From positions 21,674 to 85,673 of the forward strand of contig DASYEY010000083.1 of NCBI GenBank assembly GCA_036498725.1: a DNA stretch of 64,000 nucleotides, written 5' to 3'. Below are positions 1 to 64,000 of the stretch, in pieces (positions within the stretch are counted from its first letter, which is position 1; each line of letters starts with the position of its first letter). Origin of the DNA: Verrucomicrobiia bacterium. GTDB taxonomy: Bacteria; Verrucomicrobiota; Verrucomicrobiia; Limisphaerales; UBA11358. The notes beneath the pieces were generated by a model. The model searched no databases, was not told the origin of the DNA, and saw only the letters and a list, made by a program, of their open reading frames with translations. Both the position numbers and the translations under genes were made by a program.

Positions 1-329
1 ATTTTCTCCAAGGCAAAAAAGTGGCCTCATTGAGCGGCATCGCCCAACCGGAAAGCTTTGAACAAAGCCTCGTGCGACTGGGCAGTACGCTCGTCTATGC
101 CAAACGATTTGCCGATCATCACCGGTTTACCCAGCAGGAAATCTTGAATGCCATTAACCGCAGCAAAAAACGGCAGGCGGAGATCATTCTGACCACACAA
201 AAAGATGCCGTGCGTTTTCCCAAGATTGACCGGCGTGATCTTTCCATTTATTTCATGCGCGTAGAAATCAAGATCGTCGCCGGGGCGAATGACTTTCAGG
301 ATTGCGTGCGTAAAATCTGTTTTCGCTGA
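1..329 (+). CDS. lpxK: Tetraacyldisaccharide 4'-kinase, C-terminal part (5' end outside window)
   Basis: The frame is open from the window edge. 'FADHHRFTQQEI...IILTTQKDAVRF' matches the conserved LpxK C-terminus. The stop TGA 327-329 overlaps the next ATG (329). Confidence 0.7.
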   Translation, partial: FLQGKKVASLSGIAQPESFEQSLVRLGSTLVYAKRFADHHRFTQQEILNAINRSKKRQAEIILTTQKDAVRFPKIDRRDLSIYFMRVEIKIVAGANDFQDCVRKICFR

Positions 330-1198
330 TGAATACCCTGCTCTATTGGTTTGGCCGCATGTTCATCACTGCCATCCAGCTACTGCCGCTGAACTGGGTG
401 GCACGCCTTGGGCGGGCGGCGGGCGCCCTCACATTTCATCTGGATGCCCGGCATCGGCGTGTAGTCGTACAAAATTTGACCCTGTGTTTTGGATCGGAAA
501 AATCGGCGGCGGAGATCAACGCCATCGCCCGGGAAAATTTCCAACGGCTCGGCGAAAATTATCTTTCCGCCATCAAGACGGCCGTCATGACTCCGCAACA
601 ATTGCTGCCACACTTTGAATTCATTGGGGCGGAAAAAATCCGGCCGCCGCAGAGTAACAACGGCCCGAAAAACGGCGTGGTAGTCCTCGGCCATTTTGGC
701 AACTTTGAACTTTATGGCCGATTCCAAGAATTTGTTCCGGCGTACCAATGCGCCGCGACTTACCGCGCCTTGAAGCAACCCGGTCTCAACCGATTACTGG
801 TGGAATTACGCTTGCGTTCCGGCTGTCTTTTTTTTGAACGCCGCACGGATAGCACTGCCCTCAAAGCGGCAATGAACAGCACTGGATTACTGCTGGGGCT
901 GCTCGCTGACCAAAGTGCCAGGGGCTTGCGCATTCCCTTTCTTGGTCATGATTGCAATACCTCCACCGCTCCGGCCGTTTTTGCCCTGCGCTATCAATGC
1001 CCGATGTACTCGGCTATTTGCTATCGTGTCGGCCTGGCCCGCTGGCGCGTTGAAGTCGGCGAAGAAATTCCCACGCACGAAAATGGTGAATCACGCTCCA
1101 TCGAAGCCATCATGCGCGACGTGAATCTCGTTTTGGAAAAAGCCGTGCGCCGCGACCCCGCCAACTGGTTTTGGGTGCATCGCCGGTGGAAACAATAA
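329..1198 (+). CDS. Lipid A biosynthesis (Kdo)2-lipid IVA acyltransferase / LPLAT family (LpxL/HtrB-like)
   Basis: It has the HX4E/D acyltransferase motif 'LGHFGNFELYG' and the typical C-terminal 'PANWFWVHRRWK'. It is translationally coupled to lpxK. Confidence 0.75.
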   Translation: MNTLLYWFGRMFITAIQLLPLNWVARLGRAAGALTFHLDARHRRVVVQNLTLCFGSEKSAAEINAIARENFQRLGENYLSAIKTAVMTPQQLLPHFEFIGAEKIRPPQSNNGPKNGVVVLGHFGNFELYGRFQEFVPAYQCAATYRALKQPGLNRLLVELRLRSGCLFFERRTDSTALKAAMNSTGLLLGLLADQSARGLRIPFLGHDCNTSTAPAVFALRYQCPMYSAICYRVGLARWRVEVGEEIPTHENGESRSIEAIMRDVNLVLEKAVRRDPANWFWVHRRWKQ

Positions 1199-1202
1199 GC
1201 CC

Positions 1203-2333
1203 ATGACCGATCCGCTGCCATCCTCACCCAGTCCGCGCCGCATCCTCGTGCGCAGCGTGAACTGGCTGGGTGATGCCGTGATGAGCACGCCGGCGCTCCG
1301 ACGATTGCGTGAACGATTTCCCGATGCCAGCATCACTTTGCTAACGCCGGCTAAATTGGCCGGCCTGTGGGAACATCACCCGGCGATTGACGAAATCATT
1401 TCATTTACTGCCGAAGAAAATATTTTTGCTGTCGCAAAAAAATTGCGCCCGGCGAACTTTGATTTGGCGCTCGTGCTGCCCAATTCGCCGCGTTCCGCGC
1501 TGGAAACCTGGCTGGCTGGCATCCCCCAACGCATTGGCTATGCGCGTCCCTGGCGGAATTTTTTCCTGACCCGCACCGTCGCCTCCCGGCCGGAAGCGGT
1601 AAAAATGCACAAGCGATCCACGGCAGAAATTCATCAATTGATCGCACAGCCAGCTGGCAGGGGAAATCCAAAACCAAAAATCCCTCAAGCGGCGCATCAA
1701 ATATTTGAGTATCTGCATTTGACCGCCGCGCTGGGCGCGAATTCCGAACCGCTGGCGCCACAATTGTTCGTCACACCGGAAGAAATGGCGGCCGCCAAAA
1801 CGAAATTCGGTTTGGATAAAATCTCCGGGCCTATTTTCGGACTGAATCCCGGGGCGGAATATGGCCCGGCCAAACGCTGGCCGGTTGAAAAATTTATCGC
1901 GGCCGCCACAGAAATCCACCAACACACGGATTGCGTCTGGATATTATTCGGCGGCAAGGGCGACGCCGAATTAGGTGCACAAATTGAAGCTGGAACCAGG
2001 AATTTAAAATTTAAAATTTTAAACTTAACCGGCCAAACATCCCTGCGCGAACTTATGGCGTTGCTAAAGCTTTGTCGCGTTCTCCTAACGAATGATACTG
2101 GCCCTGCTCACGCCGCGGTCGCGTTAAATACCCCTTTGGTCATCCCCTTTGGCAGCACTTCGCCCGAATTGACCGCCCCGGGTTTGCCGGGCGATCCCCG
2201 AAATCATCTGCTCCAGTCTGACGCCCCATGCTCGCCCTGTTTCCTGCGTGAATGCCCGATTGATTTCCGTTGCATGAACGACATCACGGTCGAACGCGTA
2301 GTGAAAGCCGTTTTGGCGGCGGCCAACCAATAA
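1203..2333 (+). CDS. Glycosyltransferase family 9 (ADP-heptose:LPS heptosyltransferase, WaaF-like)
   Basis: The N-terminus 'RILVRSVNWLGDAVMSTPALRRLRERFP' and 'LLTNDTGPAHAAVALNTP' are GT9 hallmarks. It starts 4 nt after the previous gene. Confidence 0.8.
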   Translation: MTDPLPSSPSPRRILVRSVNWLGDAVMSTPALRRLRERFPDASITLLTPAKLAGLWEHHPAIDEIISFTAEENIFAVAKKLRPANFDLALVLPNSPRSALETWLAGIPQRIGYARPWRNFFLTRTVASRPEAVKMHKRSTAEIHQLIAQPAGRGNPKPKIPQAAHQIFEYLHLTAALGANSEPLAPQLFVTPEEMAAAKTKFGLDKISGPIFGLNPGAEYGPAKRWPVEKFIAAATEIHQHTDCVWILFGGKGDAELGAQIEAGTRNLKFKILNLTGQTSLRELMALLKLCRVLLTNDTGPAHAAVALNTPLVIPFGSTSPELTAPGLPGDPRNHLLQSDAPCSPCFLRECPIDFRCMNDITVERVVKAVLAAANQ

Positions 2334-2365
2334 AAAAAAGCCGCCGGATTGCTCCGGCGGCTTCG
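2331..2365. terminator. Bidirectional rho-independent terminator between convergent GT9 gene and ilvC
   Basis: The GC hairpin agccgccgga-ttgc-tccggcggct (2339-2362) is preceded by an A8 run, which reads as a U-run on the minus strand, and is followed by tcgatattt. Confidence 0.7.
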
Positions 2366-2402
2366 ATATTTAAATCGGAAATCGCGATTCCGAAATCATC
2401 AA

Positions 2403-3425
2403 TCAATAAGCAGCTTGCGCGCCCTTGATGGAACGCTTTTTCATCCACGGCATCATGCCACGCAGTTTGGCACCCGTCTTTTCGATCGGATGCGTTTCGC
2501 CCTTCTTGAGCAACGCATTGTAACGTTTGTAACCGCCTTCGTATTCTTTGACCCAATCTTTGGCGAACTTGCCGGACTGGATGTCCTTGAGCGCCGCTTT
2601 CATGCGTTTTTTCACGCTGGCGTCAATGATCTTCGGACCAACGCTGACGTCACCCCACTTGGCGGTTTCAGAGATCGAGAAACGCATGCCGCTGATGCCG
2701 GCCTCGTTCATGAGGTCGGCGATCAACTTCAATTCATGCAAACATTCGAAGTAAGCCATTTCCGGTGAATAACCGGCTTCGACCAACACTTCAAAACCAG
2801 CTTGCACCAGCGCGCTCGCGCCGCCGCAGAGAACAGTTTGTTCACCGAACAAATCGGTTTCGGTTTCTTCCTTGAAGTTGGTTTCGAGAACACCAGCGCG
2901 CGTACCGCCGATACCCTTGGCCCAGGCGAGCGCAATCTTTTTCGCGTCCTTCCCGGGGTTTTGGTAGATGGCGATCAAGCTCGGCACGCCCTTGCCTTCA
3001 GTGTATTGACGGCGAACGGTGTGGCCCGGGCCTTTCGGCGCGACCATGATGATGTTCACGTCCTTCGGCGGGACGATGGTCTTGAAATGGATCGAGAAGC
3101 CATGGGTGAACACGAGGGTCTTGCCCTTGGTCAGGTTCGGCTTGATGTCCTTCAGATAGCACGCGCCCTGCTTGGTGTCCGGCAGCGCGACCATGATGAC
3201 GTCAGCCTGTTTCACCGCTTCCGCAGTGCTAACGACCTTGAAACCTTTTTCCTTGGCGACCGGAATAGACTTGCTGCCTTCGTAAAGGCCGATGATGACC
3301 TTGAGGCCGCTGTCTTTGAGGTTAAGCGCGTGCGCGTGGCCTTGGGAGCCGAAACCAAGCACTGCGAGGGTTTTATTTTTCAACACGCCGAGATCGGCGT
3401 CTTTGTCGGTATAGACTTTTGACAT
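2403..3425 (-). CDS. ilvC: Ketol-acid reductoisomerase
   Basis: '[21 protein letters not shown]' is the NADPH-binding site, and similarity to class I KARI runs along the full length. Confidence 0.95.
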
Positions 3426-3464
3426 AAAATGATTGAGTTGGTTAAAAATTGTCGAAACGTTTGC

Positions 3465-3938
3465 TTACTTCCGCGGCAAGGCCACCTGGCCGGTGCGGGT
3501 GATTTCCTGCACGCCAAATGAATTCATCAAGTCGAGGAATTTCTCCACCTTGCTGCCGTTGCCAGTGATCTCGATGGTCAGCGATTTCGGCTGCACATCC
3601 ACGATCTTGGCGCGAAAAATATCCGTGATCTGCATCACTTCGGCGCGCGACTTGGAATCCACCGCGATTTTCACCAGTACTAGTTCGCGGTCCACCGCTT
3701 CACCAGCCCGGAAGTTTTGCACCTTGATGACATCGGGCAGGCGGTTGAGTTGTTTGACGATCTGCTCCAATTTGGCTTCATCACCCGTCGTGACAATGGT
3801 CATCCGCGAGAGGCCGGCATCGTGCGTGGGACCGACGTTGAGCGTATCAATGTTGTAGCCACGTCCACTGAATAAACCAGCCACGCGCGTAAGCACGCCG
3901 AACTTGTTCTCAACCAAAACTGAAATGGTATGTCGCAT
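3465..3938 (-). CDS. ilvN: Acetolactate synthase small (regulatory) subunit
   Basis: 'HTISVLVENKFGVLTRVAGLFSGRGYNIDTLNVGPT' is the ACT domain. I chose the ATG at 3938 (MRHTISV...). The ORF track extends to 3992, but that N-terminal extension is not family-like. Confidence 0.9.
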   Translation of the reverse strand: MRHTISVLVENKFGVLTRVAGLFSGRGYNIDTLNVGPTHDAGLSRMTIVTTGDEAKLEQIVKQLNRLPDVIKVQNFRAGEAVDRELVLVKIAVDSKSRAEVMQITDIFRAKIVDVQPKSLTIEITGNGSKVEKFLDLMNSFGVQEITRTGQVALPRK

Positions 3939-4005
3939 ATAAAACCGTTGGAAACGGACAGAAAGCCTAGCAACCCGGACAAATGTGGTCAATTTGCAAA
4001 TTTAC
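3880..4005. repeat. Repeat A: ilvN 5' end plus upstream region (master copy of the duplicate at 5215-5340)
   Basis: By hand alignment, 3914-3974 versus 5248-5308 shows 8 mismatches in 61 nt. The region contains the 12-bp perfect palindrome aatttgcaaatt (3992-4003). Confidence 0.8.
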
Positions 4006-4100
4006 CGGCGGCGGATGTTTGCGCCGGGCGCCGTTTTTGTCCGCCTCGGAAACTTTCTCCTTGCCCGCCACTGACACGCAGTTCAGTGTGGCAGCATTAA

Positions 4101-5198
4101 ATGCCAAAACGCGTCTGCCCTCATTGCGGTTTTGCTTTCGAGATCCCGAACTCGCTGGTCGGCGAAGATTTTTATTGTCCGCGCTGCGCCAAGAACATCA
4201 TGCAACCCCGTGAGGTCCGCGCCCCGCACGAAAAAATAAAATTGGTCGTCACGCCGCCGCCGGAACAGGTCTATTCCGCCCTCCAGCTCGCCGACATCGC
4301 ACAGCGGATCATCACCAACGTCCAGTGTGTCATCGTTGGCAAATTGGAGTCGGTGACCCTCGCCGTCGTCGGTTTGTTTGCGGAAGGGCATCTCCTGCTG
4401 GAAGATGTTCCGGGCGTGGCGAAAACCATGTTGTCCCGCGCCGTCGCGCAAAGCGTCGGTTGCAGCTTCAAGCGCATCCAATGCACGCCGGATTTGCAGC
4501 CGGAAAATGTCATTGGCGATTTCATTCTCGACCCGACGACAGGCAGAAAAGATTTTCGTTTCGGCCCATTATTTTCGCAGATGGTTTTGGTGGATGAAAT
4601 CAACCGCGCCAGTCCGCGCACCCAGGCGGCGTTGCTGGAAGCCATGGGCGAAGGCGCCGTGACCATGGACCGCACTACGTACCGGCTCGAACGTCCGTTC
4701 ATGGTGATGGCCACCCAGAATCCGATTGATCAGGAAGGCACGTTTCGTCTGCCGGAAGCGCAGATGGACCGTTTTCTGATCCGTATGAGCTTGGGTTACC
4801 CCAGTGCCGAAGAAGAAAAAGAGATGTGCGTCCGCGCGCAGCAGCAACATCCGATTGAAACGATCAAGCCGGTGACGACCGCAGAGGAAATTTTGAAATG
4901 CCAGCGCGGGGTGCGCGACATTACCGTCGGCACCGAAGCGCGCGATTATCTCGTCGCGCTCACCCGGGCGACCCGCGAACATCCGGCGTTGCGCCTCGGT
5001 GCCAGCCCGCGCGGTTCCCTGGGATTATTTCACGCCGCCCAAGCCCTGGCGGCGATTCAAGGGCTGGCCTCAGTTTCCATCGAACATATCAAAACCATCG
5101 CCATCCCGGTGTTGGCCCATCGTTTATTGGTGCGAGCGGAAGCATTGAAAGAATATCCGGATGGCGCTGCTGTGATCCGCGAAATCCTCAAAAAATAA
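4101..5198 (+). CDS. MoxR-family AAA+ ATPase with N-terminal CxxC...CxxC zinc ribbon
   Basis: The zinc ribbon is 'CPHCGFAFEIPNSLVGEDFYCPRC'. The MoxR core includes 'LLLEDVPGVAKT' (Walker A), 'VLVDEINRA' (Walker B) and 'VMATQNPIDQEGTFRLPEAQMDRF'. Confidence 0.85.
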   Translation: MPKRVCPHCGFAFEIPNSLVGEDFYCPRCAKNIMQPREVRAPHEKIKLVVTPPPEQVYSALQLADIAQRIITNVQCVIVGKLESVTLAVVGLFAEGHLLLEDVPGVAKTMLSRAVAQSVGCSFKRIQCTPDLQPENVIGDFILDPTTGRKDFRFGPLFSQMVLVDEINRASPRTQAALLEAMGEGAVTMDRTTYRLERPFMVMATQNPIDQEGTFRLPEAQMDRFLIRMSLGYPSAEEEKEMCVRAQQQHPIETIKPVTTAEEILKCQRGVRDITVGTEARDYLVALTRATREHPALRLGASPRGSLGLFHAAQALAAIQGLASVSIEHIKTIAIPVLAHRLLVRAEALKEYPDGAAVIREILKK

Positions 5199-5214
5199 AC
5201 CCGGCGTACTTTAG

Positions 5215-5340
5215 TCAACCACGCGAACAGGCCAGACTTATTTTCAGCCAAAACTGAAATGGCATTCTGCATATAAAACCGCTGGAAACGGACGGAAAAC
5301 CTGGCAACGCGTATGGAACGGATTCAGTTTGCAAATTTGA
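5215..5340 (-). pseudogene. Repeat A': decayed duplicate of the ilvN start codon region and its upstream sequence
   Basis: The minus-strand 'MQNAISVLAENKSGLFAWL' (ATG 5272) mirrors ilvN 'MRHTISVLVENKFGVLTRV'. Upstream nucleotide similarity includes tttgcaaattt. The reading frame then runs antisense into the moxR 3' end. Confidence 0.75.
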
Positions 5341-5423
5341 CAGAAATGACACTTGCACAAGATCAAACATGATGTAAGTTCACAACTAGAATCAGCACCT
5401 AAAACTATCTTCAGTTATCTATT

Positions 5424-6623
5424 ATGAAAATAATCAGGTTATTATTTGTGCTCGGCATGTTGTTTTTTTCCTGTTTAGCGATTACCACTCGCGCCGATAT
5501 TTTGGAGCATTGGACGACCAGCCAGATCTCAACTAATTCCATCAATGACATTCTTTATGGCGGCAATCGCTTTGTTGCCACTGCAACTTACTATGATGAA
5601 GGATTGATCTATTCATCGGCTGACGGATTGCATTGGAGCTTGAGTGCTCTCGACAACAGCTCGTGGGGACTACAAATGTTTTATGCCGATGGGCAATTCA
5701 CCGGCATCAGCAGCTTTGGAATCATTGTGACCTCCACAAACGGTGACGATTGGATGTTTAATCATAACCTGCCATCTCCATACGCCAATCGTGGCATTTA
5801 TTCTTCTACTATAGGTTCTTATGGGATAGCTCATGGCAATGATACGTATGTAGTGGTTGGTGACACCAATGGTGTTGGCTACATAATCACTTCCAGTGAT
5901 GGCACGAATTGGAGTCGGGTGACATCGGTGGCAGTACAAAACCGGGCCCATATTGGAAGCGTTGCTTATGGTTCTGGAGTATTCATCGCATTGGGTGATA
6001 ACGACGGCTGTGCCTACAGGGGGGTAATTCAAACACTGCCGCCCGGCGGACCAGGCTCATTCGTTTGGACTTCGTTTTCCATACCTACCAATAACCAGGT
6101 ATTTTATAATAGTGGATTATTCATGGTGGCTTACCAAGGAACCAATCTGATCTCAAACGATGGCTATAATTGGACGCTTATCCCCACAGGAATTACCAAT
6201 AAATTACAGAATATTACCTATGCCGGCGGTTTATTTATGGCCAATTCAGGACCTTGCATGGCGACTTCAACGGATGGAACAAACTGGTTTCAATATTCAG
6301 AATATCTATACGGCCACGGCTTTGCTTCAGATGGCATCCGCGTGGCAGGCTACTACAATGACAATGCGCTTACACCAAACGCATTTATTTACACATCGGA
6401 TCCATTGGTAGATGTGGGCATAACAAATTCGGCCCCCCTATATATCACAGTATCCGGCTTGATTGGACGTAATTATCAAATTCAATCTACCGACAATTTG
6501 CTTGGGCAGAATATCTGGCGCACAAACACAACTTTACAATTGACCAATACGCCCTGCGTGTGGACGAATTCAACAGCGACCAATTCACAAGGGTTTTATC
6601 GCGGCGTCCTGCTGTCGCCTTAA
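5424..6623 (+). CDS. Secreted BNR/Asp-box repeat protein (beta-propeller-like) with FYR-type C-terminal tail
   Basis: The signal peptide is 'MKIIRLLFVLGMLFFSCLAITTRA'. SxDGxxW-type motifs recur (SSADGLHW, TSTNGDDW, TSSDGTNW, ISNDGYNW, TSTDGTNW). The C-terminus is '...NSQGFYRGVLLSP'. The gene is visibly more AT-rich than its neighbours. Confidence 0.65.
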   Translation: MKIIRLLFVLGMLFFSCLAITTRADILEHWTTSQISTNSINDILYGGNRFVATATYYDEGLIYSSADGLHWSLSALDNSSWGLQMFYADGQFTGISSFGIIVTSTNGDDWMFNHNLPSPYANRGIYSSTIGSYGIAHGNDTYVVVGDTNGVGYIITSSDGTNWSRVTSVAVQNRAHIGSVAYGSGVFIALGDNDGCAYRGVIQTLPPGGPGSFVWTSFSIPTNNQVFYNSGLFMVAYQGTNLISNDGYNWTLIPTGITNKLQNITYAGGLFMANSGPCMATSTDGTNWFQYSEYLYGHGFASDGIRVAGYYNDNALTPNAFIYTSDPLVDVGITNSAPLYITVSGLIGRNYQIQSTDNLLGQNIWRTNTTLQLTNTPCVWTNSTATNSQGFYRGVLLSP

Positions 6624-6689
6624 AACTTGCGGTTGCCCACGTCTTTTCTGCTTGTTTCATCAATGCGGCAGGAGTGGGCTGGTCAATAC

Positions 6690-6798
6690 TAAACGCCAAA
6701 ACGCGCCTGGTCCCATTGCAATCTTGCTTCGACATCCCAAACCCCTGGTCGGCGAAGGTTAAATTTTTATTGTCAGCGTTGTACCAGAAACAGCATGT
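6690..6798 (+). pseudogene. Repeat B': frameshifted fragment homologous to the moxR start and zinc-ribbon codons (4098-4205)
   Basis: aaacgccaaaacgcgcctggtcccattgca...ctggtcggcgaagg...tttttattgtcagcgttgtaccagaaac aligns with aaatgccaaaacgcgtctgccctcattgcgg...ctggtcggcgaaga-tttttattgtccgcgctgcgccaagaac. The ATG is lost (acg) and there are indels. Confidence 0.7.
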
Positions 6799-6927
6799 AA
6801 TCTCACAAGGTTTGGACTCAAAATAAAAACCCAAACATCCCGAAATTAGACCTACATTCGTCCGGCCGCCGGCAAGTTTTTATACAGTTAAATTTGCAAT
6901 CAGCCGCCGCACCGCTATTTTTCTCCT

Positions 6928-9600
<2,673 letters not shown>

Positions 9601-9630
<30 letters not shown>

Positions 9631-9996
9631 TGGGCTAGTTGTTGAGATCAGGGCCAGACTGCACGGGCGGCCGTCGCGCGTTTTCATTTTGCCGACGGCG
9701 CGATCCCATTGCGTTTTGCCATCCACTTCAAAACGGTAAAAGCACCAACCGGACGGGAGTTTCAATTGCGCGATCCAATCGTTGGCGCTCCGTTGCATCC
9801 GCACGCGCAAACGCTTGCCGTTCGCGAACGCCTCCAGGATGACCGAGCGCACGGCTGCTGGCGCCGAAAGCTGGAACAACGTTTTACCCGTATTAAAATT
9901 CGTGCAATACATGGACAGATTAAAGCGGAAAACCCGCGCCGCCGCCGCCGTTCGCTTGCTATAATTTGATGGTGGATTGCGGTCACTTATCTGCAT
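9601..9996 (-). CDS. CBM48 / AMPK-beta-like glycogen-binding domain protein
   Basis: '[27 protein letters not shown]...[25 protein letters not shown]' fits the CBM48 pattern. The true start may be the internal Met at 9912. The 3' end overlaps the convergent GH63-like gene by 30 nt. Confidence 0.5.
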
Positions 9997-10017
9997 TTAA
10001 GTGGAACTCATCGTATA

Positions 10018-10053
10018 AACGACAGGGCAAAGCTGTGGCTTTGCCCTGTCGTT
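10018..10053. other. Perfect 15-bp stem-loop
   Basis: aacgacagggcaaag-ctgtgg-ctttgccctgtcgtt. On the minus strand it is followed by tata..., a weak U tract. Confidence 0.6.
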
Positions 10054-10059
10054 AAATCA

Positions 10060-10135
10060 TCCTCATTCTCATCGTCGTCCTCGTTCTTGATTCTCCCCCA
10101 GCCTGCGAGGACGAGGACGACGATGAGAATGAGGA
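10060..10135. repeat. Long hairpin: 24-25 bp perfect inverted repeat of a (GAN/TCN)-rich motif
   Basis: The left arm cctcattctcatcgtcgtcctcgt (10061-10084) is the reverse complement of acgaggacgacgatgagaatgagg (10111-10134), with a 26-nt loop. A related motif lies at 63651-63677. Confidence 0.85.
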
Positions 10136-10189
10136 CGACAGCCAAGGTCGAAAAATATGAATGAGCGCAACCTTCAAATACAATAGTGG

Positions 10190-10335
10190 TGGGTGGAATG
10201 GGTTGCGCTGCGACCCATTATGACGGCAACGCCGGCACTTTGTGGTGGGCTCTGATATTTGGACGCGCAACAACTCATCACCTGACGCTACGCTCGGTGA
10301 CGATTTTGGCCTCAGCGCAGCCAAAGCCACCGTTA
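10190..10335 (+). ncRNA. Candidate structured RNA / structured repeat, copy 1 of 3
   Basis: Hairpins are H1 10197-10219, H2 10222-10236, H3 10275-10303 and H4 10305-10325. The conserved blocks actttgtgg and gcgcagccaaagccacc are present. Stems covary with the copies at 58137-58282 (-) and 63431-63580 (+). Confidence 0.45.
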
Positions 10336-10528
10336 GGGCCAACTGCAGGGAAAAGTTGCTGTTTTGTCCATTTATAAGCATGACGATGGCAGAAAAGTGA
10401 ACGCCTATTTAAATATTGGAGATCGACGGAGTCGCGCTCCGCCAAAAATAAACAATGAAGCTCCGCCCAGCCCTTTACGAGATAGTTTTTAAATTCTGCA
10501 TGGCCTTGAAGCCCATTTCAGCAGTAAG

Positions 10529-12781
10529 ATGACGAGACACAATCTGACTATGAAACATTCACCGACTCATATTGCTTTTCATCGCCTGACCTTCCATTGG
10601 CTGGCGTTGTCACTGATTTTCACTGGCGTCATGTTGCCGGCAATCCTCCGTGCCGAAGTTCGTCTGCCCCATGTGTTTGGCAGCCATATGGTTTTTCAAA
10701 GAGAAAAACCGCTGATGGTCTGGGGCTGGGCGACGCCCGGTGAAACCGTTACAGTACAATTAGGCACGGCCAGCCAGACGGCGACCGCCAATGAACAGGG
10801 AGAATGGAAAGCGACCTTGCCGGCCATGGATGCCGGTGGTCCTTATACGCTCACCGTGAGTGGTTCAAGCACGGTCAAATACGATGACGTCATGGTCGGC
10901 GAAGTTTGGTTGTGCTCCGGCCAATCAAACATGGAATTCGGCCTCGGCCGTACTGATCATGCCAAAGACGAGATTGCCAATGCGAATCATCCCGGCCTCC
11001 GCTTGTTGATGGTGGATAACCGCTGGACACCGCAACCGCAAAACGATTTCGTCGGCACGTGGAAAGTATGCACGCCGCAATCCGTGGCCGAAGGTGGTTG
11101 GGATGGTTTTTCCGCTGCCGGATATTTCTTTGGACGCGATCTTAATGAAAAACTGGGCGTGACTATCGGTTTAATCGAAGCGGATTGGGGCGGCACGCGC
11201 ATCGAATCATGGACGCCGCCGGAAGGTTTCGCCGCGGTGCCCGCTTTAAAAAAAGAATATGAACGCGAACAATTAAGCGATCCCCGGACGCCGCTGCATC
11301 AACAACAACTGTCACAAACTTTGGATCAATACGCCCAATGGGTTCAAGCTGCGCGCCAGGCCATGACGGCCAAAACCGTAGTGCCACCAGTTCCCACTTA
11401 TCCCCCCGACCTGCTGGCCCCGCATGATTTGCAACAAGCCACGGCCCTTTATAATGGCATGATTTATCCGCTCGCACCGTTTGCGTTGCGCGGAGCCATC
11501 TGGTATCAGGGCGAAGCGAACGAATCCGAAGGGATGCTTTACGCAGAACGCATGAAAGCACTCGTCAACGGCTGGCGCACGGTCTGGAATGAAGGCGAAT
11601 TTCCCTTCTATTTTGTGCAGATTGCACCGTTCAACTATGGGGATAATCCGGAAAGACTCGCTGAACTTTGGGAAGCTCAAACCACTGCGGCTCAAGTAAT
11701 TCCGAACGTCGGCATGGCAGTTGTGAACGACATCGGCAATCTCCACGACATTCATCCCAGCAATAAACAAGATGTTGGCCATCGCCTGGCGTTGCTGGCA
11801 CTGGCCAAAACGTACGGGCAAAAAGATTTGGTATTCAGCGGCCCGACCTTTGATTCACTGACCATTGAAGGCAATACCCTTCGCATAAAGTTTGCCAACG
11901 TTGGCGGCGGACTGGCCAGCCGCAATGGCCAGCCATTGGATTGGTTTGAGATCATTGATGCGGATACCGGCGGATTTGTCAAAGCCGATGCCAAGATTGA
12001 AGGCGACAGCGTGGTGCTCTCGGCCGCAGGTGTGCCCCACCCCGTGGCGATGCGTTTTGCCTGGAGCAGCCTCGCTGAACCCAACCTGATGAATATGGAA
12101 AAACTCCCCGCGGGTGCCTTTCGGGCGGGAACCCTGCCCAAACGCGACTGGGTCGGCATGAACGTTCCCGAAGCAAAAGACTATCAAGTCGCCTATGATT
12201 TGGATCTGACGAAATTGGGCTCAACCATTTCCTATGACGTGGATAACCATCAGAACTTGAAACATCCTTTCGATCGCATCGCCTATTTTATCGAACTACA
12301 GGATGCCAACTGGAATACGCAAGACCTCTATGTCTCCATGGATGCCTTCACGGATGATGCCGGCAAGATCGGCGTGCCGGTGTTCGGTTCGGGCGCACAT
12401 TTCCAACAAAACGTTGCCAATCTAAATGTCTATTCCAATGTCAAAGGTATTGTCACCGGCACCCACTTGAACGGCGGCAACATCGAATTCTGGCCGAACA
12501 ACTATGCGCAAGCCAACGGCGCCAATGTGCCTAATGCCTCTTCGGAAACTTTTGATTTTGGTGACCAGCCCAATTTTCCTGAGGATGGCTACGGCTGCAT
12601 GCAGGTGCACAACCATGACGCCCATCAGACCTTGTTTGCCATTAATCACTGGCGTGAAGGTGCACATGCCGACATCGGCATCGGCAACCAGCCAAAAGAC
12701 AGTCCCGACTGGACCTTCGCCAGCAACGCCGGCAGCTATCATGTGATGCACCTGCGCGTATTGGTGCATTACCGTCAGTGA
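10529..12781 (+). CDS. Sialate O-acetylesterase-like (SGNH/DUF303-type) secreted esterase with ~200-aa C-terminal extension
   Basis: 'LPHVFGSHMVFQREKPLMVWGWA.PGE.VTV', 'VGEVWLCSGQSNMEFGL' and 'GAIWYQGEANE' are hallmarks of 9-O-acetylesterases. There is a signal/anchor segment. An alternative start is at 10550. Confidence 0.8.
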   Translation: MTRHNLTMKHSPTHIAFHRLTFHWLALSLIFTGVMLPAILRAEVRLPHVFGSHMVFQREKPLMVWGWATPGETVTVQLGTASQTATANEQGEWKATLPAMDAGGPYTLTVSGSSTVKYDDVMVGEVWLCSGQSNMEFGLGRTDHAKDEIANANHPGLRLLMVDNRWTPQPQNDFVGTWKVCTPQSVAEGGWDGFSAAGYFFGRDLNEKLGVTIGLIEADWGGTRIESWTPPEGFAAVPALKKEYEREQLSDPRTPLHQQQLSQTLDQYAQWVQAARQAMTAKTVVPPVPTYPPDLLAPHDLQQATALYNGMIYPLAPFALRGAIWYQGEANESEGMLYAERMKALVNGWRTVWNEGEFPFYFVQIAPFNYGDNPERLAELWEAQTTAAQVIPNVGMAVVNDIGNLHDIHPSNKQDVGHRLALLALAKTYGQKDLVFSGPTFDSLTIEGNTLRIKFANVGGGLASRNGQPLDWFEIIDADTGGFVKADAKIEGDSVVLSAAGVPHPVAMRFAWSSLAEPNLMNMEKLPAGAFRAGTLPKRDWVGMNVPEAKDYQVAYDLDLTKLGSTISYDVDNHQNLKHPFDRIAYFIELQDANWNTQDLYVSMDAFTDDAGKIGVPVFGSGAHFQQNVANLNVYSNVKGIVTGTHLNGGNIEFWPNNYAQANGANVPNASSETFDFGDQPNFPEDGYGCMQVHNHDAHQTLFAINHWREGAHADIGIGNQPKDSPDWTFASNAGSYHVMHLRVLVHYRQ

Positions 12782-12994
12782 GATCGTAGCACGAAGCTGC
12801 CTTAATTTGTGGCATCGGACGTGAGTCCGCTGCATTCTATTTTTAGACAGGATTACCAGAATTATACAGGATTCATTTTCATCCGGTTAACTCTTTCCAA
12901 AAACCGGTTCAGATTCTTGAAGAAAATAAACCGAATGAACCGAATTTTAAAATCTCGGGCAGTCCGTGTGGTGATGAAGGTTCGGGTGTATCAG

Positions 12995-13140
12995 TAGCCT
13001 GACAGCTCCGTTAGGAGCGAAATCTTTGTAGCAATAAATCCAAAAAATCTCCAGCTCCAAAGGAGCGGCATATGTCGCTCCTATGGAGCTAGTATTTCTT
13101 GTGTGCTGATTCTACAAATATGTCGCCCCACTGGGGCTTT
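12995..13140. repeat. Cluster of four short REP-like GC hairpins
   Basis: The stems are gctcc-N4-ggagc (13005-13018), gctcc-aaa-ggagc (13054-13066), tatgtcgctcc-tat-ggagc (13071-13089) and tatgtcgcccc-act-ggggc (13119-13137). The same unit type occurs at 58381-58427. Confidence 0.7.
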
Positions 13141-13290
13141 AAAAACAATTAAAGGCTCTTGTCAGGAATCGGTTCAAGTTCTTGGTTCCAATGCTAGATC
13201 GAAAGCTCCGGAGATTGCCGTTTTTTGAAGCAAACTGCAGTGTGATGTTCGACTCACGCGAGAATTTTTGCCGTTAGCAACCAGCCCAAA

Positions 13291-13644
13291 CTACACATCC
13301 TCCCTGTCACCCATATGCCACATGATCCGAAAACAAGGTGAAACATTGGCGTAAAGCATGAAAGCAACCAGCGTGACCAAAATCAAAATCCCCGACCAAA
13401 AAGCCAGATTCTTGACTTCATCAGATACTTCCACCCGGACATTCAGCCACAATGCGGCAGTTAACCATGCCAGAGGAAGGATGAATCCCAATACACCATA
13501 ATTATATAACAGCCTGGTTGCGGGTGGAATAATAACTCCACTGGTGGCAGCCGCCTTATGCCACAACCCCGAAGCGGCCACACCGGCAAAGATCACCCCC
13601 ACCTGCATGATCGCCACCAACGTTGCGTTTCGGACCGAGAACAT
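13291..13644 (-). CDS. Small hypothetical membrane protein (3-4 predicted TM segments)
   Basis: Hydrophobic stretches are 'LVAIMQVGVIFAGVAASGLW', 'YGVLGFILPLAWLTAALWL' and 'FWSGILILVTLVAFMLYA'. It is the last gene of the co-directional array. Confidence 0.45.
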   Translation of the reverse strand: MFSVRNATLVAIMQVGVIFAGVAASGLWHKAAATSGVIIPPATRLLYNYGVLGFILPLAWLTAALWLNVRVEVSDEVKNLAFWSGILILVTLVAFMLYANVSPCFRIMWHMGDREDV

Positions 13645-13740
13645 GAGCCCAGAGTATCACAAAAGCTGAAGCCGCTACAATTTTTGACCATAACTCCAAA
13701 TCGGAAGGCTTACGCTAAAATCAACAGCATGAAACCAAGT

Positions 13741-15792
13741 TTATTGCCGACCATTGTCGCGTTCAAAATTATCGTGAATGCTGCTCAAGACAGCGCGGTC
13801 GGCCAGAATGCCACTACCACCATTATTTCTAGATAAATTATCAACCACTTCGATGTTTTGGCAACCGTCCATCAACCCATCCATCAGAATTCCGTTTTGA
13901 TCGTTGCCCTCGGTCAGGTTTCCCTGAATGTGAATATTTTTGCTTTCGGTTATGTCCAAGCCATTAATGGCATTGCGCGCTGCTTCATTATTTAAAAGAT
14001 TCACGTCGCGGCTCCCGGACAAATGAATTCCGCTGCCCCAAAGCGAATCATCAAAACGACTGTCGCGCACGCTGGCATTGACGACATGCGCCAGCAATAA
14101 ATCGTGCTGAAGTCCCGCGCCAGGTGCGACGCTGGCTCCGTTGTCACTGAAATCACAGGCTGCGATGTTCACATCTTTCGCGCCGAGAATCGCAACGCCG
14201 TTCTGCGTGCAATTTCGAACCGTAACATGTTCAAAATTCAAGTTGTGCATCTGTCCTTCGTGTTGGGCAGAAAAAATAATGCCGCCACGGCTGGGTGCCA
14301 TTTGACTGGCTCGTTGACGGCGATCCTGATTTGGATCCGTTAGTGACGCGCGAACGACCGTGCTGCCCTCAACCACAAAATTTCTCAACGTGACGCCATG
14401 CAAATCGTCGCTGCCATTTACCAGTGTGGCGCGAACCGTGTCATTGGACTCAAGGGTCAAGATCGTCTCGCTTCCCTGCCCGACCAAGGTCACGTTGCTG
14501 GGGATGCGCAATGGCGCGGATAGGACATAGGTTCCATTGGTTAAAACCACCCAACCGCCATGAGTCAACTTATCCAAGGCTTTTTGAATGGATTCTCCCA
14601 GCGTGATCCTCACTGCATCAGCCGGCGGGCTGGTCATGACATCGTCCTGCGCGCCCGCTTCAGCTACCGAATGACCACGCGGCGACAAACTTTGCGGATC
14701 GGAAGGTTTGATCAGGCCACTACGAGACAACGTTAAAACACCCCATGATTTTCCGGCCAACTGTTCCGAAACACGTTTCGTAAATGGCATCTCCAGCCCT
14801 TTAACAAAATGATAGTGCTGATAAATCCCTTCATAAATATCGCTAAACTTCCCGCGCGCGCGGGGAGAAAGAATACCATAGGCTGGCACGGTTTCGCCGA
14901 GCATATATTTCGCGGTGTATTCAAACCCCAAAGCGAGGCGATTGTCAGCTGTGCCATAGAGGTCAACTCCTTGATTATAGGCAACCTGGCAGGCCTGCGC
15001 CAATTCGCCAAGCCCGAGCTGTGTGTGGGCCTGATCGCGCGCATTTTCTTCGCACTGTCCGCTGGGGTAGATATATTTGGTGATGCCACCGTTGCCTTCG
15101 CCGCGTAAAAAATGCTTCACGGCACTATCAAAAATCGTGTGGTCATCGCAAAAGATACCGATGCACAGCATCGTGTCCATCATGGCCGCGTCCCAATTAC
15201 CGTTCGCTTCCGGAAAATAATTTTTAAGCAACGGATAATAGACCGTCAGCAACATGCGTTTGAACTGGTCTACATCCTTTTCCTGCCAGCCCGAGTTTGG
15301 GCGGCGCAAAATTTCGGCGGCGTTACAAAATACATGGCCGCTCCACGCGGCCAGTAATTTGGCATCATTGCCCTGAAAGTCCCAAAGCGTGTAAGACCAG
15401 GCGTTGATGATCGCAATCGCTTTTTGCGCGTGCTGCTGGTCGCCTGTGACAACCCACTGAAGGGCCTGACTATAAGCGGCGTGGGCGCTGTCCTCCAATT
15501 CCTGCCCGCCAATGTTGGGGTGAGCATATGACCCGCGAATCACATGCACGAACGGCTTGGGTTCGAAGTTGAGCGACGAATTATTTTCCGCACATAAATG
15601 GCGCCAGGCAGTTTTCCACGGTTCCTGCCCCTTGGTGATGGCTTGTTTTACGAACGCCAGATCCTGCTGGTTCTGCAACATTCCCGGATGAACAAACGCC
15701 TCTGCACCAGATGCCGGATGGGCCGCGCCCAGAATGGCCACGACGATGACGCCGATAAAAAACTGAAATATATTTATTCTCACGTTGTTCAA
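13741..15792 (-). CDS. Secreted polysaccharide lyase-like protein: alginate-lyase-type (alpha/alpha) N-domain fused to right-handed parallel beta-helix
   Basis: It has a signal peptide. 'HPGMLQNQQDLAFVK...PWKTAW' and 'AIAIINAWSYTLWDF.GNDAKLLAAW' resemble the alginate lyase (PF05426-type) fold. The C-terminal half has the repeated 'N..V.....F.DN' beta-helix periodicity. Confidence 0.55.
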   Translation of the reverse strand: MNNVRINIFQFFIGVIVVAILGAAHPASGAEAFVHPGMLQNQQDLAFVKQAITKGQEPWKTAWRHLCAENNSSLNFEPKPFVHVIRGSYAHPNIGGQELEDSAHAAYSQALQWVVTGDQQHAQKAIAIINAWSYTLWDFQGNDAKLLAAWSGHVFCNAAEILRRPNSGWQEKDVDQFKRMLLTVYYPLLKNYFPEANGNWDAAMMDTMLCIGIFCDDHTIFDSAVKHFLRGEGNGGITKYIYPSGQCEENARDQAHTQLGLGELAQACQVAYNQGVDLYGTADNRLALGFEYTAKYMLGETVPAYGILSPRARGKFSDIYEGIYQHYHFVKGLEMPFTKRVSEQLAGKSWGVLTLSRSGLIKPSDPQSLSPRGHSVAEAGAQDDVMTSPPADAVRITLGESIQKALDKLTHGGWVVLTNGTYVLSAPLRIPSNVTLVGQGSETILTLESNDTVRATLVNGSDDLHGVTLRNFVVEGSTVVRASLTDPNQDRRQRASQMAPSRGGIIFSAQHEGQMHNLNFEHVTVRNCTQNGVAILGAKDVNIAACDFSDNGASVAPGAGLQHDLLLAHVVNASVRDSRFDDSLWGSGIHLSGSRDVNLLNNEAARNAINGLDITESKNIHIQGNLTEGNDQNGILMDGLMDGCQNIEVVDNLSRNNGGSGILADRAVLSSIHDNFERDNGRQ

Positions 15793-15912
15793 AATTTCGA
15801 ATTGCTGTCGCTCACATTCATCAAGTTCATCTGAGCGTTTATGATTATTTACCTATCTCTCGGACGTTGTGGCTTAAAAAGAAGTTCCATCCATTTACCC
15901 GAGAGTGCCCAA

Positions 15913-16830
15913 TCATTTGTTATTTGCCCCGGCCATATATTCCCAAACATTTGTGAATTGCCCGGACAAGGTGGAGCCGTGCGCTTGTTTTTTGGGGACG
16001 TTATTGATCAGAATCTGGTAATTACCATGGATCGCTTCACCCGGTTTTACCGCCAGTGCTTCCGGCTTTGCCAGCTGCATGAGCAACTGGCAATTGGCGA
16101 TCTGATGCTGCACGTTAAAAGGATCGTTTTGGGATAAAAAAGCGTAAAATTGTGAGGCTGGCGTGGCGCTTTCGCCCGCCTGCCAGAGCGCGGGTTTGTT
16201 GAGGTCAGACAGATAGTCTTGCGGCCCGGAAAACATCAACACCCGATCCACTTTGAACATTTTACCGAGGTATGCGGCGTGACCGGAACCTTGCGAATGT
16301 CCGGCCACAATGATTCGATCCCACGCTGGTTTTCCATTGGTCATAAACTCATCCCAACCTCCTTTCGGATCATGTATCACCAGGTAGGCCAGCAATTTTT
16401 GAAAACGATTTAAAATCGAGTTGGCAGAATCCACCTTCACGGCATCACTTACGGGAGCGCCTGTGACAATAGCATTACGATATCGGTCAAACGATGCAGG
16501 GTCATGGCTATGCGCACTGGCAGTGGCAATGATGTTGTTCTCATAGTCAATACTGATGGCATAATACCCCCACTTGGCAAAAACGCTGTCCATACCGAAG
16601 CTATTCGTCGCTTTGCTGCCTGTGCCCGCGATAAAGAAGAATAGACGATGACGTGAAACCAACTGCGGATCATACAGGGCGAGATGAGGACCGTGAACCG
16701 CTTCAATCGCCGGATCAGTTTGCCCCGGTTCCACAGATAAAACCTTCATCTGGGCATAAAGATTGCCGCTGCCCAACAGCATCACGACCAGAGTGGCGAA
16801 TAGATTACGAAAAAAGGTGTAAACATTCAT
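15913..16830 (-). CDS. Secreted alpha/beta-hydrolase (putative carbohydrate esterase)
   Basis: It has the signal peptide 'MNVYTFFRNLFATLVVMLLGSGNLYAQ' and the nucleophile elbow 'VAGHSQGSG'. Confidence 0.6.
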   Translation of the reverse strand: MNVYTFFRNLFATLVVMLLGSGNLYAQMKVLSVEPGQTDPAIEAVHGPHLALYDPQLVSRHRLFFFIAGTGSKATNSFGMDSVFAKWGYYAISIDYENNIIATASAHSHDPASFDRYRNAIVTGAPVSDAVKVDSANSILNRFQKLLAYLVIHDPKGGWDEFMTNGKPAWDRIIVAGHSQGSGHAAYLGKMFKVDRVLMFSGPQDYLSDLNKPALWQAGESATPASQFYAFLSQNDPFNVQHQIANCQLLMQLAKPEALAVKPGEAIHGNYQILINNVPKKQAHGSTLSGQFTNVWEYMAGANNK

Positions 16831-16864
16831 AGCATCATGCCTTGTTTCAAATTGGCGCCTTGAT

Positions 16865-18928
16865 TTATTGCTCCATCACCACGGCGGCGGAACGGGGAGG
16901 AATTTGCAACCGGCCAGTAGTCGGCTGGGCGTCGGGCTGCTCGGGCGTGGCCATGACGAGTTTGCCCGAAGCAGGTAATTCTACTTTCGCGGTGATGGCC
17001 TGTGAAAAGTCCAAGTTGATCACCACCACTGCACGTTTGCCGGTGGCCGTCATAAAAACCGAGTAACGAAAATTGCCAGCACTGGTCACGTTCGCACCCA
17101 GCGTGTCGCGAAAGGTGGCGTCCCAGAGATATGATTTATACTGGCGGCGCAAAGCATCAATTTTTTTGCCATATGCCAGCGTCAATGGATAGTCGGTCAA
17201 GTGACCCTTAAAATTATAGGGCTCATAGCTGATGATGTACCGATCCAACAAAATCAGGTTCAACATTTCACGATCGTCAAATCCGGTCACCGCCACCATC
17301 AATGGCGCTTGCGGATCAAGATAGCGACAAACCGGCGTCGAACCAGTATTGATGCGGAAATAGGAGCATGGGAAATATTGCAACAACCAATCTTCCGGTC
17401 CTTCGCCGGAAAAAAGAAAGTCAGGGTCCTTTTTGTCGGCGGCGGCGCGCAACTGCGCACCCAGCGGCAGGTCACCGCCATAGAGGTAACCGGGCGGAGT
17501 GTAACCGTGATTGGCGGCGAAGTTGTAGTAAACACTGGCATGATGACAAACCTCATCCCAAAGCCAGCCGGCAGAACCCAAAGCGAGGATTTTTTCAAAT
17601 TCCCGAGTGGCGACGTCACGATAGGCAGGATCTTGAAAATCCATCACGGCGCGGCGGTGAACCCCGATACCTGCCAATTGAGTCGGGGTAAAATATTGAT
17701 AACCGCCTTGTTCATACCGTTTGCCGTCGGGATCAACGCATTCATATTTATAAAGTTCATTGGTGTACCACGGCATGGTCAGATCGGCCCAGTTCAGTTT
17801 GGCGAACAAAATAATTTTTACTCCCCGGGACTGAATCTGCGTGATGGCGTCGCGCAGTTCCTGCCAGGTGCCGAGACCCGGTTCAATGTCCTGCGCCGGA
17901 TCGCCACCGTCCTGTCCCCAGTGATTCCAGCCAACCAACTGAATGGCGCCCACCCCGTTGCTGGCACATTCCTCGCCATAGGCCAAAAGATTAGTGTAAG
18001 CCACGCGGAAGTCCTGTTCCGGCGAATCAATCTGCAACTGTTGCCAGGAATTCACGTCTTGAATCCACGTTGCCAGATGCGCCGGCTTGAACCAGGTCGC
18101 GCGCCACTTTTTGTAAATGTCCACGCCTGCATGCCAATCACCGACATAACTTTGCAATACGATGGGGGCGAGTTTTGCGGTCGAATGCGGATGAACATAA
18201 GCGACGTGCGACAGGCGGAATTCTTCATGCCGCGGATTTGTCTCTGTCTTGGTCGGGCCGCGTTGATTGAAGGCAAATCTCAATAAATATGGCTGCGTGG
18301 CATCGTGCATCGCCACATATAAGCCCTCATTCGTGGATTGAATGAGGCAGAAAAGACTTTGTTTGGACTCAACCGCGTAGGCTGACGCAATATCGGCCGA
18401 TTTCAAATCACCATACCACATATACCGGGCCACCAACGGCATACCGTTCGAGGTTTCGTTCAAGTCGCCAAAATAGGGATAATCAATGGACCCCACCATC
18501 AATGAGGAATCATTTTCCAATGTCGTGGCAAAGGTCAGCACGCCATTGGTCAAAGTCACAAGCGCGGTCAACGTCATGGGCAAAACCTCACCCTGATCAC
18601 TGACCAGATCCTTCCATTGCAGGCGGACTTCCTGGCCGGAAACTTTTACCATTTCAGCGGCATGTTGTTTTTGGCCGCGAACCACATTATTCCGGTGATT
18701 CGGCAGCAGCGCATTTAATTGGAACGAAACACCCAGTTCCGGCCGACGTTCAATGACCCAATGAGTGGATTTATTTTCCAACCGCGTCAGTGCGCCTGAA
18801 TCACCATCAAAAGCAACCGACAACTTGTCATCCTGCAATACTACTTCGCTGGCGACAGCGGAAACTTGAGCGGCAAAAAAAACCAAGGCAGCCAGCGCTC
18901 CCATCGCGAAAAGAAAATGCTTTTTCAT
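16865..18928 (-). CDS. Secreted uncharacterised glycoside-hydrolase-like protein (beta-sandwich N-domain plus TIM-barrel-like core)
   Basis: The start was chosen at ATG 18928 ('MKKHFLFAMGALAALVFFAAQVSA'); the ORF track extends to 19078. 'IQLVGWNHWGQDGGDP...GVKIILFAKLNWAD' resembles GH-like TIM barrels. The N-domain is paralogous to the upstream gene. Confidence 0.45.
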   Translation of the reverse strand: MKKHFLFAMGALAALVFFAAQVSAVASEVVLQDDKLSVAFDGDSGALTRLENKSTHWVIERRPELGVSFQLNALLPNHRNNVVRGQKQHAAEMVKVSGQEVRLQWKDLVSDQGEVLPMTLTALVTLTNGVLTFATTLENDSSLMVGSIDYPYFGDLNETSNGMPLVARYMWYGDLKSADIASAYAVESKQSLFCLIQSTNEGLYVAMHDATQPYLLRFAFNQRGPTKTETNPRHEEFRLSHVAYVHPHSTAKLAPIVLQSYVGDWHAGVDIYKKWRATWFKPAHLATWIQDVNSWQQLQIDSPEQDFRVAYTNLLAYGEECASNGVGAIQLVGWNHWGQDGGDPAQDIEPGLGTWQELRDAITQIQSRGVKIILFAKLNWADLTMPWYTNELYKYECVDPDGKRYEQGGYQYFTPTQLAGIGVHRRAVMDFQDPAYRDVATREFEKILALGSAGWLWDEVCHHASVYYNFAANHGYTPPGYLYGGDLPLGAQLRAAADKKDPDFLFSGEGPEDWLLQYFPCSYFRINTGSTPVCRYLDPQAPLMVAVTGFDDREMLNLILLDRYIISYEPYNFKGHLTDYPLTLAYGKKIDALRRQYKSYLWDATFRDTLGANVTSAGNFRYSVFMTATGKRAVVVINLDFSQAITAKVELPASGKLVMATPEQPDAQPTTGRLQIPPRSAAVVMEQ

Positions 18929-18932
18929 GGAA

Positions 18933-19859
18933 TTATTTATCGAGGCCAATGCCGGAATGCCAGTCGCCTTGATAACTGCGCAGAAGAATCGGCGCCAGAT
19001 TCGTTGTGGTATGGGGAGCCGCGAAAATAAAATGGCAGATGCGAAATTCCAAATGCACCGGCGTGCCGGCAATTTCATCTTCCGCCGGAACGAGATTATT
19101 GATGGATGAAATCAAGCCAGGATGTTGTTCAAAAGTATATTGCATCCGATAAGGTGCCGACGGATCGGTGATGCCAATCAACAACCCTTCATTCGCGGCG
19201 GTAATCAGGCAGAAACGACTCGCCTGCACTTCACGGGTTTTCAACGGCCAGAAAACACCCCAATAACCTTTCTCGTTGGCAAAGTGAGGATAAATTTCAT
19301 CCGATTTAAACTTACCCGGCGCGTTGTTGGTCATCACCCGCACCGTCAACGGCGTGGCGCGCTTCGGCGCATTGAGATCGCCGAAATAAGGATAATCAAT
19401 ACTTTCGACCGTCAGCGCCGAATTGTTTTCCAGCGTGGCGTTGAAAGTCAATACACCATTGGTCAACGTCACGGCAGCGCTTAGTGCCATTGGCAAAACT
19501 CCACCATTTTCACTATCCAGATTTTTCCACTGAAGATGAATTTCGTGATCGGAAATCTTTTTAACTTCCGTCGCCACTTGGTTCGTTCCCAGAACTGGAT
19601 TCCAACGACGTTCCGGAAGCGGCGCAAATAATCGAAATGAAACCCCCAGCTCAGGCCGCCGCTCCATTACCCAATGGGTTCTTTTGTTTTCCAGTTGCGT
19701 CAACGCGCCGGAACGAGAGTCAAAGACCACCCGCAACGAATCATCTTCCAAAGTTACATCAGCGGCAGAAACCGGCGGCGCACCGGTGCAGGCGAAATAC
19801 AACCCGCTTAAAATCAAGCATCCGACCAGCGAATTAATTTTGATCCTGTTGCCCGGCAT
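18933..19859 (-). CDS. Stand-alone copy of the N-terminal ~300 aa of the downstream GH-like protein
   Basis: It has a signal peptide. It aligns along its whole length with 16865-18928 (e.g. 'ERRPELGVSF', 'VTLTNGVLTF.ATLEN.S', 'IDYPYFGDLN', 'GDWH.G') and stops right after the shared 'YQGDWHSGIGL' block. It ends 4 nt before the next start. Confidence 0.6.
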   Translation of the reverse strand: MPGNRIKINSLVGCLILSGLYFACTGAPPVSAADVTLEDDSLRVVFDSRSGALTQLENKRTHWVMERRPELGVSFRLFAPLPERRWNPVLGTNQVATEVKKISDHEIHLQWKNLDSENGGVLPMALSAAVTLTNGVLTFNATLENNSALTVESIDYPYFGDLNAPKRATPLTVRVMTNNAPGKFKSDEIYPHFANEKGYWGVFWPLKTREVQASRFCLITAANEGLLIGITDPSAPYRMQYTFEQHPGLISSINNLVPAEDEIAGTPVHLEFRICHFIFAAPHTTTNLAPILLRSYQGDWHSGIGLDK

Positions 19860-19866
19860 AACCTTT

Positions 19867-21969
19867 TTAATTAATTGTCACACTGGTTTGCAATGGGAGG
19901 TCGCGGGAAGATGACCCGGCCATGATTTGATATGTTCCCGGCATGATCTTCCAACCATGCGTGTTTGTGTCCCAATAAGCAAACGAACGCGCATCAAGCT
20001 TCAATCGAACATGCCGGGTTTGACCCGGCTTCAAAGCCACTTTCTCAAAGCCCTTCAACTGCGCGGGCGGTTGCGGAATCGCCGTTGTTGACGGAAATCC
20101 AACGTACAGTTCCACGACGGTCTTGCCAAACTTTTCACCAGTGTTGGCTACATCCAAATCAACATCTACGGTTTGTCCTGAATCGGCATTACTTAAAAAA
20201 TTCTGCGGCGCGACCGCAAGATTTTTACAGGCAAAAGTGGTGTAGGACAAACCGTAGCCAAACGGGTAAAGCGGCTTGATCTTCTGCGCGTCAAAATGCC
20301 GGTAGCCGGCAAAGACTCCTTCGGAATAACGCGCCGCACCGTGAACTCCGGGATACTGTTCCGGCGTATTCGCTGGCAGATCCGCCAGGATTTGGGGAAA
20401 AGTGATGGGTAATTTCCCTGAAGGATTGACATCGCCAAAGAGAACCGCCGCCACTGCATGGCCGTCTTCTTCCCCTGGATACCAAGCCTCCAAAATCGCC
20501 GGCACTTTGTCCGCCCACGGCATGAATACAATTGAACCAGTTTTCAATACTACGATTGTATGTGGATTGGCCGCGACAACCGCCGCCACCAACGCATCTT
20601 GATTTCCGTCCAAGGTCAATGAATGATCCCGCCCTTCGGTCTCCATATCGCCCACCATGACAATGGCGGCATCAGACGATTTCGCCACCGCCACCGCGTT
20701 GGTCACATCTTTACCGTCGGCAAAAGCAACCGATACTTTTGAACCAACCCGTTCCTGAATGCCCGCCACCGGGGTAACCGTATAAAGCGGCTCAACATGC
20801 GAACTGCCACCACCACCCGTAATGGCTTGGGCGGCAAATGAACCGATTACGGCGATACGACGCAAGCCTTTGGGATTAAGCGGTAATTCGTTCTCATTGT
20901 TCTTGAGCAAAACCATGCCGTCTTCCGCAAACTGTCGCGCTTCCAAGCCATTCTTTTTGGCGGCAATCGGCTGTGGTTGGGTTTGGTGATCAAAAAGGCC
21001 GTAGTCCATCATGACGCGAAAGCGCCGGATGAGTTTGTCATCAATGACCGAGATCGGCACCCGGCCAGATTCAACCGCCGTTGCCAAATTAGTGCCGAAG
21101 AATTTTCCGGTCGGCATTTCCAAATCCAATCCGGCCAACGCCGAGGGCGCGGTGCTGTGAACCGCGCCGAAATCCGAAGTGATAAATCCTTTGAAGCCCC
21201 ATTCATTTTTAAGGATCTGCTGTAATAGCACGACATTCTCACAGCAATAAGCGCCATTGACTTTATTATAGGCAGCCATCACCGAAGCCACACCCGCCTC
21301 TTTTACTGAGGCTTCAAACGCAGGCAGATAGATCTCGCGCAACGTACGTTCATCCACGATGACATTGACCTTGGAACGGGCAGTTTCTTGATTATTGGCG
21401 GCATAATGTTTGACGTTGGCGATGACGCCCTGACTTTGGATGCCTTGGATCTCATTAACCGCCATCCGCGAAACCAGATATGGATCCTCGCCAAATGCCT
21501 CAAAAGTGCGGCCATTTTGCGGCACACGCGCAATGTTGATATCAGGAGATTCGATCAAGTCTTCCTCCAGATCTTTCGATTCCTCGCCGATGATAACACC
21601 ATAACGTTTTGCCAGCGCAACATCCCAACTCGCCGCCAAAGAAATCGGCGCTGGCAGGGCGGTCGCCGGTTTCTGTGGATTATCGCCCGCCGGACCGACG
21701 CCCGCCGGACCGTTGGCGATATGAAAGGCCGGAATGCCCAACCGGGTATTTGGCGGCACATACCGGTAATACACGGCATCCTGTATGCCATGAAGCTGTT
21801 CGATTTTTTCCGCCAAGGTCATTTTGCTGACCAACTCGCGCGCGCGACGATCCGAGTCTTCGGCATGAAGATTTATCCCGGCGGTCAAAAGGCCAGCCCA
21901 CAGCAAATGTACCAAAATATCTTTACACATAATCCGATCAAAACTCTTCGACGGAAGGTTTGCCTTCAT
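19867..21969 (-). CDS. GH3 beta-glucosidase (BglX-like)
   Basis: 'MTLAEKIEQLHG' and 'GFKGFITSDFGAV' (catalytic Asp region) are present, with a C-terminal Fn3-like domain. The start is more likely the ATG at 21930, which avoids a 32-nt overlap. Confidence 0.9.
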   Translation of the reverse strand: MKANLPSKSFDRIMCKDILVHLLWAGLLTAGINLHAEDSDRRARELVSKMTLAEKIEQLHGIQDAVYYRYVPPNTRLGIPAFHIANGPAGVGPAGDNPQKPATALPAPISLAASWDVALAKRYGVIIGEESKDLEEDLIESPDINIARVPQNGRTFEAFGEDPYLVSRMAVNEIQGIQSQGVIANVKHYAANNQETARSKVNVIVDERTLREIYLPAFEASVKEAGVASVMAAYNKVNGAYCCENVVLLQQILKNEWGFKGFITSDFGAVHSTAPSALAGLDLEMPTGKFFGTNLATAVESGRVPISVIDDKLIRRFRVMMDYGLFDHQTQPQPIAAKKNGLEARQFAEDGMVLLKNNENELPLNPKGLRRIAVIGSFAAQAITGGGGSSHVEPLYTVTPVAGIQERVGSKVSVAFADGKDVTNAVAVAKSSDAAIVMVGDMETEGRDHSLTLDGNQDALVAAVVAANPHTIVVLKTGSIVFMPWADKVPAILEAWYPGEEDGHAVAAVLFGDVNPSGKLPITFPQILADLPANTPEQYPGVHGAARYSEGVFAGYRHFDAQKIKPLYPFGYGLSYTTFACKNLAVAPQNFLSNADSGQTVDVDLDVANTGEKFGKTVVELYVGFPSTTAIPQPPAQLKGFEKVALKPGQTRHVRLKLDARSFAYWDTNTHGWKIMPGTYQIMAGSSSRDLPLQTSVTIN

Positions 21970-23299
21970 ACCAGGCGATCATGTTCAAAACGAGCAGGTT
22001 CCAATCTTGAAAACCCTGATTCATCACGGGCTCGCCATTGTCGGGCAAATAGAATTCGTGCAATACCCCGTGCTTTTCATAATCCATGCCGATCAATTTG
22101 ATGGTTTTTTCGGCCAACGTCCGCGCCTCCTCTTTGTAGCCGTATTTGATGAGACCGCGAAACACCAGATAGTTGGCATTCACCCAGATGGGTCCCAGCC
22201 AGTTGGAAGGATTACCGGTGGCACGCACGTCATACATCTTCTCCATTTTAGAAAGCGAGCGAATGCCATACGGCGCGTCGAAAGTATTGGTATCTTTCAA
22301 ATTCTTATCAACCATTTGCTTCGCTTGTTCCGGCGTCGCCACTCCTGACCACATGGCCAAAAAGCCCGACCAAACACCTAACCGCTGAATCAGGCAATCC
22401 CAATTCCTCGGTTGGCCCATGTGAAATTGCCAGGCCTTATCAAGCGGTTGTGTCACCGGACGAAGATTCAAATCCACGCTGTAATAAAAACCGTCCTTGG
22501 GATCCCAGCAGTGTTCGCGAATGGATTTCAACAGCGCATCCGCCTCTTTTTGATAACTGTCTCCAATTTCAGCCTGGTTCAAGCGTCCGGCCAGGTAGAC
22601 CATGGCGGTCAATTCTTTGTACATGAAACAATTCAACAAGATGGAACCGGAGCTGCCATAAGGACGAAAAAATGTGCTGGGATCATTGTCCACACCGATG
22701 CATTCATCCGTCTCCCAAAAATATAATCCCGTGTCTTTGTTGCGATAGTGATTGTAATAACAATTCACAAAAGCCTGCATTTTCGGGAATTCGTCGCGCA
22801 GCCATTCAGCATCGCCGCCATTTAATTTAACCATGAAAGCAGCATGCTGGGCGAGGCACGGCTTGTGCATGTTGTGCTGCCATTGAATGAAATTTGTCCC
22901 GCCGTTGGGGCCACCCGTATCCATGATGTTTTTGTTGTTGGGGCTGATCACCACGGGGATATAACCGCCATTGACGCTATCGAGAAAATTTAGAATACAT
23001 CCCTGCTCATATTTGAATGCCGATTGCCGGTCGGCATCGGAACCGTTTTCCAGAAAGATCTGCCGCAAGGCGATATCGGTCAGCCATGAATCCCAGTCCC
23101 AAAGCTGGTCTTGATAGGCACTATTGCCCGGCGTGATAAAAGGATGCTTCAAATTTCCTTTGGCCGGCTTAAGCATCCCTTTGTAGTCCTTAAAAATGTT
23201 TTGCCGGATGACATCAATATAATGCTGTGTTTCCGTCGGCATATCGACGCCCTTGGCCGTCAAAGCCAGGCACACGACCAAAAAAATAAATTTGTTCAT
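21938..23299 (-). CDS. Secreted (alpha/alpha)6 glycoside hydrolase, GH63/GH37-like (MGH1-like)
   Basis: The start is ATG 23299 ('MNKFIFLVVCLALTAKG'). 'DQLWDWDSWLTDIAL', 'FWETDECIGVDNDPS' and 'NWLGPIWVNANYLVFRGL' are typical six-hairpin glucosidase/trehalase-like blocks. Confidence 0.6.
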   Translation of the reverse strand: MNKFIFLVVCLALTAKGVDMPTETQHYIDVIRQNIFKDYKGMLKPAKGNLKHPFITPGNSAYQDQLWDWDSWLTDIALRQIFLENGSDADRQSAFKYEQGCILNFLDSVNGGYIPVVISPNNKNIMDTGGPNGGTNFIQWQHNMHKPCLAQHAAFMVKLNGGDAEWLRDEFPKMQAFVNCYYNHYRNKDTGLYFWETDECIGVDNDPSTFFRPYGSSGSILLNCFMYKELTAMVYLAGRLNQAEIGDSYQKEADALLKSIREHCWDPKDGFYYSVDLNLRPVTQPLDKAWQFHMGQPRNWDCLIQRLGVWSGFLAMWSGVATPEQAKQMVDKNLKDTNTFDAPYGIRSLSKMEKMYDVRATGNPSNWLGPIWVNANYLVFRGLIKYGYKEEARTLAEKTIKLIGMDYEKHGVLHEFYLPDNGEPVMNQGFQDWNLLVLNMIAWYEGKPSVEEF

Positions 23300-23385
23300 A
23301 GATTGTCTAAAAGATTTAAAGCCTGCACTCCCTTTGCGTTCACTTGCCGTCACTGCTGGTTTTACGTCTGAAACAAAAATGATTC

Positions 23386-25044
23386 CTATTTTATTACGGA
23401 AGAAGTGAAGCTAAATTCAGTCACGTTTTTTTGGCGCTTCCAGACCAGTTTATCCGTTCCTGGCAAGCCAACCGCCAGTTTAGGGATTACCTGACCTGAT
23501 TTAACTTTAAGGACGAAATGGATCACTCCATCTTTTCTTTCGAAGGAAATATCAGCTCGCACCACACCGTGGCTCGTCAAGATCGGCCAATCTTCCAGAT
23601 GATATCCTGACCACGATGGCGGAATCCGGGGAATGATTTGAACTTGATCCAATGAGGTATCGTCCACACCGGCGATCAAGCGCGCGACCTTGAGCGGTTC
23701 CGAAACATTGACCAAATTAAGCGGGCCGCAACCGGCCGTCATTGGCATCTGCCCCTTTGCTTCGGGCGAATACATCCGTTCGTAGAAGTAGTAAGGCGAA
23801 AGTCGTCCGTAACTATATAGTTTGTGCCCGAAATCCAGACTGAGAACTATATTGGAAGCTTGAAAAGTGCTTTGCGCTAAAAATTCCAGTCCATGATCTG
23901 CCATCTTCGGTTTATCCAAGAGCAGCATGGTTTGCAGGGCATAACCCTGGCCATAAGATGGACTGGTAAGCAGCCCCTTGTGAGTATAGTTCATTTGCGG
24001 CCAGATGCCGTATTTTTCGAACTGCTCTTTGCGCGGAGGAAACGCAAAAAGCTCATTAAACGTTTTTTTACCATAAGTCACGGCGCCCGGCCATGGCCAG
24101 GTAGACGGGTCAAATCCCAGCACGTCTGCCGACATGGAGACGACACCGTTCAAACCGCCGCTGCCCCCAAAAGTGGCACTGTCTGTGTCCGTATGGTTTG
24201 GTTTCAATGTTGTCAGATCAATGTTCCAAATCCAGGAACCTTTATCATTGATCAGATATTTCGGGATATTGCGGAACAAGGTTTTGGCATCCTTGCGCCA
24301 TTGTTTAGCCGTGGCATGGTCGCCCGTTTCATCCTCCAGGTTGGCCGCACTTAACAAAGCCAGCGCACACAAATTATTTTGGACAACGTTATAAGCGTCA
24401 GCTTTGCCACCGCCAAACTCACCAGAACCGGGAACCAGCGGTTGATGTTCCAAAAAATGGTGAATCTCGCGCACCGGTGAAGCCGGTTGATGAAGAAACT
24501 CATACAGACGGGCGCGAAAAGGATTTTCTGCGGGCAACCGTTGCCACAATGCCACCATCGCAATGATGGTCGCCGCTTGACCATCCATTTCAGACCCGCT
24601 CTGCCGTCCGGCTTGCGGATCTAAATACCGGGGAAAAGCAATGAAACCGTCGCTGTTTGTTCCAACATAATCCATGACACATTGCGCCACGAGACAGGCG
24701 TGTTCATAATAACCCCAATAAACCAACTCGCGCATGCAGGTGCCCGCGTCGCGCGTCCACATGGTTCCATACCACGGTTGCCCGGCTGGCGAAGCATTGA
24801 GAAAGCCTGCGGGAAATTTGCCATCCGATTCTGAAACGAAATCGAGCGCGAGCGCACCCTTAAATGATTCGTTCACCTCTTTGGTGAATAAATCGGCCGT
24901 TGGCGAACCAAAAAAAGTGAGTTTGCCAGGACGGTCAGCTGACAAATTGAAAACCGACGGCGATGCCGGCATCGAAGAATTTTCCGCCCGCGATTCGCTC
25001 CAGAACAAGCCGGAAACCAGCATGATTGAATAAATTAATTTCAT
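23386..25044 (-). CDS. Secreted hypothetical protein, possibly six-hairpin glycosidase-like
   Basis: It has a signal peptide. 'WYGTMWTRDAG' resembles the W-x-RD motif of GH15-type (alpha/alpha)6 enzymes. I recognise nothing else in it. Confidence 0.35.
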   Translation of the reverse strand: MKLIYSIMLVSGLFWSESRAENSSMPASPSVFNLSADRPGKLTFFGSPTADLFTKEVNESFKGALALDFVSESDGKFPAGFLNASPAGQPWYGTMWTRDAGTCMRELVYWGYYEHACLVAQCVMDYVGTNSDGFIAFPRYLDPQAGRQSGSEMDGQAATIIAMVALWQRLPAENPFRARLYEFLHQPASPVREIHHFLEHQPLVPGSGEFGGGKADAYNVVQNNLCALALLSAANLEDETGDHATAKQWRKDAKTLFRNIPKYLINDKGSWIWNIDLTTLKPNHTDTDSATFGGSGGLNGVVSMSADVLGFDPSTWPWPGAVTYGKKTFNELFAFPPRKEQFEKYGIWPQMNYTHKGLLTSPSYGQGYALQTMLLLDKPKMADHGLEFLAQSTFQASNIVLSLDFGHKLYSYGRLSPYYFYERMYSPEAKGQMPMTAGCGPLNLVNVSEPLKVARLIAGVDDTSLDQVQIIPRIPPSWSGYHLEDWPILTSHGVVRADISFERKDGVIHFVLKVKSGQVIPKLAVGLPGTDKLVWKRQKNVTEFSFTSSVIK

Positions 25045-25111
25045 TTTTGAAGGTGTGAAGTGCGAAGCCTCGATTGCCCGCTCAATCGGCTGATAATCGC
25101 CACAGATCAGC

Positions 25112-25891
25112 TTACCAATTGGCTTTCGTCAAAAAACTCTGCTGGGCTGCGGTGATCACCCCAAGATCCTGTTGCCAAAAATATAATTGTTCTGTGTTGT
25201 CTGGCATTGCTCCCCAGATATGCAGATACATCATCACCCCTTTGGTCTTGATCCACCGCGCTGAACCATCAATGAACACTTCGTTGCCGCCGGCCGGAAA
25301 ATTTCCCGCATCTTTATGCGCCGGCAGACTGGACCAGCCGGAAGCGTCCACGGGATGGCTCCAACTGTTATTAACTTTCGCCACCAAATCAGCCGCCAGC
25401 ATCCAAGTGGGATTTGACAGCGATGTCTTGACCGGGCTGGCAGACTTAACACCCGCTGGAAATGCGTTATTATACCAGGTCGTTATTCCGCCATAGTACT
25501 GGTAGCCAATGTAATATTGATTGCCGGGATTATTATTCGGAAAATTCGGAATAGCCGTGCGATCAGGACAAGTCCAGATGCTGGCGGAATTAGATTGCGA
25601 AATGGAGAGCCCCAAACTGTTCCAGATATCAACGGAAATATCATTTGTGTTCACTTGCAGCGGGAAGAGATTCTTACTGGCTGGCGGCACATAGTCCTTG
25701 TTGTCAGTGGCATAGACCAACGCCGCAACGCCAATCTGCCTTAGGTTGCTTACACAAAGAATGCGTTTGGCGTGTTCTTTGGCCCGGGCTAAAGCCGGCA
25801 ACAGCATGGCCGCCAAAATGGCTATAATCGCAATCACCACCAACAACTCAATCAGCGTAAAACCGCTCCGTTGTACATTTGTCCTACTCAT
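25112..25891 (-). CDS. DUF1559 / prepilin-type N-terminal cleavage-methylation domain protein
   Basis: The start is ATG 25891. '[30 protein letters not shown]' is the class III signal. The C-terminal '[15 protein letters not shown]' is an HX9DG-like end. It starts 17 nt after the upstream giant gene. Confidence 0.85.
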
Positions 25892-25908
25892 TATAGATTT
25901 TCTTTCGT

Positions 25909-28900
25909 TTATGGGAGAGTCAACCGGTAGAATACGCTGCCATTCGTTGGATTCATGGGAATCACCATTTGATTGGTGGCACTTGAATTGGCCACATTCA
26001 CCCAGTTGGTGCTGAGCCCCACCGACAGGCTGTTGGTCTGGGCTTGCAACGTCCAACCGAGATTGGTTGGCCAACTTAAGGTCAATACGTTGCCGGCCAC
26101 TGAATATTGAACCGGACCTGGATTTTGGTTGATTGGACTAATCAACGTAATAAGGGTGATATTAGTGCCATAGGCATTGGTCGCTACCAATTGCAATTGA
26201 CCAGCGCTTAAGCTGCTGCTGGAAATGTTAAGATCGGCGGGGAGCGGGGCCAGAGTGCCGGTCGAACCGGTCGCGACCACCGTGGAATTATTGCTCCAGT
26301 AAAAGCCGAGAGGGGCCGAACCAAAGGCCGTCGCGGAAATTGCCACCGTCCCGTTGGTCAGCACGATGCTATTGGTTGGCGGCAATGGGTTAAGGAGATA
26401 AGGCGGAACGCCGCCGGGCGCCACTTGAGACAGCGCGAAGGAGTTCCATTGGATATTACCGGGAGCGGTCAAGGTATTTTGGGTGAGCCCAACCGCACCA
26501 ATTAGCGGGTTGCTGCTATAATTATTTGTTCCCGCTGAAACACCATCCACATAAGCATAGGCTTTCCATTGAGTACTCGTCGTATCCAATACGATCTGTA
26601 CCGTGTGGGTGCCGACGCCAGCGGCAAAAAAGGACGTCTTATTGGTGATTCCGACACCACTGTTTGGTCCCGCAAAATACTGCACATTGCCATTGGCCTC
26701 AGTCAGGATCAGCCAATCATATCCATTGGGTCCCTGCTGGGGCGGGGTGGTCCCGCTATCGCTGAACCGTCCGTAGCCAGTTGCGGCATTTATCGGGGCA
26801 TTTTGGGCAAAACCCAAACCAACCCAACTGCCCGGATCACCGCTGAAAGTCAGCGAAGCGGTCACGGTGTAAACGTAACCGGCGTGCGGCGTAAAAGGCA
26901 CTACCCAGCTATCTTGCGCCGAGGTCGCACTAACGCCGCTGGCCTGCATGCGGCCAGAGTCATTGGTTCCCAATGCATCAACCCATGTGGTATTGGTGCC
27001 GCCGACCAGACTGTTGGCTGCGGTCATCGGCATCCCGGCAATGGACCACGTCCCCCCGTTGAAATTGTTGGAATAGAGAATCGGGTCGGTGTAACTCAAC
27101 GTTACCGGCGGTGCCGGACTGAACAAATTGACAAACAGATTGATGGGGCCAGTAGCGTTGGTGGCAACCAGTTCCAACTGATCACCGCTCAGGCTGGCGG
27201 AGGCGTTTGGAATGGTTAAGGTTGCGTCCAGACTTCCAGAGGCGCTCATGACGCCTGAACCGAGCACACCGCCGGTGGTTAAGTTGGTCCAGTAGTAACC
27301 GAACGGCCCCGTACCGGAAACTGTCACCGGAATCGTCAGTGTCTGGTTTGCTTGATAGACGGTATTAGCCAGGGGCAGGGGCGGAACGAAAGCCAATGGA
27401 ACCTGGTTTCCGAACGAGGCATAGTGTTCGATCACCTGCCCGGCGGAAAGCGCATAGTTGTAGGCCGCCACATCGCCAATATAACCGGCAAATTGTACCC
27501 CATAACCCGTGGCACCAGACTTAATTCCGGCGCCAATGGATACCGGCGCGGCAACTTCGTAGGCTCCCGCATTGATCGGAATGGCGGTCGTGGCCGCCAA
27601 TATACCGTCCACGTAGAGTAACACCTTGCCATTCGCTTCATCGCAAACCCCCACCAAGTGATGCCAGGTGAGATCTGTCGCGGGAATGGAAGAGTCAGCC
27701 TTGTAAATCGTTCCGTTGGCGCCACGAACATAGAATTGGTAATGCTGGGAGGTTGAATTTGTGTCCACTCCAAGGGCGAAGGCGTCGTTCACTTGATAGG
27801 TGCCTTTGGTAATAATCGGGGCACCACCACCACTGCCGCCCGAGAAGCAATTGGCCCATGCTTCCACAGTAAATTCCGCGCTCGCGCCATTGGCCGCCGC
27901 AAAATCCACCCCTTGAATCTGGGCCACGTGACTATTGGTGATGCCACCCAGCCCAAAGGCTGCGGAAGTTTCCGCTGGCTCGGACGGATCATATCCCGAT
28001 TGGCTCAAAGTGACATTGGTGTAAATACCATTGTTGGCTCCTTGATAATCACCACAAATGACTCCCTGATTGCCACTCCCATTATCCAGTTCACCCAATC
28101 GCCAGAAAGCAATCGGTTGATCGCTCAAGACGGCTTGCGGGTAGGCCGCCTGCGGAGTCGGTAGATAAGTCGCCAACCAGGTATTGCTCGCACTGCCAAA
28201 ACTATTTGCCGCCACACAGGTAAAGTTTGTCGGACCGTTCAACTGGCAATTTTCAAACGTGAAGCTGGCATTGGTCGCCCCGTCAACCACCACGCCATTC
28301 GTCAACCATTGAAACCCCATCGGTTGGGCACCCAACAATGAAATCGAGAAGGTGGGTGTTGCACCGATATAATTGGTTCCGCCTATATTTGCCCCGCCAA
28401 ACAAGGTGAAAGGGTTGGTGTAAGCGACCGGAAATTGGCCGGTGATGATCGGATTGGTATAAATCGTCAGCGTGGACGCTGCGCTCGTGGCGGCACCGTA
28501 AGCGTTTGTGATGATGACGTAATAATTGGTGCTGCCGTCGTTGATCGAAACCGGGTTGATAACCAGGACATTGGTATTGGCCCCGCTAATTATGGCACTG
28601 TTAGTGAGGGGAATGCCGTTGGCATACCATTGGTAGAAGAGTGTCCCGCTGTTGGTGGCAACGGTCACCGTCACCGAGTTAGTGTAGGCGGCGCCCGCGC
28701 TCACGCTCTGCGATTTTGGTTGCTGGGTAACAAAGGGCTGTTGCGAGGCGGAAACCGTCAAGTAATTCCACTGGACCGCAGCGGGCGCAGTCAGGGCGTT
28801 TTGGGTCAGTCCAACCCCCTTGATGCTCGGATTGCTGGCGTAGGTAAAATTTGTCCCCAGCGGAACCCCATCAACATAACCAGCGATTGCCCAGGGACTG

Positions 28901-29487
28901 ACCATCGTGTTCAGTATCACCTGCCCGATATGGGTTCCGGGACCGGGAGTGAAAGCGCCATTCGCATTGAAGATGACCGGGGCTCCGCCTGGCCCCGCAA
29001 AATATTGCACGTTGCCACTGGATTCAGTCAAAATCATCCAATCACTTCCTCTGGGTGAAGTGATCCCTCCGGCTTGATTGTCGGAAAAGCGCGCGAAGCC
29101 ATTGGCCACATTATTCGTATCGTTTTGCGCAAAACCAAACCCGACCCAGTTGCCGGGATTGCCAGTGAAGGTCACACTAGCTTCCAAGAGGTAAACATGA
29201 CCAGCCTGCGGCACAAACGGCAAAAGGAAGCTGTCGCCGAACGTTGTGGTCGCGGCCTCGCTGCCGTTTGCCAGCAAGGCTCCCGGGTTATTGATCCCCA
29301 ATACGTCGGTCCATTTCGCGGTGTTGGTGCCGCCCGCAAAGCTGCTGGCCAGCGTCGGCGGCGTGTTGGAAATATTCACTGCCGCCCCCAGACTGAAATT
29401 ATTGGAATAGATGATTTGCGCGTGGCCAACAAAACAGGAGAACGCCGTCATCATTACCGCCGCTAACAAGGTTACAGTCGTTTTCAT
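25909..29487 (-). CDS. Giant secreted lectin-like protein (P1)
   Basis: It has the signal peptide '[23 protein letters not shown]'. The 'QIIYSNNF' domain occurs twice (28745-29420 and 26425-27092). There is an Ig-like unit '[42 protein letters not shown]' and a LamG block 'FTVEAWAN...[21 protein letters not shown]'. The protein ends '...[10 protein letters not shown]'. Confidence 0.8.
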
Positions 29488-29608
29488 TTGGTTGCTTTTG
29501 ATCTGGATTTTTGGCCGGTTTATCCCATCTAACTTTTCAGATGTAAATAGGTGGCTGTGAATTTGTTTGGATTTGTCAGTACCTTAGCTTCACCTGCCGG
29601 CTCCGTAA

Positions 29609-29628
29609 ATACCCTCAAATGAGGGTAT
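29609..29628. promoter_or_regulatory. Palindromic candidate operator (copy a): ATACCCTCAAATGAGGGTAT
   Basis: It is a perfect 8-2-8 palindrome about 130 nt upstream of the P1 start, between the RR1 stop and P1. Copies b and c are at 34814 and 37832. Confidence 0.5.
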
Positions 29629-29884
29629 TTTTGAGGAGTGGCCTCGTCAGGTCCAGCACGTGAAATGAGGCAACTGGAAAGCGGCGGACTTAACCTTGCC
29701 GGGTTGAAGGTAATTTTCCAGAGCGCGGGAACCGGCGGCAAATGCTCTGATTTGGTGGGTTGACTATCCGTCGTTTACGCCAAAGCCTCAATCGTCTGAC
29801 CGGCGCTCCGTTGAGAATTTGTTCCGCGCGGATAAAACGAGCTGTCGCGAGCCGCCGCGCAACTGATTCCACCCAACCTCGTTA

Positions 29885-30619
29885 CTATGCTCCGCCGCTG
29901 GCAATTTTTTCCCGCGTGTTATCGACCTCCGATACGGAACCGGCCGAACGGTTTGCGGTGTAGCGCATGACCGCTTCCGTGCGACAGTGGACATGCAGTT
30001 TTTCATAGACCGTTTTCAGGTAGCTGCGCACAGTTTCGATACTCAGACGCATCTGGTCGGCAATCTCCTTGTTTGATAAGCCGCGCGACAACAAATCCAG
30101 CACCTCAATTTCGCGCGTGGATAAATGCGCCTGATTGCGTGGATTGGCCGGCGGCCGGCGGAATGAACGTACCACACGCCAGGCGATGGCGCTGCTCATC
30201 GGCGCGCCACCGTCCAGCACATCCACGAGAGCCGTCCGCAGATCCACCGGTTTTGAACGCTTGAGCAAATACCCGTCTGCGCCAGCCTCCAACGCGCGAA
30301 AAATCAATTCATCGTCATCTAATACGGTTAGAATGATAATGGGCGTCGTCGGCAATAATTCCTTTAGCCGCGAGGTGCACTCAATGCCTGACATGCGTGG
30401 CAGACGGATATCCATCAAGATCACATCCGGCCGCGCTTCGGGTATGGCAGCCACCGCTTCCTCGGCTGACGCACACGTGCAGGTGCACTTGAATCCCTCG
30501 AATGATTCGATGATTTGCACCCAACTTTGACATAAATCTTTTTGATCCTCCACCAAGGCCACACTGATCGTGACCGCAGCGTCAGATTTGACGGGAATGT
30601 TTTTCGAAAGCGATTTCAT
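29885..30619 (-). CDS. NarL/LuxR-family response regulator (RR1)
   Basis: The REC domain includes 'DVILMDIRLPRMSG' and 'ADGYLLK'. The GerE HTH is 'LSTREIEVLDLLSRGLSNKEIADQMRLSIETVRSYLKTVYEKLHV'. Confidence 0.9.
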   Translation of the reverse strand: MKSLSKNIPVKSDAAVTISVALVEDQKDLCQSWVQIIESFEGFKCTCTCASAEEAVAAIPEARPDVILMDIRLPRMSGIECTSRLKELLPTTPIIILTVLDDDELIFRALEAGADGYLLKRSKPVDLRTALVDVLDGGAPMSSAIAWRVVRSFRRPPANPRNQAHLSTREIEVLDLLSRGLSNKEIADQMRLSIETVRSYLKTVYEKLHVHCRTEAVMRYTANRSAGSVSEVDNTREKIASGGA

Positions 30620-30657
30620 GCGCTATGACAGTTTGGAGCGGAAATTCGATAAAATGA

Positions 30658-32154
30658 TCATCCAATTATCTTCTCAGGTGAAGTAACCGCGTCGCTGCGG
30701 CTGGCAAAGCTGGCCGGGGAACGATCCTGATTTCGCGCCTGAAACAGCGACCTAAAGAATGACGGTTGTCTCAATGGCACTTGAAAGGCGACGCGGCAGC
30801 CTTCGCCCGGCTGGCTGATCACCCGGCAATCGCCGCCAATTTCCGCCATCCGCAGTTTCATATTGGTCAAACCATTCCGCTCCTGGCTCGCCTGAGCGGC
30901 AACAAAACCGCGGCCATTATCAGCCACGATGACATTCAACCGGGAACCGTTCAGCTCAATTTGCACGGTTAGTTCGGTGGCTTCCGAGTGTTTCACCGCG
31001 TTGTTGAGGGCTTCTTTTATTGCCAGAAACAGATTGCGGCGCGTGAACTCGCTCAAAGTTTTTGCCGGCAACTCCCGCGGTATTTTGAACCGGCAACGGA
31101 TCGGCGAGGATTCCAGAAAATGTTGCGCGTATTTGCAGGCATAGATGACAAAATCCTCCACGTTGTCATGTTGCGAATTGACGATCCAGACCACTTCGTC
31201 AATCGTCGCCAGGATGTTGCGCGCGCTATCGCACATTTGTGACAGCGTCGTGCCGGGTACGGATTCAATTTGCGCCACTTCACCGGTCAACAGCAATTGC
31301 GTCAGCTTGGAGCCGAGATCATCGTGAATATCGCGCGCAATCCGGTCGCGCTCGGCTTGCACCAGGTGATGGGCTTTCGACTGGCTCAAAAGCTGGATCA
31401 AAAGATAAATGCAAATGAGAACAAAAATACCGCAACCAACCATCAGGCCGATTTGAAAATCACGGCTTAGCCAGACTGGAATCGGTTGCGGAAGCTCCTC
31501 GCGGATATGGAGCACCGACGTCGGAACCGCCCACCACGGCACCCTCCCAAAATTGGCGGCGACCGAGGCATCCGGCCAGTCAGCGGCCGGGTGCCGGGCG
31601 GTTTCCCAATTATTGTCCGAATTGGGCACCACGCGCCAGGTCGTATCGGAACGGATCTGCATCAACTGACCGTCGGCCATCTCCAGGCGCAGGCCCAGGA
31701 TGATGCCCGCCTGTTCGTTGTCATTAAAACCTTCCACCGCCAGCACATGCGTGCCCGGACGCAAGGTGCCTTGCAAATGATAAATGCTCAACGTCCGCCA
31801 ATCACTGCCGCCACCGAGTTCCTGACCATCCAGCCAGATTTTGAACGCATTGTCCCCGGCGATGCGCAATTCGGCGCGAACCACCGGATTTGTTTTGGGA
31901 ATGATAAAGTTATCCCATAACCGGACGGTTTGTTTGTTGAGCGTGACCTTGTCCCAAATCCAGATGCCCAAACCATTGGTCACTTCTGGCTCAGATTTTG
32001 CCACGTAAATTGTGGGATAATTGCTGACGACGACGGTTGAATTTTCGTCGGCCCGGGCCGGGACAAAACTTATTACCAGACAAAACAGGAGCCCAGCCAC
32101 GCATTGGCGGAATTTCTCACGTGCTCCGGCGGGTTTTGGAAAGTGCAAATTCAC
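30658..32154 (-). CDS. Sensor histidine kinase (HisKA_3/NarX-DesK type) with extracytoplasmic galactose-binding-like beta-sandwich (HK1)
   Basis: It has an N-terminal signal/TM segment. The sensor region is 'AELRIAGDNAFKIWLDGQELGGGSDW...GTHVLAVEGFNDNEQAGIILGL', followed by the TM 'IGLMVGCGIFVLICIYLLIQLL'. The H-box is 'RIARDIHDDLGSKLTQL', followed by an HATPase domain. Confidence 0.85.
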   Translation of the reverse strand: MNLHFPKPAGAREKFRQCVAGLLFCLVISFVPARADENSTVVVSNYPTIYVAKSEPEVTNGLGIWIWDKVTLNKQTVRLWDNFIIPKTNPVVRAELRIAGDNAFKIWLDGQELGGGSDWRTLSIYHLQGTLRPGTHVLAVEGFNDNEQAGIILGLRLEMADGQLMQIRSDTTWRVVPNSDNNWETARHPAADWPDASVAANFGRVPWWAVPTSVLHIREELPQPIPVWLSRDFQIGLMVGCGIFVLICIYLLIQLLSQSKAHHLVQAERDRIARDIHDDLGSKLTQLLLTGEVAQIESVPGTTLSQMCDSARNILATIDEVVWIVNSQHDNVEDFVIYACKYAQHFLESSPIRCRFKIPRELPAKTLSEFTRRNLFLAIKEALNNAVKHSEATELTVQIELNGSRLNVIVADNGRGFVAAQASQERNGLTNMKLRMAEIGGDCRVISQPGEGCRVAFQVPLRQPSFFRSLFQARNQDRSPASFASRSDAVTSPEKIIG

Positions 32155-32233
32155 AGGCGGGGAATTGTTTCAAATTTACGTTAGTTCGCTGCCTAATTGG
32201 CGTCAACCTGCAATTTCCAATGGGCCGCGATTT

Positions 32234-34735
32234 TTACGGATAACCCGCCATCGGGCTTGGGGATATTTCCGTCGAGTGAGCCGGCACAATATGGCGCAAC
32301 TGAATCGCCTGATTACCGGGGCTCGCCTTTCGCGCCTCAACGGTGTGGCGGGTTGGCGGGGTGCGAAACCGGTTGTCCACTTCCAAGGGGTCGGTGCCGG
32401 CGATAAACTCCGCATAATTACTCTCGCCATCGCCATTCGCATCTGCCGCCGGACCGGCGACGGCCAGATTCGCCGCGTTGGTGCCAAACCAGCCGGCGGC
32501 CCAGTTCGCGTAAAGCGTCGCGGGCGAAGGCGAATTAGTTGTGCTCAACCAAATCGCGTGCTGCCCCGCCCCGACATTGGTGACGACAAGACAATTGTTC
32601 GAAATCGTTCCCGGAAAAACCGTACCGTCCACCAATGCCACCGGATTTGCCGAACCAAGCGTTGGCAACATCACCGTCGCGGTAACATTGCCGGGGATAT
32701 TCAACAGCAGTTGAAAATTTCCCGGCGCGTTGTTTACTGAAATTCCTACAGGTCCGCGAATCGTCGGCACCATGCCTGCCGCGTGAGTCAAAGTCTTGCC
32801 CAGCTGTGGTTGGATGAGAATTTGCCCAAAGCCGGCGTTGAGCGGCCGCAGCCCCAGAATGAAGCGTGAAATTAAATTGCCCGGCGCGGCGCCCCAGGCA
32901 TGGTTCCAATCCATATTTGGTTTGTCGGTAAAATTCCAGGCTTCGGCCGTAAGCGTCGAGCCGAGATTGATGATGTTCAGCCAGCTGCGCGGACCATCGC
33001 TAGTCATCAGCGCCAGGGCGCTGTCGGCATCGCCGGCATTAAACAATGCTTCCACTAAATACTGGGCGCCATAGACACTGCAGGGCATGCCGTCATTGGC
33101 GGCGATGCGCGAGTGAAGAAAATTGACGACTGCGGCTTGCCGGTTCGCGGGCACGAGGCCGAAGGCGAGCGGGAAAAAATTTCCATGCGCGGACGCGTGA
33201 TCCGTGCCCACGCCGTCCCGGTAACATTGCCTGGCGGCATCCCAAAACGTCGCGTTATAAGCAGTATAAACCCGTCCGGCATCAGCGGTATAAGCTGCCG
33301 CGTCCTGCGTCCGGCCAAGCGCGGTGGCGATTTGGGCCATGATCTGCAAACTGCGATAATAAAAAGCGTTGTTGACGGAATTGGTCCAGTTCCGATAACT
33401 CCCGCTTTTGATCACGAAACCGTCGCGGTCGTTAAAGGGCCAGTCTACGACGTCGGAATTGCTGGTTTGGGGAAAGCCTGGAAAGCCCCTCATCAAACCA
33501 CTGCCGGTCGCCGCCCAGGTAAACGAGTTTGTTTGCAGACGCGGGTAATACTGGCTGATCAGATTGGTATCGCCCGTCTGGAGATAATCGGCCCACGCCA
33601 TGAAAACAGTGTGAAATTTCCATTCGGTGGGCCAGGTCGGATGTTGCAACAGATATTCAGCACTGTGGCGCGGCAATGTAAATTCCCGATCCACCGCATA
33701 CGAACTCAACTGGTGAATGTAGGAATCCGCCTCGTATGGTTTGCGCTCACGTTCACCGTCCACGTAAATGCCGTCAAAAGTAAGCATCTGCATCGAGTTG
33801 CGACACAGGTTCCAAATCTGATTTAGGGCTGTGCTTGAGCTGTGGAAACTTGCCGCATTGGTGTTGAAACAAGAAAGCAGCCGCATTTGCCTGACATCCG
33901 CGGAAGTGATCACGCCCGGAAAATTAATGAATTCAAGATATCGGAAGGGCATGATTGCGCCGCAACCGGCTGGCTGGATGGCTTCGGCCGAATATGAAAG
34001 TTCCGGCGGACGGATGGCATACGTGGTATTGCCTTCCGCCACATTGAACGTGGTATTCGTGTATCGCACCATGCTGCCGGGCGGCGGCGTCTGGCTGACA
34101 GCCAAACCGTTGGACATTTCTCCAAAACGCACTTCGACGGTGATGGGATTAAAGGCACCGTTCATATGCACCTGCGCATAACCAAAAGCGTCCTGCCCAA
34201 AATCTACAAACCATCGGCCCGGGGCGGTATTGGTAACCAACACCGGGGCGGCGGCGATAAAATTTAACGGATAGCGGCCGGCAAAAGCGTTGGTCGCCGA
34301 CCCGGTGATGAAATGTTGTATCGCTGAAAACGGGCTGATTTGCCCGGCACTATCCGCTGTTTGCACCCGCCAAAAAAAATCTGCGCCGATGGCCAGCGGC
34401 CGGCCGGAATAAGTCGCATTGATGGAAGTAGAATGGCTGGTCCAGCCCGAATCCCAAACATCACCCACCCCGGCCTCGGCCAGGGTTTGACTCGACGCGA
34501 CGATGATGCGGTAACCGCTTTGCGCATCATTGCGGAAAGATGGCTCGTAAATCCAACCGAATCTAGGCGCTGTGTTTGTGATAACGGTTTCTTCCGGATG
34601 CTCTAATAAATCACAGAGCAAACCAGTCGGCGAATTGGCGGCGCGGGAAAGCGACGACAAGGTCAAACTGAGTATGCAAAGCAACCAAAACGAGTTCATT
34701 GCCACAGTATTTACTGCTCGCCTGAAATTGCCCAT
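32234..34735 (-). CDS. GH78 alpha-L-rhamnosidase, secreted
   Basis: 'LLCDLLEHPE..VI....PRFGW', 'YRIIVASS' and 'DWNHAWGAAPGNLISRFILGLRP...GF' are GH78 blocks. The C-terminal motif is 'DANGDGESNYAEFIAGTDP'. The start may be the ATG at 34699. Confidence 0.9.
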   Translation of the reverse strand: MGNFRRAVNTVAMNSFWLLCILSLTLSSLSRAANSPTGLLCDLLEHPEETVITNTAPRFGWIYEPSFRNDAQSGYRIIVASSQTLAEAGVGDVWDSGWTSHSTSINATYSGRPLAIGADFFWRVQTADSAGQISPFSAIQHFITGSATNAFAGRYPLNFIAAAPVLVTNTAPGRWFVDFGQDAFGYAQVHMNGAFNPITVEVRFGEMSNGLAVSQTPPPGSMVRYTNTTFNVAEGNTTYAIRPPELSYSAEAIQPAGCGAIMPFRYLEFINFPGVITSADVRQMRLLSCFNTNAASFHSSSTALNQIWNLCRNSMQMLTFDGIYVDGERERKPYEADSYIHQLSSYAVDREFTLPRHSAEYLLQHPTWPTEWKFHTVFMAWADYLQTGDTNLISQYYPRLQTNSFTWAATGSGLMRGFPGFPQTSNSDVVDWPFNDRDGFVIKSGSYRNWTNSVNNAFYYRSLQIMAQIATALGRTQDAAAYTADAGRVYTAYNATFWDAARQCYRDGVGTDHASAHGNFFPLAFGLVPANRQAAVVNFLHSRIAANDGMPCSVYGAQYLVEALFNAGDADSALALMTSDGPRSWLNIINLGSTLTAEAWNFTDKPNMDWNHAWGAAPGNLISRFILGLRPLNAGFGQILIQPQLGKTLTHAAGMVPTIRGPVGISVNNAPGNFQLLLNIPGNVTATVMLPTLGSANPVALVDGTVFPGTISNNCLVVTNVGAGQHAIWLSTTNSPSPATLYANWAAGWFGTNAANLAVAGPAADANGDGESNYAEFIAGTDPLEVDNRFRTPPTRHTVEARKASPGNQAIQLRHIVPAHSTEISPSPMAGYP

Positions 34736-34813
34736 CCCCGCAAACGGGTGTAGTTAAATTAACCTGTCGCCAGCCCTGCCACCATGAGCGGCCGGCCCAC
34801 ACATCAAGGTCTA

Positions 34814-34833
34814 ATACCCTCGTTTGCGGGTAT
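34814..34833. promoter_or_regulatory. Palindromic candidate operator (copy b): ATACCCTCGTTTGCGGGTAT
   Basis: It lies in the divergent intergenic region between GH78 (minus, start 34735) and the PEP-CTERM lectin gene (plus, start 34939). Confidence 0.5.
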
Positions 34834-34938
34834 GTACAATATTACTTCGCACAGCTAAAAATTGAATATTCACTGGTTCCATTGGTTAAAAATGAAATCA
34901 GCCATATCAGATCAAAACCCAATCAAAAATAACCTCCG

Positions 34939-35727
34939 ATGAAACTTACCTTGAAAATATTCCTGACCGGAATCGCTGCCGCGTTCACCTGTTCAACGGT
35001 GAACGCCCAAATTGTCTATTCTAATAACTTCAGCCTGGGAGCCGCGATAAACATTAACGGAACGGCGCCTACGTTGGCCAACGCTTATGCCGGCGGCTCC
35101 AGTTCGGCAGTTTGGAACAGCGTGACGGGAACCCACGATTTGAATGCCTCATTGGCTAACGGCACCGTTGACACCTCGCAAAACACCGTCCTGTTACCGT
35201 TCTCACCGCAATCCGGTTACATCTATAAATTGATCGCTTCCGTGACTTTTACCAGCAGCCCGGGAAGCTGGGTCAGCATGGGTTTTGCGGGCGCCAATCC
35301 AGTCAATCAAACCTCAGCGCGATTCGCTGACAGCTCGGTAAATGGCATTGATTGGATGATCGCCAATCCCGCCACCGCCAATGAGCAGTTTTTTGCCGGA
35401 CCCAAAACGACGCCAGCCGCCGGCATTGGCAGCCAGAATCTAATGAATGGATTGGGAACTTATACGATAAGCGTGGAGCTGGATACGATGGGTCCTAAAT
35501 GGGAGATATCTTCGTTTATCAATGGCCTTCAGCTGGGAACAAACTTTACCTATAGCGCCAACCCAACGATCGTTGCCGTTGGCTATGGTCAAAACACCTT
35601 GACGAGTGGCAGCGGGGTTCACTGGAACTCTTTGGATCTGCTCGCAGAAACGCCTGAACCCTCCACGCTGGCCTTGACGGGGCTGGGACTGGTTGGTGTT
35701 TATAGGTTCCGGCGGAAACAAAAATAG
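34939..35727 (+). CDS. PEP-CTERM-anchored single-domain member of the 'QIVYSNNF' family
   Basis: It has a signal peptide, then '[31 protein letters not shown]' and 'LLPFSPQSGYIYKLIASVTFTSSPGSWVSMGFAG'. The C-terminus 'PEPSTLALTGLGLVGVYRFRRKQK' is a PEP-CTERM sorting signal. Confidence 0.85.
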   Translation: MKLTLKIFLTGIAAAFTCSTVNAQIVYSNNFSLGAAININGTAPTLANAYAGGSSSAVWNSVTGTHDLNASLANGTVDTSQNTVLLPFSPQSGYIYKLIASVTFTSSPGSWVSMGFAGANPVNQTSARFADSSVNGIDWMIANPATANEQFFAGPKTTPAAGIGSQNLMNGLGTYTISVELDTMGPKWEISSFINGLQLGTNFTYSANPTIVAVGYGQNTLTSGSGVHWNSLDLLAETPEPSTLALTGLGLVGVYRFRRKQK

Positions 35728-35877
35728 TGTATTTCAGCAAAAAACAGATTAGCAATCTTTCGAGGTTCCTGGCGGAAAATTTTATTGGATTCGTGATCGT
35801 GGTCAACGGAAGTTCCGTTGGCAAAAAAATGTGTAAATATTTGCATCGAGCACGCGGCTCAAAAAACGATTTGAAAA

Positions 35878-37812
35878 ATGGTTAAAAAAATATTGTTGGC
35901 AGGCATCTTGATGGCATGCACCCCGGCTGGGGCGCAAATTATTAATTCCCATGCGTTTGAAGGCGGCCCGGCCAAAGCCAACCCGGCCAGCCAATTGACC
36001 TCGCCTGATGGCCGCTTGGTTTTGACGTTCGCCGTTAGTAATTTTGATGGTTCAGCGAATTGCCCGGTCTATTGCCTGACTCGGAACGGACAAACGCTCA
36101 TCTCCACTTCAAAGTTGGGCCTGACGTTTGGCAACAGCGGCTCGTTGCAAAATCATTTGGCCGTTTTGAGTGTGAGCACCAGGGCTAACGATAGTCTCTG
36201 GCAACCGGTGTATGCCGAGAAAAGCCAGATTCGTGACAATTACCATCAACTGGTCGTGAATTTGCGGGAGCTTGCGCCGCCCCAACGTTTGTTACAGCTA
36301 ACCTTTCGCGCTTACAATGAAGGCGTAGCTTTCAACTACACTATTCCAGCGCAGGCCGGAATGGGGGACGTAACCAATCTGATGGAGCAGACAGAATTTC
36401 GCTTTGACGCCGATCATCCAGCGTGGGCCACTTACACGGCCCAAGGCGTATATGCCAAAACCACCATCAATCACATCGCCAGTGGCTGTGAACGCCCGTT
36501 GACAGTCCAACTGGCGACGAACCTATATGTAGCGCTCGGCGAAGCTGGATTGGTGGATTATGCCCGGATGAAATTCGCTCCGCTCCCGAAAAGGCCGCAC
36601 TCTCTGGTGAGCTTGCTTGACGGCCCGGTCGCTGCTTCTTTGCCTCTAACCACGCCGTGGCGATTCATCATGGCCGCCGACCATCCTGGTCAACTTCTGG
36701 AAAATGATTTCTTCGTCCTGAATCTAAACGCTCCGTGCGCCCTGACCAACACAACATGGATTAAGCCGGGCAACGTGATTCGTGAAACGACCTTGAAAAC
36801 CGCCAGCGGCAAGGCATGTGTTGATTTTGCCGTCAAACATAATATTCAATACATTGAGTATGACGCTGGCTGGTATGGGCCGGAAAATAAAACGCTTACC
36901 GCCACCAACGCCATTGCTTCGCTGGATCTGCCGAGCGTCATCCACTATGCCACATCAAACCACATCGGCGTAATCCTGTACGTCAACTGGAAGGCCATGA
37001 CCAATGAATTATCCCTGCTACCGCCGCTTTACCGTAGCTGGGGTGTGAAAGGCATCAAGTATGGGTTCGTAAGCGTCGGCCCGCAATGGGATACCGCCGT
37101 TGTGAACGCTGCCGCGCGTATCTGCGCCAGCAACCAGATGATGATGGAAGTGCATGATGAATTTCGTCCATCCGGCTACACGCGGACCTACCCTAACTTC
37201 ATGTCAGTGGAAGGTGTCAGTGGCGATGAAACCAAGCCGACCACAACTCAGGACTTGACCCTGCTCTTTTCCCGCATGTTAGTCGGCGGCGCCGACCATA
37301 CCGTTTGCTACTTTGAATCCCGGGTCACCAACAAATGGAGTTATGCCTATCAATTGGCCAAGGCCGTCTGCTTCTACAGTCCGTGGCAATATCTTTATTG
37401 GTACGACCGTCCGCCTAATTCCTATGGCTATACCAGCGGCGGCAATGCGATGATCACGGAGGTGCCGGAAATGGAGTTTTATGATCATTTGCCGAGCGTT
37501 TGGGATGAAACCCGGGTATTGCAAGGCAGCATTGGCCAATACGCCATCATCGCCCGGCGCACCGGCACGCAATGGTTCATCGGCGCCATGAACGCAGGCA
37601 CGACGCGCACTTTTAGTGTGCCGCTAAACTTTTTGCCGCCCGGACTGAAATACACCGCGAACATTTATTCACAGGACCCATCGGTGCCAACGCGCACGCA
37701 TGTCCACATCGAACGTTTGGCGGTGGATTCCACGGCGACCTTGACCATGGTTTTGGATGCTTCACGCGGTGAGGCTATCTGGCTGTTTCCGGCCGATTCT
37801 CCGGCCCGGTAA
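35878..37812 (+). CDS. GH97 glycoside hydrolase (alpha-glucosidase/alpha-galactosidase family)
   Basis: 'IQYIEYDAGWYG', 'WGVKGIKYGFV' and 'HDEFRPSGYTRTYPNFMSVEGVSGDE' match GH97 conserved blocks. It has a signal peptide. Confidence 0.8.
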   Translation: MVKKILLAGILMACTPAGAQIINSHAFEGGPAKANPASQLTSPDGRLVLTFAVSNFDGSANCPVYCLTRNGQTLISTSKLGLTFGNSGSLQNHLAVLSVSTRANDSLWQPVYAEKSQIRDNYHQLVVNLRELAPPQRLLQLTFRAYNEGVAFNYTIPAQAGMGDVTNLMEQTEFRFDADHPAWATYTAQGVYAKTTINHIASGCERPLTVQLATNLYVALGEAGLVDYARMKFAPLPKRPHSLVSLLDGPVAASLPLTTPWRFIMAADHPGQLLENDFFVLNLNAPCALTNTTWIKPGNVIRETTLKTASGKACVDFAVKHNIQYIEYDAGWYGPENKTLTATNAIASLDLPSVIHYATSNHIGVILYVNWKAMTNELSLLPPLYRSWGVKGIKYGFVSVGPQWDTAVVNAAARICASNQMMMEVHDEFRPSGYTRTYPNFMSVEGVSGDETKPTTTQDLTLLFSRMLVGGADHTVCYFESRVTNKWSYAYQLAKAVCFYSPWQYLYWYDRPPNSYGYTSGGNAMITEVPEMEFYDHLPSVWDETRVLQGSIGQYAIIARRTGTQWFIGAMNAGTTRTFSVPLNFLPPGLKYTANIYSQDPSVPTRTHVHIERLAVDSTATLTMVLDASRGEAIWLFPADSPAR

Positions 37813-37831
37813 TCCTTATCACGGCTTACGA

Positions 37832-37851
37832 CTACCCTCAATTGCGGGTAT
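37832..37851. promoter_or_regulatory. Palindromic candidate operator (copy c): CTACCCTCAATTGCGGGTAT
   Basis: It lies about 140-150 nt upstream of the probable TTG start (37994) of P2. Confidence 0.45.
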
Positions 37852-37936
37852 GGACGCTTATTATTCCGGCAATAAACTTGAGTTGCATTGATTTCTGCCC
37901 GATTACAATGTTGCAATGAGGATTTAATCTCTGGAA

Positions 37937-40762
37937 TTGATATTCCGATGCCAATCAAGGTGGCGTCCGCTGCAAATCTCTGGCTCAACTGATTTGAAAA
38001 CAATTAGAAATTTGCTGTTGGCAGGTATTTTAGCGGCGTACATGAGCACCTCAGCTGAGGCGCAAATCGTCTATTCCAACATCTTTGACGGCGGAGCAAT
38101 AACGCTTAACGGAACGTCCCCCACGGTGGCTAAAAACATCGCAGGCGGCAGCGGCTCCGCACATTGGATTTGCACGTTAACCAACGGTGTGGATGGCACT
38201 ATCCTGGCCGATGGTACCGTGGCCACCAACGCAGGGTGCGCCCTGCTGCCCTTTACCCCGCGGGCAGGCTGTATCTACCTGATGACAGCTTCGCTCACTG
38301 TTCCTGCCGGCATGGGCAACTGGGTCGCCATGGGCTTTTCCCAAAATGCTGGTCAGACGAATAATCCGGGTTATGCGCGATTCACAGACACGCCCAACGG
38401 CTATGCCTGGAGCAGTGCGCGGACCGGCAGCAATGATCAATTATTTGGCGGACCAAAAACCCAGGTCGGCGCAACCCCGCTGATCAATGCCCTCCCCGGC
38501 GCAGGGACATATACATTGGAAATTGTCCTGAATACATTGGGCATTAAATGGACGGCAGCAGCCTACGTCAATGGCATCGTCACCGGTACGAACGTGATTG
38601 GCGGCACGCAAATCGGCACCAATATCGTGTATGGCACGACTCCAAACATTGGATTTGCCGGCATCGGCCAAACCACTTTCGCCAACTTGTCCACCACCGG
38701 AATCCAATGGAACTATTGGTCGCTTTCGGTCACGCAAGTGCCAAACCTTACCAATAGCTATTGGGTAGCCCCAACCGCCATTGGCAGTGGTGATGGTTCT
38801 TCTGCCGCCAATGCGGCGAGCTATCGGACTGCCAGCTTTTGGACGGGCGTTCAGAGCCAGCTTAATGGCGTCCAGGTCATCGTTAATTTTGTCAATGGCA
38901 CATACAACGCAGGAAATCTGGTCCTGGCGGACATGGGCGATCCACTGCATCGGTTGACCCTCCAAGCCGCCAATCGGTATGGGGCGATTTTGTCCCCCAG
39001 CAGCAACGATATTCTCGAATTAACCGGCACCCAGAATATCGGGTTGGACGGTTTTGTATTCACTGGCAAGACTCCGTATTGGGGGATTCTCTGCCAGCCA
39101 GACATCTGGCAACCCACCCGCAATCTCGGCATTTCCAATTGTAAATTTCAAGACTTAACCAATGCCTACTATGGCGCCATTGGATTGCTGAACGGCACCC
39201 GAGATGTCACATTCAATAATTGTACTTTTACCAACCTGGGTTACGGCACCAGCGGCACCGCCCACTTCATCTATGGCTCACACGACATCGTAGGTGTTCA
39301 GGTGTTAAACAGTTCGTTTGCCGATTGCCGGGCGGATTATGTGCGATTCAGGGACGATTCGGAATATTGCACAATCAGCAATTGCACGTTTCTCTCTACC
39401 ATCAGCGCCACGACCTTTCCGTTCATCACGTCGCCATTGTTCAATTCCATTGACCCGGGTCCGGGCGACGAATTTTTCGGAACCTATTTCCAGATCACCA
39501 GCAATTCATTCGCATACAATGTCTCGGCTGGCATACGGGCCGCGCTGCAATTCAGCGACACCGGCTACGATCCGCAAGGCTACGATTGCGCGCTGACGCC
39601 GACACAAGCCAGCCAGTTGAGCAATGGCAGCACCAGCTTCAAGCAATCGTTTCTGCAAACGAACCTGGGCATCATTGCGTCGGGCATCAAAATGTTTGGT
39701 AACACCTTCAACTCGCGGGTGAGCTATCACGTGGCCTATACCTACAATTATTCGAGCAGTGCCACCGGCGCGCCGCAGAATGGTTGGACGGGAACCATTG
39801 ATATTTCGGATGTGCCGGACGCCAGCGGTGCATTATTAGCCTCACCGATGTTGCGCAACGCCGACTTCGACCGGATCGGACTCCTGAAAATGCCGGTGGA
39901 TTCGAGCACTCCCAATGAATGCTTGTTTCGCACGTGGCTATGCAATCCCAAGTACGCCAGCATCCTCTGGCATCCAGGTTTTAACGGAACGAGCAACGCG
40001 ATGCTCTTTAACAAGACCGGCAGTCAATCCATCTACCAATGGATCGGCCATCCGGCAACGCAATGGACCATGGATTGCCTGTTCGCAATCGGCTCTGGCT
40101 TTACTGGCAGCGGCGTTAAATTCAAAATTGATTTATTTCACAACGACATCACCGGTGGCAAAATTTCTGTCGGCGTGGACAATTTAGGGCGCTTTGGAAT
40201 CTATAATGGCGGCAGTTTTACTGTTCTGCCCCAATTAGGAATGGTGACCTTCTCCGTGGATAATAACGGTAATAGTTATTACAACGATCCGGGCGACACG
40301 TTGAATGTTTACCGCCTGCGCCTGGTTGGCGATTATTCGTCCGATACTCCGCAGCTGAATATCTACGCCAGCGATGCCAACTCCATGGAATTAAACCACC
40401 AAGTCTTGGGATTGACCGACTGGGTCAATGACGCTCCGGTCAGCGGCCAATCAACACCCAGCACGGTGGCTTTTTATAATTACACCGCACCAGTGGTTCT
40501 GGATCAAGTTGCCTTCAGCGCCGGTCTTGGAGAACAGCCGCCGATCATCCAACAGATCTCGACTAGTGGCAGCAATTTCATCTTCTCCGGGACAAATGGA
40601 TTTCCGGGAGACACCTATTATCTAATGTCCTCGACCAATCTGACTTCAGGTCTTTGGACCATGAAAGCCACCAACATCATGGATACGAACGGCAATTTCT
40701 CTGTTACCAATAGTATCCTGCCGGGAACATTACAGCAGTTTTATCGTTTGCAGTTACAGTAA
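37937..40762 (+). CDS. Large secreted protein P2
   Basis: The likely true start is the in-frame TTG at 37994, giving the signal peptide '(M)KTIRNLLLAGILAAYMSTSAEA' by analogy with its paralogs. The N-terminal domain spans about 38060-38735. The middle region ('NCKFQDLTN', 'NNCTFTNLG', 'LNSSFADC', 'SNCTFLS') suggests a beta-helix. The protein ends 'QQFYRLQLQ'. Confidence 0.75.
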   Translation: MIFRCQSRWRPLQISGSTDLKTIRNLLLAGILAAYMSTSAEAQIVYSNIFDGGAITLNGTSPTVAKNIAGGSGSAHWICTLTNGVDGTILADGTVATNAGCALLPFTPRAGCIYLMTASLTVPAGMGNWVAMGFSQNAGQTNNPGYARFTDTPNGYAWSSARTGSNDQLFGGPKTQVGATPLINALPGAGTYTLEIVLNTLGIKWTAAAYVNGIVTGTNVIGGTQIGTNIVYGTTPNIGFAGIGQTTFANLSTTGIQWNYWSLSVTQVPNLTNSYWVAPTAIGSGDGSSAANAASYRTASFWTGVQSQLNGVQVIVNFVNGTYNAGNLVLADMGDPLHRLTLQAANRYGAILSPSSNDILELTGTQNIGLDGFVFTGKTPYWGILCQPDIWQPTRNLGISNCKFQDLTNAYYGAIGLLNGTRDVTFNNCTFTNLGYGTSGTAHFIYGSHDIVGVQVLNSSFADCRADYVRFRDDSEYCTISNCTFLSTISATTFPFITSPLFNSIDPGPGDEFFGTYFQITSNSFAYNVSAGIRAALQFSDTGYDPQGYDCALTPTQASQLSNGSTSFKQSFLQTNLGIIASGIKMFGNTFNSRVSYHVAYTYNYSSSATGAPQNGWTGTIDISDVPDASGALLASPMLRNADFDRIGLLKMPVDSSTPNECLFRTWLCNPKYASILWHPGFNGTSNAMLFNKTGSQSIYQWIGHPATQWTMDCLFAIGSGFTGSGVKFKIDLFHNDITGGKISVGVDNLGRFGIYNGGSFTVLPQLGMVTFSVDNNGNSYYNDPGDTLNVYRLRLVGDYSSDTPQLNIYASDANSMELNHQVLGLTDWVNDAPVSGQSTPSTVAFYNYTAPVVLDQVAFSAGLGEQPPIIQQISTSGSNFIFSGTNGFPGDTYYLMSSTNLTSGLWTMKATNIMDTNGNFSVTNSILPGTLQQFYRLQLQ

Positions 40763-41394
40763 CTCTCCGCGGCATTCGGTTTTCCACACACCTAATCTAA
40801 TTGTGGGGCGCATTAGGATTCGCCATTGATACCCCTCAACAAGAACCTGCGTTACCCAATGAATGGACCTTTATGCGTTTAGATTATCTAATCAAGCGAA
40901 ACTTAGACGACTTGGACGGTATCATTGCAACCACTAATGGATGGTCTTTGATATTGCAGAGTGCTTTACCATGGTTATTGAACCATATTAATTATTCCGC
41001 AAAACACTGCTTGCTTGGAAATACATGTTTTGAGTCTTGCTGAACAAGGTTTGGCGGCGGCATTACAACTTTTGCAAAGGCCTCATAATATAGTCCAATT
41101 GACCGATTGTGAGGTTGATCGGAGCTTACTACTATCTAAATAGTGCGTTACGCAGCGCCATTCCATGGCGCGGCCTTGGCTCAACCATATCAAGACAGTG
41201 ATGCTGCATTGTGAAATCATATCGGGCTTGGCATGAATCCCACCCAAAGATGGACGCTCAGATACGTGCAGTCTCGCCCAAACGAGCGTGATCCGTTCAG
41301 GATTGACGATGGAACGGTTATTCCAACTTAAAACCGCCAAGGACAAATCAATCGATTTTCGCGTCTGATGTGATCCCAACAAATAAAGAAATAA

Positions 41395-42243
41395 ATGATG
41401 TCATTCATCCAGAATTTATCGTGGCAGAGTTGTAAAAAGCACCGGGCATTTACATTGATCGAACTACTGGTAGTCATCGCCATCATCGCCATACTGGCCG
41501 CCTTGCTTCTCCCCGCTTTGGCGAAAGCCAAGCTACAGGCTCAAAAGGCGGGCTGCCTAAACAATCTTAAACAACTAAATCTTGCCTATCGTATGTACCA
41601 GGATGACTTCAAGGGAAACGGGGTAGATTACTTCGATGCTAATGGACACAATGCCTTATGGATGGGATCACTTTCCTCTTACTATGGCGCGGCGCATCAA
41701 ATCGTATTTTGTCCAACCGCGCCGACCCGCAATAATTTGACGACATCCAAGGGCGACGCCAAATCCACTTGGCAGTGGACGGCCAACGATATCAACTACG
41801 ACTATGGAAGTTATTCAATCAATGGATGGCTTTATGGTGATTCGCCCATTTCCGGAGGGACTACGACGGTGAATCCGGCGGGGTATTTTGTGAAGGAAGC
41901 AGCCGTTACATCCCCATCCCTCACGCCTGCATTCTTTGACAGTATCTGGGTGGACGCATGGCCTTCCGTGACGGATTTACCAAGCATTAATCTTGACCTC
42001 ATCAGTGGTTCGCCCGGGGTGGATCTCCCGCCGAATCAGAATGAATACGACCGTTTGCTTATTGCGCGTCATCCACTGAAACCTGGCAGGACGATCTATA
42101 ACCAACCGATCCCAGGCCAAATTGAAATGTCCTACGTTGATGGTCATGCCAGCACACTCAAGTTGGAGGACGTCAAAACTGTTTATTGGTGCAAGGGCTG
42201 GCCCGGGACCATCGCAAATCCTTGGCAAACAAAAGGCCCCTGA
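41395..42243 (+). CDS. DUF1559 / prepilin-type N-terminal cleavage-methylation domain protein
   Basis: It has '[34 protein letters not shown]' and the C-terminal '...[14 protein letters not shown]'. Confidence 0.85.
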
Positions 42244-42245
42244 AA

Positions 42246-45227
42246 ATGAACTCATCACAACCTGCAACCCATCAAACTCCTCTCTCTATGAAATTAAAAT
42301 CAAATGTCCCGGGCATGGCAGCCCATATCTTCCCTTATCTCCTGGCTTTGGCTGGGGTGCTGGGGATGGCGAATGCCGGTCGCTCTCAAATTGTTACCAA
42401 CGGGAGTTTTGAACTACCGGGGAGTGCGACTGGCAATTATACCGTGACGTTTGGAACGTTACCAACGGACTACATAACTGGTTGGGTTTTGGGAACTTCT
42501 GGTGCGGCGTATGGAAATGGAAATGCTTACGATGGCATTTGCGCCACTGACAATCCCAGCCTTAACGATGGGAATATTGAGGACGGCACAAATTGCATCT
42601 ATTTACAGGGAGGCAATGCGGCAACGATCGTCACCTTAAGCACGGGTTCCTACACGCTATCCTTCTGGGCCATGGGACGCACCGACACGGGCGCGGCGAA
42701 CCCGGTTGCGGTGACAGTGGGAACCGCCGCTGGAAATATTTTTTCCAACACCGTGGCCCCGGGCAATACGGGCCAAAAAGTGTTGGCCGACTGGATTCAA
42801 TATCTCTTTAATTTTAACGCGCCAAGCAATGGCAGCTACCAGCTAACATTCAAGGCGATGCTACCGTATGGCCCCAGTGGTGATCACACAACTTTCATAG
42901 ACAATGTTTCGATCACTGCCGGGGGCATTCCGCCCTCCTTTATCAGCCAGCCAACTCCCGAAGAAATGATTTACGCTGGTGGAACCGCGCACTTCTCCGC
43001 TCAGGTCACTGGTTCACCGACACCGTCCTATCAATGGCAGGTCGAATCCAACGGCGTCCTCGTCAATTTGAATAATAGCAGCCGAATTTCGGGTGCCACC
43101 AATGAGACACTCACGATCAACAATCTGGTCCCGGAGGATGCCACCAACTACATTTTACAGGCGTCTAATACGTCCAGTTCGACGAATAGTTCCATGGCGC
43201 AATTGGTAGTGTTGCCTGCGCCGGCTGACGGCAGTTATGACGGCGCCGTCTTGGCCGACAACCCTGCGGCCTATTATCTGTTGAACGAGACCACTGACCC
43301 GAGTTCTGGAACGGCGGTGGCATTCGATTTTGCCAGTGGATTCAATGGTATCTATGGCGGTTCCATGCTAAACGGCTTCGACGGCATAGTTGGCCCCATG
43401 CCTTCGGATGGATTTTCGGGTTTTTCGACCACCGACTCTGCCGCGCTCTTTCCTTCTCCGAGCGGAGAAATTACCCTGGCTCCCTGGGAGCTGAATACCA
43501 ATACAGTCACTTTCACTGCCTGGATATATCCTATCGGGGTGCAGAACCCATCTGCCGGCCTGCTTTACATTGTGGGTGGTTCGGACGGATCGGGATTTAA
43601 TTTTGACGCAAACGGGAACGTGGACGTCAACGGAAACAGCACCTTGGGCTATACTTGGAATTATGACGGAGGCACTTATGGTTGGAATTCCGGCATCGCA
43701 CCTCCTCAATTCCAGTGGTCGTTCGTCGCATTGGTTGTCACGCCCAGCAATGTGACCCTCTATATCTTCAATACCAGCGGCGTTTTAATTGCGAGTCAAA
43801 ACCATAGCCATCCGGTCGAGCCGTTTTCAGCAGCGCCTCAATTTGGATTCTTTCCTGGCCAGCCAAACAATGACGCATTTAATGGCTCCATGAACCATGT
43901 GGCCATCTTCGGCCAGGCGTTAAGCGGGCTTCAGATTGCGGACCTTTACGCCGCCGCCGCCGGAACCGCGCCGCCGGTTCCACCCTACTTTACCACCCAG
44001 CCTACACCCCAGGCAGAAACTCTCTATGCCGGTGAAACTGTACGCCTTTCGGCCCAGGCAGCTGGCATACCGACACCCGCCTATCAATGGCAGATAGAAT
44101 CCAACGGCATCTTTGTCGATTTGAACGACAGCGACCGGATTTCTGGCACCACAAGCTCGACGCTCACAATCAGTAATTTAGCGGCCGGGGATGCCGGCAA
44201 TTACCTTCTGAATGCCAGCAACACCTACGGTTCGACCAACAGCTCCATCGTGTCATTGACTGTGATGCCCCCGCCGCCAGCTGGCAGCTATGCCAGTGCT
44301 GTCATGGCTTTGAATGCGCGTGCCTATTACGAGTTATCTGAGACCAATGACCCAAGTGGCGGACAGGCTGTGGCCTATGATTATGTCGGCGGATATAACG
44401 GTGTTTATGGCACGGACGTGCAAAATGGCTTTAACGGTGTGTTCGGCCCGCTGCCTTCGGAAGGTTTTCCGAAATTTCCAACCAATAATGCGGCGGCAAG
44501 TTTTATCAATACTGGCAACGCCGACTCAAATTCAGCAATCACCTTGACTCCATGGCAACTAAACACCAATACAGTCACCTTCACTGCCTGGATTAATCCG
44601 ACCGGGTTGCAGACGGGTTACGCCGGCTTGATCTATGTCATTGGCGCAGATGGCTTGGGTTTTAACTTCTGTCCGCCGGGTGCCACGAACGCCAGCGGCA
44701 ATCAGGACTTGGGCTATAGTTGGAATTACGACTTAAATACTTTCAGGTGGGATTCCGGCATCGCGCCCCCGCCCGGCCAGTGGTCGTTAGTGTCGTTGGT
44801 CATCACTCCGACCAACGCAATCGTCTCTATTATGAACACCAACGGCACTTTATCTGCGACCAACACCCCCGTCGGAGGCCACGCTGTGGAACCGTTTTCA
44901 TCAACGACCCAATTTGGTTTCTTCCCCGGAATCGGAGATTCAACATATAATTACAACGGCTTGATGGATCACGTGGCGATCTTCGGTCAAGCGTTGAGTG
45001 CGAATCAGATTGCGGCATTGTATGATACTGCTTCCGGCATAGCCCTAACAGTCACGCTCAGCGCGGTTTTGAGCGATGGGCAGGTAATTTTGAATTGGAA
45101 TGGCAGTGGGCAACTTCTCCAGGCCCCCAGTCTTACGGGCCCATGGACAACGAATTCAGCTGCCACGCCGCCGTACCAGGTGACACCTTCAGCGCCGCAA
45201 ATGTTTTACCGAGTGCTGGTCCAATAG
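42246..45227 (+). CDS. Giant secreted protein P3
   Basis: The start is ATG 42246 or 42288; the ORF track's 42186 start overlaps the previous gene. The N-terminal domain includes 'IVTNGSFELPG...NIEDGTNCIYLQGG...YTLSFWAMGR'. Two ~350-aa units each carry 'YQWQ.ESNG' Ig and 'VTFTAWI.P' LamG blocks. The protein ends 'QMFYRVLVQ'. Confidence 0.8.
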   Translation: MNSSQPATHQTPLSMKLKSNVPGMAAHIFPYLLALAGVLGMANAGRSQIVTNGSFELPGSATGNYTVTFGTLPTDYITGWVLGTSGAAYGNGNAYDGICATDNPSLNDGNIEDGTNCIYLQGGNAATIVTLSTGSYTLSFWAMGRTDTGAANPVAVTVGTAAGNIFSNTVAPGNTGQKVLADWIQYLFNFNAPSNGSYQLTFKAMLPYGPSGDHTTFIDNVSITAGGIPPSFISQPTPEEMIYAGGTAHFSAQVTGSPTPSYQWQVESNGVLVNLNNSSRISGATNETLTINNLVPEDATNYILQASNTSSSTNSSMAQLVVLPAPADGSYDGAVLADNPAAYYLLNETTDPSSGTAVAFDFASGFNGIYGGSMLNGFDGIVGPMPSDGFSGFSTTDSAALFPSPSGEITLAPWELNTNTVTFTAWIYPIGVQNPSAGLLYIVGGSDGSGFNFDANGNVDVNGNSTLGYTWNYDGGTYGWNSGIAPPQFQWSFVALVVTPSNVTLYIFNTSGVLIASQNHSHPVEPFSAAPQFGFFPGQPNNDAFNGSMNHVAIFGQALSGLQIADLYAAAAGTAPPVPPYFTTQPTPQAETLYAGETVRLSAQAAGIPTPAYQWQIESNGIFVDLNDSDRISGTTSSTLTISNLAAGDAGNYLLNASNTYGSTNSSIVSLTVMPPPPAGSYASAVMALNARAYYELSETNDPSGGQAVAYDYVGGYNGVYGTDVQNGFNGVFGPLPSEGFPKFPTNNAAASFINTGNADSNSAITLTPWQLNTNTVTFTAWINPTGLQTGYAGLIYVIGADGLGFNFCPPGATNASGNQDLGYSWNYDLNTFRWDSGIAPPPGQWSLVSLVITPTNAIVSIMNTNGTLSATNTPVGGHAVEPFSSTTQFGFFPGIGDSTYNYNGLMDHVAIFGQALSANQIAALYDTASGIALTVTLSAVLSDGQVILNWNGSGQLLQAPSLTGPWTTNSAATPPYQVTPSAPQMFYRVLVQ

Positions 45228-45248
45228 CCTCATTTGGTGGAAAAATCG

Positions 45249-45286
45249 TAACGGGCAGTCACGAGGAAATTCTGACTGCCCGTTTT
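45249..45286 (+). terminator. Rho-independent terminator after P3
   Basis: The 12-bp stem aacgggcagtca / tgactgcccgtt has an 11-nt loop and is followed by ttt. Confidence 0.75.
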
Positions 45287-45409
45287 TGACATAATGAGAG
45301 TGGGAGAACGAGTTCAGACTAAGGTGGCCTTGTACTGCTGAAGATCAGTTATACCGGATAACTGCCGGACTGATCGTTGCCCTTAGTTTGACCGGCAGAA
45401 TTTATTTTT

Positions 45410-47962
45410 ATGAGATTAGATTCAAAGATCAAGGTTCCATCCAACCCGCTTCTGCTGCCAATATTTGCCGCCTTGATAATGATTGGTTGGGTACCGCTGG
45501 CGGCCAACTCCCAGAATTTGGTGGCCAACGGCAGTTTTGAGCAGCCTGGAATTCTCAATGGCGATTACACCGTTAACTTTGGCAGCCTGGCCACCAACGG
45601 CGTGCCGCATTGGGCCTTTGGTTTATCCACAGGCACTATTCCTGGCGTTTACGATGGTCTGGTCGCCAGCAATGGTGGTCTTAATTCGGGAAATATTGAA
45701 GACGGCACGAACGCGGCCTTCTTGCAGGGCGGCAGCATGGTCCAAAACGTCACGCTGACGGCGGGATCCTACAATCTATCCTTCTGGGCCATGGGGCGCT
45801 CGGACACGGGCAGCGCAAACCCGGTCGTAGTATCCGTGGGAAACATTCTATCTCAGTTGGTGACGCCTGGCAATACGTCGCAAAATATGTTGAGTGACTG
45901 GCAAAATTATATCTTTTCATTTATCGCACCGAGTAACGGCAACTATGCCCTGGTCTTCCAAACGACATCGCCTTACAACCCACCCAGCGATCACACAACT
46001 TTCATTGATAACATCTCGATCCTGTCTATCGCGTCAATTCCGGGGCCAACAATTATTTCCGAGCCTGCTCCGCAACAAACGCTCTATGTGGGGCAAAGCG
46101 CGCAATTCACCGTCCAAACTACTGGCACCGCTCCTCTTTTCTATCAATGGCAGATTGAAACCAATGGAATATATATCAGCCTGACCAATGGCGGACGGTT
46201 TTCAGGAGTCACCAACGCCACTTTGATCATCAGCAATCTGAGGACAGGTGATTCGACCAACTACCTGGTATCTGTGGCCAATGCAGGTGGAACGACCAAT
46301 AGCACAGTTGCCACCTTGACGGTGTCGGCAAAGCTTCCCGCTGGTTCACCCCGGGCCGCGGTCACCGTCATTAATCCAAGCTTTGAGGATGGCCAGCAGC
46401 CCGGGGACGCATATACCACCGGCTACGGAACCATTAATCCCCAGACCGGAGTCCCCGGCTGGCAATTCGGCTCTTCCGGAGGTGATTCCTATTCGGGCAT
46501 CGTTACAGAATCCGGCCTTCTTTTTGGCACACCCAAGTATATTCCCCAATGCTGGCAGGCGGCCTTCATCCAAGGCACTGGCCAGTTCTCGCAGGCGGTG
46601 ACCTTCAAATCTGCAGGAACGAATGTTATCCGCTTTCAGGCCGAAGGACAGAGCAGCACGGGGGCAGGCGCCGAGACCATTGCGGTTTCGGTGGATGGCA
46701 ATGTCGTGGGAACTTTTACTCCATTGACGACGCAGTGGACGCTTTATACATCGCTCCCCTTCAGTGTAACCGCCGGGATCCATGTCGTCGCCTTTGCCGG
46801 AACGGTTCCTTATACGGTGTCGGATCGCACCTCATTTATTGACGCCGTTCAGATTGTCACCCCGGCGGAGGCGGAGGAGGTTGTTCCACCGACCTCTCCG
46901 GTTTACAACATTGTCTTTGTGGGGGATAGCATTACCTACGGGGCCACATTGGCTGACCCTACTACTCAGGCGGCCTCAGTGCAATGCAGGCAAAGCTTGG
47001 GCACCCGCTTCAATATGGCAGTGCGGATGTCCAACCAAGGACACAGCGGCGCGACCACCGTCGACTGGCTACCTCCATCCGCCTATTTCCAAGGGGCCAT
47101 GGCGGCTGCAGATATGCTGGAGTCGAATCAGCCCGGACAATTGGTTTTTTCCATCATGCTGGGAGCCAATGACAGTGCGCAAAGTGGAACGGACGGTGCG
47201 CCGGTCTCTCCTGCCAATTTTCTCACGAACTTGCAATCGATTGTTAGCCAGTTCCTGGCCGATTATCCCAACGCCTATGTTTTCATTCACTATCCCACCT
47301 GGTATTCGACCAATACTCACAATGGCGCTGTCTACGACGCCCCCGGACTGGCGCGCCTGCAGACTTATTTCCCCGAAATTGATCAGTTGATTACCAATGG
47401 TGGCATCACCCATCCCGGCCGGATCTTTAAGGGAGACGCGTTGGCGTTCGATTACTTCTCGACCAATTATTTTACCGACCTGACACCCGAGTCCGGGGTG
47501 GAAGGAACTTTTTATCTCCACCCCAACGCTGCCGGAGCCATCGTCCTTGGGAAATTCTGGGCTGATGCCATCGCAACGAGTCTTAATCTCACAACTAACG
47601 ATTCTTATACCGCGTGGCTTCAAAGTATTGACATGACTCCGGGCGCGCCCGAAACAGCTTTTGATGATACCCCGACCAATGCCATTGCCAGTAACGGCGT
47701 TTCCTATGGCAATCCTGATGGCCTGATTGCGACCATCGTGAATAATTTCACCGGCCTCGACGTTTTCGCTGATATCCGCAACGATACCAACCTCACGGTC
47801 GTTATCGAGGATTCGGGCGACCTGGTCAGTTGGAGCCCGCTTGCGTGGCCGGTTGCTCCAAGCCAGAGCGGCGTGGCCACCGGCTTCATCCGCCATGCGG
47901 TCCAAGTTCCAGTCGATCACCTGCAATCGGAGAAATTTTACCGTCTCGTGCTCGGGTATTGA
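45410..47962 (+). CDS. Large secreted protein P4
   Basis: The N-terminus is paralogous to P3 ('LVANGSFEQPG...NIEDGTNAAFLQGG...YNLSFWAMGR'). An Ig unit carries 'YQWQIETNG'. SGNH blocks are 'IVFVGDSITYG', 'MLGANDS' and 'LHPNAAG'. The protein ends 'EKFYRLVLGY'. Confidence 0.8.
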   Translation: MRLDSKIKVPSNPLLLPIFAALIMIGWVPLAANSQNLVANGSFEQPGILNGDYTVNFGSLATNGVPHWAFGLSTGTIPGVYDGLVASNGGLNSGNIEDGTNAAFLQGGSMVQNVTLTAGSYNLSFWAMGRSDTGSANPVVVSVGNILSQLVTPGNTSQNMLSDWQNYIFSFIAPSNGNYALVFQTTSPYNPPSDHTTFIDNISILSIASIPGPTIISEPAPQQTLYVGQSAQFTVQTTGTAPLFYQWQIETNGIYISLTNGGRFSGVTNATLIISNLRTGDSTNYLVSVANAGGTTNSTVATLTVSAKLPAGSPRAAVTVINPSFEDGQQPGDAYTTGYGTINPQTGVPGWQFGSSGGDSYSGIVTESGLLFGTPKYIPQCWQAAFIQGTGQFSQAVTFKSAGTNVIRFQAEGQSSTGAGAETIAVSVDGNVVGTFTPLTTQWTLYTSLPFSVTAGIHVVAFAGTVPYTVSDRTSFIDAVQIVTPAEAEEVVPPTSPVYNIVFVGDSITYGATLADPTTQAASVQCRQSLGTRFNMAVRMSNQGHSGATTVDWLPPSAYFQGAMAAADMLESNQPGQLVFSIMLGANDSAQSGTDGAPVSPANFLTNLQSIVSQFLADYPNAYVFIHYPTWYSTNTHNGAVYDAPGLARLQTYFPEIDQLITNGGITHPGRIFKGDALAFDYFSTNYFTDLTPESGVEGTFYLHPNAAGAIVLGKFWADAIATSLNLTTNDSYTAWLQSIDMTPGAPETAFDDTPTNAIASNGVSYGNPDGLIATIVNNFTGLDVFADIRNDTNLTVVIEDSGDLVSWSPLAWPVAPSQSGVATGFIRHAVQVPVDHLQSEKFYRLVLGY

Positions 47963-48136
47963 CTGGGGGATTTTTTAGTCTGTGGCTGCCTCATTTCGGG
48001 AAGACCAGCCATTTTACGGTTAATGGACGCATTGGGCGGCTTCCGGTTGAAGACGCACGATGCGGGGTAAGATGGCTGTGCTGAGCCTAACCAAAAATCT
48101 TCCATTTAAAGCGGCGACCTGTGCGAAGGGATCTGT

Positions 48137-51100
48137 TTACAACAATGGGAATATGAGGTGAACACTGGTCCCTTTGTCTGGCTCGGATTCGATGCGATAT
48201 TGTCCACCAATTTTCTTTATGCGTTGCTGGATGTTAACCAGCCCGTTGCCAGCTACCTGCCGGTCTGGATCAAAACCGCAGCCGTTATCTCGAATCAGTA
48301 TTTCGAGTTGACCGCCGACTAGTTTCAATTCCAGCAACACTTCGGTCGGGTGACCATGGCGGATTGCGTTGTTTAGAGCCTCTTTAGCGGCAAGAAGTAC
48401 ATTATGACGAATTTCAGCGGGGATCCTTCCCTCGGGAATATTTGCAGGCAATTCCATTCGCCGCGCAATTCCGGTCTCGGTCAAAAGTTCTTCCGCAATG
48501 CCTGCAAGATACTCCACCAACGCACCGATCGTGTCGTACTTGGGATTGGCCGCCCAAACCAATTCGTCCAACGCGGCGACCAGTGATCGAGACCGTTCCA
48601 AAATCATTCCAAACCGCTCTTTGCTGGCTGCCACTTCGAAATCGTGACCTATGCCAGCTACTGCCAGCATGCTGATCGCCGTAGTGCGACTCCCCAAATC
48701 ATCGTGTAAATCTTGCGCAATACGCGCGCGCTCCAGTTCAATCGCGCGCGCTTGTTCAATTTTCTGGCGCTCGTTAACTTCATGTTTTAACTCGGCAGTT
48801 TTTAGTTTGACCTGACGCCTCAAAAGCTTGATCCACAAAAAGGCCAGCGCAAGTCCGGCAGACATAACCCCGGCAATAGCCAACAACCGATCCAGGGTCC
48901 ACCACGGTGGTTGCGCCAATACAATCACATCACCGGGAGAGTTGACTATCAACTCGACGGGGTTGCCTCTTTCAGAGTTTTCCGCTCCTTCCGAACCAGA
49001 AAAAACCCCGGTTAGCTTCAGGGTACCACCTATTTTCCACTGACTTTTTACAGGTTGGACCAGCCTCAACCGCGCCTCAAATGTTCGCATGCCACTTTGC
49101 ATTTGCAGCACCTCTTCGGCTCCAATATTTTTTACCTCAATCAGCAATCCTTGCACTGAAATCCTGGTTGAGTCGCGAAGTGTGTTGGTTCCTCCAAATA
49201 CATAAGGATGCGGTTCGGGCAATGGTGCTTGGCCGGTTTTTCGAGTATATGCTTCGCGAATTAGCGGGGAAGAACGCCCCAACTCTACCAATCCGGCAAC
49301 TTCAACTATATTGCCCGGCTCAATTTTTACGGATTGTTCCGGCTTAAAGCGGAAGCCAAACCCGTCGTCGGCACAGTAATATATCCCTTGATCATCTGCG
49401 AGAACCTGCCCAAAAACTTTCACGCGCTGGAAAAAATTGGCCCGGGCATCAAACTGCATTAATTCCCTTGCGTGCATTTGAGGTGCATCAAATGGATTGG
49501 CTGGAGCAGGAACCTCAACACAAATTACGGCATTGCCGAACCATAGCGGATGGTCGGTCGTAACCAATAAAGTCGAAGCATCCCATTTGGCAAACATGCA
49601 GCCGCGTATCCTCACTACAGAGTGGATTAATGATTTTAAATCATCCGCCGGGTTGGGATCAAATTCTACATCCACTCTGCCACCCGGCATCAAGAGCATC
49701 AGGTGACGATCCCAAGCGCCCGAAACGTAGCCTTGGATTTCCACGCATTGAGAATCCATGCTGCCATTAAGTAATTCGTCGTAGGTAGGATGTTTGGGAT
49801 CGGGTAGCTCCCCCATGCCAATTCGCATGGCGTTGGAGAGAATCAAAATCGGAGAAAAATCGCCGGCGATGGTGGTTCCCTCGACCTCAAAAATTTCGCC
49901 GACCATGGGCGGATTGCTGTTCCAAGGCGGTGTGAGGCCAACCGAAACACCTCGCGCGGCGTAAACATTTTGGATCGAATCTTGGATGACCACGCCGTTT
50001 TTTTTACTAGATACCCAGGTGACCACTCCGCGAATCTTGGCGGGGTAGCCGAGCCGAGCCTCAGCCCGTGTCAGTTGTTGCACCTGGGCAGCGCTTGTCA
50101 GCAAGATACCTTTGGCCAAGGTCCCAGATGAGCCGTTTGTCACGCTACGCCAAAAACCCCAACGCAATTTGTCGCTCGCGGCAGCTCCAACCCAGCTGCC
50201 AAGGCATTCCACCTCTTCATTGGCCTGCGGCAATGTCGGGTTAAGTATTTCAACCGGAACAGACCCGGTCTTGTCCTCCAAGAATATCGCCTGCGCCTTT
50301 CCGTCTGTGCGGATTTGCCCGCGTAAAACCACCGACTCTGAAGCGTTCGGATTAACTGAGTGCCTGCATTCTGTGACCGTCGAAAATGATTTGGCACTCG
50401 ACCAACTCGAATCCGGCACATCTTGAACCTGGACGTCTGAACAGTCTGGAACAATGACCGTGTTGAACGAGCGATGCATTTGTATATCATGAGTGTCCAG
50501 ACAGACTCCGCGTACCCGGATACGACTTCCCATCAAATAGCGGGGCAACTGGGAACTGGCATCACAGATTATGACACGTAACCGGGACTGGTCAGTTGTC
50601 AATTCCAGTTCAATACCGTCAACAGTTTCGCCGATAAATGTGATGGTGCCTTCTGCTTCTGACCAAAATGGCCCGGCAGCGGCGGATGTTTGGCGCCTAA
50701 AATCCAACGAAATGGCCCGCCTAGCCCTTCCTTCTCCAAGAACGTCAAACTGGATTGGGAGTTTGTCGATGTAAAGCCGGCTACCGTCATCTGACCTCAA
50801 GTAAAACGTGTAAAGCCCGTTTGTATCTATCTGGATGAAACCGTTGTAGTCCAGCCCTACATATTCAGCGCGGGTTTCAGCCCTTAAATCCAAATTCATG
50901 CTGACACCGGACTTGATTGGAACCATGGTTTCAAAATTGGGGATGCTATGCCAATCGCCTTCATAACAACGATAAATTAAACCAGGCTCAGGTTTGGCCT
51001 GTCCGTTTGCCCCAACCGCTGCGGCCTGAAACAAAACTGCATCAGGAACCGTCATCCGCCCAAAACCAGGGCCAGAGTAGTCCAAGCCCAGAAGCCCATA

Positions 51101-51733
51101 GGAAGTATAGTTAAACCACTCCACCTGGATGGGATGCAGCCCCTGTTTAAGATAAATACTGCTCGAAATTTCGGATTCAGAGTGCAAACCGTCATTTTCA
51201 ATAACCGGCGTCTGCCCCAGACTAACGCCCAGGCTGGTGGCAACGACAAAAGTATTGCCACGCAGGCGAATTCGCTGACCGGGTTTAAACGTTTGGTCCC
51301 GCCGTGTTGTTTCCAAAAGCTCCGTCCCAGTTTCATCTTGAAGCACAATGATACCCCGATCAGGATTGCCTCCCAAAACCGTTCCCGCCAAATTAAACGA
51401 CATGACAGCCCCAGGCCGGCTTAACGTGGCTGCCTGCAACTGCAACAGGTTGGTGATCTGTGAAACGTCCGAAGAACGCGAGGTGATCTCGGTCTGCGCA
51501 AATATGAGGTTAACGGATGCCATCAGGATGAGAACCGTCAAGGCCGTGATCCAAGCGGCGCAGCTGCACACGAAATTTGCCCGCATGATCGCATGATTCC
51601 GACCGATCTGGTTCACCGTGCTTGCGGTTGCAGGTGGAAAGGGTTTCATGTTTTTGAGGCGTGTGATTTTCGCGAATTGGCTTGAGATGTGCGAGGTAAA
51701 TTTTATGCTGCCTAATCGCCAGACCATGTTCAT
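48137..51733 (-). CDS. Very large sensor histidine kinase (HisKA_3 type) with ~900-aa extracytoplasmic region containing PA14-like modules (HK2)
   Basis: The PA14-like stretch is 'YRCYEGDWHSIPNFE...YVGLDYNGFIQIDTNGLYTFYLRSDDGSRLYIDK'. The TM segment is 'LLAIAGVMSAGLALAFLWI' and the H-box is 'RARIAQDLHDDLGSR', followed by an HATPase domain. The true start is probably the ATG at 51649 or 51586. Confidence 0.85.
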   Translation of the reverse strand: MNMVWRLGSIKFTSHISSQFAKITRLKNMKPFPPATASTVNQIGRNHAIMRANFVCSCAAWITALTVLILMASVNLIFAQTEITSRSSDVSQITNLLQLQAATLSRPGAVMSFNLAGTVLGGNPDRGIIVLQDETGTELLETTRRDQTFKPGQRIRLRGNTFVVATSLGVSLGQTPVIENDGLHSESEISSSIYLKQGLHPIQVEWFNYTSYGLLGLDYSGPGFGRMTVPDAVLFQAAAVGANGQAKPEPGLIYRCYEGDWHSIPNFETMVPIKSGVSMNLDLRAETRAEYVGLDYNGFIQIDTNGLYTFYLRSDDGSRLYIDKLPIQFDVLGEGRARRAISLDFRRQTSAAAGPFWSEAEGTITFIGETVDGIELELTTDQSRLRVIICDASSQLPRYLMGSRIRVRGVCLDTHDIQMHRSFNTVIVPDCSDVQVQDVPDSSWSSAKSFSTVTECRHSVNPNASESVVLRGQIRTDGKAQAIFLEDKTGSVPVEILNPTLPQANEEVECLGSWVGAAASDKLRWGFWRSVTNGSSGTLAKGILLTSAAQVQQLTRAEARLGYPAKIRGVVTWVSSKKNGVVIQDSIQNVYAARGVSVGLTPPWNSNPPMVGEIFEVEGTTIAGDFSPILILSNAMRIGMGELPDPKHPTYDELLNGSMDSQCVEIQGYVSGAWDRHLMLLMPGGRVDVEFDPNPADDLKSLIHSVVRIRGCMFAKWDASTLLVTTDHPLWFGNAVICVEVPAPANPFDAPQMHARELMQFDARANFFQRVKVFGQVLADDQGIYYCADDGFGFRFKPEQSVKIEPGNIVEVAGLVELGRSSPLIREAYTRKTGQAPLPEPHPYVFGGTNTLRDSTRISVQGLLIEVKNIGAEEVLQMQSGMRTFEARLRLVQPVKSQWKIGGTLKLTGVFSGSEGAENSERGNPVELIVNSPGDVIVLAQPPWWTLDRLLAIAGVMSAGLALAFLWIKLLRRQVKLKTAELKHEVNERQKIEQARAIELERARIAQDLHDDLGSRTTAISMLAVAGIGHDFEVAASKERFGMILERSRSLVAALDELVWAANPKYDTIGALVEYLAGIAEELLTETGIARRMELPANIPEGRIPAEIRHNVLLAAKEALNNAIRHGHPTEVLLELKLVGGQLEILIRDNGCGFDPDRQVAGNGLVNIQQRIKKIGGQYRIESEPDKGTSVHLIFPLL

Positions 51734-51773
51734 TTAACAGAACCATTGCAACCAGCAAACCTTCGATCACATT

Positions 51774-52403
51774 ATGACGAAGATCGCCATAGTCGAAGAC
51801 AACCCAGATATTCGCCAGTCCCTGACCGAATGGATCAATGCCGCTCCCGGCTATGAGTGCGTTTGTGCGTGCCCGAATTCAAAAACCGCCCTGGCACAAA
51901 TACCACGATTAAAACCGGATGTGGTGTTGATGGACATTCGCCTGCCAGACGAATCCGGCATAGTCTGCACCTCGCTCTTGAAGAGCCTGTTACCTGACTT
52001 GCAAGTGATTGTTCTAACCGTGTATCGGGATCGCGACTTGCTATTTCAGGCACTCAATGCCGGCGCTAGCGGCTATCTACTAAAGCGTTCCAAGCCAGCC
52101 GACGTGTTGAATGCCATTGCTGAAGTCCTGTCGGGCGGCGCCCCCATGACGGGGGAAATTGCGCGCATGGTCATCGAAACCTTCCACGGGCCGGCAACCA
52201 AGAGACAAGGAGAGCCGGGGCTTTCCGAACGCGAAAATGAAATCCTTCTTCTCGTATCAAAAGGGCTGGGCAACAAGGAGATTGGAATAAAATTAAACAT
52301 CAGTTATTACACCGTGCGCGCCCACTTACGTAAGATTTACGAGAAACTGCATGTCCACGGACGGAGCGAAGCTGTCGCCAGAGCGATTCAGGGCAACCGA
52401 TAG
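51774..52403 (+). CDS. NarL/LuxR-family response regulator (RR2), paralog of RR1
   Basis: It has 'DVVLMDIRLPDESG', 'ASGYLLKRSKP' and the HTH 'LSERENEILLLVSKGLGNKEIGIKLNISYYTVRAHLRKIYEKLHV'. It is divergent from HK2. Confidence 0.9.
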   Translation: MTKIAIVEDNPDIRQSLTEWINAAPGYECVCACPNSKTALAQIPRLKPDVVLMDIRLPDESGIVCTSLLKSLLPDLQVIVLTVYRDRDLLFQALNAGASGYLLKRSKPADVLNAIAEVLSGGAPMTGEIARMVIETFHGPATKRQGEPGLSERENEILLLVSKGLGNKEIGIKLNISYYTVRAHLRKIYEKLHVHGRSEAVARAIQGNR

Positions 52404-52964
52404 TCTTAAAGAGTTTCTTGGGCAACGCCGGCGATTTCGACGGAATCACCGCCGGGCCAATCGACTTAGCTCGCCGCCATCATTCCATTCGAGAGGACAT
52501 CAATAACGCCCCATCACAGCCGTTAAAATGGCACCGGCAAGCCACCGGAAGGATGTGCTGCCCTTTAATTTACAGCATCTGGGAGACAGTCCAATTGACC
52601 TATTGCCTTCACCCGAAGAAACGTTAGCTTAAACATAAGGATTTTTTATTTTAAAGAAATGGCGCTGTTCAGAGGCAACCTATCTATTTCGTTGTTATTC
52701 TCACGGCAAATGGAATACGGCTGGAAATTTCAACTAACCGCCAAGCTGAGTTTATGACTCACAAAAGCATGTGCGGGACAAGGTGCCGGCAGAAACATTC
52801 CGGCGGATAATTGATAAGGTTATTCATTCGAGGAAATACATGAAAAAAGCCAAAGCCAGTGCTTGCAGCGAGACTGCCGGCATTTTTTATTCGATCCCCC
52901 AAATGCAGTAAAACTGCCAATAAAGCCCGACCGTTTGATTAAGAACCCATTCCGTAACCATTAA

Positions 52965-55031
52965 ATGAATCCTGCTAAAATAATCGCCGGGTGTTTGCTG
53001 TTAAACGTGGCTTTAATGGAAGCATTTTCCGCCCAGCCAGTCTGGCTTGACAGCCTGAATATCTCCACCGCTACGCAAGGCTGGGGCGAGCCACATAAGA
53101 ACCAATCGGTTGAAGGACATACGCTTACGATTGGCGGCAAGCAGTTCAAGCGCGGGTTGGGCACGCACGCAGAAAGCATGCTGTATCTCGCACTCAATCG
53201 CGAGGCGCTGAATTTCGCGGCCAATGTCGGCATTGACGATGAAGTCGGCAGCCAGCCAGACGCCAGCGTGGAATTCTTCGTCATCGGCGATGGCAAAATT
53301 CTCTGGCAAAGCGGCGTCATGCATGCGGGAGAGCCATCCCGGCGTTGTACGGTGGATCTTACCGGTGTCAAAACCTTGCTCCTGAAAGTTGGCGAAGGTG
53401 GTAATGGCATAGCTTATGACCATGCGGATTGGGCGGATGCCGAAATAGAATCCAAAGGGGCGACGACATTTGTCGCCAGTGGCAGCGAAATTCTCGATCC
53501 CGTAGCTCCCTACATCCTGACCCCGCCTCCGCCATCGACCCCGCGAATCAATGGTGCCGATATTTTTGGTGTTCGGCCTGGCTCGCCGTTTTTATTCACC
53601 ATTCCGGCAACGGGCAAACGTCCCATGACTTTCTTCGCCGACGGACTGCAGGCGGGCTTGCATTTGGATGCCAAGACGGGTCGCATTACTGGCAAGTTGG
53701 AGAAAATGGGAAAATATGTCGTGACTTTGCGCGCGGAAAATGCGCTGGGAGTGGCCACAGAAAAATTTCGCATCATTTGCAGCAACCAGATTGCCTTGAC
53801 GCCGCCGATGGGGTGGAACAGTTGGAATTGTTTTGCCGGTGCCGTTTCGGAGGATAAGGTTAAAAGCGCGGCGGATGCCATGGTCAAGAGCGGCCTGATT
53901 AACCATGGCTGGACATATATCAACGTGGACGATTTCTGGCAAAATCAGCGCGATTCAAGCGACCCAACCCTGCGTGGTCCGTATCGCGACACCAGCGGTT
54001 TTATCATTCCGAACTCACGTTTTCCTGACATGAAAGGCCTGGCGGAGTACCTTCATTCACTTGGCTTGAAAGCGGGTTTGTATTCTTCGCCCGGACCCTG
54101 GACCTGTGGCGGATGCACCGGGAGCTGGAAGCACGAGCGACAGGATGCAGAGACTTATGCCAAGTGGGGATTTGATTATTTGAAGTATGACTGGTGCAGC
54201 TATTTCAATGTTGCCGACGGCCAGGATCCCGAAGGCAAAAACGTTCCCCATTGGGGCGAGACCAACAATGAAGCTGTAGTTGAGTATCCCTATGGCTTAA
54301 TGGGCAAATATCTTCGGGAACAACCACGAGATATTATTTACAGTCTGTGCGAATACGGGATGGCTGACGTGTGGAAATGGGGCGCTTCGGTCGGAGGCAA
54401 TTGTTGGCGGACCACCGATGATATTAATGAACGCTGGGGAGTGGCAACCCATGGCTGGAAAGATGGCGGTGCAGGCGGTGGTTTGGACGTTATTGGTTTC
54501 AATCAGGACCAGGCCGCTCCCTATGCCCAGCCAGGAAACTGGAATGATCCAGACATGCTGATCGTCGGGCAGGTTGGCTGGGGAAATCCACATCCCTCAC
54601 GTCTAAACCCTGATGAACAATATGCCCATATCAGCCTTTGGTGCCTGCTGTCGGCGCCATTGCTGATTGGTTGCGACATGGAAAAGCTGGACGCCTTCAC
54701 GCTAAACCTGTTGAACAACGATGAAGTTCTGGCCGTGGATCAAGACGTGCTGGGCGGGCAGGCAACCTGTGTAATTCATGATGGCGACTTGCGTGTTTAT
54801 GAAAAGAAACTGGAGGATGGCAGTCGTGCCGTGGGTTTCTTCAACGTGGGAACAGCAAAGTTGAGTTTAACTTTTCACGAATTTAAGGCGCTAAAATTAG
54901 CCGGCAATATTAACATCCGCGACTTGTGGCGACAAAAAAATGTTGCGATGGTAAACACAGCGAAGGATGGATTTTCGTTCACCATCTCTCCCCATGGGGT
55001 AATGTTGTATAAGCTGACGCCAGTGAGATGA
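52965..55031 (+). CDS. NPCBM-domain / GH27 alpha-galactosidase (or alpha-N-acetylgalactosaminidase)
   Basis: The NPCBM block is 'GWGEPHKNQSVEGHTLTIGGKQFKRGLGTHAES...YDHADWADAEI'. The GH27 blocks are 'TPPMGWNSWNCF', 'INVDDFW' and 'DYLKYDWC'. Confidence 0.85.
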   Translation: MNPAKIIAGCLLLNVALMEAFSAQPVWLDSLNISTATQGWGEPHKNQSVEGHTLTIGGKQFKRGLGTHAESMLYLALNREALNFAANVGIDDEVGSQPDASVEFFVIGDGKILWQSGVMHAGEPSRRCTVDLTGVKTLLLKVGEGGNGIAYDHADWADAEIESKGATTFVASGSEILDPVAPYILTPPPPSTPRINGADIFGVRPGSPFLFTIPATGKRPMTFFADGLQAGLHLDAKTGRITGKLEKMGKYVVTLRAENALGVATEKFRIICSNQIALTPPMGWNSWNCFAGAVSEDKVKSAADAMVKSGLINHGWTYINVDDFWQNQRDSSDPTLRGPYRDTSGFIIPNSRFPDMKGLAEYLHSLGLKAGLYSSPGPWTCGGCTGSWKHERQDAETYAKWGFDYLKYDWCSYFNVADGQDPEGKNVPHWGETNNEAVVEYPYGLMGKYLREQPRDIIYSLCEYGMADVWKWGASVGGNCWRTTDDINERWGVATHGWKDGGAGGGLDVIGFNQDQAAPYAQPGNWNDPDMLIVGQVGWGNPHPSRLNPDEQYAHISLWCLLSAPLLIGCDMEKLDAFTLNLLNNDEVLAVDQDVLGGQATCVIHDGDLRVYEKKLEDGSRAVGFFNVGTAKLSLTFHEFKALKLAGNINIRDLWRQKNVAMVNTAKDGFSFTISPHGVMLYKLTPVR

Positions 55032-55067
55032 ATCACCCATAATCCAAAAATTTGAATTTATGCACAC

Positions 55068-55330
55068 GGCAGCCTCGCGCCAGTAATAATTGAGCAGACC
55101 TCGAAGTCGCTTCCGCCGGCAAACGCCGCCGGCAAAGTTTTCTACAATCGAAAAGACCATTGTCTCCAGTTGGAGGATTGGGATTCTTAACGCTTGGAGA
55201 TTCCGTTCATGCTTGTAATGGGCGAAAAATCCTTCAACCGCCCTCCACGGCAACGCTTCTCGAAAAAAGTGCAATTGGCAACGGTGATTCGACCGGTTTT
55301 GAGCGACTTCCAAATCAGCTTGCCGCAAAC
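55068..55330 (-). pseudogene. 3'-terminal remnant of a DDE (rve-type) transposase/integrase
   Basis: 'FFAHYKHERNLQAL...RLRGLLNYYWREAA' matches the conserved C-terminal end of rve-family transposases ('...YNHERPHQAL...RLGGLLxYYxRxAA'). There is no catalytic domain upstream. The ORF 54897-55439 is a read-through chimera. Confidence 0.55.
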
Positions 55331-55445
55331 CTGAATTCGAGCATAATAATTTCCTGATTGGGTGGCGCATTAAATTCGTCACTGACAGGAAACGTGGATT
55401 GCAAAATGTGAAAACCAGCATTTTAAGCAATCGAATCAACTGGTT

Positions 55446-55535
55446 GGAAGGGTGGCTGAGTGGTTAAAGGCATCTGACTCGAAATCAGAAGTACGGGTAA
55501 CCGTACCGGAGGTTCGAATCCTCTCCCTTCCGCCA
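55446..55535 (+). tRNA. tRNA-Ser (anticodon CGA), CCA encoded
   Basis: The acceptor stem is ggaaggg/cccttcc. The anticodon stem-loop is tctga-ctCGAaa-tcaga. There is a long variable arm (gtacgggtaaccgtaccg) and a T arm ggaggttcgaatcctc. The discriminator is g, followed by cca. Confidence 0.9.
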
Positions 55536-55710
55536 TATTGATTTTAAACTTTACGCAATGCTACCTGCGCTGGTTTGATCGCGTTCTTGGCACTCACCGT
55601 TGATTCTCACCAGAATATTTCGCCAGTAAAGTCAATGGATCGTGGACGGCTAAAAATACACTGGCAGCCTTTAATATATTTTGTCATTGTCCTGCCGCAG
55701 GGAATCAAAA

Positions 55711-56652
55711 ATGTCCGGGACCAATGAATTTCTCATCCAGCATGGGCTGCCCATTTTATTCGGCATCGTTTTGCTCGAACAAATTGGCATCCCCATTCCC
55801 GCCGCCCCCTGGTTCCTGGCCGCCGGGGCCCTGGCTGCTGCCGGCCATTTCAACGCCGTCGCCGGGCTATTGCTGGCCACCCTCGCTTGCCTGATCGCCG
55901 ATACGGTTTGGTTTTATATCGGCAAATTCCATGGCGCACGGGTGCTCAGCCTGCTTTGCAAGTTTTCACTGGAACCGGATTCCTGCGTTCGTCGCACCGT
56001 CAATGTCTTCGAGCGTTACGGTTGGCGCGGTATTCTGATTGCAAAATTCATTCCCGGCATGAGTACCATCACCCCTCCGCTGGCCGGCATGAGCGGAACC
56101 AATGCCACGCGATTTTTATTTTTCGATGCCCTTGGTGCATTGCTTTACTGTGGGGTTTATCTCTCGCTCGGCTGGCTCTTCAGCGATCAGATCGCCCAAT
56201 TCGGGGCCGCCTTTACGCACATCGGAGGAAATATACTGCGGGCCGGTTTGATCGTGATCGCTATCTACATTATTTGGAAATACTGGCAACGCCAGCGACT
56301 TCTGCGCGAGCTGCGCATGGTTAAAATCGATGTGACCGAACTGCGTAAACTGATCGATGGCGAGCCCAAGCCCTGGATCCTGGACCTCCGTTCCCAGACC
56401 GAGCTCGAAAAAGATCCGGTAGTCATCCTTGGGGCCATTCATCTTGCGTTTGATGAAGTTGAAAAGCGTTGCCAGGAATTTCCCCGCGACTGCGAAATCA
56501 TCACCTACTGCGACTGTCCCAACGAAATCACCAGTGCCAAAACCGCCTTGCATCTCCGAAAACGTGGATTTGCCCATGTCCGTCCGCTGCTGGGAGGCTT
56601 CACTGCCTGGCGTACCGCCAATCATCCCCTCAGCAACTGGACCAAAAACTGA
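55711..56652 (+). CDS. DedA/VTT-family membrane protein fused to a C-terminal rhodanese domain
   Basis: The start is ATG 55711. 'HGLPILFGIVLLEQIGIPIPAAPWFLAAG' is DedA-like. The C-terminal 'ILDLRSQTE...IITYCDCPNEITSAKTALHLRKRGF.HVRPLLGGFTAW' is a rhodanese domain with an active-site Cys loop. Confidence 0.7.
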   Translation: MSGTNEFLIQHGLPILFGIVLLEQIGIPIPAAPWFLAAGALAAAGHFNAVAGLLLATLACLIADTVWFYIGKFHGARVLSLLCKFSLEPDSCVRRTVNVFERYGWRGILIAKFIPGMSTITPPLAGMSGTNATRFLFFDALGALLYCGVYLSLGWLFSDQIAQFGAAFTHIGGNILRAGLIVIAIYIIWKYWQRQRLLRELRMVKIDVTELRKLIDGEPKPWILDLRSQTELEKDPVVILGAIHLAFDEVEKRCQEFPRDCEIITYCDCPNEITSAKTALHLRKRGFAHVRPLLGGFTAWRTANHPLSNWTKN

Positions 56653-56680
56653 CTCCGCATTTATTTTTACCTCAAACACT

Positions 56681-58090
56681 ATGCTTACACCAACCCGCAA
56701 CTATTTCAAATTTGGATGGCTTCTTATCGGATTATTATTTCTAGTTCGCGCCCAAGGCGTGCATGCAGAAAATGATTCCTGGACCAACCAGGCGGTTCAG
56801 GAAGCCGACTGGCAAGCTCGCGGTTGCGTCAATGATGAGCGGGGACAATGGTTTCGGGCTGCGAAATTTGGCGCGTTCATTCATTTCGGCGTTTATTCAG
56901 AACTGGGAGGCTATTGGCAGGGCAAACTGTATGATCCAGCCGAACAGATTTTAGGGTTGGGCGACCATCATCTGGCCATTCCCTTGCCGCAGTATGATGC
57001 CGTCGCGGCCCAATTTAATCCCGCCAATTTTAATGCCCATGAATGGGTCCGGATGATCAAAGACGCCGGGCAAAAATATTTGATCATCACGACCAAACAC
57101 CATGATGGATTTTGCATGTATCCCACCAAAACTACGGATCATAACATCATGTCAAAAACTCCGTTTCGTCGCGATGTCATCCGGGAGCTTGCGGATGAAT
57201 GCGAAAAACAGGGGATCGTGTTTTGCGTTTATTATTCCATTGGCGATTGGTGTGCCGCCGATGTGATGTCGCGCCAGTACAAAACGTACCCGGCTTACAT
57301 GCGCGCGCAATTGAAGGAATTGCTGGATAATTATCATAATATAAAAATGATCTGGCTGGATAATTACTGGTACGTGGACAATCAGTGGACCAACGATGAG
57401 AGCCACGCCAGGGAGCTCTATGCTTATATTCATTCGCTCAACCCGAATGTATTGATCAACGATCGTTGCGGTCGCGGCGCCAGTTCGACGGACGGGGATT
57501 ATGCGACACCGGAAAACCAGTTGGCCGGATCGCGGCAAAACCGTTATTTCGAAGTGGTCATGACGGATACGGCTGATGACAACTGGGGCTGGGTCAAAGG
57601 CGCAACGAACTACCGCAATCCCGGCGATTTGATCCATAACTTGATTGATAGCACCAGCAAGGGCGGCAATTTTGTGCTCAATGTCGGCCCGACCGCCACC
57701 GGCGAATTTTCAACTGAACATCAAGCGATCTTAAAAGTCATGGGAAAATGGCTGGCCACCAATGGCGAGGCCATTTACGGCGCAGTGCCCGCCCCGGAAT
57801 GCCAGCCCAGTTCGCAAAATGGTGCGCAATACTATGCCACCAAGCAGGGTAAAAACATTTACCTCCACGTCACTTCGTGGCCGTCTGATGGCAACGATTT
57901 AACCCTCGGCATCAAACGTACTGATTTGGTAAAAATAGAATTGCTTGATCATTCTTTACCGACACCCCCATTCAGCCAGCAGATCATCGGAAATATCACT
58001 CAAATCAAAATCACCCGACCGGCCGTGATCGACCCTTACGCCACGATTATCAAATTGAGTTTTAAAAATACCGTAGCCGGTTCAAATTAA
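56681..58090 (+). CDS. GH29 alpha-L-fucosidase
   Basis: The start is ATG 56681, with a signal peptide. 'WFRAAKFGAFIHFGVYS' and 'AGQKYLIITTKHHDGFCMYPT' are GH29 signature blocks. Confidence 0.85.
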   Translation: MLTPTRNYFKFGWLLIGLLFLVRAQGVHAENDSWTNQAVQEADWQARGCVNDERGQWFRAAKFGAFIHFGVYSELGGYWQGKLYDPAEQILGLGDHHLAIPLPQYDAVAAQFNPANFNAHEWVRMIKDAGQKYLIITTKHHDGFCMYPTKTTDHNIMSKTPFRRDVIRELADECEKQGIVFCVYYSIGDWCAADVMSRQYKTYPAYMRAQLKELLDNYHNIKMIWLDNYWYVDNQWTNDESHARELYAYIHSLNPNVLINDRCGRGASSTDGDYATPENQLAGSRQNRYFEVVMTDTADDNWGWVKGATNYRNPGDLIHNLIDSTSKGGNFVLNVGPTATGEFSTEHQAILKVMGKWLATNGEAIYGAVPAPECQPSSQNGAQYYATKQGKNIYLHVTSWPSDGNDLTLGIKRTDLVKIELLDHSLPTPPFSQQIIGNITQIKITRPAVIDPYATIIKLSFKNTVAGSN

Positions 58091-58136
58091 GTTTAATGCT
58101 TAGGGCGTGTCGTCGAGATGCTTTTGACACATAGCC

Positions 58137-58282
58137 AATGGGTGGCTTTGGCTGCGCTGCGGCCAAAGTCGTGGCCGAGCGTAGCGTCAGGCGACGAAAA
58201 GAACACGTCCAGTAACTGACCACGCCACAAAGTGACTGCTGCGCAGTCATAATAGGCCGCGGCGCGACCTATTCCACCCATT
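58137..58282 (-). ncRNA. Candidate structured RNA / structured repeat, copy 2 of 3 (inverted orientation)
   Basis: It is closed by a 9-bp helix aatgggtgg/ccacccatt (58137-58145 with 58274-58282). H1 is 58251-58273 and H2 is 58234-58248. The core ggtggctttggctgcgctgcggccaaagtcgtggccgagcgtagcgtcaggcgacga lies at about 58141-58196. Confidence 0.45.
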
Positions 58283-58340
58283 CTAGAATTTGTCTTCAAA
58301 ATGGCATTCCATTGGCAACGAAAGGGATTTCTTGATACTA

Positions 58341-58475
58341 GCCCCACCTTTTAAGGTGGGTTTACATGATGGCTCAATAAAAAGTCCCGTAGGGACGGCA
58401 GAAAAATTCTTTCGTCCCCCTGGGACTTTCATTTTCTAGACGATAATTATCCCAGTGTTAAAACACTGGGCTATT
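58341..58475. repeat. Cluster of short GC hairpins (REP-like)
   Basis: The hairpins are cccacc-ttttaa-ggtggg, gtccc-gta-gggac, cgtcccc-ct-gggac and cccagtgtt-aa-aacactggg. The unit style is the same as at 12995-13140. Confidence 0.65.
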
Positions 58476-58778
58476 CTCAAAAAAATAGCTTAAAGACACG
58501 CCCTGGACCCTCCGTTCCGTTCTATCGAATTTAATTCTGCTAACGGTTCTTCAGAACCGCAGCCGTCGATTTTTTATTTCCTCTGCCAACTGGATCAACA
58601 GCGAATGTGGACTTGCTGTCATTCCAGTTTCAATTTCTCCCCGCCACCACGTCAGGAACAGACACGAACCGGAAACAAATGAGGAGCGGGCTGGAATTTT
58701 TCTGATTTTGTTCCATTGTGAAGCGAGAGACATACTTCGTCTGCAAAGTTGCCGGTTAAACAACCAAAGAAATATTTT

Positions 58779-59786
58779 ATGAATTATGTAAAGTTGGGAA
58801 ATACGGGCCTCCAAGTATCGCGCGTTTGCCTGGGCTGCATGAGCTATGGCCAGACCAAAGTGACTCCCTGGCCCGGCATGCTCAATTGGGCCTGGACCTT
58901 AAATGAAGCGGATAGCCGTCCATTCATCAAACGTGCTTTGGAATTAGGCGTGAATTTCTTCGATACCGCCAATGTCTATTCCATTGGCGAAAGCGAAGCC
59001 GTCTTGGGGCGCGCCATCCGCGATTTTGCCCGCCGTGATGAGCTCGTTATCGCCACCAAGGTCAATGGTGCAGTTCGACCGGATGTCAATGGTCGCGGTC
59101 TGTCACGCAAAGCGATTTTGACGGAAGTTGACCAGAGCTTGAAACGACTGGGCACGGACTACATTGATCTCTACATCATTCATCGGTTCGATTATCAAAC
59201 TCCGCTCGAAGAAACTTTGGAAGCCCTCAACGATGTCGTCCGGTCCGGCAAAGCGCGTTATCTCGGAGCCTCGTCAATGTATGCCTGGCAAATGATGAAG
59301 GCCCTCGGCATTCAGCGGGCAAATCGGTGGGCGCCCTTTGTCTCCATGCAAAATTATTACAATCTGCTCTATCGCGAGGAAGAACGTGAAATGCTGCGTT
59401 TATGTCTGGCGGAAGGCATCGGAGTGACTCCCTGGTCACCGCTGGCGCGTGGCCGTCTGGCCCGCCCGTGGACTGACGAACCACCCACCGAACGCGCCAA
59501 GACTGATAATTTCGCCAAGACGTTGTACACCAAAACGACCGACATTGATAAGCCGGTCGTTGATCGCGTCAATGAGATCGCGCAAAAACGAGGATTGCCA
59601 CCCTCGCAAATCGCGCTGGCGTGGTTGCTGCACAAGCCGGTGGTCACTTCACCGATTGTGGGCGCAACCAAACCGCATCATCTCGAAGATGCGGTCGCAG
59701 CGCTTTCCATCAAACTTTCGGAAACAGAAATCAAACAACTGGAAGAACTGTATCAACCACATCCAGCGACCGAGGCATTCTCTTGA
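58779..59786 (+). CDS. Aldo/keto reductase
   Basis: 'MNYVKLGNTGLQVSRVCLGCMSYG', 'FFDTANVYS.GESE' and 'IDLYIIHRFD' are present. Confidence 0.9.
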   Translation: MNYVKLGNTGLQVSRVCLGCMSYGQTKVTPWPGMLNWAWTLNEADSRPFIKRALELGVNFFDTANVYSIGESEAVLGRAIRDFARRDELVIATKVNGAVRPDVNGRGLSRKAILTEVDQSLKRLGTDYIDLYIIHRFDYQTPLEETLEALNDVVRSGKARYLGASSMYAWQMMKALGIQRANRWAPFVSMQNYYNLLYREEEREMLRLCLAEGIGVTPWSPLARGRLARPWTDEPPTERAKTDNFAKTLYTKTTDIDKPVVDRVNEIAQKRGLPPSQIALAWLLHKPVVTSPIVGATKPHHLEDAVAALSIKLSETEIKQLEELYQPHPATEAFS

Positions 59787-61241
59787 TTGCCCAGCATGAC
59801 TGATAAACCTGAGGTAAAGACCGATATCGCAAGCGACGCCGCAAAACGTCTCTTGCCCTGGCTTGTGGCCGTCGCCTTCTTCATGGAATCGCTCGATACG
59901 ACGATTCTGAATACAGCAGTACCGACAATCGCCCAGGCGCTCGGCGTCACGCCGCTGAACATGAAGGCGGTCCTTTCCAGCTATACCTTGAGTTTGGCCG
60001 TGTTCATTCCGATCAGCGGTTGGATGGCAGATCGTTTTGGTACCCGCCGGGTATTCTCCTCAGCCATTGGTCTCTTCACCTTGGGATCATTTCTCAGCGG
60101 CATCTCAAGCAATATTCATGTATTGGTTGCCTGTCGGATTTTACAGGGTGCGGGCGGGGCGATGATGGTGCCCGTGGGGCGCATGACTTTGGTGCGCACT
60201 TTTCCCAAGACCGAACTCATCCGCACCATGAGCTTCGTTGCCATGCCCGCCCTGATCGGCCCCATGCTCGGCCCCATCGCCGGGGGATTGATCGTGGGTT
60301 ATTTTCATTGGCGCGCCATTTTCTTCCTCAACCTGCCTATTGGTTTGATTGGCTTATTCATGGTCTATCGACATTTGCCGGATTATCGTGAAGCCCAATC
60401 CAAGCCGCTTGATCTCGCCGGCCTGATTCTATTCGGCATTGGCATTGGCTTGCTGGCGTATGTGTTGGAAATCTTTGGCGAACATACTTTAAGCGCCCAG
60501 GACTTGCTGATTCTACTGGCCATTTCCGCCGCGTGTCTGACGGGTTATGGACTGCGCGCAACCCGCATCCAATTTCCCCTGCTCCGATTGCCACTCTTTC
60601 GCATTCGCACCTTTCGCGCCTCCGTCAGTGGCAATTTCCTGACCCGGCTTGGCATCGGCGGGATTCCCTTTCTCTTTCCCCTGCTATACCAAGTCGGCTT
60701 CGGATTCACGCCCATCCAATCTGGCTTGCTCATGATGCCGCAAGCCCTCGCCGCCATGAGCTTAAAATTGGCGACACCAAAAATATTAAAGCGCTTTGGT
60801 TATCGGCGGGTGTTGATCTCCAACACAATCGTTCTGGGCTTGCTGATCGCCTCCTTTGCGACCATCGGACCCAACACTCCGGTTTGGGTCATTGTCTCCC
60901 AGGTGTTTATCTTCGGGTTTTTCACGTCATTGCAATATACCAGTATGAACACTTTGGTTTATGCGGATGTCGCTGCGGAACAAACCAGCAGTGCCGGCAC
61001 CATCACGAGCACAGTGCAACAGATGTCCATCAGTTTCGGCATCGCGACGGCATCACTGATCACGGCGTTTTTTATTCCTGATCACCTTCACACCAGTGCA
61101 CCCGCCATGATTCAAGGGGTTCACAAAACGTTTTTGGTTTTGGGCGGATTGACGATTCTTTCCACCCTGATTTTTCGTGAATTAAAAGACGACGACGGCG
61201 ACACAGTGAGCCTGCATAAATCGCTTCAACACGCCGGATAA
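59787..61241 (+). CDS. MFS transporter, DHA2 (EmrB/QacA-like, 14-TMS) family
   Basis: 'FMESLDTTILNTAVPTIAQALG' and 'GWMADRFGTRRVF' are present, with about 14 hydrophobic segments. The start is TTG 59787 or ATG 59796. Confidence 0.85.
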   Translation: MPSMTDKPEVKTDIASDAAKRLLPWLVAVAFFMESLDTTILNTAVPTIAQALGVTPLNMKAVLSSYTLSLAVFIPISGWMADRFGTRRVFSSAIGLFTLGSFLSGISSNIHVLVACRILQGAGGAMMVPVGRMTLVRTFPKTELIRTMSFVAMPALIGPMLGPIAGGLIVGYFHWRAIFFLNLPIGLIGLFMVYRHLPDYREAQSKPLDLAGLILFGIGIGLLAYVLEIFGEHTLSAQDLLILLAISAACLTGYGLRATRIQFPLLRLPLFRIRTFRASVSGNFLTRLGIGGIPFLFPLLYQVGFGFTPIQSGLLMMPQALAAMSLKLATPKILKRFGYRRVLISNTIVLGLLIASFATIGPNTPVWVIVSQVFIFGFFTSLQYTSMNTLVYADVAAEQTSSAGTITSTVQQMSISFGIATASLITAFFIPDHLHTSAPAMIQGVHKTFLVLGGLTILSTLIFRELKDDDGDTVSLHKSLQHAG

Positions 61242-61242
61242 A

Positions 61243-61803
61243 TCAATGCCGGGCTTTTGCTGCCATCAATTCCAGCTCGGGATTTTCGAGATTCAATAGC
61301 TGGCGCTTCCGTTCCAGCCCACCAGCAAAACCATGCAAGCCACCGTTTTTCCCCACGACCCGATGACAGGGAATGATGATGGAAATGGGATTGCGCCCGG
61401 TGCTGGTCCCGGCAGCGCGGATGGCCTCAGGCTGGCCGGCTTGTTGAGCCAGATCGCTGTAACTGACAGTTTTTCCGTAAGGTATGACCGCAATATTTTT
61501 CCAGACGGCTGTTTGAAAATCCGTGCCAATCGGGCTGAGCGGCAATGAGAAAATTTTCCGGCGGCCCGCAAAATATTCCTGCAATTGTTTCCTGGCCGAT
61601 TGCAAAATGGGATGTTCCGCCTTCGGTTCCCATTGTTTGCTTGCGGCTGGCAAATGTTTGCAGCCGACAAAATAAACTCCCTTTAACGCCGCCGCATCGG
61701 CCACCAACATCAGGTCGCCCACCGGACTCGGTACAATCACATAATAATTTTCCCTTCTCGCTCCATCGGTCCGGGCCGGTTTCGTCTTCAATTTTGCTTT
61801 CAT
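61243..61803 (-). CDS. ogt: Methylated-DNA--protein-cysteine methyltransferase
   Basis: The active site is 'IIIPCHRVVGKNGGLHGFAGG'. The start is ATG 61803; the ORF track extends to 61923. Confidence 0.9.
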   Translation of the reverse strand: MKAKLKTKPARTDGARRENYYVIVPSPVGDLMLVADAAALKGVYFVGCKHLPAASKQWEPKAEHPILQSARKQLQEYFAGRRKIFSLPLSPIGTDFQTAVWKNIAVIPYGKTVSYSDLAQQAGQPEAIRAAGTSTGRNPISIIIPCHRVVGKNGGLHGFAGGLERKRQLLNLENPELELMAAKARH

Positions 61804-61834
61804 GTTTCCACCATAGCTGGAATCAAAAAGATTG

Positions 61835-61888
61835 CTGGCCATTTTCGGACATGAAGACAAAATCATTTTGATGTCCGAAAATGGCCAG
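61835..61888. promoter_or_regulatory. 54-bp palindrome in the ogt / adaA-alkA divergent promoter
   Basis: The perfect 18-bp arms are ctggccattttcggacat (61835-61852) and atgtccgaaaatggccag (61871-61888). The spacer itself contains caaaat-c-attttg. Confidence 0.6.
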
Positions 61889-61921
61889 ATGCTGCCAGCA
61901 TAAAGGGTTACAAAATCCATC

Positions 61922-63400
61922 ATGCAACTCGATCCAAAAATCCTTTACCAAGCGCTGCTCGCGCGGGACACGCGTTTTGACGGCACCTTTTTTACCGGGG
62001 TTACTTCCACCGGCATTTATTGCCGGCCGATCTGCCCGGTAAAACCGCCCAAGCTCGTAAACTGCCGGTTTTATGAACACGCTCCGGAAGCTGAATCGGC
62101 GGGATTTCGTCCCTGCCTCCGATGCCGCCCCGAACTGGCGCCGGGCAATGCTCCCGTGGATAATTCCAAACGGATCGCTCATCGGATTGTCCAACGCATT
62201 GAAGCCGGCAATCTCGAAGAAAAGGCGGCGCTGGAAGCGGTTGCCGACGAATTCAAATTAAGTTCGCGGCAAATCCGGCGCATCATTCAAAAAGAATTAG
62301 GCGTGGCGCCGATCCGGTTATTGCTCACCCGCCGGTTGTTATTGGCCAAGCAATTATTGACCGAAACAAAATTGCCGGTCATCGAGATCGCCTTTGCCAG
62401 CGGCTTCGCCAGTTTGCGCCGCTTTAACGATGCGTTCAACCGGCGCTATGGCATGCCGCCTACCCGCTTGCGCCGCTCCGCCGCCGCGAACGACGGGCCA
62501 ATGGCCAGCACGGATACCATCACCCTGCAACTGGCGTATCGTCCGCCGTACGATTGGCCGGGCGTGCTGGCTTTTCTCAAGACGCGCGAATTGAAAGGCG
62601 TTGAGTGGGTGACGGAACATTTTTATGCCCGCACAGTGCAGCTTGGCGAGCAGCGGGGTTGGATCAAAGTCACGCTGGCACCAAAGAAAAATGCGTTACT
62701 ATTGGAATTCACGCATAATTTGATCGCCGGTTTGCCAGCACTGTTACGACGGGTGCGGGATTTGTTTGATCTGGACGCACGACCAGACGTCATCGCCAAA
62801 CATTTCGAGCATGACCAACATCTGGCTTCGATCATCAAAGCCAATCCCGGACTGCGCGTACCTGGTGCCTTCCATGGCTTTGAACTCGGATTGCGCGCCA
62901 TCCTCGGCCAGCAGATCACCGTGAAAGCGGCCACAACCATCGCCGGGCGGATGGCAACCGCTTTTGGTGAACCGATCACCACGCCCTATCCAGAACTCAA
63001 CCGACTGACACCGTCGGCCGGGCGCATTGCAAAAGCCAGCGTGGATAGTGTGGCCAAGCTGGGTATCGTGAAGGCCCGTTGCCAAAGTTTGATCGCATTG
63101 GCCAAAGCACAAAAATCCGGAGAAGCATCGCTGGACGATGACACCCATTCCGATCCCGAAGAGATTATTCGACACCTGGTGACTTTGCCCGGTATCGGTC
63201 AGTGGACCGCGCATTATATTGCCATGCGAGCCTTGCGCTGGCCGGATGCTTTCCCCAAGGAGGACATTATCGTGCGCCGGGAGCTTGGTGGCGTTACGGC
63301 CAAACAAGCCGAAGAGTTGGCGAAAGACTGGCGTCCATGGCGAAGTTATGCGGTGCTGCACCTTTGGCGAAAAGCTAAACAATCATCAGCCGCTTTTTAG
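61922..63400 (+). CDS. Bifunctional Ada-N (Zn methylphosphotriester sensor)/AraC-HTH regulator fused to AlkA DNA-3-methyladenine glycosylase II
   Basis: 'RDTRFDGTFFTGVTSTGIYCRPICP' and 'GFRPCLRCRP' form the Ada Zn-binding part. 'IAFASGFASLRRFNDAFNRRYGMPP' is the AraC HTH. The C-terminal HhH-GPD part includes 'LPGIGQWTAHYIAMRAL..PDAFP..D'. Confidence 0.85.
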   Translation: MQLDPKILYQALLARDTRFDGTFFTGVTSTGIYCRPICPVKPPKLVNCRFYEHAPEAESAGFRPCLRCRPELAPGNAPVDNSKRIAHRIVQRIEAGNLEEKAALEAVADEFKLSSRQIRRIIQKELGVAPIRLLLTRRLLLAKQLLTETKLPVIEIAFASGFASLRRFNDAFNRRYGMPPTRLRRSAAANDGPMASTDTITLQLAYRPPYDWPGVLAFLKTRELKGVEWVTEHFYARTVQLGEQRGWIKVTLAPKKNALLLEFTHNLIAGLPALLRRVRDLFDLDARPDVIAKHFEHDQHLASIIKANPGLRVPGAFHGFELGLRAILGQQITVKAATTIAGRMATAFGEPITTPYPELNRLTPSAGRIAKASVDSVAKLGIVKARCQSLIALAKAQKSGEASLDDDTHSDPEEIIRHLVTLPGIGQWTAHYIAMRALRWPDAFPKEDIIVRRELGGVTAKQAEELAKDWRPWRSYAVLHLWRKAKQSSAAF

Positions 63401-63430
63401 CGTTTGATCATGGCATTGGCACATAGCTGC

Positions 63431-63580
63431 CATGGGTGAAATCGGTCGCGCTGCGACTGATTTTGCCTGTGCCACAGGCACTTGGTGGCATGCTTTTGTA
63501 GTGGGGCGCTCTATTTCGTCGCCTGGCGCTGCGCTCGGCGACGACTTTGGCCGCAGCGCAGCCAAAGCCACCAACTGGGC
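63431..63580 (+). ncRNA. Candidate structured RNA / structured repeat, copy 3 of 3
   Basis: Hairpins are H1 63438-63462, H2 63464-63478, H3 63515-63543 (perfect 8-bp stem) and H4 63545-63565. The blocks acttggtgg and gcgcagccaaagccacc are present. Confidence 0.45.
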
Positions 63581-63625
63581 CAAGGTGGCTGTGTTTTGCC
63601 ATGGTTATTTAGAACTTGTCCGAAA

Positions 63626-63705
63626 AGAAATCAGCGGCGATTTCTGCTCTTCCTCATCGTCATCATCGTCGTCCTCGAAAAATCTTCTATAACTCGAGGA
63701 GGATG
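63626..63705. repeat. Two hairpins, the second built on the same (TCN)-rich motif as 10061-10084
   Basis: The first is gaaatc-agcggc-gatttc (63626-63643). The second has cctcatcgtcatcatcgtcgtcctcga (63651-63677) pairing imperfectly with tcgaggaggatga (63693-63705). Confidence 0.6.
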
Positions 63706-63735
63706 ACCAAGGAGGCGCATCAAATTGTTTCCCCC

Positions 63736-63915
63736 TAGAGCGGTTCAAGAAATACTGTAGCCATTCGGGAAGAAAAGAACAGCTGCGGTCTTTTTGGGTT
63801 TTGGCGTCGTTTCGGCTCCGTCACAGGTTTTTTCAAACCTGCTCCTTCGCCGAAGCCTCGCCAAAACCCAAAAATCTTCGCTCCGAACGGCCACAGTATT
63901 TCTTGAACCGCTCTA
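63736..63915. mobile_element. ~180-bp extended palindrome / MITE-like element
   Basis: The outer arms tagagcggttcaagaaatactgt (63736-63758) and acagtatttcttgaaccgctcta (63893-63915) are perfect. Inner arms tttttgggttttggcg / cgccaaaacccaaaaa pair, as do the central caggttt / aaacctg. No ORF is present. Confidence 0.5.
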
Positions 63916-64000
63916 AACAGTCCGTGTACGGCTCTTTATTGCCTTCAATCTCATGTGCAAGCGCCCGCAAATCTTCGACAACCAGGCGGGAGCAAGGGTG

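Follow-up and report, generated by a model that had tools for sequence, protein, structure and literature searches.

Three copies of a unit of about 140 bp are found in a 64-kb stretch of DNA from a Verrucomicrobiia bacterium (contig DASYEY010000083.1, positions 21,674 to 85,673; hereafter the window). In the preliminary description of this stretch, the hairpins of the unit were taken to be maintained by compensatory mutations, and an independent sRNA and a structured mobile repeat were left as possible readings. The question raised by the locus is whether a function in RNA or the mobilization of DNA lies behind the conservation of the hairpins.

Architecture of the unit

The limits of the unit are taken from the sequence and run from the first G of GGTGG to the last C of CCACC (Table 1). 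All three proposed copies are present, and their three-way alignment has a mean column identity of 80%. No fourth copy rises above noise in an unfiltered covariance-model scan of the window, where the next best match has 9.3 bits (E 1.2). The layout is the one proposed, a closing GGTGG/CCACC helix with H1, H2, ACTTTGTGG, a variable linker, H3 and H4 following one another inside it. RNAalifold on the three copies reproduces the pair changes pointed out earlier, namely G-C, A-U and C-G at the fourth pair of H1, three switching positions in H2, and A-U versus G-C at the sixth pair of H3. Copy 1 has mismatches, A.G in H2 and A.C in both H3 and H4. The single-sequence folds of the three copies are uneven, with sense z-scores of -1.5, -4.7 and -5.7.

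Across the family the unit is 116–155 nt long. H1 and H4 are 23-nt hairpins, within the 20–40 bp size of REP palindromes, and are paired in 97.0% and 93.7% of their cells, respectively. The only CGTC in the unit is base-paired, inside the H3 stem. The most divergent members (L026–L028) are without ACTTTGTGG. One copy of 81 bits (L006, 3205–3320) does not have the 3′ half of H1 and the 5′ half of H2, and is a decayed family member.

Table 1. Positions in the window of the three copies and of the parts of copy 1
Feature	Position	Strand	Remarks
Copy 1, whole unit	10192–10331	+	cmsearch 126.7 bits, E 6e-29
Copy 2, whole unit	58141–58278	-	cmsearch 129.4 bits
Copy 3, whole unit	63435–63572	+	cmsearch 131.9 bits
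5′ terminal GGTGG	10192–10196	+	Pairs with CCACC 10327–10331; closing helix P1 or terminal inverted repeat
H1, 10-bp hairpin, tip YGCGCTGCG, GCT triloop	10197–10219	+	7/10 pairs compensated
H2, 7-bp hairpin, variable triloop	10221–10237	+	6/7 pairs compensated
Conserved unpaired motif CACTTTGTGG	10236–10245	+	Kept in 24/28 aligned copies, missing in L026–L028
Variable linker	10246–10274	+	Length and sequence differ among copies (alignments A4, A6, A8)
H3, 8-bp lower stem (consensus CCGTCGCC/GGCGACGG) and near-invariant tip TGACGCTRCGCTC	10275–10303	+	98.8% of cells paired, 4/12 double changes
H4, tip CGCAGCGCR (reverse complement of H1 tip), AGC triloop	10304–10326	+	6/9 pairs compensated
3′ terminal CCACC	10327–10331	+	Partner of GGTGG in P1

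The genes next to the three copies encode a GH63-like hydrolase, an SASA esterase, a fucosidase, an aldo-keto reductase and Ada-AlkA (Pfam). Copy 2 is antisense to both of its neighbors, the fucosidase gene (56429–58090, +) and the aldo-keto reductase gene (58749–59786, +). Copy 3 starts 35 nt past the stop codon of ada-alkA (61922–63400, +).

Other hairpins are located close to the copies. A perfect 16-bp hairpin (10018–10053) and then a long one with 31-nt arms that are 94% complementary (10057–10138) lie about 50 nt upstream of copy 1, and this region attracts junk miRNA matches from Rfam. The arm motif TCATCGTCGTCCTCG of the long hairpin recurs about 65 nt downstream of copy 3 in an imperfect hairpin (~63651–63712), and the hairpins beside copies 1 and 3 may belong to a second hairpin repeat family. 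A cluster of small GC-rich hairpins adjoins copy 2 (58340–58470). The hairpin at 58451–58486, outside the element, gives a sub-threshold match to Acido-Lenti-1 (22 bits against a threshold of 37 bits, E 0.1).

A family of 28 copies in Limisphaerales

A pattern scan with one genome per species gave 11 loci, of which 10 are in genome bins of Verrucomicrobiota/Limisphaerales and one is in a bin labelled Bifidobacteriaceae. The latter locus has a 99.85% identical twin on an unbinned metagenome contig (L004 and L017), and we suspect that its label is a binning error. A pattern scan of metagenomes in which H1, H2 and H4 were left unconstrained gave seven more loci, all of which show the full architecture. 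A covariance model was built from 19 copies, and scanning with it revealed second copies in five loci. Translations of spurious ORFs led to four further copies, which are more divergent, and one further copy comes from the same sample as the window. The window itself matches a third-party Verrucomicrobiae genome bin at NCBI and a JGI contig. The covariance-model search suggested in the preliminary description extends the three window copies by 25, and the family comprises 28 copies in Limisphaerales genome bins and metagenome contigs. Weak model matches at L003:5765, L015:5846 and L008:4317 lie inside coding sequence and are noise.

The element is dense where it occurs. There are three copies in the 64 kb of the window and six second copies in ~228 kb of index loci, the second copy often being within a few kb of the first. 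The fragmentary genome bin JBEEMY01 has at least 10 copies on eight contigs. One genome bin contains several subfamilies, and the window copies form a clade of their own.

Some loci show larger arrangements. In L009 (1100–2320), two tandem copies bracket a gene pair that looks like a ParE/RelE-type toxin-antitoxin system, as judged by eye from ORF translations, and the duplication that accompanies the tandem copies includes the 3′ end of the gene next to them. One genome bin has a subfamily located at the tip of a ~270-nt hairpin (L011, 4150–4445; DNA fold z -9.6). Either the unit has a longer version there, or it has been inserted into another palindrome and is nested in it. A flanking motif, GGRTTATGYCKTTGRYGGAA, recurs beside three copies (L011 4150–4445, L001 2316–2335 and L007 31–50).

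Covariation of the stems

Over the 28 distinct copies, 96.8% of the cells are standard pairs, and 23 of the 43 pairs show double changes (175 cells). None of 500 column shuffles reaches any of the pairing measures, and pairing falls to 31–51% when the 3′ partners are slid by 1–3 columns. In the lower stems of H1 and H4, as many as five pair types are found at a single position. Because 23 of 43 pairs are compensated, the hairpins themselves are selected and not only the identity of the arms. The unit is a structured non-coding element with hairpins kept by selection. This was the central claim made from the window copies, and the additional copies keep the proposed pairs. The 28-copy alignment is fitted to the covariance model, which favors the structure; pairing looks the same in A4, an alignment made independently with MAFFT. 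All column pairs, including the linker, were screened for an extra helix or pseudoknot, and no run of covarying pairs was found. The terminal GGTGG/CCACC is nearly invariant, with 96.4% of cells paired and no double changes. Without any covariation, these ends may form a closing helix or may just as well be a terminal inverted repeat that is conserved in sequence.

Strong covariation in four helices, together with conserved loops and an unpaired motif, is the usual signature of a functional RNA. The main alternative to a mobile repeat is accordingly a structured non-coding RNA family with a host function, transcribed within the neighboring mRNAs, in which the RNA fold is selected and not mobility. 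Such an RNA might be processed at the closing helix to a stable product of ~140 nt, or it might act in cis as an mRNA 3′-end or intercistronic stabilizer or as a protein-binding platform. We consider this reading a serious one but rather unlikely. Copies within one genome are 74–86% identical and are still ~97% paired, which speaks for it: each of these old copies could be selected in place for a host function, and this counts against a mobile repeat.

The non-Watson–Crick cells point the other way. Overall there are 22 G.U and 19 A.C cells, so there is no strand bias and no excess of G.U as a point in favor of RNA. In the two end hairpins the wobbles are mirrored, with 13 G.T and 4 A.C in H1 and 2 G.T and 10 A.C in H4 (Fisher p 0.0025, on cells that are not all independent; p ~0.16 in a hand recount leaving out one recurrent tip position). 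The bias in H4 is opposite to that in H1, which argues against a structured RNA. A mutation bias from replication or transcription would have the same direction in both hairpins, unlike this pattern. The mirror pattern fits two GGTGG-plus-hairpin units on opposite DNA strands, or homogenization between the arms.

Boundaries and genomic context

Pairwise identity is 0.73 inside the unit and 0.26, the random level, in the 30 nt on either side, and homology breaks exactly at GGTGG/CCACC. Copies that are 88–93% alike adjoin non-homologous genes in different genomes. The unit is dispersed as a discrete non-coding block into unrelated intergenic sites, and this dispersal suggests that it is mobile. 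It has no promoter or terminator of its own; in consensus scans of the flanks, none is shared among copies or found above shuffled expectation.

Copies are located in tight 3′-proximal or intercistronic gaps, 1–70 nt and often 1–60 nt past stop codons. Several of them fill intercistronic gaps of 13–60 nt. In several cases, in either orientation, the next start is only 13–57 nt away, and these copies must be transcribed passively within operons. Of the two readings left side by side in the preliminary description, the structured mobile repeat fits. The independent sRNA is not supported, given the end of homology at the closing helix, the lack of a shared promoter or terminator and the gaps of 13–60 nt. 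The first two of these points also weigh against an RNA carried on host transcripts.

A gene on the same strand ends just upstream of most copies, and with co-directional neighbors 11 are sense and 4 antisense (two-sided p ~0.12, hand-calculated). This lean would suit an RNA role and counts against a mobile repeat. At least four copies, however, are antisense to both neighbors, which is hard on an RNA role. The element is kept across genomes in which orthologous proteins are merely 63–69% identical, again as might be expected of a host RNA; on the other side, it is absent from related genomes, with no copy in ~63 kb around the ada-alkA orthologues (74–76% amino acid identity) of three other genomes. 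A precise empty site was not obtained from these orthologues, which at 74–76% identity are not syntenic downstream. In L008, the orthologue of the window gene at 52965–55031 has a copy 3 nt past its stop codon, while the window gene has none and the downstream DNA is unrelated.

The ends give no sign of target-site duplication. The best direct repeat at the ends averages 1.3 nt, compared with 1.5 nt for mismatched flank pairs, and a classical MITE with target duplication is ruled out. No conserved target tetranucleotide is seen beside the left end. There is no match to phage sequences in IMG/VR (two patterns) or to plasmids in PLSDB (blastn). A tblastn search finds no Y1 transposase in 279 kb of loci, a weak result as the queries were approximate. 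A full-length insertion sequence with the same ends was not seen in the examined loci, IMG/VR or plasmids.

Dyad symmetry of the two arms

The two arms of the unit are inverted repeats of each other, the left one made up of GGTGG, H1 and H2 and the right one of the H3 tip, H4 and CCACC. When the left arm is compared with the reverse complement of the right arm, 26–36 positions are identical, against ~25 for shuffles. There is also complementarity between the triloops (GCT/AGC and GCA/TGC), and the H3 tip is the reverse complement of the H2 core. In copy b of L009, H2 and the H3 tip are altered in concert to TCCCGC..GCGGGA. A separate repeat search found the ends of copy 2 as 28-nt arms that are 79% complementary. 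The lower stems of H1 and H4 differ, and ~85 nt lie between the two hairpins.

The 11-nt tips of H1 and H4 are complementary and inverted, and RNAalifold even prefers tip-to-tip pairing. The mutual complementarity of the H1 and H4 loops had been noticed before and is real. The pseudoknot proposed from it is not upheld by any covarying run, and dyad symmetry is the better explanation: the loops are complementary because the right arm is an inverted copy of the left arm. Such symmetry is typical of DNA elements, and the antisense strands of the copies fold about as well as the sense strands. Both properties are unfavorable to a structured RNA.

In a further reading, the unit is a series of sites on duplex DNA, spread by recombination. 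The repeated CGCTGCG/CGCAGCG cores of H1–H4 would be bound by a protein of the host, for example a nucleoid-associated or topological factor. The 7-mer CGCTGCG or its complement recurs in mirrored arrangement, in three hairpin tips (H1, H3 and H4) and, in the major subfamily, also in H2, and there is a precedent in the BIMEs of E. coli, which bind IHF and gyrase. Duplex binding would not account for the double changes by which the variable lower stems remain self-complementary. There is no candidate protein and the distribution is patchy, and we regard duplex sites as improbable.

Known families, coding potential and recombination sites

At the gathering threshold of Rfam 15, no model matches the element. 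The only match in the window is a tRNA-Ser with anticodon CGA (55446–55532). With permissive thresholds, copy 1 has no match at E ≤ 10, and six more copies (2, 3 and those in L001, L007, L016 and L018) have none at E ≤ 1. The unit was not recognized as any RNA family from the outset, and these searches, permissive ones on seven copies included, return no Rfam or known-repeat match that would change this; the want of an Rfam relative is also a point against a structured RNA. No description of the element was found in the searchable literature. A riboswitch or leader, already doubted in the preliminary description, is out, as the copies adjoin unrelated genes, in some cases in antisense orientation.

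A small-protein gene has next to no chance of being the explanation. ORFs of 60–110 aa overlap the copies, copies 2 and 3 start with ATG, and an 86-aa ORF is called in a JGI assembly; yet every frame is closed in some of the copies (the one most often open is antisense, 17/23; sense frames, 6–11/23), the unit lengths of 116–155 nt do not differ by multiples of three, and a 2-nt indel shifts the frame in copy 1. The ORF of copy 3, searched against 5.8 billion proteins, matches only itself and, weakly, one other sequence that is another copy. Frame analysis and two protein searches rule out coding, and the overlapping ORF is not conserved as a protein. An integron attC site behind gene cassettes shares the folded imperfect palindrome of ~140 nt and the position, often a few nucleotides past a stop codon, but it is just as implausible: the ends are GGTGG/CCACC without RYYYAAC/GTTRRRY core sites, the flanks are unconserved, the neighbors are large housekeeping genes in both orientations, and no locus examined has a cassette array or integrase.

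Comparison with known repeats

The closest systems in their working are REPINs, inverted REP doublets mobilized by RAYT tyrosine transposases, and the BIMEs of E. coli. Genomes with REPINs have tens to hundreds of copies and a single-copy RAYT gene that the repeats flank. REPs are located downstream of genes and form inverted dimers, and a REP palindrome has a conserved unpaired tetranucleotide, GTAG (or CGTC), at one end (PMC3733652). Like these, the element is a short non-coding intergenic repeat, mostly located just past genes or between cistrons, and it has two inverted hairpin units, each preceded by a short conserved tag. Its stems are kept by compensatory change, it leaves no target-site duplication, and it is lineage-specific with several subfamilies per genome. 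BIMEs have a conserved central motif between their two REPs, and the element too has a central module. The differences are in the tag, which is GGTGG and not GTAG or CGTC and which pairs with a partner, and in the ends, which share only the hairpin tips, so that the doublet would probably not zip into one long hairpin. The element has a conserved asymmetric center of ~85 nt with two more hairpins, and the link to RAYT seen in REPINs was not found in the 279 kb of loci searched with approximate queries. A GTAG-tagged REP doublet abuts copy b of L009. Because classical GTAG REP doublets occur in the same lineage, the element is a separate family that coexists with classical REPINs.

MITEs with structured transcripts are similar in other respects. 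The Neisseria Correia/NEMIS, enterobacterial ERIC, pneumococcal RUP/BOX and cyanobacterial Nezha elements are 100–200 bp long with terminal inverted repeats and no coding capacity, and they are intergenic, co-transcribed and strongly folding. Unlike them, the element has no target-site duplication and no related full-length insertion sequence is known for it, and selection acts on the hairpins within each arm and not on arm-to-arm identity. The ends of IS200/IS605 and their miniature derivatives (PATEs) also have subterminal hairpins read as single-stranded DNA, as those of the element may be, without target duplication or long perfect terminal repeats. In IS200/IS605, however, both end hairpins are on the same strand, whereas the ends of the element are mirror images, and its left end adjoins no conserved target tetranucleotide. 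PVC-group Rfam motifs such as Acido-Lenti-1 are likewise multi-hairpin, with several copies per genome and no described function, but neither this nor any other Rfam model matches the element at permissive E.

A probable non-autonomous palindromic repeat

On this evidence the element is probably a non-autonomous, dyad-symmetric interspersed repeat of Limisphaerales, ~140 bp long and similar to REPINs, BIMEs and MITEs, a reading that we hold with moderate confidence. At each end, a GGTGG tag precedes a hairpin whose conserved tip is GTCGC-GCT-GCGAC; this hairpin is H1 when one strand is read and H4 when the opposite strand is. In the interior, H2 and the tip of H3 make up another pair of mirrored hairpins, and the center is asymmetric. 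The unit would be copied, now or formerly, by an enzyme supplied in trans. HUH/Y1-type transposases, such as RAYT and the TnpA of IS200/IS605, recognize hairpins of single-stranded DNA together with a tag and leave no target duplication. By analogy, an enzyme of this type is a candidate here; it would recognize the folded single-stranded hairpins and the adjacent tag, and the two ends would be read on opposite strands. When co-transcribed, the unit probably folds in mRNA as well, and it may then act as a 3′-end or intercistronic stabilizer or barrier, as REP and BIME sequences do. Such an mRNA role would be a side effect and not the cause of spread. The strong conservation of the asymmetric center (CACTTTGTGG and the H3 lower stem) has no role in the repeat model and counts against it. 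Neither a mobilizing enzyme, in the loci searched, nor a pair of filled and empty orthologous sites was found, which is a further point against this model.

Two more far-reaching versions should be mentioned, which we judge together to be a long shot. The unit could be the substrate of an undescribed hairpin-guided mobilization system, a GGTGG-tagged counterpart of REP/RAYT with a four-hairpin body and ends on opposite strands, or it could represent a new class of structured RNA that rides on host transcripts and is released at the closing helix. If either were true, the near-invariant asymmetric center would carry a function absent from known repeat families.

Other repeats in the window

The window has several further features of this kind. 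A MITE-like unit at 63736–63915 has 33-nt terminal inverted repeats (94%) around an inner palindrome with 40-nt arms, and the JGI contig matching the window ends inside it, at ~63840. The spacer at 12990–13140 is full of short GGAGC/GCTCC palindromes. It also behaves as an assembly-breaking repeat, because the matching JGI contig begins there, at ~13124. The divergent ogt and ada-alkA genes, the adaptive-response pair, have between them a perfect 18-bp inverted repeat, CTGGCCATTTTCGGACAT ... ATGTCCGAAAATGGCCAG (61837–61889), as a candidate for their operator. Direct repeats of 99 nt (78%; 3879–3977 and 5213–5311) and of 40–49 nt (73–80%; 4098–4216 and 6690–6811) are located upstream of and at the starts of neighboring genes and may be shared leaders or paralogue fragments.

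Significance

Much work has been done on small palindromic repeats in Proteobacteria, but very little in the PVC superphylum. The family also carries a warning. Covariation alone would pass the element as a 'novel structured RNA', its ORFs get called as hypothetical proteins, and repeats of this kind break metagenome assemblies. With 28 copies, five helices and heavy covariation, the family is a clean test case for whether DNA mobilization or RNA function lies behind the conservation of hairpins. The GGTGG tag and the conserved hairpin tips could lead to a mobilizing enzyme in Limisphaerales.

Follow-up and report, generated by a model that had tools for sequence, protein, structure and literature searches.

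A conserved palindrome as a putative response-regulator operator in polysaccharide-degradation loci of soil Verrucomicrobiia

Gene content of the locus

The stretch of DNA analysed here (64 kb, hereafter the window) comes from a metagenome contig of an uncultured soil Verrucomicrobiia bacterium and carries a polysaccharide-degradation cluster, in which genes for a GH78 rhamnosidase, GH97, GH3, GH63-like and GH27 enzymes, a fucosidase and esterases are found together with genes for LamG/Ig proteins and prepilin-type proteins. Three of its genes encode secreted proteins in which a signal peptide is followed by the motif AQI[IV]YSN[NI]F and which have in common an N-terminal domain of ~220 aa, hereafter the YSNNF domain. 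P1 (25909..29487, minus strand; 1192 aa) combines two YSNNF-type domains, one N-terminal and one internal, with Ig and LamG domains, and heads a long minus-strand gene run that includes a prepilin-like protein and glycoside hydrolases. On the plus strand, a 262-aa PEP-CTERM protein with a YSNNF domain (34939..35727) is followed by GH97 (35878-37812). The third protein, secreted and 922 aa long (37994..40762, plus strand; real start at TTG 37994, not at 37937), has a YSNIF variant of the domain, and its gene precedes those for a prepilin-like protein, a LamG/Ig protein and a GDSL esterase. The YSNNF domain had no Pfam match, and an AlphaFold2 model built on a 4-sequence alignment was unusable (mean pLDDT 40); the label 'lectin-like', which an earlier note on this DNA had given to the domain, was thus not confirmed.

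Between P1 and the PEP-CTERM gene lies a minus-strand unit of three genes, Rha78-HK1-RR1. Its first gene encodes a GH78 alpha-L-rhamnosidase (32234..34699), whose real start is ATG 34699 and whose signal peptide begins MNSFWLL. The second encodes HK1, a HisKA_3 histidine kinase and the proposed sensor (30658..32154), which has two membrane-spanning segments (residues ~17-35 and ~234-256) and a periplasmic domain of ~200 aa resembling the N-terminal region of alpha-L-rhamnosidases. Such a domain would fit a carbohydrate signal, which is the signal that we infer for HK1. The third encodes RR1 (29885..30619), a NarL/FixJ-family response regulator made up of a receiver and a GerE helix-turn-helix with the recognition helix IETVRSYLKTVYEKL. 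In profile comparisons, RR1 matched the NCBIfam NarL model (E = 4e-34) and PDB 1A04 (E = 3e-24), and its closest solved relatives were VraR, DevR and NarL. Its score of 117 bits lies well below the NarL equivalog cut-off of 250, and RR1 fell far short of the equivalog cut-off of every NCBIfam model, so that it is a member of the NarL family and not a NarL orthologue. The window holds a second HisKA_3/NarL-GerE pair, HK2 (48137-51733, minus strand) and RR2 (51774-52403, plus strand); RR2 is 51% identical to RR1 and likewise of the GerE type, in line with the two NarL-family regulators named in the earlier note.

The palindrome and its copies in the window

A 20-bp palindrome, ATACCCTCAAATGAGGGTAT, lies at 29609-29628, 256 nt 3' of the RR1 stop codon and 122 nt upstream of the P1 start codon (ATG 29487, minus strand). 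Read on the minus strand, in the direction of P1, this copy a is ATACCCTCATTTGAGGGTAT, with its core at 29627..29610, and its arms are perfect over 10 bp (AAATACCCTC / GAGGGTATTT). Two kindred copies with 2-3 mismatches are found on the plus strand. Copy b, ATACCCTCGTTTGCGGGTAT (34814..34833), has a single arm mismatch, T opposite C, and is located 106 nt before the start codon of the PEP-CTERM gene (ATG 34939); it sits between divergent genes. Copy c, CTACCCTCAATTGCGGGTAT (37832..37851), starts 20 nt past the GH97 stop codon and precedes the TTG 37994 of the 922-aa protein by 143 nt. All three fit TACCCTC-N4-G[AC]GGGTA. When up to 3 mismatches were allowed, 0.01 matches to the 20-mer were expected in shuffled windows, and zero-mismatch matches to a stricter core, TACCCNCNNNNGNGGGTA, were confined within the 64 kb to copies a, b and c. 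The repeated palindrome described in the earlier note is therefore real, and the distance given there, about 100-150 nt 5' of the YSNNF genes, came to 106-143 nt ahead of the three paralogs when measured.

The three copies have one polarity relative to their target genes, with TACCCTC on the left and G[AC]GGGTA-T[GT][GT]AC on the right, which gives a gene-direction consensus of xATACCCTC-N4-G[AC]GGGTA-T[GT][GT]AC. When the three upstream regions were compared, the palindrome was found to be conserved together with a short 3' flank bearing promoter-like hexamers, and the rest could not be aligned, which argues that the element is more than part of a copied leader. Furthermore, a weight matrix (PWM) derived from 13 sites, all of them from other genomes, scored copies a, c and b at 33.6, 31.2 and 25.9 bits in gene orientation. 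The same matrix pointed to a weaker, probable operator d on the minus strand (34735..34752), which reads TACACCCGTTTGCGGGGA and is followed by TGGGCA (34734..34729). Its score of 20.9 bits is borderline, the best score in shuffled windows being 20.5, reached in 2 of 20 shuffles. Site d is oriented toward the Rha78-HK1-RR1 operon, which suggests autoregulation of that operon. No palindrome akin to copies a-c was found beside RR2 (51700-51800) or in the intergenic regions 45200-45430 and 40750-41400; the sole inverted repeat in these checked regions was terminator-like (45250-45284).

Occurrence in other genomes and metagenomes

The palindrome and its adjoining promoter-like elements were recovered as a module in ~40 non-redundant loci from soil Verrucomicrobiia metagenome-assembled genomes (MAGs) and metagenomes. 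Wherever the flanks were long enough, a close RR1 homologue and its kinase were nearly always encoded in the same locus. These loci were reached by three routes, two of which made no use of the DNA motif.

Species-representative genomes were searched for homologues of the YSNNF domain, with the motif unused, and 33 loci in soil Verrucomicrobiia MAGs were returned; 3-kb flanks were scanned, so the proximity of RR1 could be read in part of them. The site was present 5' of P1-like or Pc-like genes in nine of these loci (L013-L017, L019, L020, L021 and L023), and these genes adjoin orthologues of RR1, GH78 or GH97. RR1 orthologues of 79-85% identity lie directly 5' in L013, L014, L016 and L020, and L023 holds a site orthologous to copy c, 3' of GH97 and 5' of the orthologous gene. 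Divergent GH78 and P1-like genes flank the site in L017 and L019, where it therefore cannot serve as a terminator. YSNNF paralogs do not have the motif in general: it is missing from L003-L012, L018, L022 and L026; L018 instead bears a different palindrome, TCACCCGTTTGGGTGA, beside a paralogous kinase.

The second motif-free route took RR1 orthologues as its starting point. Of the 6 distinct loci reached in this way, 5 had the site, in each case before a P1-like gene (L094, L096/L097, L098, L099-101). Gene order varied among them, being convergent in L094, and with the site 4 kb away in L096/L097. In the remaining locus, L095, no clear site was found within 10 kb.

The third route, an exact-pattern scan of metagenome contigs, yielded 58 loci, ~30 of them Verrucomicrobial. 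At least 21 carried an RR1 homologue (47-88% identity) that was always more similar to RR1 than to RR2. As a rule, the gene of this homologue ends 2-40 nt ahead of the site and is itself preceded by an HK1 homologue. In at least 16 loci a YSNNF-domain gene begins 36-367 nt 3' of the site. Where the regulator belongs to a subfamily of 61-63% identity, the downstream genes encode LamG-like 'AGLxxPY...HLWHLD' or prepilin-type proteins, and this variety of targets indicates a tighter association of the site with the regulator than with the YSNNF domain. Other pattern matches were unrelated, among them ~10 near-identical phage-like contigs from aquatic samples and a cyanobacterial/phage psbA leader.

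In 7 loci of the 61-63% subfamily, the PWM additionally placed a second site ~47 nt 5' of the ATG of the regulator gene itself; it also gave a weak site 5' of the GH78-HK-RR unit of L094. A site before the regulator's own gene is a classic signature of autoregulation, and no other observation points as strongly to RR1-type proteins as the binders. The ATG comes a mere 35-41 nt after the palindrome core in L017, in L019 and, within the window, at site d. The arms themselves vary symmetrically in some lineages: L016 reads TCCCCCC..GGGGGGA and L023 reads TGCCCTC..GAGGGCA, and the distant L028 has TACCCAT..ATGGGTA twice, with the 4-bp spacer and the register of the -35- and -10-like elements unchanged. 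Such paired changes fit a homodimer whose specificity drifts between lineages, and would also fit a hairpin. A literature search found no description of this motif or of a corresponding regulon.

Promoter-like elements beside the palindrome

In the window, each of copies a, b and c is followed, in the direction of its target gene, by a pair of hexamers at promoter-like spacing. Copy a is directly abutted by the -35-like hexamer TTTACG (29604..29609, minus strand), and the -10-like hexamer TAAGGT (29581..29586, minus strand) lies 17 nt further on. This would place the start of P1 transcription at ~29574, with the centre of the palindrome at -44.5 and a 5' UTR of ~87 nt before ATG 29487. The elements of the PEP-CTERM gene (34833..34861, plus strand) consist of TGTACA (34833-34838), a 17-nt spacer and TAAAAA (34856-34861), with a predicted start at ~34868. 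Those of the 922-aa gene (37851..37878, plus strand) consist of TGGACG (37851-37856), a 16-nt spacer and TAAACT (37873-37878), and transcription would start at ~37885. Relative to the starts predicted in this way, the palindrome would be centred at about -44.5 or -43.5.

The same architecture was apparent in the 36 non-redundant sites aligned. Directly after the gene-proximal arm comes the hexamer T[GT][GT]AC[GA], most commonly TGGACG, and TAnnnT occurs 16-18 nt after this hexamer in 24 of the 36 sites, compared with 6 of 612 control windows (binomial P ~1e-39); nearly all sites lacking TAnnnT show TAnnnA or TAnnnG at the equivalent position. The pattern used for the metagenome search had the flank TATKKAC built in, so the conservation of the -35-like hexamer in that subset arises partly by construction. 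Among the 16 sites picked independently of any DNA pattern, the -35-like hexamer was kept in 13 and TAnnnT was present in 12.

A generic sigma-70 promoter scan of the window flagged none of these promoters, which are too weak for its thresholds; the architecture emerged only from the alignment of many sites. The TGGACG(G) element is conserved beyond the level of ordinary -35 elements, and it could reflect an extra protein contact instead of a sigma contact. A sigma-54 promoter (GG-N10-GC; TGGCAC-N5-TTGC) was considered for TGGACG...TGC. By eye, TGGACGGGGCTGCT in L013 and L016 comes close to it, with the GC 2 nt too near, and the pattern is missing from the remaining sites. This reading was rejected on its spacing; NarL-type regulators also lack the AAA+ domain that sigma-54 promoters require. 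Similarly, a central 'TTG' was discarded as an invariant directional feature (a possible -35), since L096 reads AAAT in that orientation.

Candidate regulator and likeness to known systems

The regulators associated with the site have the recognition helix TVRSYLK in common, down to 47% identity, and RSYLK is kept in 114 of the 120 closest RR1 homologues; the helix of RR2 reads TVRAHLR. The lone RGYLK case, L016, pairs with the symmetric A-to-C change in both arms, and regulators with RTYLR go with sites whose right arm is canonical and whose left arm is degenerate. A general co-variation of helix and site was not borne out: the prediction that RTYLR would accompany an L020-like site failed, and the correlation was weak with very few cases, which makes a link between helix and site variants suggestive at best.

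RR1 resembles NarL and NarP in its combination of receiver and GerE helix-turn-helix, and the palindrome resembles their operators in its outer TACCC...GGGTA and in being an inverted repeat that is presumably bound by a dimer. The recognition helices differ, that of NarL being K-V-H-V-K and that of RR1 R-S-Y-L-K. The earlier note had compared TACCCTC with the NarL heptamer TACYYMT, a comparison that stands at 5 of 7 positions and fails on spacing. NarL sites are arranged 7-2-7, whereas every copy of the palindrome is 7-4-7, with each half-site 1 bp further from the dyad, and a strict NarL/NarP site was rejected on these grounds. The arms end, at positions 6-7, in TC or CC where the heptamer has MT, L028 with its TACCCAT being the exception. 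Moreover, the signal of the RR1 system is presumably a carbohydrate, in contrast to nitrate for NarL. With regard to position, a single NarL site centred at -44.5 was sufficient for NarL-dependent activation of the ogt1052 promoter in E. coli (PMC9314961), and the palindrome would be centred at this same position in front of the predicted P1 start.

Two further families of systems offer partial parallels. The hybrid two-component systems (HTCS) of Bacteroides, outlined in an overview (PMC11253607), and the SusR-type regulators of polysaccharide utilisation loci resemble the scheme proposed here in that a periplasmic carbohydrate sensor encoded in a glycan-degradation locus would switch on neighbouring degradative and surface-protein genes. 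HK1-RR1 differs from HTCS as a classical two-protein pair with a GerE-type output, the latter being one-protein hybrids with an AraC-type output; the putative targets are secreted LamG/Ig/YSNNF and prepilin-like proteins in a Verrucomicrobium host, in place of the SusC/SusD pairs of Bacteroides loci. The other parallel concerns the promoter. LuxR and TraR boxes are palindromes of 18-20 bp that overlap the -35 element, the lux box lying at about -42.5. The arrangement proposed here would share with them a palindrome of ~20 bp at a weak -35, a dimeric GerE-type protein and class-II-like activation; in contrast, LuxR and TraR are controlled by acyl-homoserine lactones rather than by phosphorylation, and their box sequences are unrelated to the palindrome.

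Weighing of the alternatives

Across the aligned sites the consensus is TACCCnC-N4-GnGGGTA, with an information content of 1.1-2.0 bits at positions 1-5 and 7 of each arm and with the pair 6/13 free. This pair is mismatched in 16 of the 36 sites (44%), mostly as C.A or U.C and with no preference for G.U. A free pair within an otherwise conserved palindrome points to two independently read half-sites rather than to a stem under selection, and it bears directly on the possibility of a hairpin function in RNA or DNA, be it as a terminator or attenuator of RR1 or GH97 or as a stabilising or regulatory stem-loop in the 5' UTR of the targets. We regard that possibility as very unlikely. Copy a does form a stable stem of 10 bp on both strands, its folding is significantly better than that of shuffled sequence (z -3.4 and -4.4 on its two strands), and T-rich sequence comes after it on the plus strand; many copies elsewhere lie just past a regulator's stop codon, and the arm variants described above preserve pairing. 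However, for copies b and c, with their U.C or G.A mismatch, folding did not exceed that of shuffled sequence. A sense-strand T-tract is missing from most copies, in which TGGACGG or TTTACGG comes next, and a terminator scan listed none of copies a, b and c. What the scan did list is a terminator-like hairpin with a T-tract on the minus strand (29844..29863), 22 nt past the RR1 stop codon, where transcription of RR1 probably ends; copy a is thus not needed to terminate it. In addition, the copies in L017, L019, L059, L070 and L093, like copy b, are flanked by divergent genes and have no gene upstream that would need a terminator, which further weakens the case for a rho-independent terminator. 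As for a structured cis-regulatory RNA, an Rfam scan of the window returned a tRNA as its only match and no family for the palindrome, and the -35- and -10-like elements lie 3' of the palindrome, which therefore probably falls outside the target transcript. Altogether, the frequent non-wobble mismatches, the folding of copy a alone and the copies between divergent genes make a hairpin role unlikely.

An origin of the copies as remnants of a duplicated upstream region, or as a dispersed REP/MITE-like repeat with no regulatory role, appears least probable of all. The three downstream genes are paralogous, and duplication of the genes could have taken in their upstream regions; the earlier note had itself named a merely duplicated 5' UTR as an objection to its reading. 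Against this, the site is conserved in the window and its flanks beyond the promoter-like hexamers are not, its register with these hexamers is fixed across ~40 diverged loci and several target gene families, the element also precedes regulator genes that are not paralogous to the YSNNF genes, and many YSNNF paralogs do without it. With these two readings set aside, a protein-binding operator is a conclusion that we hold with high confidence, on the strength of sequence comparison.

More weight, though still that of an unlikely outcome, is given to a real operator with another arrangement, in which RR2 or an unlinked regulator binds or RR1 represses. The relatedness of RR2 to RR1 and its own GerE domain lend this some support, a site touching the -35 could equally block RNA polymerase, and the L095 locus keeps an RR1 orthologue with no clear site. 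By contrast, the adjacent regulator is nearer RR1 than RR2 in every informative locus, RR2 differs in its recognition helix and lacks such a palindrome beside it, and no other regulator gene recurs in the site-bearing loci; RR1 rather than RR2 is thus the likely binder on comparative grounds. Furthermore, activation is favoured by the weak -35-like elements (TGGACG, TTTACG) and by a centre at -44.5, as in activation by NarL. From these comparisons we infer both the identity of the binder and activation as the direction of control, and it appears probable that RR1 binds the palindrome and activates transcription. The operator that the earlier note had proposed as a link between the two-component system and the YSNNF genes thus gains comparative support from the co-occurrence with RR1 and from the conserved position. 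The palindrome marks loci linked to RR1, not YSNNF paralogs at large, and in other loci different target genes follow it.

Proposed mechanism and implications

In the model that we favour, and consider probable as a whole, the palindrome would be a double-stranded DNA operator for an RR1 dimer. HK1 would sense a degradation product of a polysaccharide that contains rhamnose or galactose, and would in turn phosphorylate RR1. RR1~P would then bind TACCCnC-N4-GnGGGTA, a site that abuts a weak -35 (T[GT][GT]AC) and is centred at ~-44.5, and would recruit or stabilise a sigma-70-type RNA polymerase in a class-II-like manner. By this means RR1~P would turn on the P1 operon through copy a, the PEP-CTERM/GH97 unit through copy b and the unit of the 922-aa protein through copy c. 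At site d, RR1 would probably activate its own Rha78-HK1-RR1 operon, resulting in positive autoregulation. Such a mechanism would be conventional: most likely, the element is an ordinary response-regulator operator with an activator-dependent promoter, conserved across uncultured soil Verrucomicrobiia.

A bolder extension, which we advance tentatively and rate as unlikely, is that the palindrome and its weak promoter form a portable cassette of regulator gene, operator and promoter, common to paralogous kinase/regulator pairs of soil Verrucomicrobiia. Under this extension, pairs that are 47-88% identical and alike in their TVRSYLK helix, with differing sensors and target genes, might all make use of the same module. 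Should a single genome contain several such paralogous pairs, all of them would act through one operator sequence, giving rise to a cross-wired polysaccharide-sensing network. Such a network, if true, would be a Verrucomicrobial counterpart of the Bacteroides hybrid two-component systems, with some transcripts nearly leaderless.

Little was found in the literature on how genes for glycan degradation are regulated in Verrucomicrobia. The module described here offers a concrete, testable regulatory unit in an uncultured soil lineage, comprising a sensor kinase with a rhamnosidase-like periplasmic domain, a NarL-family regulator, a well-defined operator of 18-20 bp and a promoter architecture that is conserved in dozens of MAGs. 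The operator may be used for the prediction of regulons in MAGs, for the definition of promoters in this phylum and for the development of inducible expression tools.

A putative fourth site and the regulator operon

Besides the three palindromes upstream of genes for YSNNF-domain proteins, the window carries a weaker one on the minus strand (copy d, 34735-34752; TACACCCGTTTGCGGGGA, followed by TGGGCA), which was statistically borderline in the weight-matrix scan. Copy d is arranged back-to-back with copy b (34814-34833) and oriented toward the operon encoding the GH78 rhamnosidase Rha78, the HisKA_3 kinase HK1 and the NarL/FixJ-family response regulator RR1. Since the operon's ATG, at 34699, lies only 35 nt past the copy d core, this arrangement would imply, as read from the sequence, a nearly leaderless transcript and autoregulation of the operon through this putative site. 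At the other end, a terminator-like hairpin with a T-tract (29844-29863, minus strand), 22 nt past the RR1 stop codon, probably ends the Rha78-HK1-RR1 transcript ahead of the promoter of P1, the 1192-aa secreted YSNNF protein. Furthermore, a match to NCBIfam NF041573 (E = 4e-12) shows that the periplasmic sensor domain of HK1 (30658-32154, minus strand; residues ~36-232) resembles Streptomyces-type alpha-L-rhamnosidases in their N-terminal region, and the GH78 rhamnosidase gene adjoins the kinase gene.

Organization of the secreted-protein units

In two of the three units, those of P1 and the 922-aa protein, the gene for the large secreted YSNNF/LamG protein is followed by one for a protein with a prepilin-type N-methylation motif (25112-25891, minus strand, and 41395-42243, plus strand, respectively). 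This pairing recurs in related loci and recalls the 'Verru_Chthon cassette' families, which gave weak NCBIfam matches. In addition, a perfect 12-bp inverted repeat (45250-45284; AACGGGCAGTCA / TGACTGCCCGTT) directly 3' of the LamG/Ig gene (42186-45227) is probably a terminator.

Related and unrelated sites in other loci

About ten near-identical aquatic metagenome contigs (L045-L047, L052, L053, L064, L068, L071, L078 and L084) contain CCTTATACCCTCGATTGAGGGTATTGACAAGGGTTA, in which the same palindrome is joined to a consensus TTGACA (for example, L071 3460-3482). No homologues of RR1, HK1 or the YSNNF proteins were found on these contigs, and their gene content looks phage-like, as the small ORFs near the site include an apparent terminase small subunit. 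Separately, at L076 11768-11945 a chance motif match, unconnected with the window's palindrome system, immediately precedes a psbA gene and a PhotoRC-II RNA (Rfam RF01717).

Within an RR subfamily of 61-63% identity (L040, L041, L054, L065, L066, L077 and L090), palindromes flank the regulator gene on both sides, the upstream one ~47 nt 5' of the RR ATG, within the HK-RR spacer, and the downstream one beginning 2-17 nt past the RR stop codon. In a distant Verrucomicrobiota MAG (L028), TACCCATGTTTATGGGTA occurs twice in identical form (1695-1712 and 4291-4308), preceding two consecutive genes, the first of which encodes a YSNNF-like domain. Its half-site matches the NarL heptamer exactly, the spacer is 4 bp as in the other copies, and both copies are followed by TTGCGG, 16 nt and TA[CT]GCT. 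L018 has a perfect palindrome of a different sequence, TCACCCGTTTGGGTGA (6-4-6), ~200 nt 5' of a P1-like gene starting at 607, which adjoins a paralogous kinase 43% identical to HK1; a sister two-component system may use this palindrome as its operator.

What the first reader, a model, noticed from the sequence alone, without database searches (positions are those of the whole stretch)
58137..58282. Structured element copy 2: inverted orientation, best closing helix, flanked by REP-like hairpins
This copy is on the opposite strand relative to its neighbours (GH29 and AKR are both on +). That argues against a cis-regulatory leader role. It has a perfect 9-bp terminal helix (aatgggtgg/ccacccatt) enclosing all four hairpins, as expected for an autonomous RNA or a mobile unit with terminal inverted repeats.

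An 84-codon ORF (58093-58347, minus) spans it in one frame. So does a comparable ORF in copy 3. Copy 1 needs a frameshift to keep that frame.
Basis: seen in the sequence. Interest (0 to 1): 0.65.

Follow-up and report, generated by a model that had tools for sequence, protein, structure and literature searches.

The report
Palindromic intergenic repeat, not a gene
The flagged 146 bases are one copy of a non-coding, hairpin-rich repeat scattered between genes of an uncultured Verrucomicrobiae bacterium; it is most likely a small parasitic mobile DNA of the REPIN/MITE type, so it is a new family of an ordinary kind, not a small protein gene or a known RNA.

Summary
Window 58137-58282 is a real, inverted copy of a ~143-nt element. 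The window also has copies at 10189-10333 and 63432-63574. I found 10 more full copies, one truncated copy and one two-hairpin mini version in metagenome contigs. Eight full copies come from the same Verrucomicrobiae MAG.

A 5-bp closing helix (GGTGG/CCACC) encloses four hairpins. This fold is kept in 13 copies that are only 59-91% identical: 94.6% of cells pair and 14 pairs show compensatory double changes.

The 84-codon ORF is spurious:
- length variants shift the frame;
- there is no third-position excess;
- pN/pS is 0.57-0.87, no different from the other frames;
- similarity stops at the element boundary.

The two end hairpins are inverted copies of one REP-like palindrome (GGYYGC-GCT-GCGRCC). 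They give 28-nt imperfect terminal inverted repeats. G.T and A.C mismatches are balanced overall and mirror-symmetric between the ends. Both strands fold equally well. Copies lie at non-orthologous intergenic sites in either orientation. Rfam, plasmid, phage, viral and literature searches found nothing.

Best reading: a non-autonomous REPIN/MITE-like repeat. The mobilising enzyme was not found, and no target-site duplication was seen. An RNA-level role is not excluded.

The parts
58139..58281 (-). Copy 2 of the ~143-nt repeat core. The finding gave 58137-58282.
   Evidence: CM R1 scores 158.8 bits, E=1.8e-41. 87-91% identical to L039 and L041 copies from the same MAG.
58274..58278 (-). 5' arm of the closing helix P1 (GGTGG on the element strand). 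In copy 2 alone the helix extends to 9 bp (58274-58282).
   Evidence: GGTGG/CCACC is nearly invariant in 13 copies; the extension is not conserved.
58251..58273 (-). Hairpin H1 (10-bp stem, 3-nt loop). This is the left REP-like palindrome and part of the left terminal inverted repeat.
   Evidence: (I9) and 92: 5 of 10 pairs show double changes; one pair takes 5 pair types.
58233..58249 (-). Hairpin H2 (7-bp stem, 3-nt loop).
   Evidence: (I5) and 92: 3 of 7 pairs show double changes.
58198..58234 (-). Conserved unpaired junction CACTTTGTGG (58225-58234) followed by the variable, indel-prone centre.
   Evidence: all gap columns lie here; unpaired-column diversity is 0.37 against 0.15 in stems.
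58169..58197 (-). Hairpin H3 (TCGTCGCC ... GGCGACGA with inner mini-hairpin). This is the most sequence-invariant module of the family.
   Evidence: almost unchanged even in copies 59-70% identical overall. Its translation 'SPDAALGD' anchors all spurious ORF hits.
58146..58168 (-). Hairpin H4 (10-bp stem with one C.A, 3-nt loop). This is the right REP-like palindrome, an inverted copy of H1.
   Evidence: (I13, I1), 64, 78 and 92: 4 pairs show double changes.
58141..58145 (-). 3' arm of the closing helix P1 (CCACC on the element strand).
58116..58312 (-). Possible extended element: about 25-30 nt on each side of the core, weakly similar to the flanks of other copies and partly self-complementary (ATGCcaTTTTGA / TCAAAAGCAT).
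   Evidence: I17. This is weak. The RNAalifold consensus does not extend beyond the core. Exact inverted matches in the flanks exceed chance only in L044 and L048.
58093..58347 (-). 84-codon ORF spanning copy 2, judged spurious.
10189..10333 (+). Copy 1 (145 nt), lying between divergent genes.
63432..63574 (+). Copy 3, starting 32 nt after the stop codon of the Ada/AlkA gene.
56681..58090 (+). GH29 alpha-L-fucosidase gene. Its stop codon lies 48 nt from the 3' end of copy 2 (convergent arrangement).
58343..58473 (.). Non-repeated hairpins between copy 2 and the AKR gene, including terminator-like stems on both strands (58384-58396 minus, 58414-58426 plus).

Best explanation
Copy 2 belongs to a family of non-coding, non-autonomous palindromic repeats of the REPIN/MITE type in Verrucomicrobiota.

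Architecture. Two inverted copies of one REP-like palindrome, GG(Y)(Y)GC-GCT-GCG(R)CC, form hairpins H1 and H4. Each is capped by half of a 5-bp GGTGG/CCACC complement, and together they make the ends. Between them is a spacer of about 85 nt carrying hairpin H2, a variable stretch and the nearly invariant hairpin H3.

Shown:
- the element is repeated;
- its hairpins are maintained by compensatory substitutions;
- it does not code for protein;
- its ends are inverted repeats;
- copies lie at unrelated intergenic sites in both orientations.

Inferred: the family spreads or spread by transposition in trans. The enzyme would recognise the end hairpins and probably H3. By analogy with REPINs this would be an HUH/Y1 (RAYT-like) transposase acting on single-stranded DNA; alternatively a DDE transposase binding the inverted repeats.

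Copy 2 itself. It sits 48 nt after the GH29 stop codon and before the nearest plus-strand terminator-like hairpin (58414-58426). It is therefore probably carried passively, in antisense orientation, in the GH29 3' untranslated region. Any effect there on mRNA stability or termination would be a by-product.
For: Repetition and divergence. I found 13 full copies, one truncated copy (L041:6124-6239) and one two-hairpin mini copy (L058:14-66). Eight full copies are in one MAG; their neighbouring genes carry NCBI accessions HEY44155xx-HEY44164xx, Verrucomicrobiae bacterium. These form at least two subfamilies, 87-91% and 84-87% identical within and 77-82% between.

Non-orthologous sites. The flanking genes differ at every copy. 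The SASA-esterase homologue has the element upstream in the window but downstream in L036. Relatives of the GH29 gene at 71-74% identity have neither synteny nor the element.

Inverted-repeat ends. The arms 58137-58164 and 58255-58282 are 28 nt and 79% complementary. The arms match at 17-22 of 29 positions in 11 copies. The end motif occurs 6 times in the window, always paired on opposite strands, against 0.08 expected.

Structure. 94.6% of 556 cells pair, against 28-48% when the partner columns are slid. Fourteen pairs and 41 cells have double changes, reached by 0 of 500 shuffles (MAFFT-based version).

DNA-like symmetry. G.T and A.C cells are balanced at 19 to 17 overall. H1 has 13:1 and H3+H4 have 4:15. 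The T.G in H1 is the mirror image of the C.A in H4. Both strands fold equally well as DNA, -41.2 and -41.1 kcal/mol.

Orientation. Eight copies are co-oriented with the upstream gene, four are antisense between co-directional genes, and one lies between divergent genes.

Assembly breaks. Contigs tend to break near copies.
Against: No transposase of any kind was found. None appears among 27 window ORFs scanned with Pfam or among the called genes of the other loci from this MAG.

No target-site duplication stands out above chance. No clean filled-site versus empty-site pair was obtained, so mobility is inferred rather than shown.

Conservation is very uneven. H3, the junction CACTTTG and P1 are almost invariant across copies that are otherwise 59-70% identical. 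This implies selection on sequence. It fits a protein-binding site on a mobile element, but it equally fits a functional RNA.

REP-superfamily tags are absent. There is no GTAG, and the CGTC lies in H3, whose loop is too long (PMC3733652).

The family is rare in public data. An exact 19-mer scan of 185,579 species genomes gave only chance hits, and a 27-mer scan of the metagenome collection found 2.
Confidence: 0.65

Rival explanations
1. The element is a multi-copy structured non-coding RNA, for example a 3'-UTR stabiliser or terminator module, or a trans-acting small-RNA family. Its four-hairpin fold and invariant H3 loop would then be selected at the RNA level.
For: Covariation is strong in H1, H2 and H4. 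Unpaired or loop sequences (CACTTTGTGG, the H3 loop) are conserved across divergent Verrucomicrobiota copies. Most copies lie within 0-200 nt of a gene's 3' end, and 8 of 13 are co-oriented with the upstream gene. RNA folding z-scores are about -5.
Against: Wobble pairs show no strand asymmetry: 19 G.T against 17 A.C. The bias has opposite signs in H1 and in H3/H4, so neither strand gives a clean RNA. Four of 13 copies are antisense to both neighbours and one lies in a divergent promoter region. No conserved promoter or intrinsic terminator is present. The L043 copy lies downstream of a canonical terminator. A truncated copy and a centre-less mini copy exist. Positions are not orthologous. Rfam has no match even at E<=10.
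Confidence: 0.22
2. The 84-codon ORF (58093-58347, minus strand) and its counterparts encode a small conserved protein (MGGIGRAA...SSPDATLGDDFGRSAAKAT).
For: The reading frame is open across the core in 4 of 11 copies (c2, c3, L039, L040). Gene callers annotate such ORFs as hypothetical proteins. The peptide motif SPDAALGD.GRSA recurs in 21 representative proteins of 1.84 billion.
Against: Core lengths are 141-146 nt, and 4 of 5 length variants shift the frame. L036 has no start codon and an internal frame change, L037 has an in-frame stop, and copy 1 reads its 3' half in another frame. Diversity by codon position is 0.34/0.245/0.30 and 0.142/0.075/0.125, so there is no third-position excess. 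pN/pS is 0.87 and 0.57 in the proposed frame against 0.75-1.7 in the other frames. The predicted proteins start at different points and their tails are unrelated beyond the element boundary. In L048 and L058 the H4 stem is rewritten by compensatory changes that alter the peptide (DDFGRSAAKAT becomes DGQGRRATLAT). There is no Pfam hit and no Shine-Dalgarno-like sequence before the ATG.
Confidence: 0.03
3. The element is a site-specific recombination or structural DNA site, such as an attC-like folded site or a nucleoid or gyrase binding site, and is neither a transposable unit nor an RNA.
For: The structure is symmetric on both strands. The invariant H3 and P1 suggest a sequence-specific DNA-binding partner. 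The element sits at the 3' ends of genes.
Against: There is no cassette array and no integrase: neighbours are ordinary housekeeping and glycan-degradation genes spaced 5-48 kb apart. Copies within one genome are highly similar in sequence, with subfamilies, as expected of amplification. A truncated copy and a mini copy exist.
Confidence: 0.08

Closest known systems
REPINs (REP doublets forming hairpins; Bertels & Rainey 2011, PMC3116915) and REP 'HH dimers' with structured spacers (Di Nocera et al. 2013, PMC3733652)
   Same: Both have two short palindromic units in inverted orientation around a spacer. The whole is predicted to fold as a hairpin in ssDNA or mRNA. Both are extragenic, multi-copy, non-coding, and show compensatory maintenance of stems. 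In the window the unit is always a doublet, never a singlet. Spacers that themselves carry stem-loops are described for Agrobacterium CGTC-3 dimers (PMC3733652).
   Different: No RAYT gene was found. There is no GTAG tag or terminal CGTC tag. The spacer is long (about 85 nt) and contains the most conserved module of the element (H3), whereas in REPINs the REP units are the conserved part. The host phylum is Verrucomicrobiota; GTAG REPs are reported from Opitutus terrae, but not this sequence.
Bacterial MITEs (Correia/NEMIS, ERIC, RUP, Nezha), as defined in PMC3733652: 70-300 bp, 15-30 bp terminal inverted repeats, no coding capacity
   Same: Size is 143 nt for the core. It has 28-nt imperfect terminal inverted repeats, no coding capacity, dispersed intergenic copies in both orientations, and a stable fold in transcripts.
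   Different: No target-site duplication was detected and no parent insertion sequence with the same ends is known. Each inverted repeat is itself a palindrome, which is unusual for the ends of DDE-type insertion sequences.
Rickettsia palindromic elements (RPEs), and REPs that are annotated as or inserted into ORFs (PMC3733652)
   Same: These are palindromic repeats that stay open in one or more reading frames and get annotated as short proteins. In L037 and L040 a TAA just 5' of the core serves as the stop codon of the upstream gene.
   Different: No copy was seen inside a conserved protein-coding region. The reading frame is not preserved among copies.
Rfam structured RNA families (4227 models)
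   Same: It is a multi-hairpin fold with covariation, of a size typical of small structured RNAs.
   Different: No model matches copy 2, even at E<=10. Genomic behaviour is that of a repeat, not of a single-copy RNA gene.

Membership tests
MITE | Length 70-300 bp | tested here: met
   Core is 141-146 nt in 13 copies.
MITE | Terminal inverted repeats of about 15-30 bp | tested here: met
   Arms are 28 nt and 79% complementary in copy 2, and match at 17-22 of 29 positions in 11 copies.
MITE | No coding capacity | tested here: met
   Frame-shifting indels, no third-position excess, and pN/pS of 0.57-0.87 not distinct from other frames.
MITE | Target-site duplication flanking each copy | tested here: not met
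   The longest direct repeats between 70-nt flanks are 5-8 nt, within the shuffle range, and show no common length or position. The true outer boundary is uncertain, so this is a weak negative.
MITE | A parent insertion sequence or transposase sharing the same ends | not testable with these tools
   No transposase domain among 27 window ORFs. The complete MAG could not be scanned.
REPIN | Two REP-like palindromes in inverted orientation that together form a hairpin | tested here: met
   GGYYGCGCTGCGRCC occurs 6 times in the window, as one plus-strand and one minus-strand site per element, against 0.08 expected. The closing helix and fold are conserved. A mini doublet without the centre is at L058:14-66.
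REPIN | Doublets predominate over singlets | tested here: met
   No singlet in 64 kb. The sample is small.
REPIN | A cognate RAYT (REP-associated Y1/HUH transposase) gene flanked by the REPs | not testable with these tools
   None was seen in the roughly 180 kb held. Whole-genome access is needed.
GTAG- or CGTC-tagged REP superfamilies (PMC3733652) | Terminal GTAG or CGTC tetranucleotide on a stem-loop with an 8-9 bp stem and a 4-5 nt loop (CGTC), or a 5-13 bp stem (GTAG) | tested here: not met
   H1 and H4 carry neither tag. CGTC occurs at the 5' end of H3, but the H3 loop is 13 nt.
Small protein gene | One reading frame conserved, with synonymous-biased substitution | tested here: not met
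Known structured RNA (Rfam 15) | Score at or above a family's gathering threshold | tested here: not met
   The only hit in the window is a tRNA at 55446-55532. Nothing overlaps the element at E<=10.

The most novel reading that the evidence does not exclude
The element may be more than selfish DNA. Its nearly invariant H3 hairpin (CGTCGCC-TGACGCTGCGCTC-GGCGACG), the CACTTTG junction and the GGTGG/CCACC clamp persist across Verrucomicrobiota lineages, while every other stem has been rewritten by compensatory changes. These conserved parts could mark an undescribed functional nucleic-acid module. That module could be a structured RNA class, or the recognition site of a recombinase or transposase type not yet linked to repeats in this phylum.
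Probability: 0.15. Interest if true: 0.6.

Novelty: new member of a known kind. Interest (0 to 1): 0.3.

Why it matters
Annotation: gene callers have already turned several copies into 'hypothetical proteins' (P0001-P0008 and about 40 related ORFs in public protein sets). Recognising the family removes these false genes.

Assembly: metagenome contigs appear to break near copies.

Biology: the family adds a defined repeat, with a covariance model, for a poorly studied and largely uncultured phylum. It could serve as a strain-typing marker. It also gives an entry point for finding the enzyme that mobilises it. The contrast between an invariant H3 and freely covarying H1, H2 and H4 makes a testable prediction about which part is read by sequence and which by shape.

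Tried and rejected
- Rfam at gathering thresholds on the whole window, and at E<=10 on 57900-58700: nothing on the element.
- Exact 19-mer scan of 185,579 species genomes: 35 loci, all chance matches to the 19-mer alone, none a full element by nhmmer.
- 27-mer scan of the metagenome collection: only 2 loci.
- Scan of viral contigs for the H3 motif: 0.
- Distant blastn against plasmids and phages: no match.
- Literature search for the sequence, the peptide motif, and Verrucomicrobia MITEs: nothing specific.
- Empty-site search through GH29 homologues: the nearest relatives are only 71-74% identical and not syntenic, so no filled-versus-empty comparison was possible.
- Synteny between L036 and the window: only one shared gene.
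- Outer helices beyond the core: suggestive by eye in several copies, but not recovered by RNAalifold and not above chance in most copies.
- Target-site duplications: none.
- Considered from memory and set aside:
  - integron attC sites (no cassette array, no integrase);
  - IS200/IS605 ends or omega/reRNA (their end hairpins are direct, not inverted, and no TnpA/TnpB is nearby);
  - retron ncRNA (no reverse transcriptase);
  - self-cleaving ribozymes (no Rfam signal).
- A sigma-70-like -35/-10 pair just 5' of copy 2 (58307 to 58280): it is not conserved in other copies.

Full report
1. WHAT IS AT THE COORDINATES

A perfect 9-bp complement, aatgggtgg (58137-58145) with ccacccatt (58274-58282), encloses a GC-rich stretch.

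The stretch folds far better than dinucleotide shuffles. As RNA the z-scores are -5.06 on the minus strand and -4.74 on the plus strand. As DNA they are -5.77 and -5.74, with energies of -41.2 and -41.1 kcal/mol.

blastn of the region against the window finds two more copies, both in the opposite orientation, at 10190-10331 and 63432-63578, about 78-80% identical.

The neighbours of copy 2 are both on the plus strand. They are a GH29 alpha-L-fucosidase ending at 58090 and an aldo/keto reductase. The 84-codon ORF at 58093-58347 on the minus strand exists. Rfam has no match to the element at gathering thresholds or at E<=10.

2. MORE COPIES

An exact 19-mer from the most conserved part found only chance hits in one genome per species for 185,579 species. 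A 27-mer found two real copies in JGI metagenomes, L036 and L037.

The gene caller had turned copy 3 into an 86-aa 'hypothetical protein'. I therefore searched the protein collections with a profile of the translated element. That search returned seven further short ORFs. Their contigs gave copies L039, L040, L041, L042, L043 and L044.

A profile search of 1.84 billion representative proteins found only 21 such ORFs. A third search with the divergent ones gave two distant copies, L048 and L058.

The total is 13 full copies, one truncated copy (L041:6124-6239, the 3' half only) and one mini copy (L058:14-66). The mini copy consists of an H1-like hairpin, 4 nt, an H4-like hairpin and CCACC.

The window is identical to JGI contig Ga0376653_0001010 over 51922-63840. 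Its GH29 protein is identical to one from an NCBI 'MAG TPA: Verrucomicrobiae bacterium' on a 91-kb contig. Genes next to L041, L043 and L044 carry accessions from what appears to be the same MAG (HEY44155xx-HEY44164xx). Eight full copies therefore come from one genome. Relatives of the L058 contig are named Verrucomicrobiota.

3. STRUCTURE

RNAalifold on a MAFFT alignment of 11 copies gives the following elements:
- a closing helix P1 (GGTGG/CCACC);
- H1, with 10 bp and a 3-nt loop;
- H2, with 7 bp;
- a conserved unpaired CACTTTGTGG;
- a variable centre that holds all the indels;
- H3, with 8+4 bp;
- H4, with 10 bp including one C.A.

On that alignment 93.2% of cells pair, against 28-50% when the partner columns are slid. 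Eight pairs show changes on both sides, and no shuffle of 500 reaches the observed covariation.

With the two divergent copies added, 94.6% of 556 cells pair. Fourteen pairs and 41 cells have double changes, again with 0 of 500 shuffles. This alignment was made by the covariance model and so leans somewhat towards the structure.

In L048 and L058, which are only 59-70% identical to the window copies, the outer stems of H1, H2 and H4 are rewritten pair by pair. P1, the inner GC core of H1 and H4, the junction and the whole of H3 stay the same.

The 9-bp helix of copy 2 is therefore 5 conserved base pairs plus 4 private ones.

4. NOT A PROTEIN

The frame that starts at ATGGGTGG is open across the core in c2, c3, L039 and L040 only.
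- Copy 1 changes frame half-way through.
- L036 has no start codon and an internal 2-nt deletion.
- L037 has an in-frame stop.
- Core lengths are 141, 142, 143, 145 and 146 nt, so four of the five length variants are frame-shifting.

Diversity by codon position is 0.34/0.245/0.30 in the 5' block and 0.142/0.075/0.125 in the 3' block, so there is no third-position excess. Summed Nei-Gojobori pN/pS is 0.87 and 0.57 in the proposed frame, against 0.75-1.72 in the other two frames.

The predicted proteins start at different internal points. Some begin in another frame, and all have unrelated tails beyond the element. No Pfam family matches.

5. DNA-LEVEL SYMMETRY

H1 and H4 are inverted copies of one palindrome. 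The pattern GGYYGCGCTGCGRCC, allowing one mismatch, occurs exactly six times in 64 kb against 0.08 expected. It always appears as one plus-strand and one minus-strand site per element.

Together with P1 these sites give 28-nt arms that are 79% complementary in copy 2. The arms match at 17-22 of 29 positions in 11 copies.

Non-Watson-Crick cells are balanced overall, with 19 G.T against 17 A.C, but the bias has opposite signs at the two ends. H1 has 13 G.T and 1 A.C. H3 and H4 together have 4 G.T and 15 A.C. The frequent T.G at H1 columns 16/24 is the mirror image of the C.A at H4 columns 124/132.

An RNA selected on one strand should show G.U and avoid A.C throughout. A unit whose two ends are read in mirror fashion on opposite strands shows what is seen here.

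6. GENOMIC BEHAVIOUR

All copies are intergenic.
- Eight are co-oriented with the gene upstream: c3, L036, L037, L039, L040, L041, L043 and L044.
- Four lie antisense between co-directional genes: c2, L042, L048 and L058.
- Copy 1 lies between divergent genes.

Most copies are within 0-200 nt of a stop codon. In L037 and L040 a TAA just 5' of the core is the stop codon of the upstream gene, and in L058 the 3' end abuts a convergent gene's stop codon. The L043 copy lies after a canonical terminator.

The flanking genes differ at every copy. The one shared gene, a SASA-type esterase at 74% identity, has the element upstream in the window and downstream in L036. GH29 relatives at 71-74% identity lack both synteny and the element.

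Within the MAG there are at least two subfamilies: {c2, L039, L041} at 87-91% and {c3, L042, L043, L044} at 84-87%.

No transposase domain was found among 27 window ORFs. No target-site duplication exceeds chance.

7. INTERPRETATION

The anatomy and behaviour match the published definitions of REPINs (PMC3116915) and bacterial MITEs (PMC3733652). The features that match are:
- inverted REP-like palindromes at the ends;
- a spacer with its own stem-loops;
- many diverged copies at unrelated intergenic sites in both orientations;
- truncated and mini forms;
- no coding capacity.

I therefore read copy 2 as a non-autonomous palindromic repeat. It most likely spread through a trans-acting enzyme that recognises the end hairpins and probably the invariant H3. 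Mobility, the enzyme and the strand used are inferences; none was shown.

Copy 2 lies between the GH29 stop codon (58090) and the first plus-strand terminator-like hairpin (58414-58426). It is probably transcribed passively, in antisense orientation, as part of the GH29 3' UTR.

The main rival is a functional structured RNA. It keeps about 0.2 probability because of the strongly uneven conservation and the covariation. The protein reading is essentially excluded.

8. COMPARISON AND NOVELTY

The element fails the tag criteria of the GTAG and CGTC REP superfamilies. It lacks a detectable RAYT or parent insertion sequence in the sequence available, so I do not file it as a proven REPIN or MITE. 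It does work like one on every feature I could test.

It is absent from Rfam, from plasmid, phage and viral collections, and from the searchable literature. It is therefore a new family of a known kind, of modest interest.

The one unusual aspect is that the spacer hairpin H3, not the terminal palindromes, is the most conserved part.

Noticed in passing
window 10057-10138; window ~63640-63710; L041:6210-6291; L044:9846-9891: A second repeat family: long imperfect palindromes built of GAN/NTC triplet-like runs (tcctcatcgtcgtcctcg ... cgaggacgacgatgag). They are often found within about 50-70 nt of a copy of the 143-nt element, and one abuts the truncated copy in L041.
   Followed up: partly
window 63736-63915: An imperfect palindrome of about 180 nt (arms about 70% identical) lies just downstream of copy 3. 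The JGI contig Ga0376653_0001010 ends at window 63840, in the middle of it.
   Followed up: no
window 58328-58484: Nested hairpins between copy 2 and the AKR gene, with terminator-like stems on both strands (GTCCCTACGGGAC and GTCCCCCTGGGAC). There are weak sub-threshold Rfam hits to Acido-Lenti-1 (E=0.014 and 0.18). The hairpins are not repeated elsewhere in the sequence held.
   Followed up: partly
window 29850-29875: A 21-25 nt fragment resembling the left end of the element (...CGCGCAACTGATTCCACCCA) lies in an intergenic region. It may be a decayed remnant or a chance match (nhmmer E=0.11).
   Followed up: partly
6-12 nt 5' of the core in all 11 copies first collected; L037:3679-3681 and L040:2655-2657: A TAA or TAG is always present just 5' of the core. 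In L037 and L040 it is the actual stop codon of the upstream gene, which suggests insertion at or into gene 3' ends.
   Followed up: partly
L058:14-66: A mini version of the element: an H1-like hairpin and an H4-like hairpin separated by 4 nt and followed by CCACC, with no H2, centre or H3. It lies at the very start of a contig and overlaps a called (cut) gene.
   Followed up: partly
L048:9862-9912 and 10102-10165: The divergent L048 copy is nested inside further inverted repeats (18 nt at 83% and 31 nt at 74%, TAATCTTAAT-type). The motif TAGGGC..GTTTTCAAA 5' of the core is shared with L041 and L039 from the window's MAG.
   Followed up: partly
P0135 and P0136 (proteins): Two longer predicted proteins contain three tandem units of about 46-49 aa, each beginning GGGRSRAATSFACGAGTLWRG. 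This is a translation resembling the H1-H2 half of the element. It hints at tandem arrays of a related repeat in other organisms; the DNA could not be fetched.
   Followed up: no
window 55446-55532: A tRNA gene (Rfam RF00005, 59.7 bits) lies between the alpha-galactosidase gene and the VTT/rhodanese gene.
   Followed up: no
L045:12289-13584: A DDE_Tnp_1/DUF772 transposase gene lies directly downstream of the GH29 homologue in a distant relative. It is unrelated to the element, and the covariance model finds no copy there.
   Followed up: partly

Follow-up and report, generated by a model that had tools for sequence, protein, structure and literature searches.

The structured element that follows an ada/alkA fusion gene in the window (the whole stretch of DNA analysed here, 64,000 nt in length) is probably one member of a lineage-specific family of head-outside REP heterodimers, non-autonomous and REPIN/BIME-like, that is carried by uncultured Verrucomicrobiae. 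It belongs to a repeat family whose copies share a single fold with covarying stems, bear REP-type ends and are dispersed between genes. The structure is real and conserved and the element is of an ordinary type; a dedicated regulatory RNA it probably is not.

Extent and fold of copy 3

The ada/alkA fusion gene (61922–63400, forward strand) encodes Ada_Zn_binding, HTH_18 (AraC HTH), AlkA_N and HhH-GPD domains and ends in a TAG stop codon at 63398–63400. An earlier note on this DNA, in which the element was counted as copy 3, had it starting about 30 nt past this stop on the same strand, and the core does indeed begin at 63432–63435, 31 nt downstream. The same note bounded the element at 63431–63580; this interval takes in the multi-hairpin part (∼150 nt, within 63431–63583) but falls short of the full unit, which really extends from ∼63401 to 63607 or 63612. 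The span of ∼63401–63612 follows from homology with the arms of sister copies and from pairing of the outer stem, and the full-length element abuts the alkA stop codon, its first base coming right after the stop. The C-terminal tail of AlkA is within the length range of its homologues, so the alkA gene was not altered by insertion of the element. AlkA has the same sequence as a protein on a contig of JGI metagenome 3300036781 and as an NCBI protein labelled 'MAG TPA: Verrucomicrobiae bacterium', and the next homologue after these is 76% identical, which indicates that no close relative has been sampled.

Over its full length (63401–63612, forward strand) copy 3 folds into a single long branched hairpin (RNA −109.4 kcal/mol, z −6.1; DNA −54.4 kcal/mol, z −4.9). 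Sister copies L045 and L046 have 5′ arms (CGTTTSATCATGRCRTYGGCACRTARCT..ATG) homologous to that of copy 3 (63401–63434). The latter pairs with the 3′ arm (63573–63612, AACTGGGCCAAGGTGGCTGTGTTTTGCCATGG..), which is partly common to copy 1, L045 and L044a. Upstream of the core, ∼30 nt are common to sister copies, in one version among copy 3, L045 and L046 and in another between L043 and L044a, and ∼30–40 nt are common to them downstream of it. The outer arms pair with each other (22 pairs for copy 3, 20 for L045); the long-range arm pairing of copy 3 amounts to 21 nt at 71%, and some minimum-energy folds make use of long-range pairing.

Between these arms, the left REP-like unit (63435–63463) is made up of a head, GGTGA, which is a mutated form of the family's GGTGG, and of hairpin H1 (63439–63449 paired with 63453–63463, loop GCT, apex TCGCGCTGCGA). 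H1 had been described as a 10-bp stem; the hairpin is there, but in copy 3 its length is 11 bp, one G-T pair included. It is followed by H2 (63464–63480, 7 bp, three pairs of which show compensatory double changes among the copies), by a poorly conserved linker (63481–63515) without conserved pairing, and by H3 (63516–63544), whose perfect 8-bp stem (63516–63523 with 63537–63544) and inner GCG/CGC extension are just as first described and whose apex is again GCGCTGCGC. The inverted right REP-like unit (63545–63572) consists of H4 (63545–63567) and CCACC, and the closing stem is formed by GGTGA (63435–63439) with CCACC (63568–63572). The RNA fold of 63432–63581 reaches −79.7 kcal/mol (z = −6.2; 0 of 200 shuffles as good), and the reverse strand of the same interval folds at z = −4.1.

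A small hairpin lies at 63578–63590, and further hairpins occupy 63626–63645 and 63659–63707. Two hairpins had been reported downstream of the element, and the structures are real, but the one taken as the first belongs to the element's own 3′ arm. The 180-bp palindrome said to come after them was found at 63736–63915 (−102.9 kcal/mol, z = −12.9).

Copies of the family

Searches of the window with blastn and a covariance model, filters off, gave exactly three full copies, the number implied when the present element was called copy 3, at ∼10185–10342 (+), 58130–58285 (−) and 63428–63583 (+), which are mutually 73–78% identical. The core of copy 1 (GGTGG...CCACC, 10192–10331, +) lies in a divergent region between a 131-aa minus-strand gene and a SASA esterase gene (start 10550). 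That of copy 2 (58141–58278, −) lies ∼50 nt past the stop codon of an alpha-L-fucosidase gene encoded on the opposite strand, and its full model match (58130–58288) begins ∼40 nt past the same stop. A probable decayed relative at 29741–29883 (−) retains a near-intact left REP unit, GGTGGAATCAGTTGCGCGGCG, situated ∼10 nt past the stop codon of a response-regulator gene, and ends in ..CAACCCACC, the remainder having diverged. Four more full copies (L043, L044a, L045 and L046) and a half copy (L044 6131–6204) come from further contigs of that JGI metagenome (3300036781), and other metagenomes contain two copies, L037 and L040. The family is accordingly tallied as ten copies, nine of them full (three in the window, four on sister contigs and two from other metagenomes) and one half. 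There are three copies and the relic within 64 kb, and at least eight copies in the contigs of one metagenome population; REPs in general are numerous, with tens to thousands of copies per genome.

Subfamilies are apparent, copy 2, L043 and L044a being 87–90% identical and copy 3, L045 and L046 83–87%, and no pair of copies exceeds 90%. The family looks old on the strength of this ceiling, of the relic and of the half copy. Mean identity is 79% within the genome versus 72% between organisms. That divergence within the genome should be near that between organisms can also mean purifying selection on functional RNA, and it is one of the points in favour of a different reading, in which the copies are a structured non-coding RNA family (cis-acting 3′ or 5′ UTR modules, or multi-copy small RNAs), H4 and CCACC form a specific protein- or RNA-binding site, selection acts at the RNA level and spread is secondary. 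We regard this reading as unlikely. The half copy and the relic speak against it, as does Rfam, in which no family matches the element; the whole window gives just one tRNA at gathering thresholds, and for 63300–64000 at E ≤ 10 there are sub-threshold chance matches to microRNA and sRNA models only.

In public data the family is very rarely encountered. The refined nine-copy covariance model recovered no further significant copies. The invariant 19-mer has no true occurrence in 185,579 species genomes, a collection that evidently lacks (or masks) the host or a close relative; 35 single matches to it in unrelated taxa are due to chance, and none extends past ∼25–37 nt. A scan of a metagenome collection with a core query of 22 specified bases gave four loci, of which L038 and L039 are chance 23-mers and only L037 and L040 are genuine. 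Viral contigs, plasmid DNA and phage DNA contained no match to the element.

Gene callers translate the element as 'hypothetical proteins', and it is for this reason that a profile of one frame (51 aa) retrieved five more ORFs, four of which could be traced to DNA and led to four full copies and one half copy; six element-derived ORFs occur among 5.8 billion proteins. A search of representative proteins with a reverse-frame ORF returned unrelated tandem-repeat ORFs only. It might be supposed from such annotations that the element is a small protein gene, namely an 86-aa ORF (63432–63692, a JGI 'hypothetical protein') with 'homologues' P0122–P0126, given that the core opens with an ATG, that the frame is open through the element and that the profile of this reading frame finds the five other annotated ORFs. 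However, indels of +2, −2 and +1 between copies break the frame while nucleotide conservation continues downstream of them, and this excludes a coding function. Several frames are moreover open on both strands, the retrieved ORFs begin and end at unrelated positions, the substitutions in the stems are compensatory, and there is no Pfam match. A small protein gene is effectively refuted by the frame-breaking indels and retains practically no probability.

Conservation and covariation

An alignment of the nine full copies (∼145 columns, mean identity 77%) yields a single fold with RNAalifold, consisting of a 5-bp closing stem (GGTGG/CCACC) and four hairpins with stems of 10 bp (H1), 7 bp (H2), 12 bp (H3) and 9 bp (H4), together with an unconserved linker of ∼38 nt. 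Standard pairs make up 95.8% of the 384 cells, compared with 91.6 ± 0.7 when shuffled and 26–52% with slid partners. Compensatory double changes involve 7 pairs and 18 cells, a level reached in 0 of 500 shuffles, and one H1 pair is seen as GC, CG, AU, UA and UG. The covariation is strong in H1–H3, with the compensatory changes of the left unit internal to H1, and H4 is invariant. This pattern favours local hairpins over the single long one of a canonical REPIN.

Mean pairwise identity is 98% for H4 plus CCACC, 85% for H3, 82% for H1, 70% for H2 and 53% for the linker. Conservation is asymmetric between the two ends: the right unit is 98% identical over all copies, those of other organisms included, and the left unit 82%. 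On the modelled strand there are 16 G-U cells versus 7 A-C cells, an excess that comes from H1 only, H3 having 3 G-U versus 5 A-C.

Several of these observations would suit the structured non-coding RNA family introduced above. Covariation in H1–H3 is strong, a 28-nt block is almost unchanged within and between organisms while the linker has drifted, and the ratio of G-U to A-C cells fits a role at the RNA level as well as one at the DNA level. Against this, the G-U excess is confined to H1, and single-stranded DNA hairpins read by a transposase would predict covariation and tolerance of G-T pairs equally well. A variant of the RNA reading supposes a domesticated module in which the invariant 28-nt H4-CCACC block docks one RNA-binding protein or RNase and so sets the 3′-end fate of unrelated transcripts (alkA, argS and those of glycan-degrading enzymes), the covarying hairpins serving only as a scaffold; we consider it very improbable. 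For the REP heterodimer that is favoured here, selection that keeps the hairpins forming would account for the compensatory changes, and, by analogy with RAYT–REP systems, the hairpins may be kept because the mobilising enzyme recognises a single-stranded DNA form.

REP-like ends

A REP is by definition a palindrome preceded by a 5′ GT(A/G)G tetranucleotide, and the Stenotrophomonas REP class SM1 starts with GGTGG (PMC3686654). The ends of the element have this anatomy. The left end reads G-GTGG-AATGGGTTGCGCTGCGACCCATT and the reverse complement of the right end G-GTGG-CTTTGGCTGCGCTGCGGCCAAAG, and in both a GGTGG head (GT[A/G]G) abuts a 9–11-bp palindrome with the apex TGCGCTGCG, giving units of 28–29 nt that fall within the 20–40 nt of a REP. 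GTGG heads are retained in seven of the nine left units (copy 3 has GTGA and L037 GTGC) and in eight of the nine right units. The motif GGTGG-N7-TGCGCTGCG occurs 7 times in the window where 0.98 would be expected, twice per copy and inverted, and the apex is also carried by H3.

The two units stand in inverted orientation, heads outside, are separated by a spacer of ∼85 nt with two hairpins, and are bracketed by partly complementary arms of ∼30 nt. Left and right units have the same head and apex and different stems, matching at 17–22 of 29 positions in eight of the nine copies; the value for L044a is 10/27, because a 2-nt deletion throws off the ungapped comparison. A REPIN is an inverted REP doublet in which the spacer is conserved only to preserve the hairpin (PMC3337134). 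Inverted units, spacer and arms are here conserved together in nine copies, as in a REPIN, and the two REPs are not of the same group and do not form one long near-perfect hairpin. Heads-outside dimers, heterodimers, 20–100-bp spacers with two stem-loops and dimers inside longer palindromes have all been described, and GTAG REPs abound in the verrucomicrobium Opitutus terrae (PMC3733652). Given that inverted palindromes headed by GT(A/G)G are the defining anatomy of REP dimers and REPINs (PMC3686654, PMC3337134, PMC3733652), the structure is explainable at the DNA level too.

Inverted ends may also invite comparison with a conventional MITE, that is, a deletion derivative of an IS that is moved as dsDNA by a DDE transposase via terminal inverted repeats and leaves target-site duplications. 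The size of ∼200 bp, the intergenic positions and the subfamilies would agree with such an origin, and so would terminal inverted repeats of an imperfect kind (the units mostly matching at 17–22/29, with outer arms that pair in most copies) and the direct repeat TTTAG found on either side of copy 3 (63396–63400 and 63608–63612). The other copies, however, have no repeat at matching positions, and the 5-mers shared between flanks are at chance level (3.6 expected per copy), so that flanking direct repeats are inconsistent. No IS or transposase with these ends occurs in ∼130 kb, the plasmid and phage DNA searches were negative, and a GT(A/G)G head abutting a palindrome is a signature of REPs that is atypical of DDE-type inverted repeats. 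A conventional MITE is for these reasons quite improbable.

Genomic settings

All ten copies lie between genes, in a genome with ∼90% coding sequence, and eight of them occupy unidirectional or convergent gene settings. REPs are found mainly between unidirectionally or convergently transcribed genes (PMC3733652), and the extragenic, mostly unidirectional or convergent placement seen here is that of REPs. Copy 3 and L043 stand between convergent genes; L044a, L046, L037 and L040 stand between unidirectional genes in the sense orientation and L045 between unidirectional genes in the antisense; copy 2 is antisense past the fucosidase stop codon; and copy 1 and the L044 half copy make up the two in divergent promoter regions. 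In terms of orientation, ∼8 of the ten are sense to neighbouring transcription and two (copy 2 and L045) antisense, and several lie within 0–70 nt of a stop codon. The genes next to the copies have no functional relation to one another (alkA, ArgRS, amidase, fucosidase, GH2, SASA, oxidoreductase). L037 carries an orthologue of the SASA gene of the window (∼74% aa identity), with the element downstream of the gene there and copy 1 upstream of it here; L037 shares only this gene with the window, and L040 shares nothing.

The window as a whole is a glycan-degradation region with genes for GH63, GH3, GH97, GH78, a fucosidase and a SASA esterase, and it also encodes two-component regulatory systems and proteins with N-terminal methylation or PEP-CTERM motifs.

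The prevalence of the sense orientation and the proximity of several copies to a stop codon could again be taken to favour a structured non-coding RNA family. The orientation bias suits a role at the DNA level just as well, and many REPs are in any case transcribed and may act as RNA (PMC3733652). That reading is difficult to reconcile with copy 2 and L045, which are antisense to both of their neighbours, with the two copies in divergent promoter regions, with the functionally unrelated neighbouring genes and with the absence of a consistent promoter or terminator from the copies. Nor is a dedicated RNA gene of ∼150 nt or a 3′ UTR regulator the preferred explanation of the element, there being two antisense copies, two divergent ones, a half copy and positions that are not syntenic.

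No terminator-like site occurs from the alkA stop codon to the element, which makes read-through from alkA the simplest expectation, and copy 3 is likely transcribed as an alkA 3′ UTR. The earlier note had allowed for a promoter of the element's own; this is unlikely, since no sigma-70-like site is found upstream of copies 1 and 3 and that of copy 2 is weak (9/12). Terminators of the GC-rich hairpin and T-run type are not consistent among the copies: copy 1 has none, copy 2 has none inside the element, and copy 3 has two weak 5-bp hairpin/T-run matches at 63578–63602, which is no more than shuffles give.

No transposase is encoded in the window, and neither Y1_Tnp nor any other transposase appears in the gene tables of L036 and L041–L046 or among the ORFs of L037 and L040, which together with the window amount to ∼130 kb. 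RAYTs, the REP-associated tyrosine (Y1/HUH) transposases, are usually single-copy. The link to a RAYT is the weak point of reading the element as a REP dimer.

Certain other structured elements were considered and rejected. An integron attC site would follow promoterless cassette ORFs in an array beside intI and carry RYYYAAC/GTTRRRY cores; no such core is seen in the alignment, no integrase is found, and the copies, on different contigs, adjoin unrelated genes of housekeeping and glycan degradation. For retron RNA, guide RNA of the IS200/IS605 type and bridge RNA, there is no reverse transcriptase, TnpB, IscB or IS110 gene nearby, and the sequence that follows CCACC shows partial conservation, unlike a guide.

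Relation to known systems

The element resembles HH heterodimers (PMC3686654, PMC3733652) in several features. These are the 28-nt unit in which a GT(A/G)G head (GGTGG, also that of S. maltophilia SM1) is joined to a 9–11-bp palindrome, the inverted units with heads outside and partners that differ in their stems, the spacer in the 20–100-bp range with two stem-loops, the dimer within a longer palindrome, and the intergenic, mostly unidirectional or convergent gene settings. The element differs from those heterodimers in that its sequence is unrelated to any class compared, its spacer and arms are conserved in one unit of ∼200 nt, and its right unit is near-invariant while its left unit drifts with compensation; an associated RAYT was not seen in the ∼130 kb, and the family has very few representatives in public data.

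REPINs of Pseudomonas and Enterobacteria (PMC3116915, PMC3337134) are alike in being inverted REP doublets that replicate as a unit, in a spacer conserved mainly for the hairpin, in the lack of identical copies, in the presence of subfamilies and decayed singletons, and in an apparently long, vertical persistence. In canonical REPINs, however, the left and right REPs belong to the same sequence group and pair into one near-perfect hairpin, whereas the element has four local hairpins within a 5-bp closing stem and REPs that are ∼59–76% alike in most copies. The BIMEs of E. coli and MITEs of the ERIC and Correia types are similar mosaics of palindromic modules, 130–200 bp long, in transcribed intergenic space, and a second hairpin type, GAGGACGACGATGA, accompanies three of the copies described here. 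By analogy with these elements (reviewed in PMC10969869), an effect on the 3′-end stability or processing of the upstream mRNA might be expected; the present element has no sequence similarity to them, no TA or otherwise consistent target duplication, and no recognised IHF site or promoter.

The family may have spread in the genome as single-stranded DNA hairpins, which would have been handled by a RAYT encoded elsewhere. At the alkA locus, GC-rich hairpins between convergent genes could act as a 3′-end barrier, as a stabiliser or as a weak terminator, and any such effect on the alkA 3′ end would be a by-product of insertion and not the work of a purpose-built alkylation-response riboregulator. 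What is predicted for alkA is a highly structured 3′ UTR rather than a specific alkylation-response switch.

REP/REPIN–RAYT systems have mostly been studied in Proteobacteria, and the present family adds a well-defined, structurally conserved REP dimer to the Planctomycetes–Verrucomicrobia–Chlamydiae (PVC) superphylum. Specialists may take note of the phylum, of the unusually clear covariation and of the asymmetry in conservation between left and right, the last of which (an invariant right unit and a covarying left one) could show what the cognate transposase or binding protein reads. Recognition of the ∼200-nt unit, now annotated as 'hypothetical proteins' (P0121–P0126), removes false genes. 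The element also breaks short-read assemblies, with contigs ending within or beside copies, and this explains contig ends in these Verrucomicrobiae bins.

Repeat modules and their arrangement

GAGGACGACGATGA and TCATCGTCGTCCTC ('acidic/serine-like' arms) form the basis of a second type of palindromic repeat, which lies on the 5' side of copy 1 of the GGTGG-headed element (window 10057–10138) and on the 3' side of copy 3 (63648–63707); on L044, a metagenomic contig from outside the window, it occupies 6207–6291, immediately next to the half copy of the element. Because the second type adjoins all three of these element copies, the arrangement suggests that the two modules are found in a mosaic, BIME-like association.

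Very short GC-rich hairpin clusters at 13005–13091 and 58384–58426 may represent a further small palindromic repeat class of this genome. Three GCTCC-N3/4-GGAGC hairpins lie precisely at the break of two JGI contigs (∼13087–13124), and copy 2 (58141–58278, minus strand) is adjoined by two GTCCC-N3-GGGAC hairpins.

Downstream of copy 3 stands a 180-bp imperfect palindrome (63736–63915) whose outer arms, 33 nt long, match at 94 per cent and whose 40-nt inner arms match at 78 per cent; its predicted RNA fold reaches −102.9 kcal/mol (z −12.9). No further copy of it was present in the sequence examined. The centre of the palindrome (∼63840) is where JGI contig Ga0376653_0001010 stops, and a stop codon at ∼63836 closes a minus-strand ORF that enters at the window end and crosses the right arm. 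At the gathering threshold, Rfam matched nothing in the whole 64-kb window besides a tRNA gene (55446–55532, plus strand).

An altered copy and a probable decayed copy of the element

The head of copy 3 (63435–63439) reads GGTGA rather than the GGTGG of the family, which places an A–C mismatch in the closing stem and breaks the GT(A/G)G tag of the left unit. If mobilisation needs the heads, copy 3 is probably immobile. The stretch at 29741–29883 (minus strand) is a probable decayed copy: its left unit, GGTGGAATCAGTTGCGCGGCG, carries one mismatch to the family pattern and lies ∼10 nt past the stop codon of a response-regulator gene (29885–30619, minus strand), and the stretch ends in ..CAACCCACC. 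Its interior is diverged, scoring 7.8 bits by covariance model with a fold z of −0.7.

Assembly and annotation at the repeats

L042, a Logan contig (SRR11833507) belonging to the same organism and assembled independently from short reads, begins inside copy 1 at window ∼10198, which is consistent with a repeat that collapses assembly graphs; the contig also shows that the organism is present in a second public dataset. Element copies have been rendered by the JGI and NCBI gene callers as 'hypothetical proteins' of 53–86 aa (P0121–P0126; window 63432–63692, plus strand); such calls are artefacts, produced by open frames within a GC-rich repeat. JGI annotated a 45-aa ORF across the second-type palindrome at 10.1 kb.

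A SASA-family esterase gene has a copy of the element as its neighbour in the window (10550–12781, element 208 nt upstream) as well as on L037, a contig from another metagenome (1383–3620, element 57 nt downstream, ahead of pgk). The esterase is the sole gene of L037 syntenic with the window, and the presence of the element beside it in both places is due either to chance or to separate insertions near this one gene.
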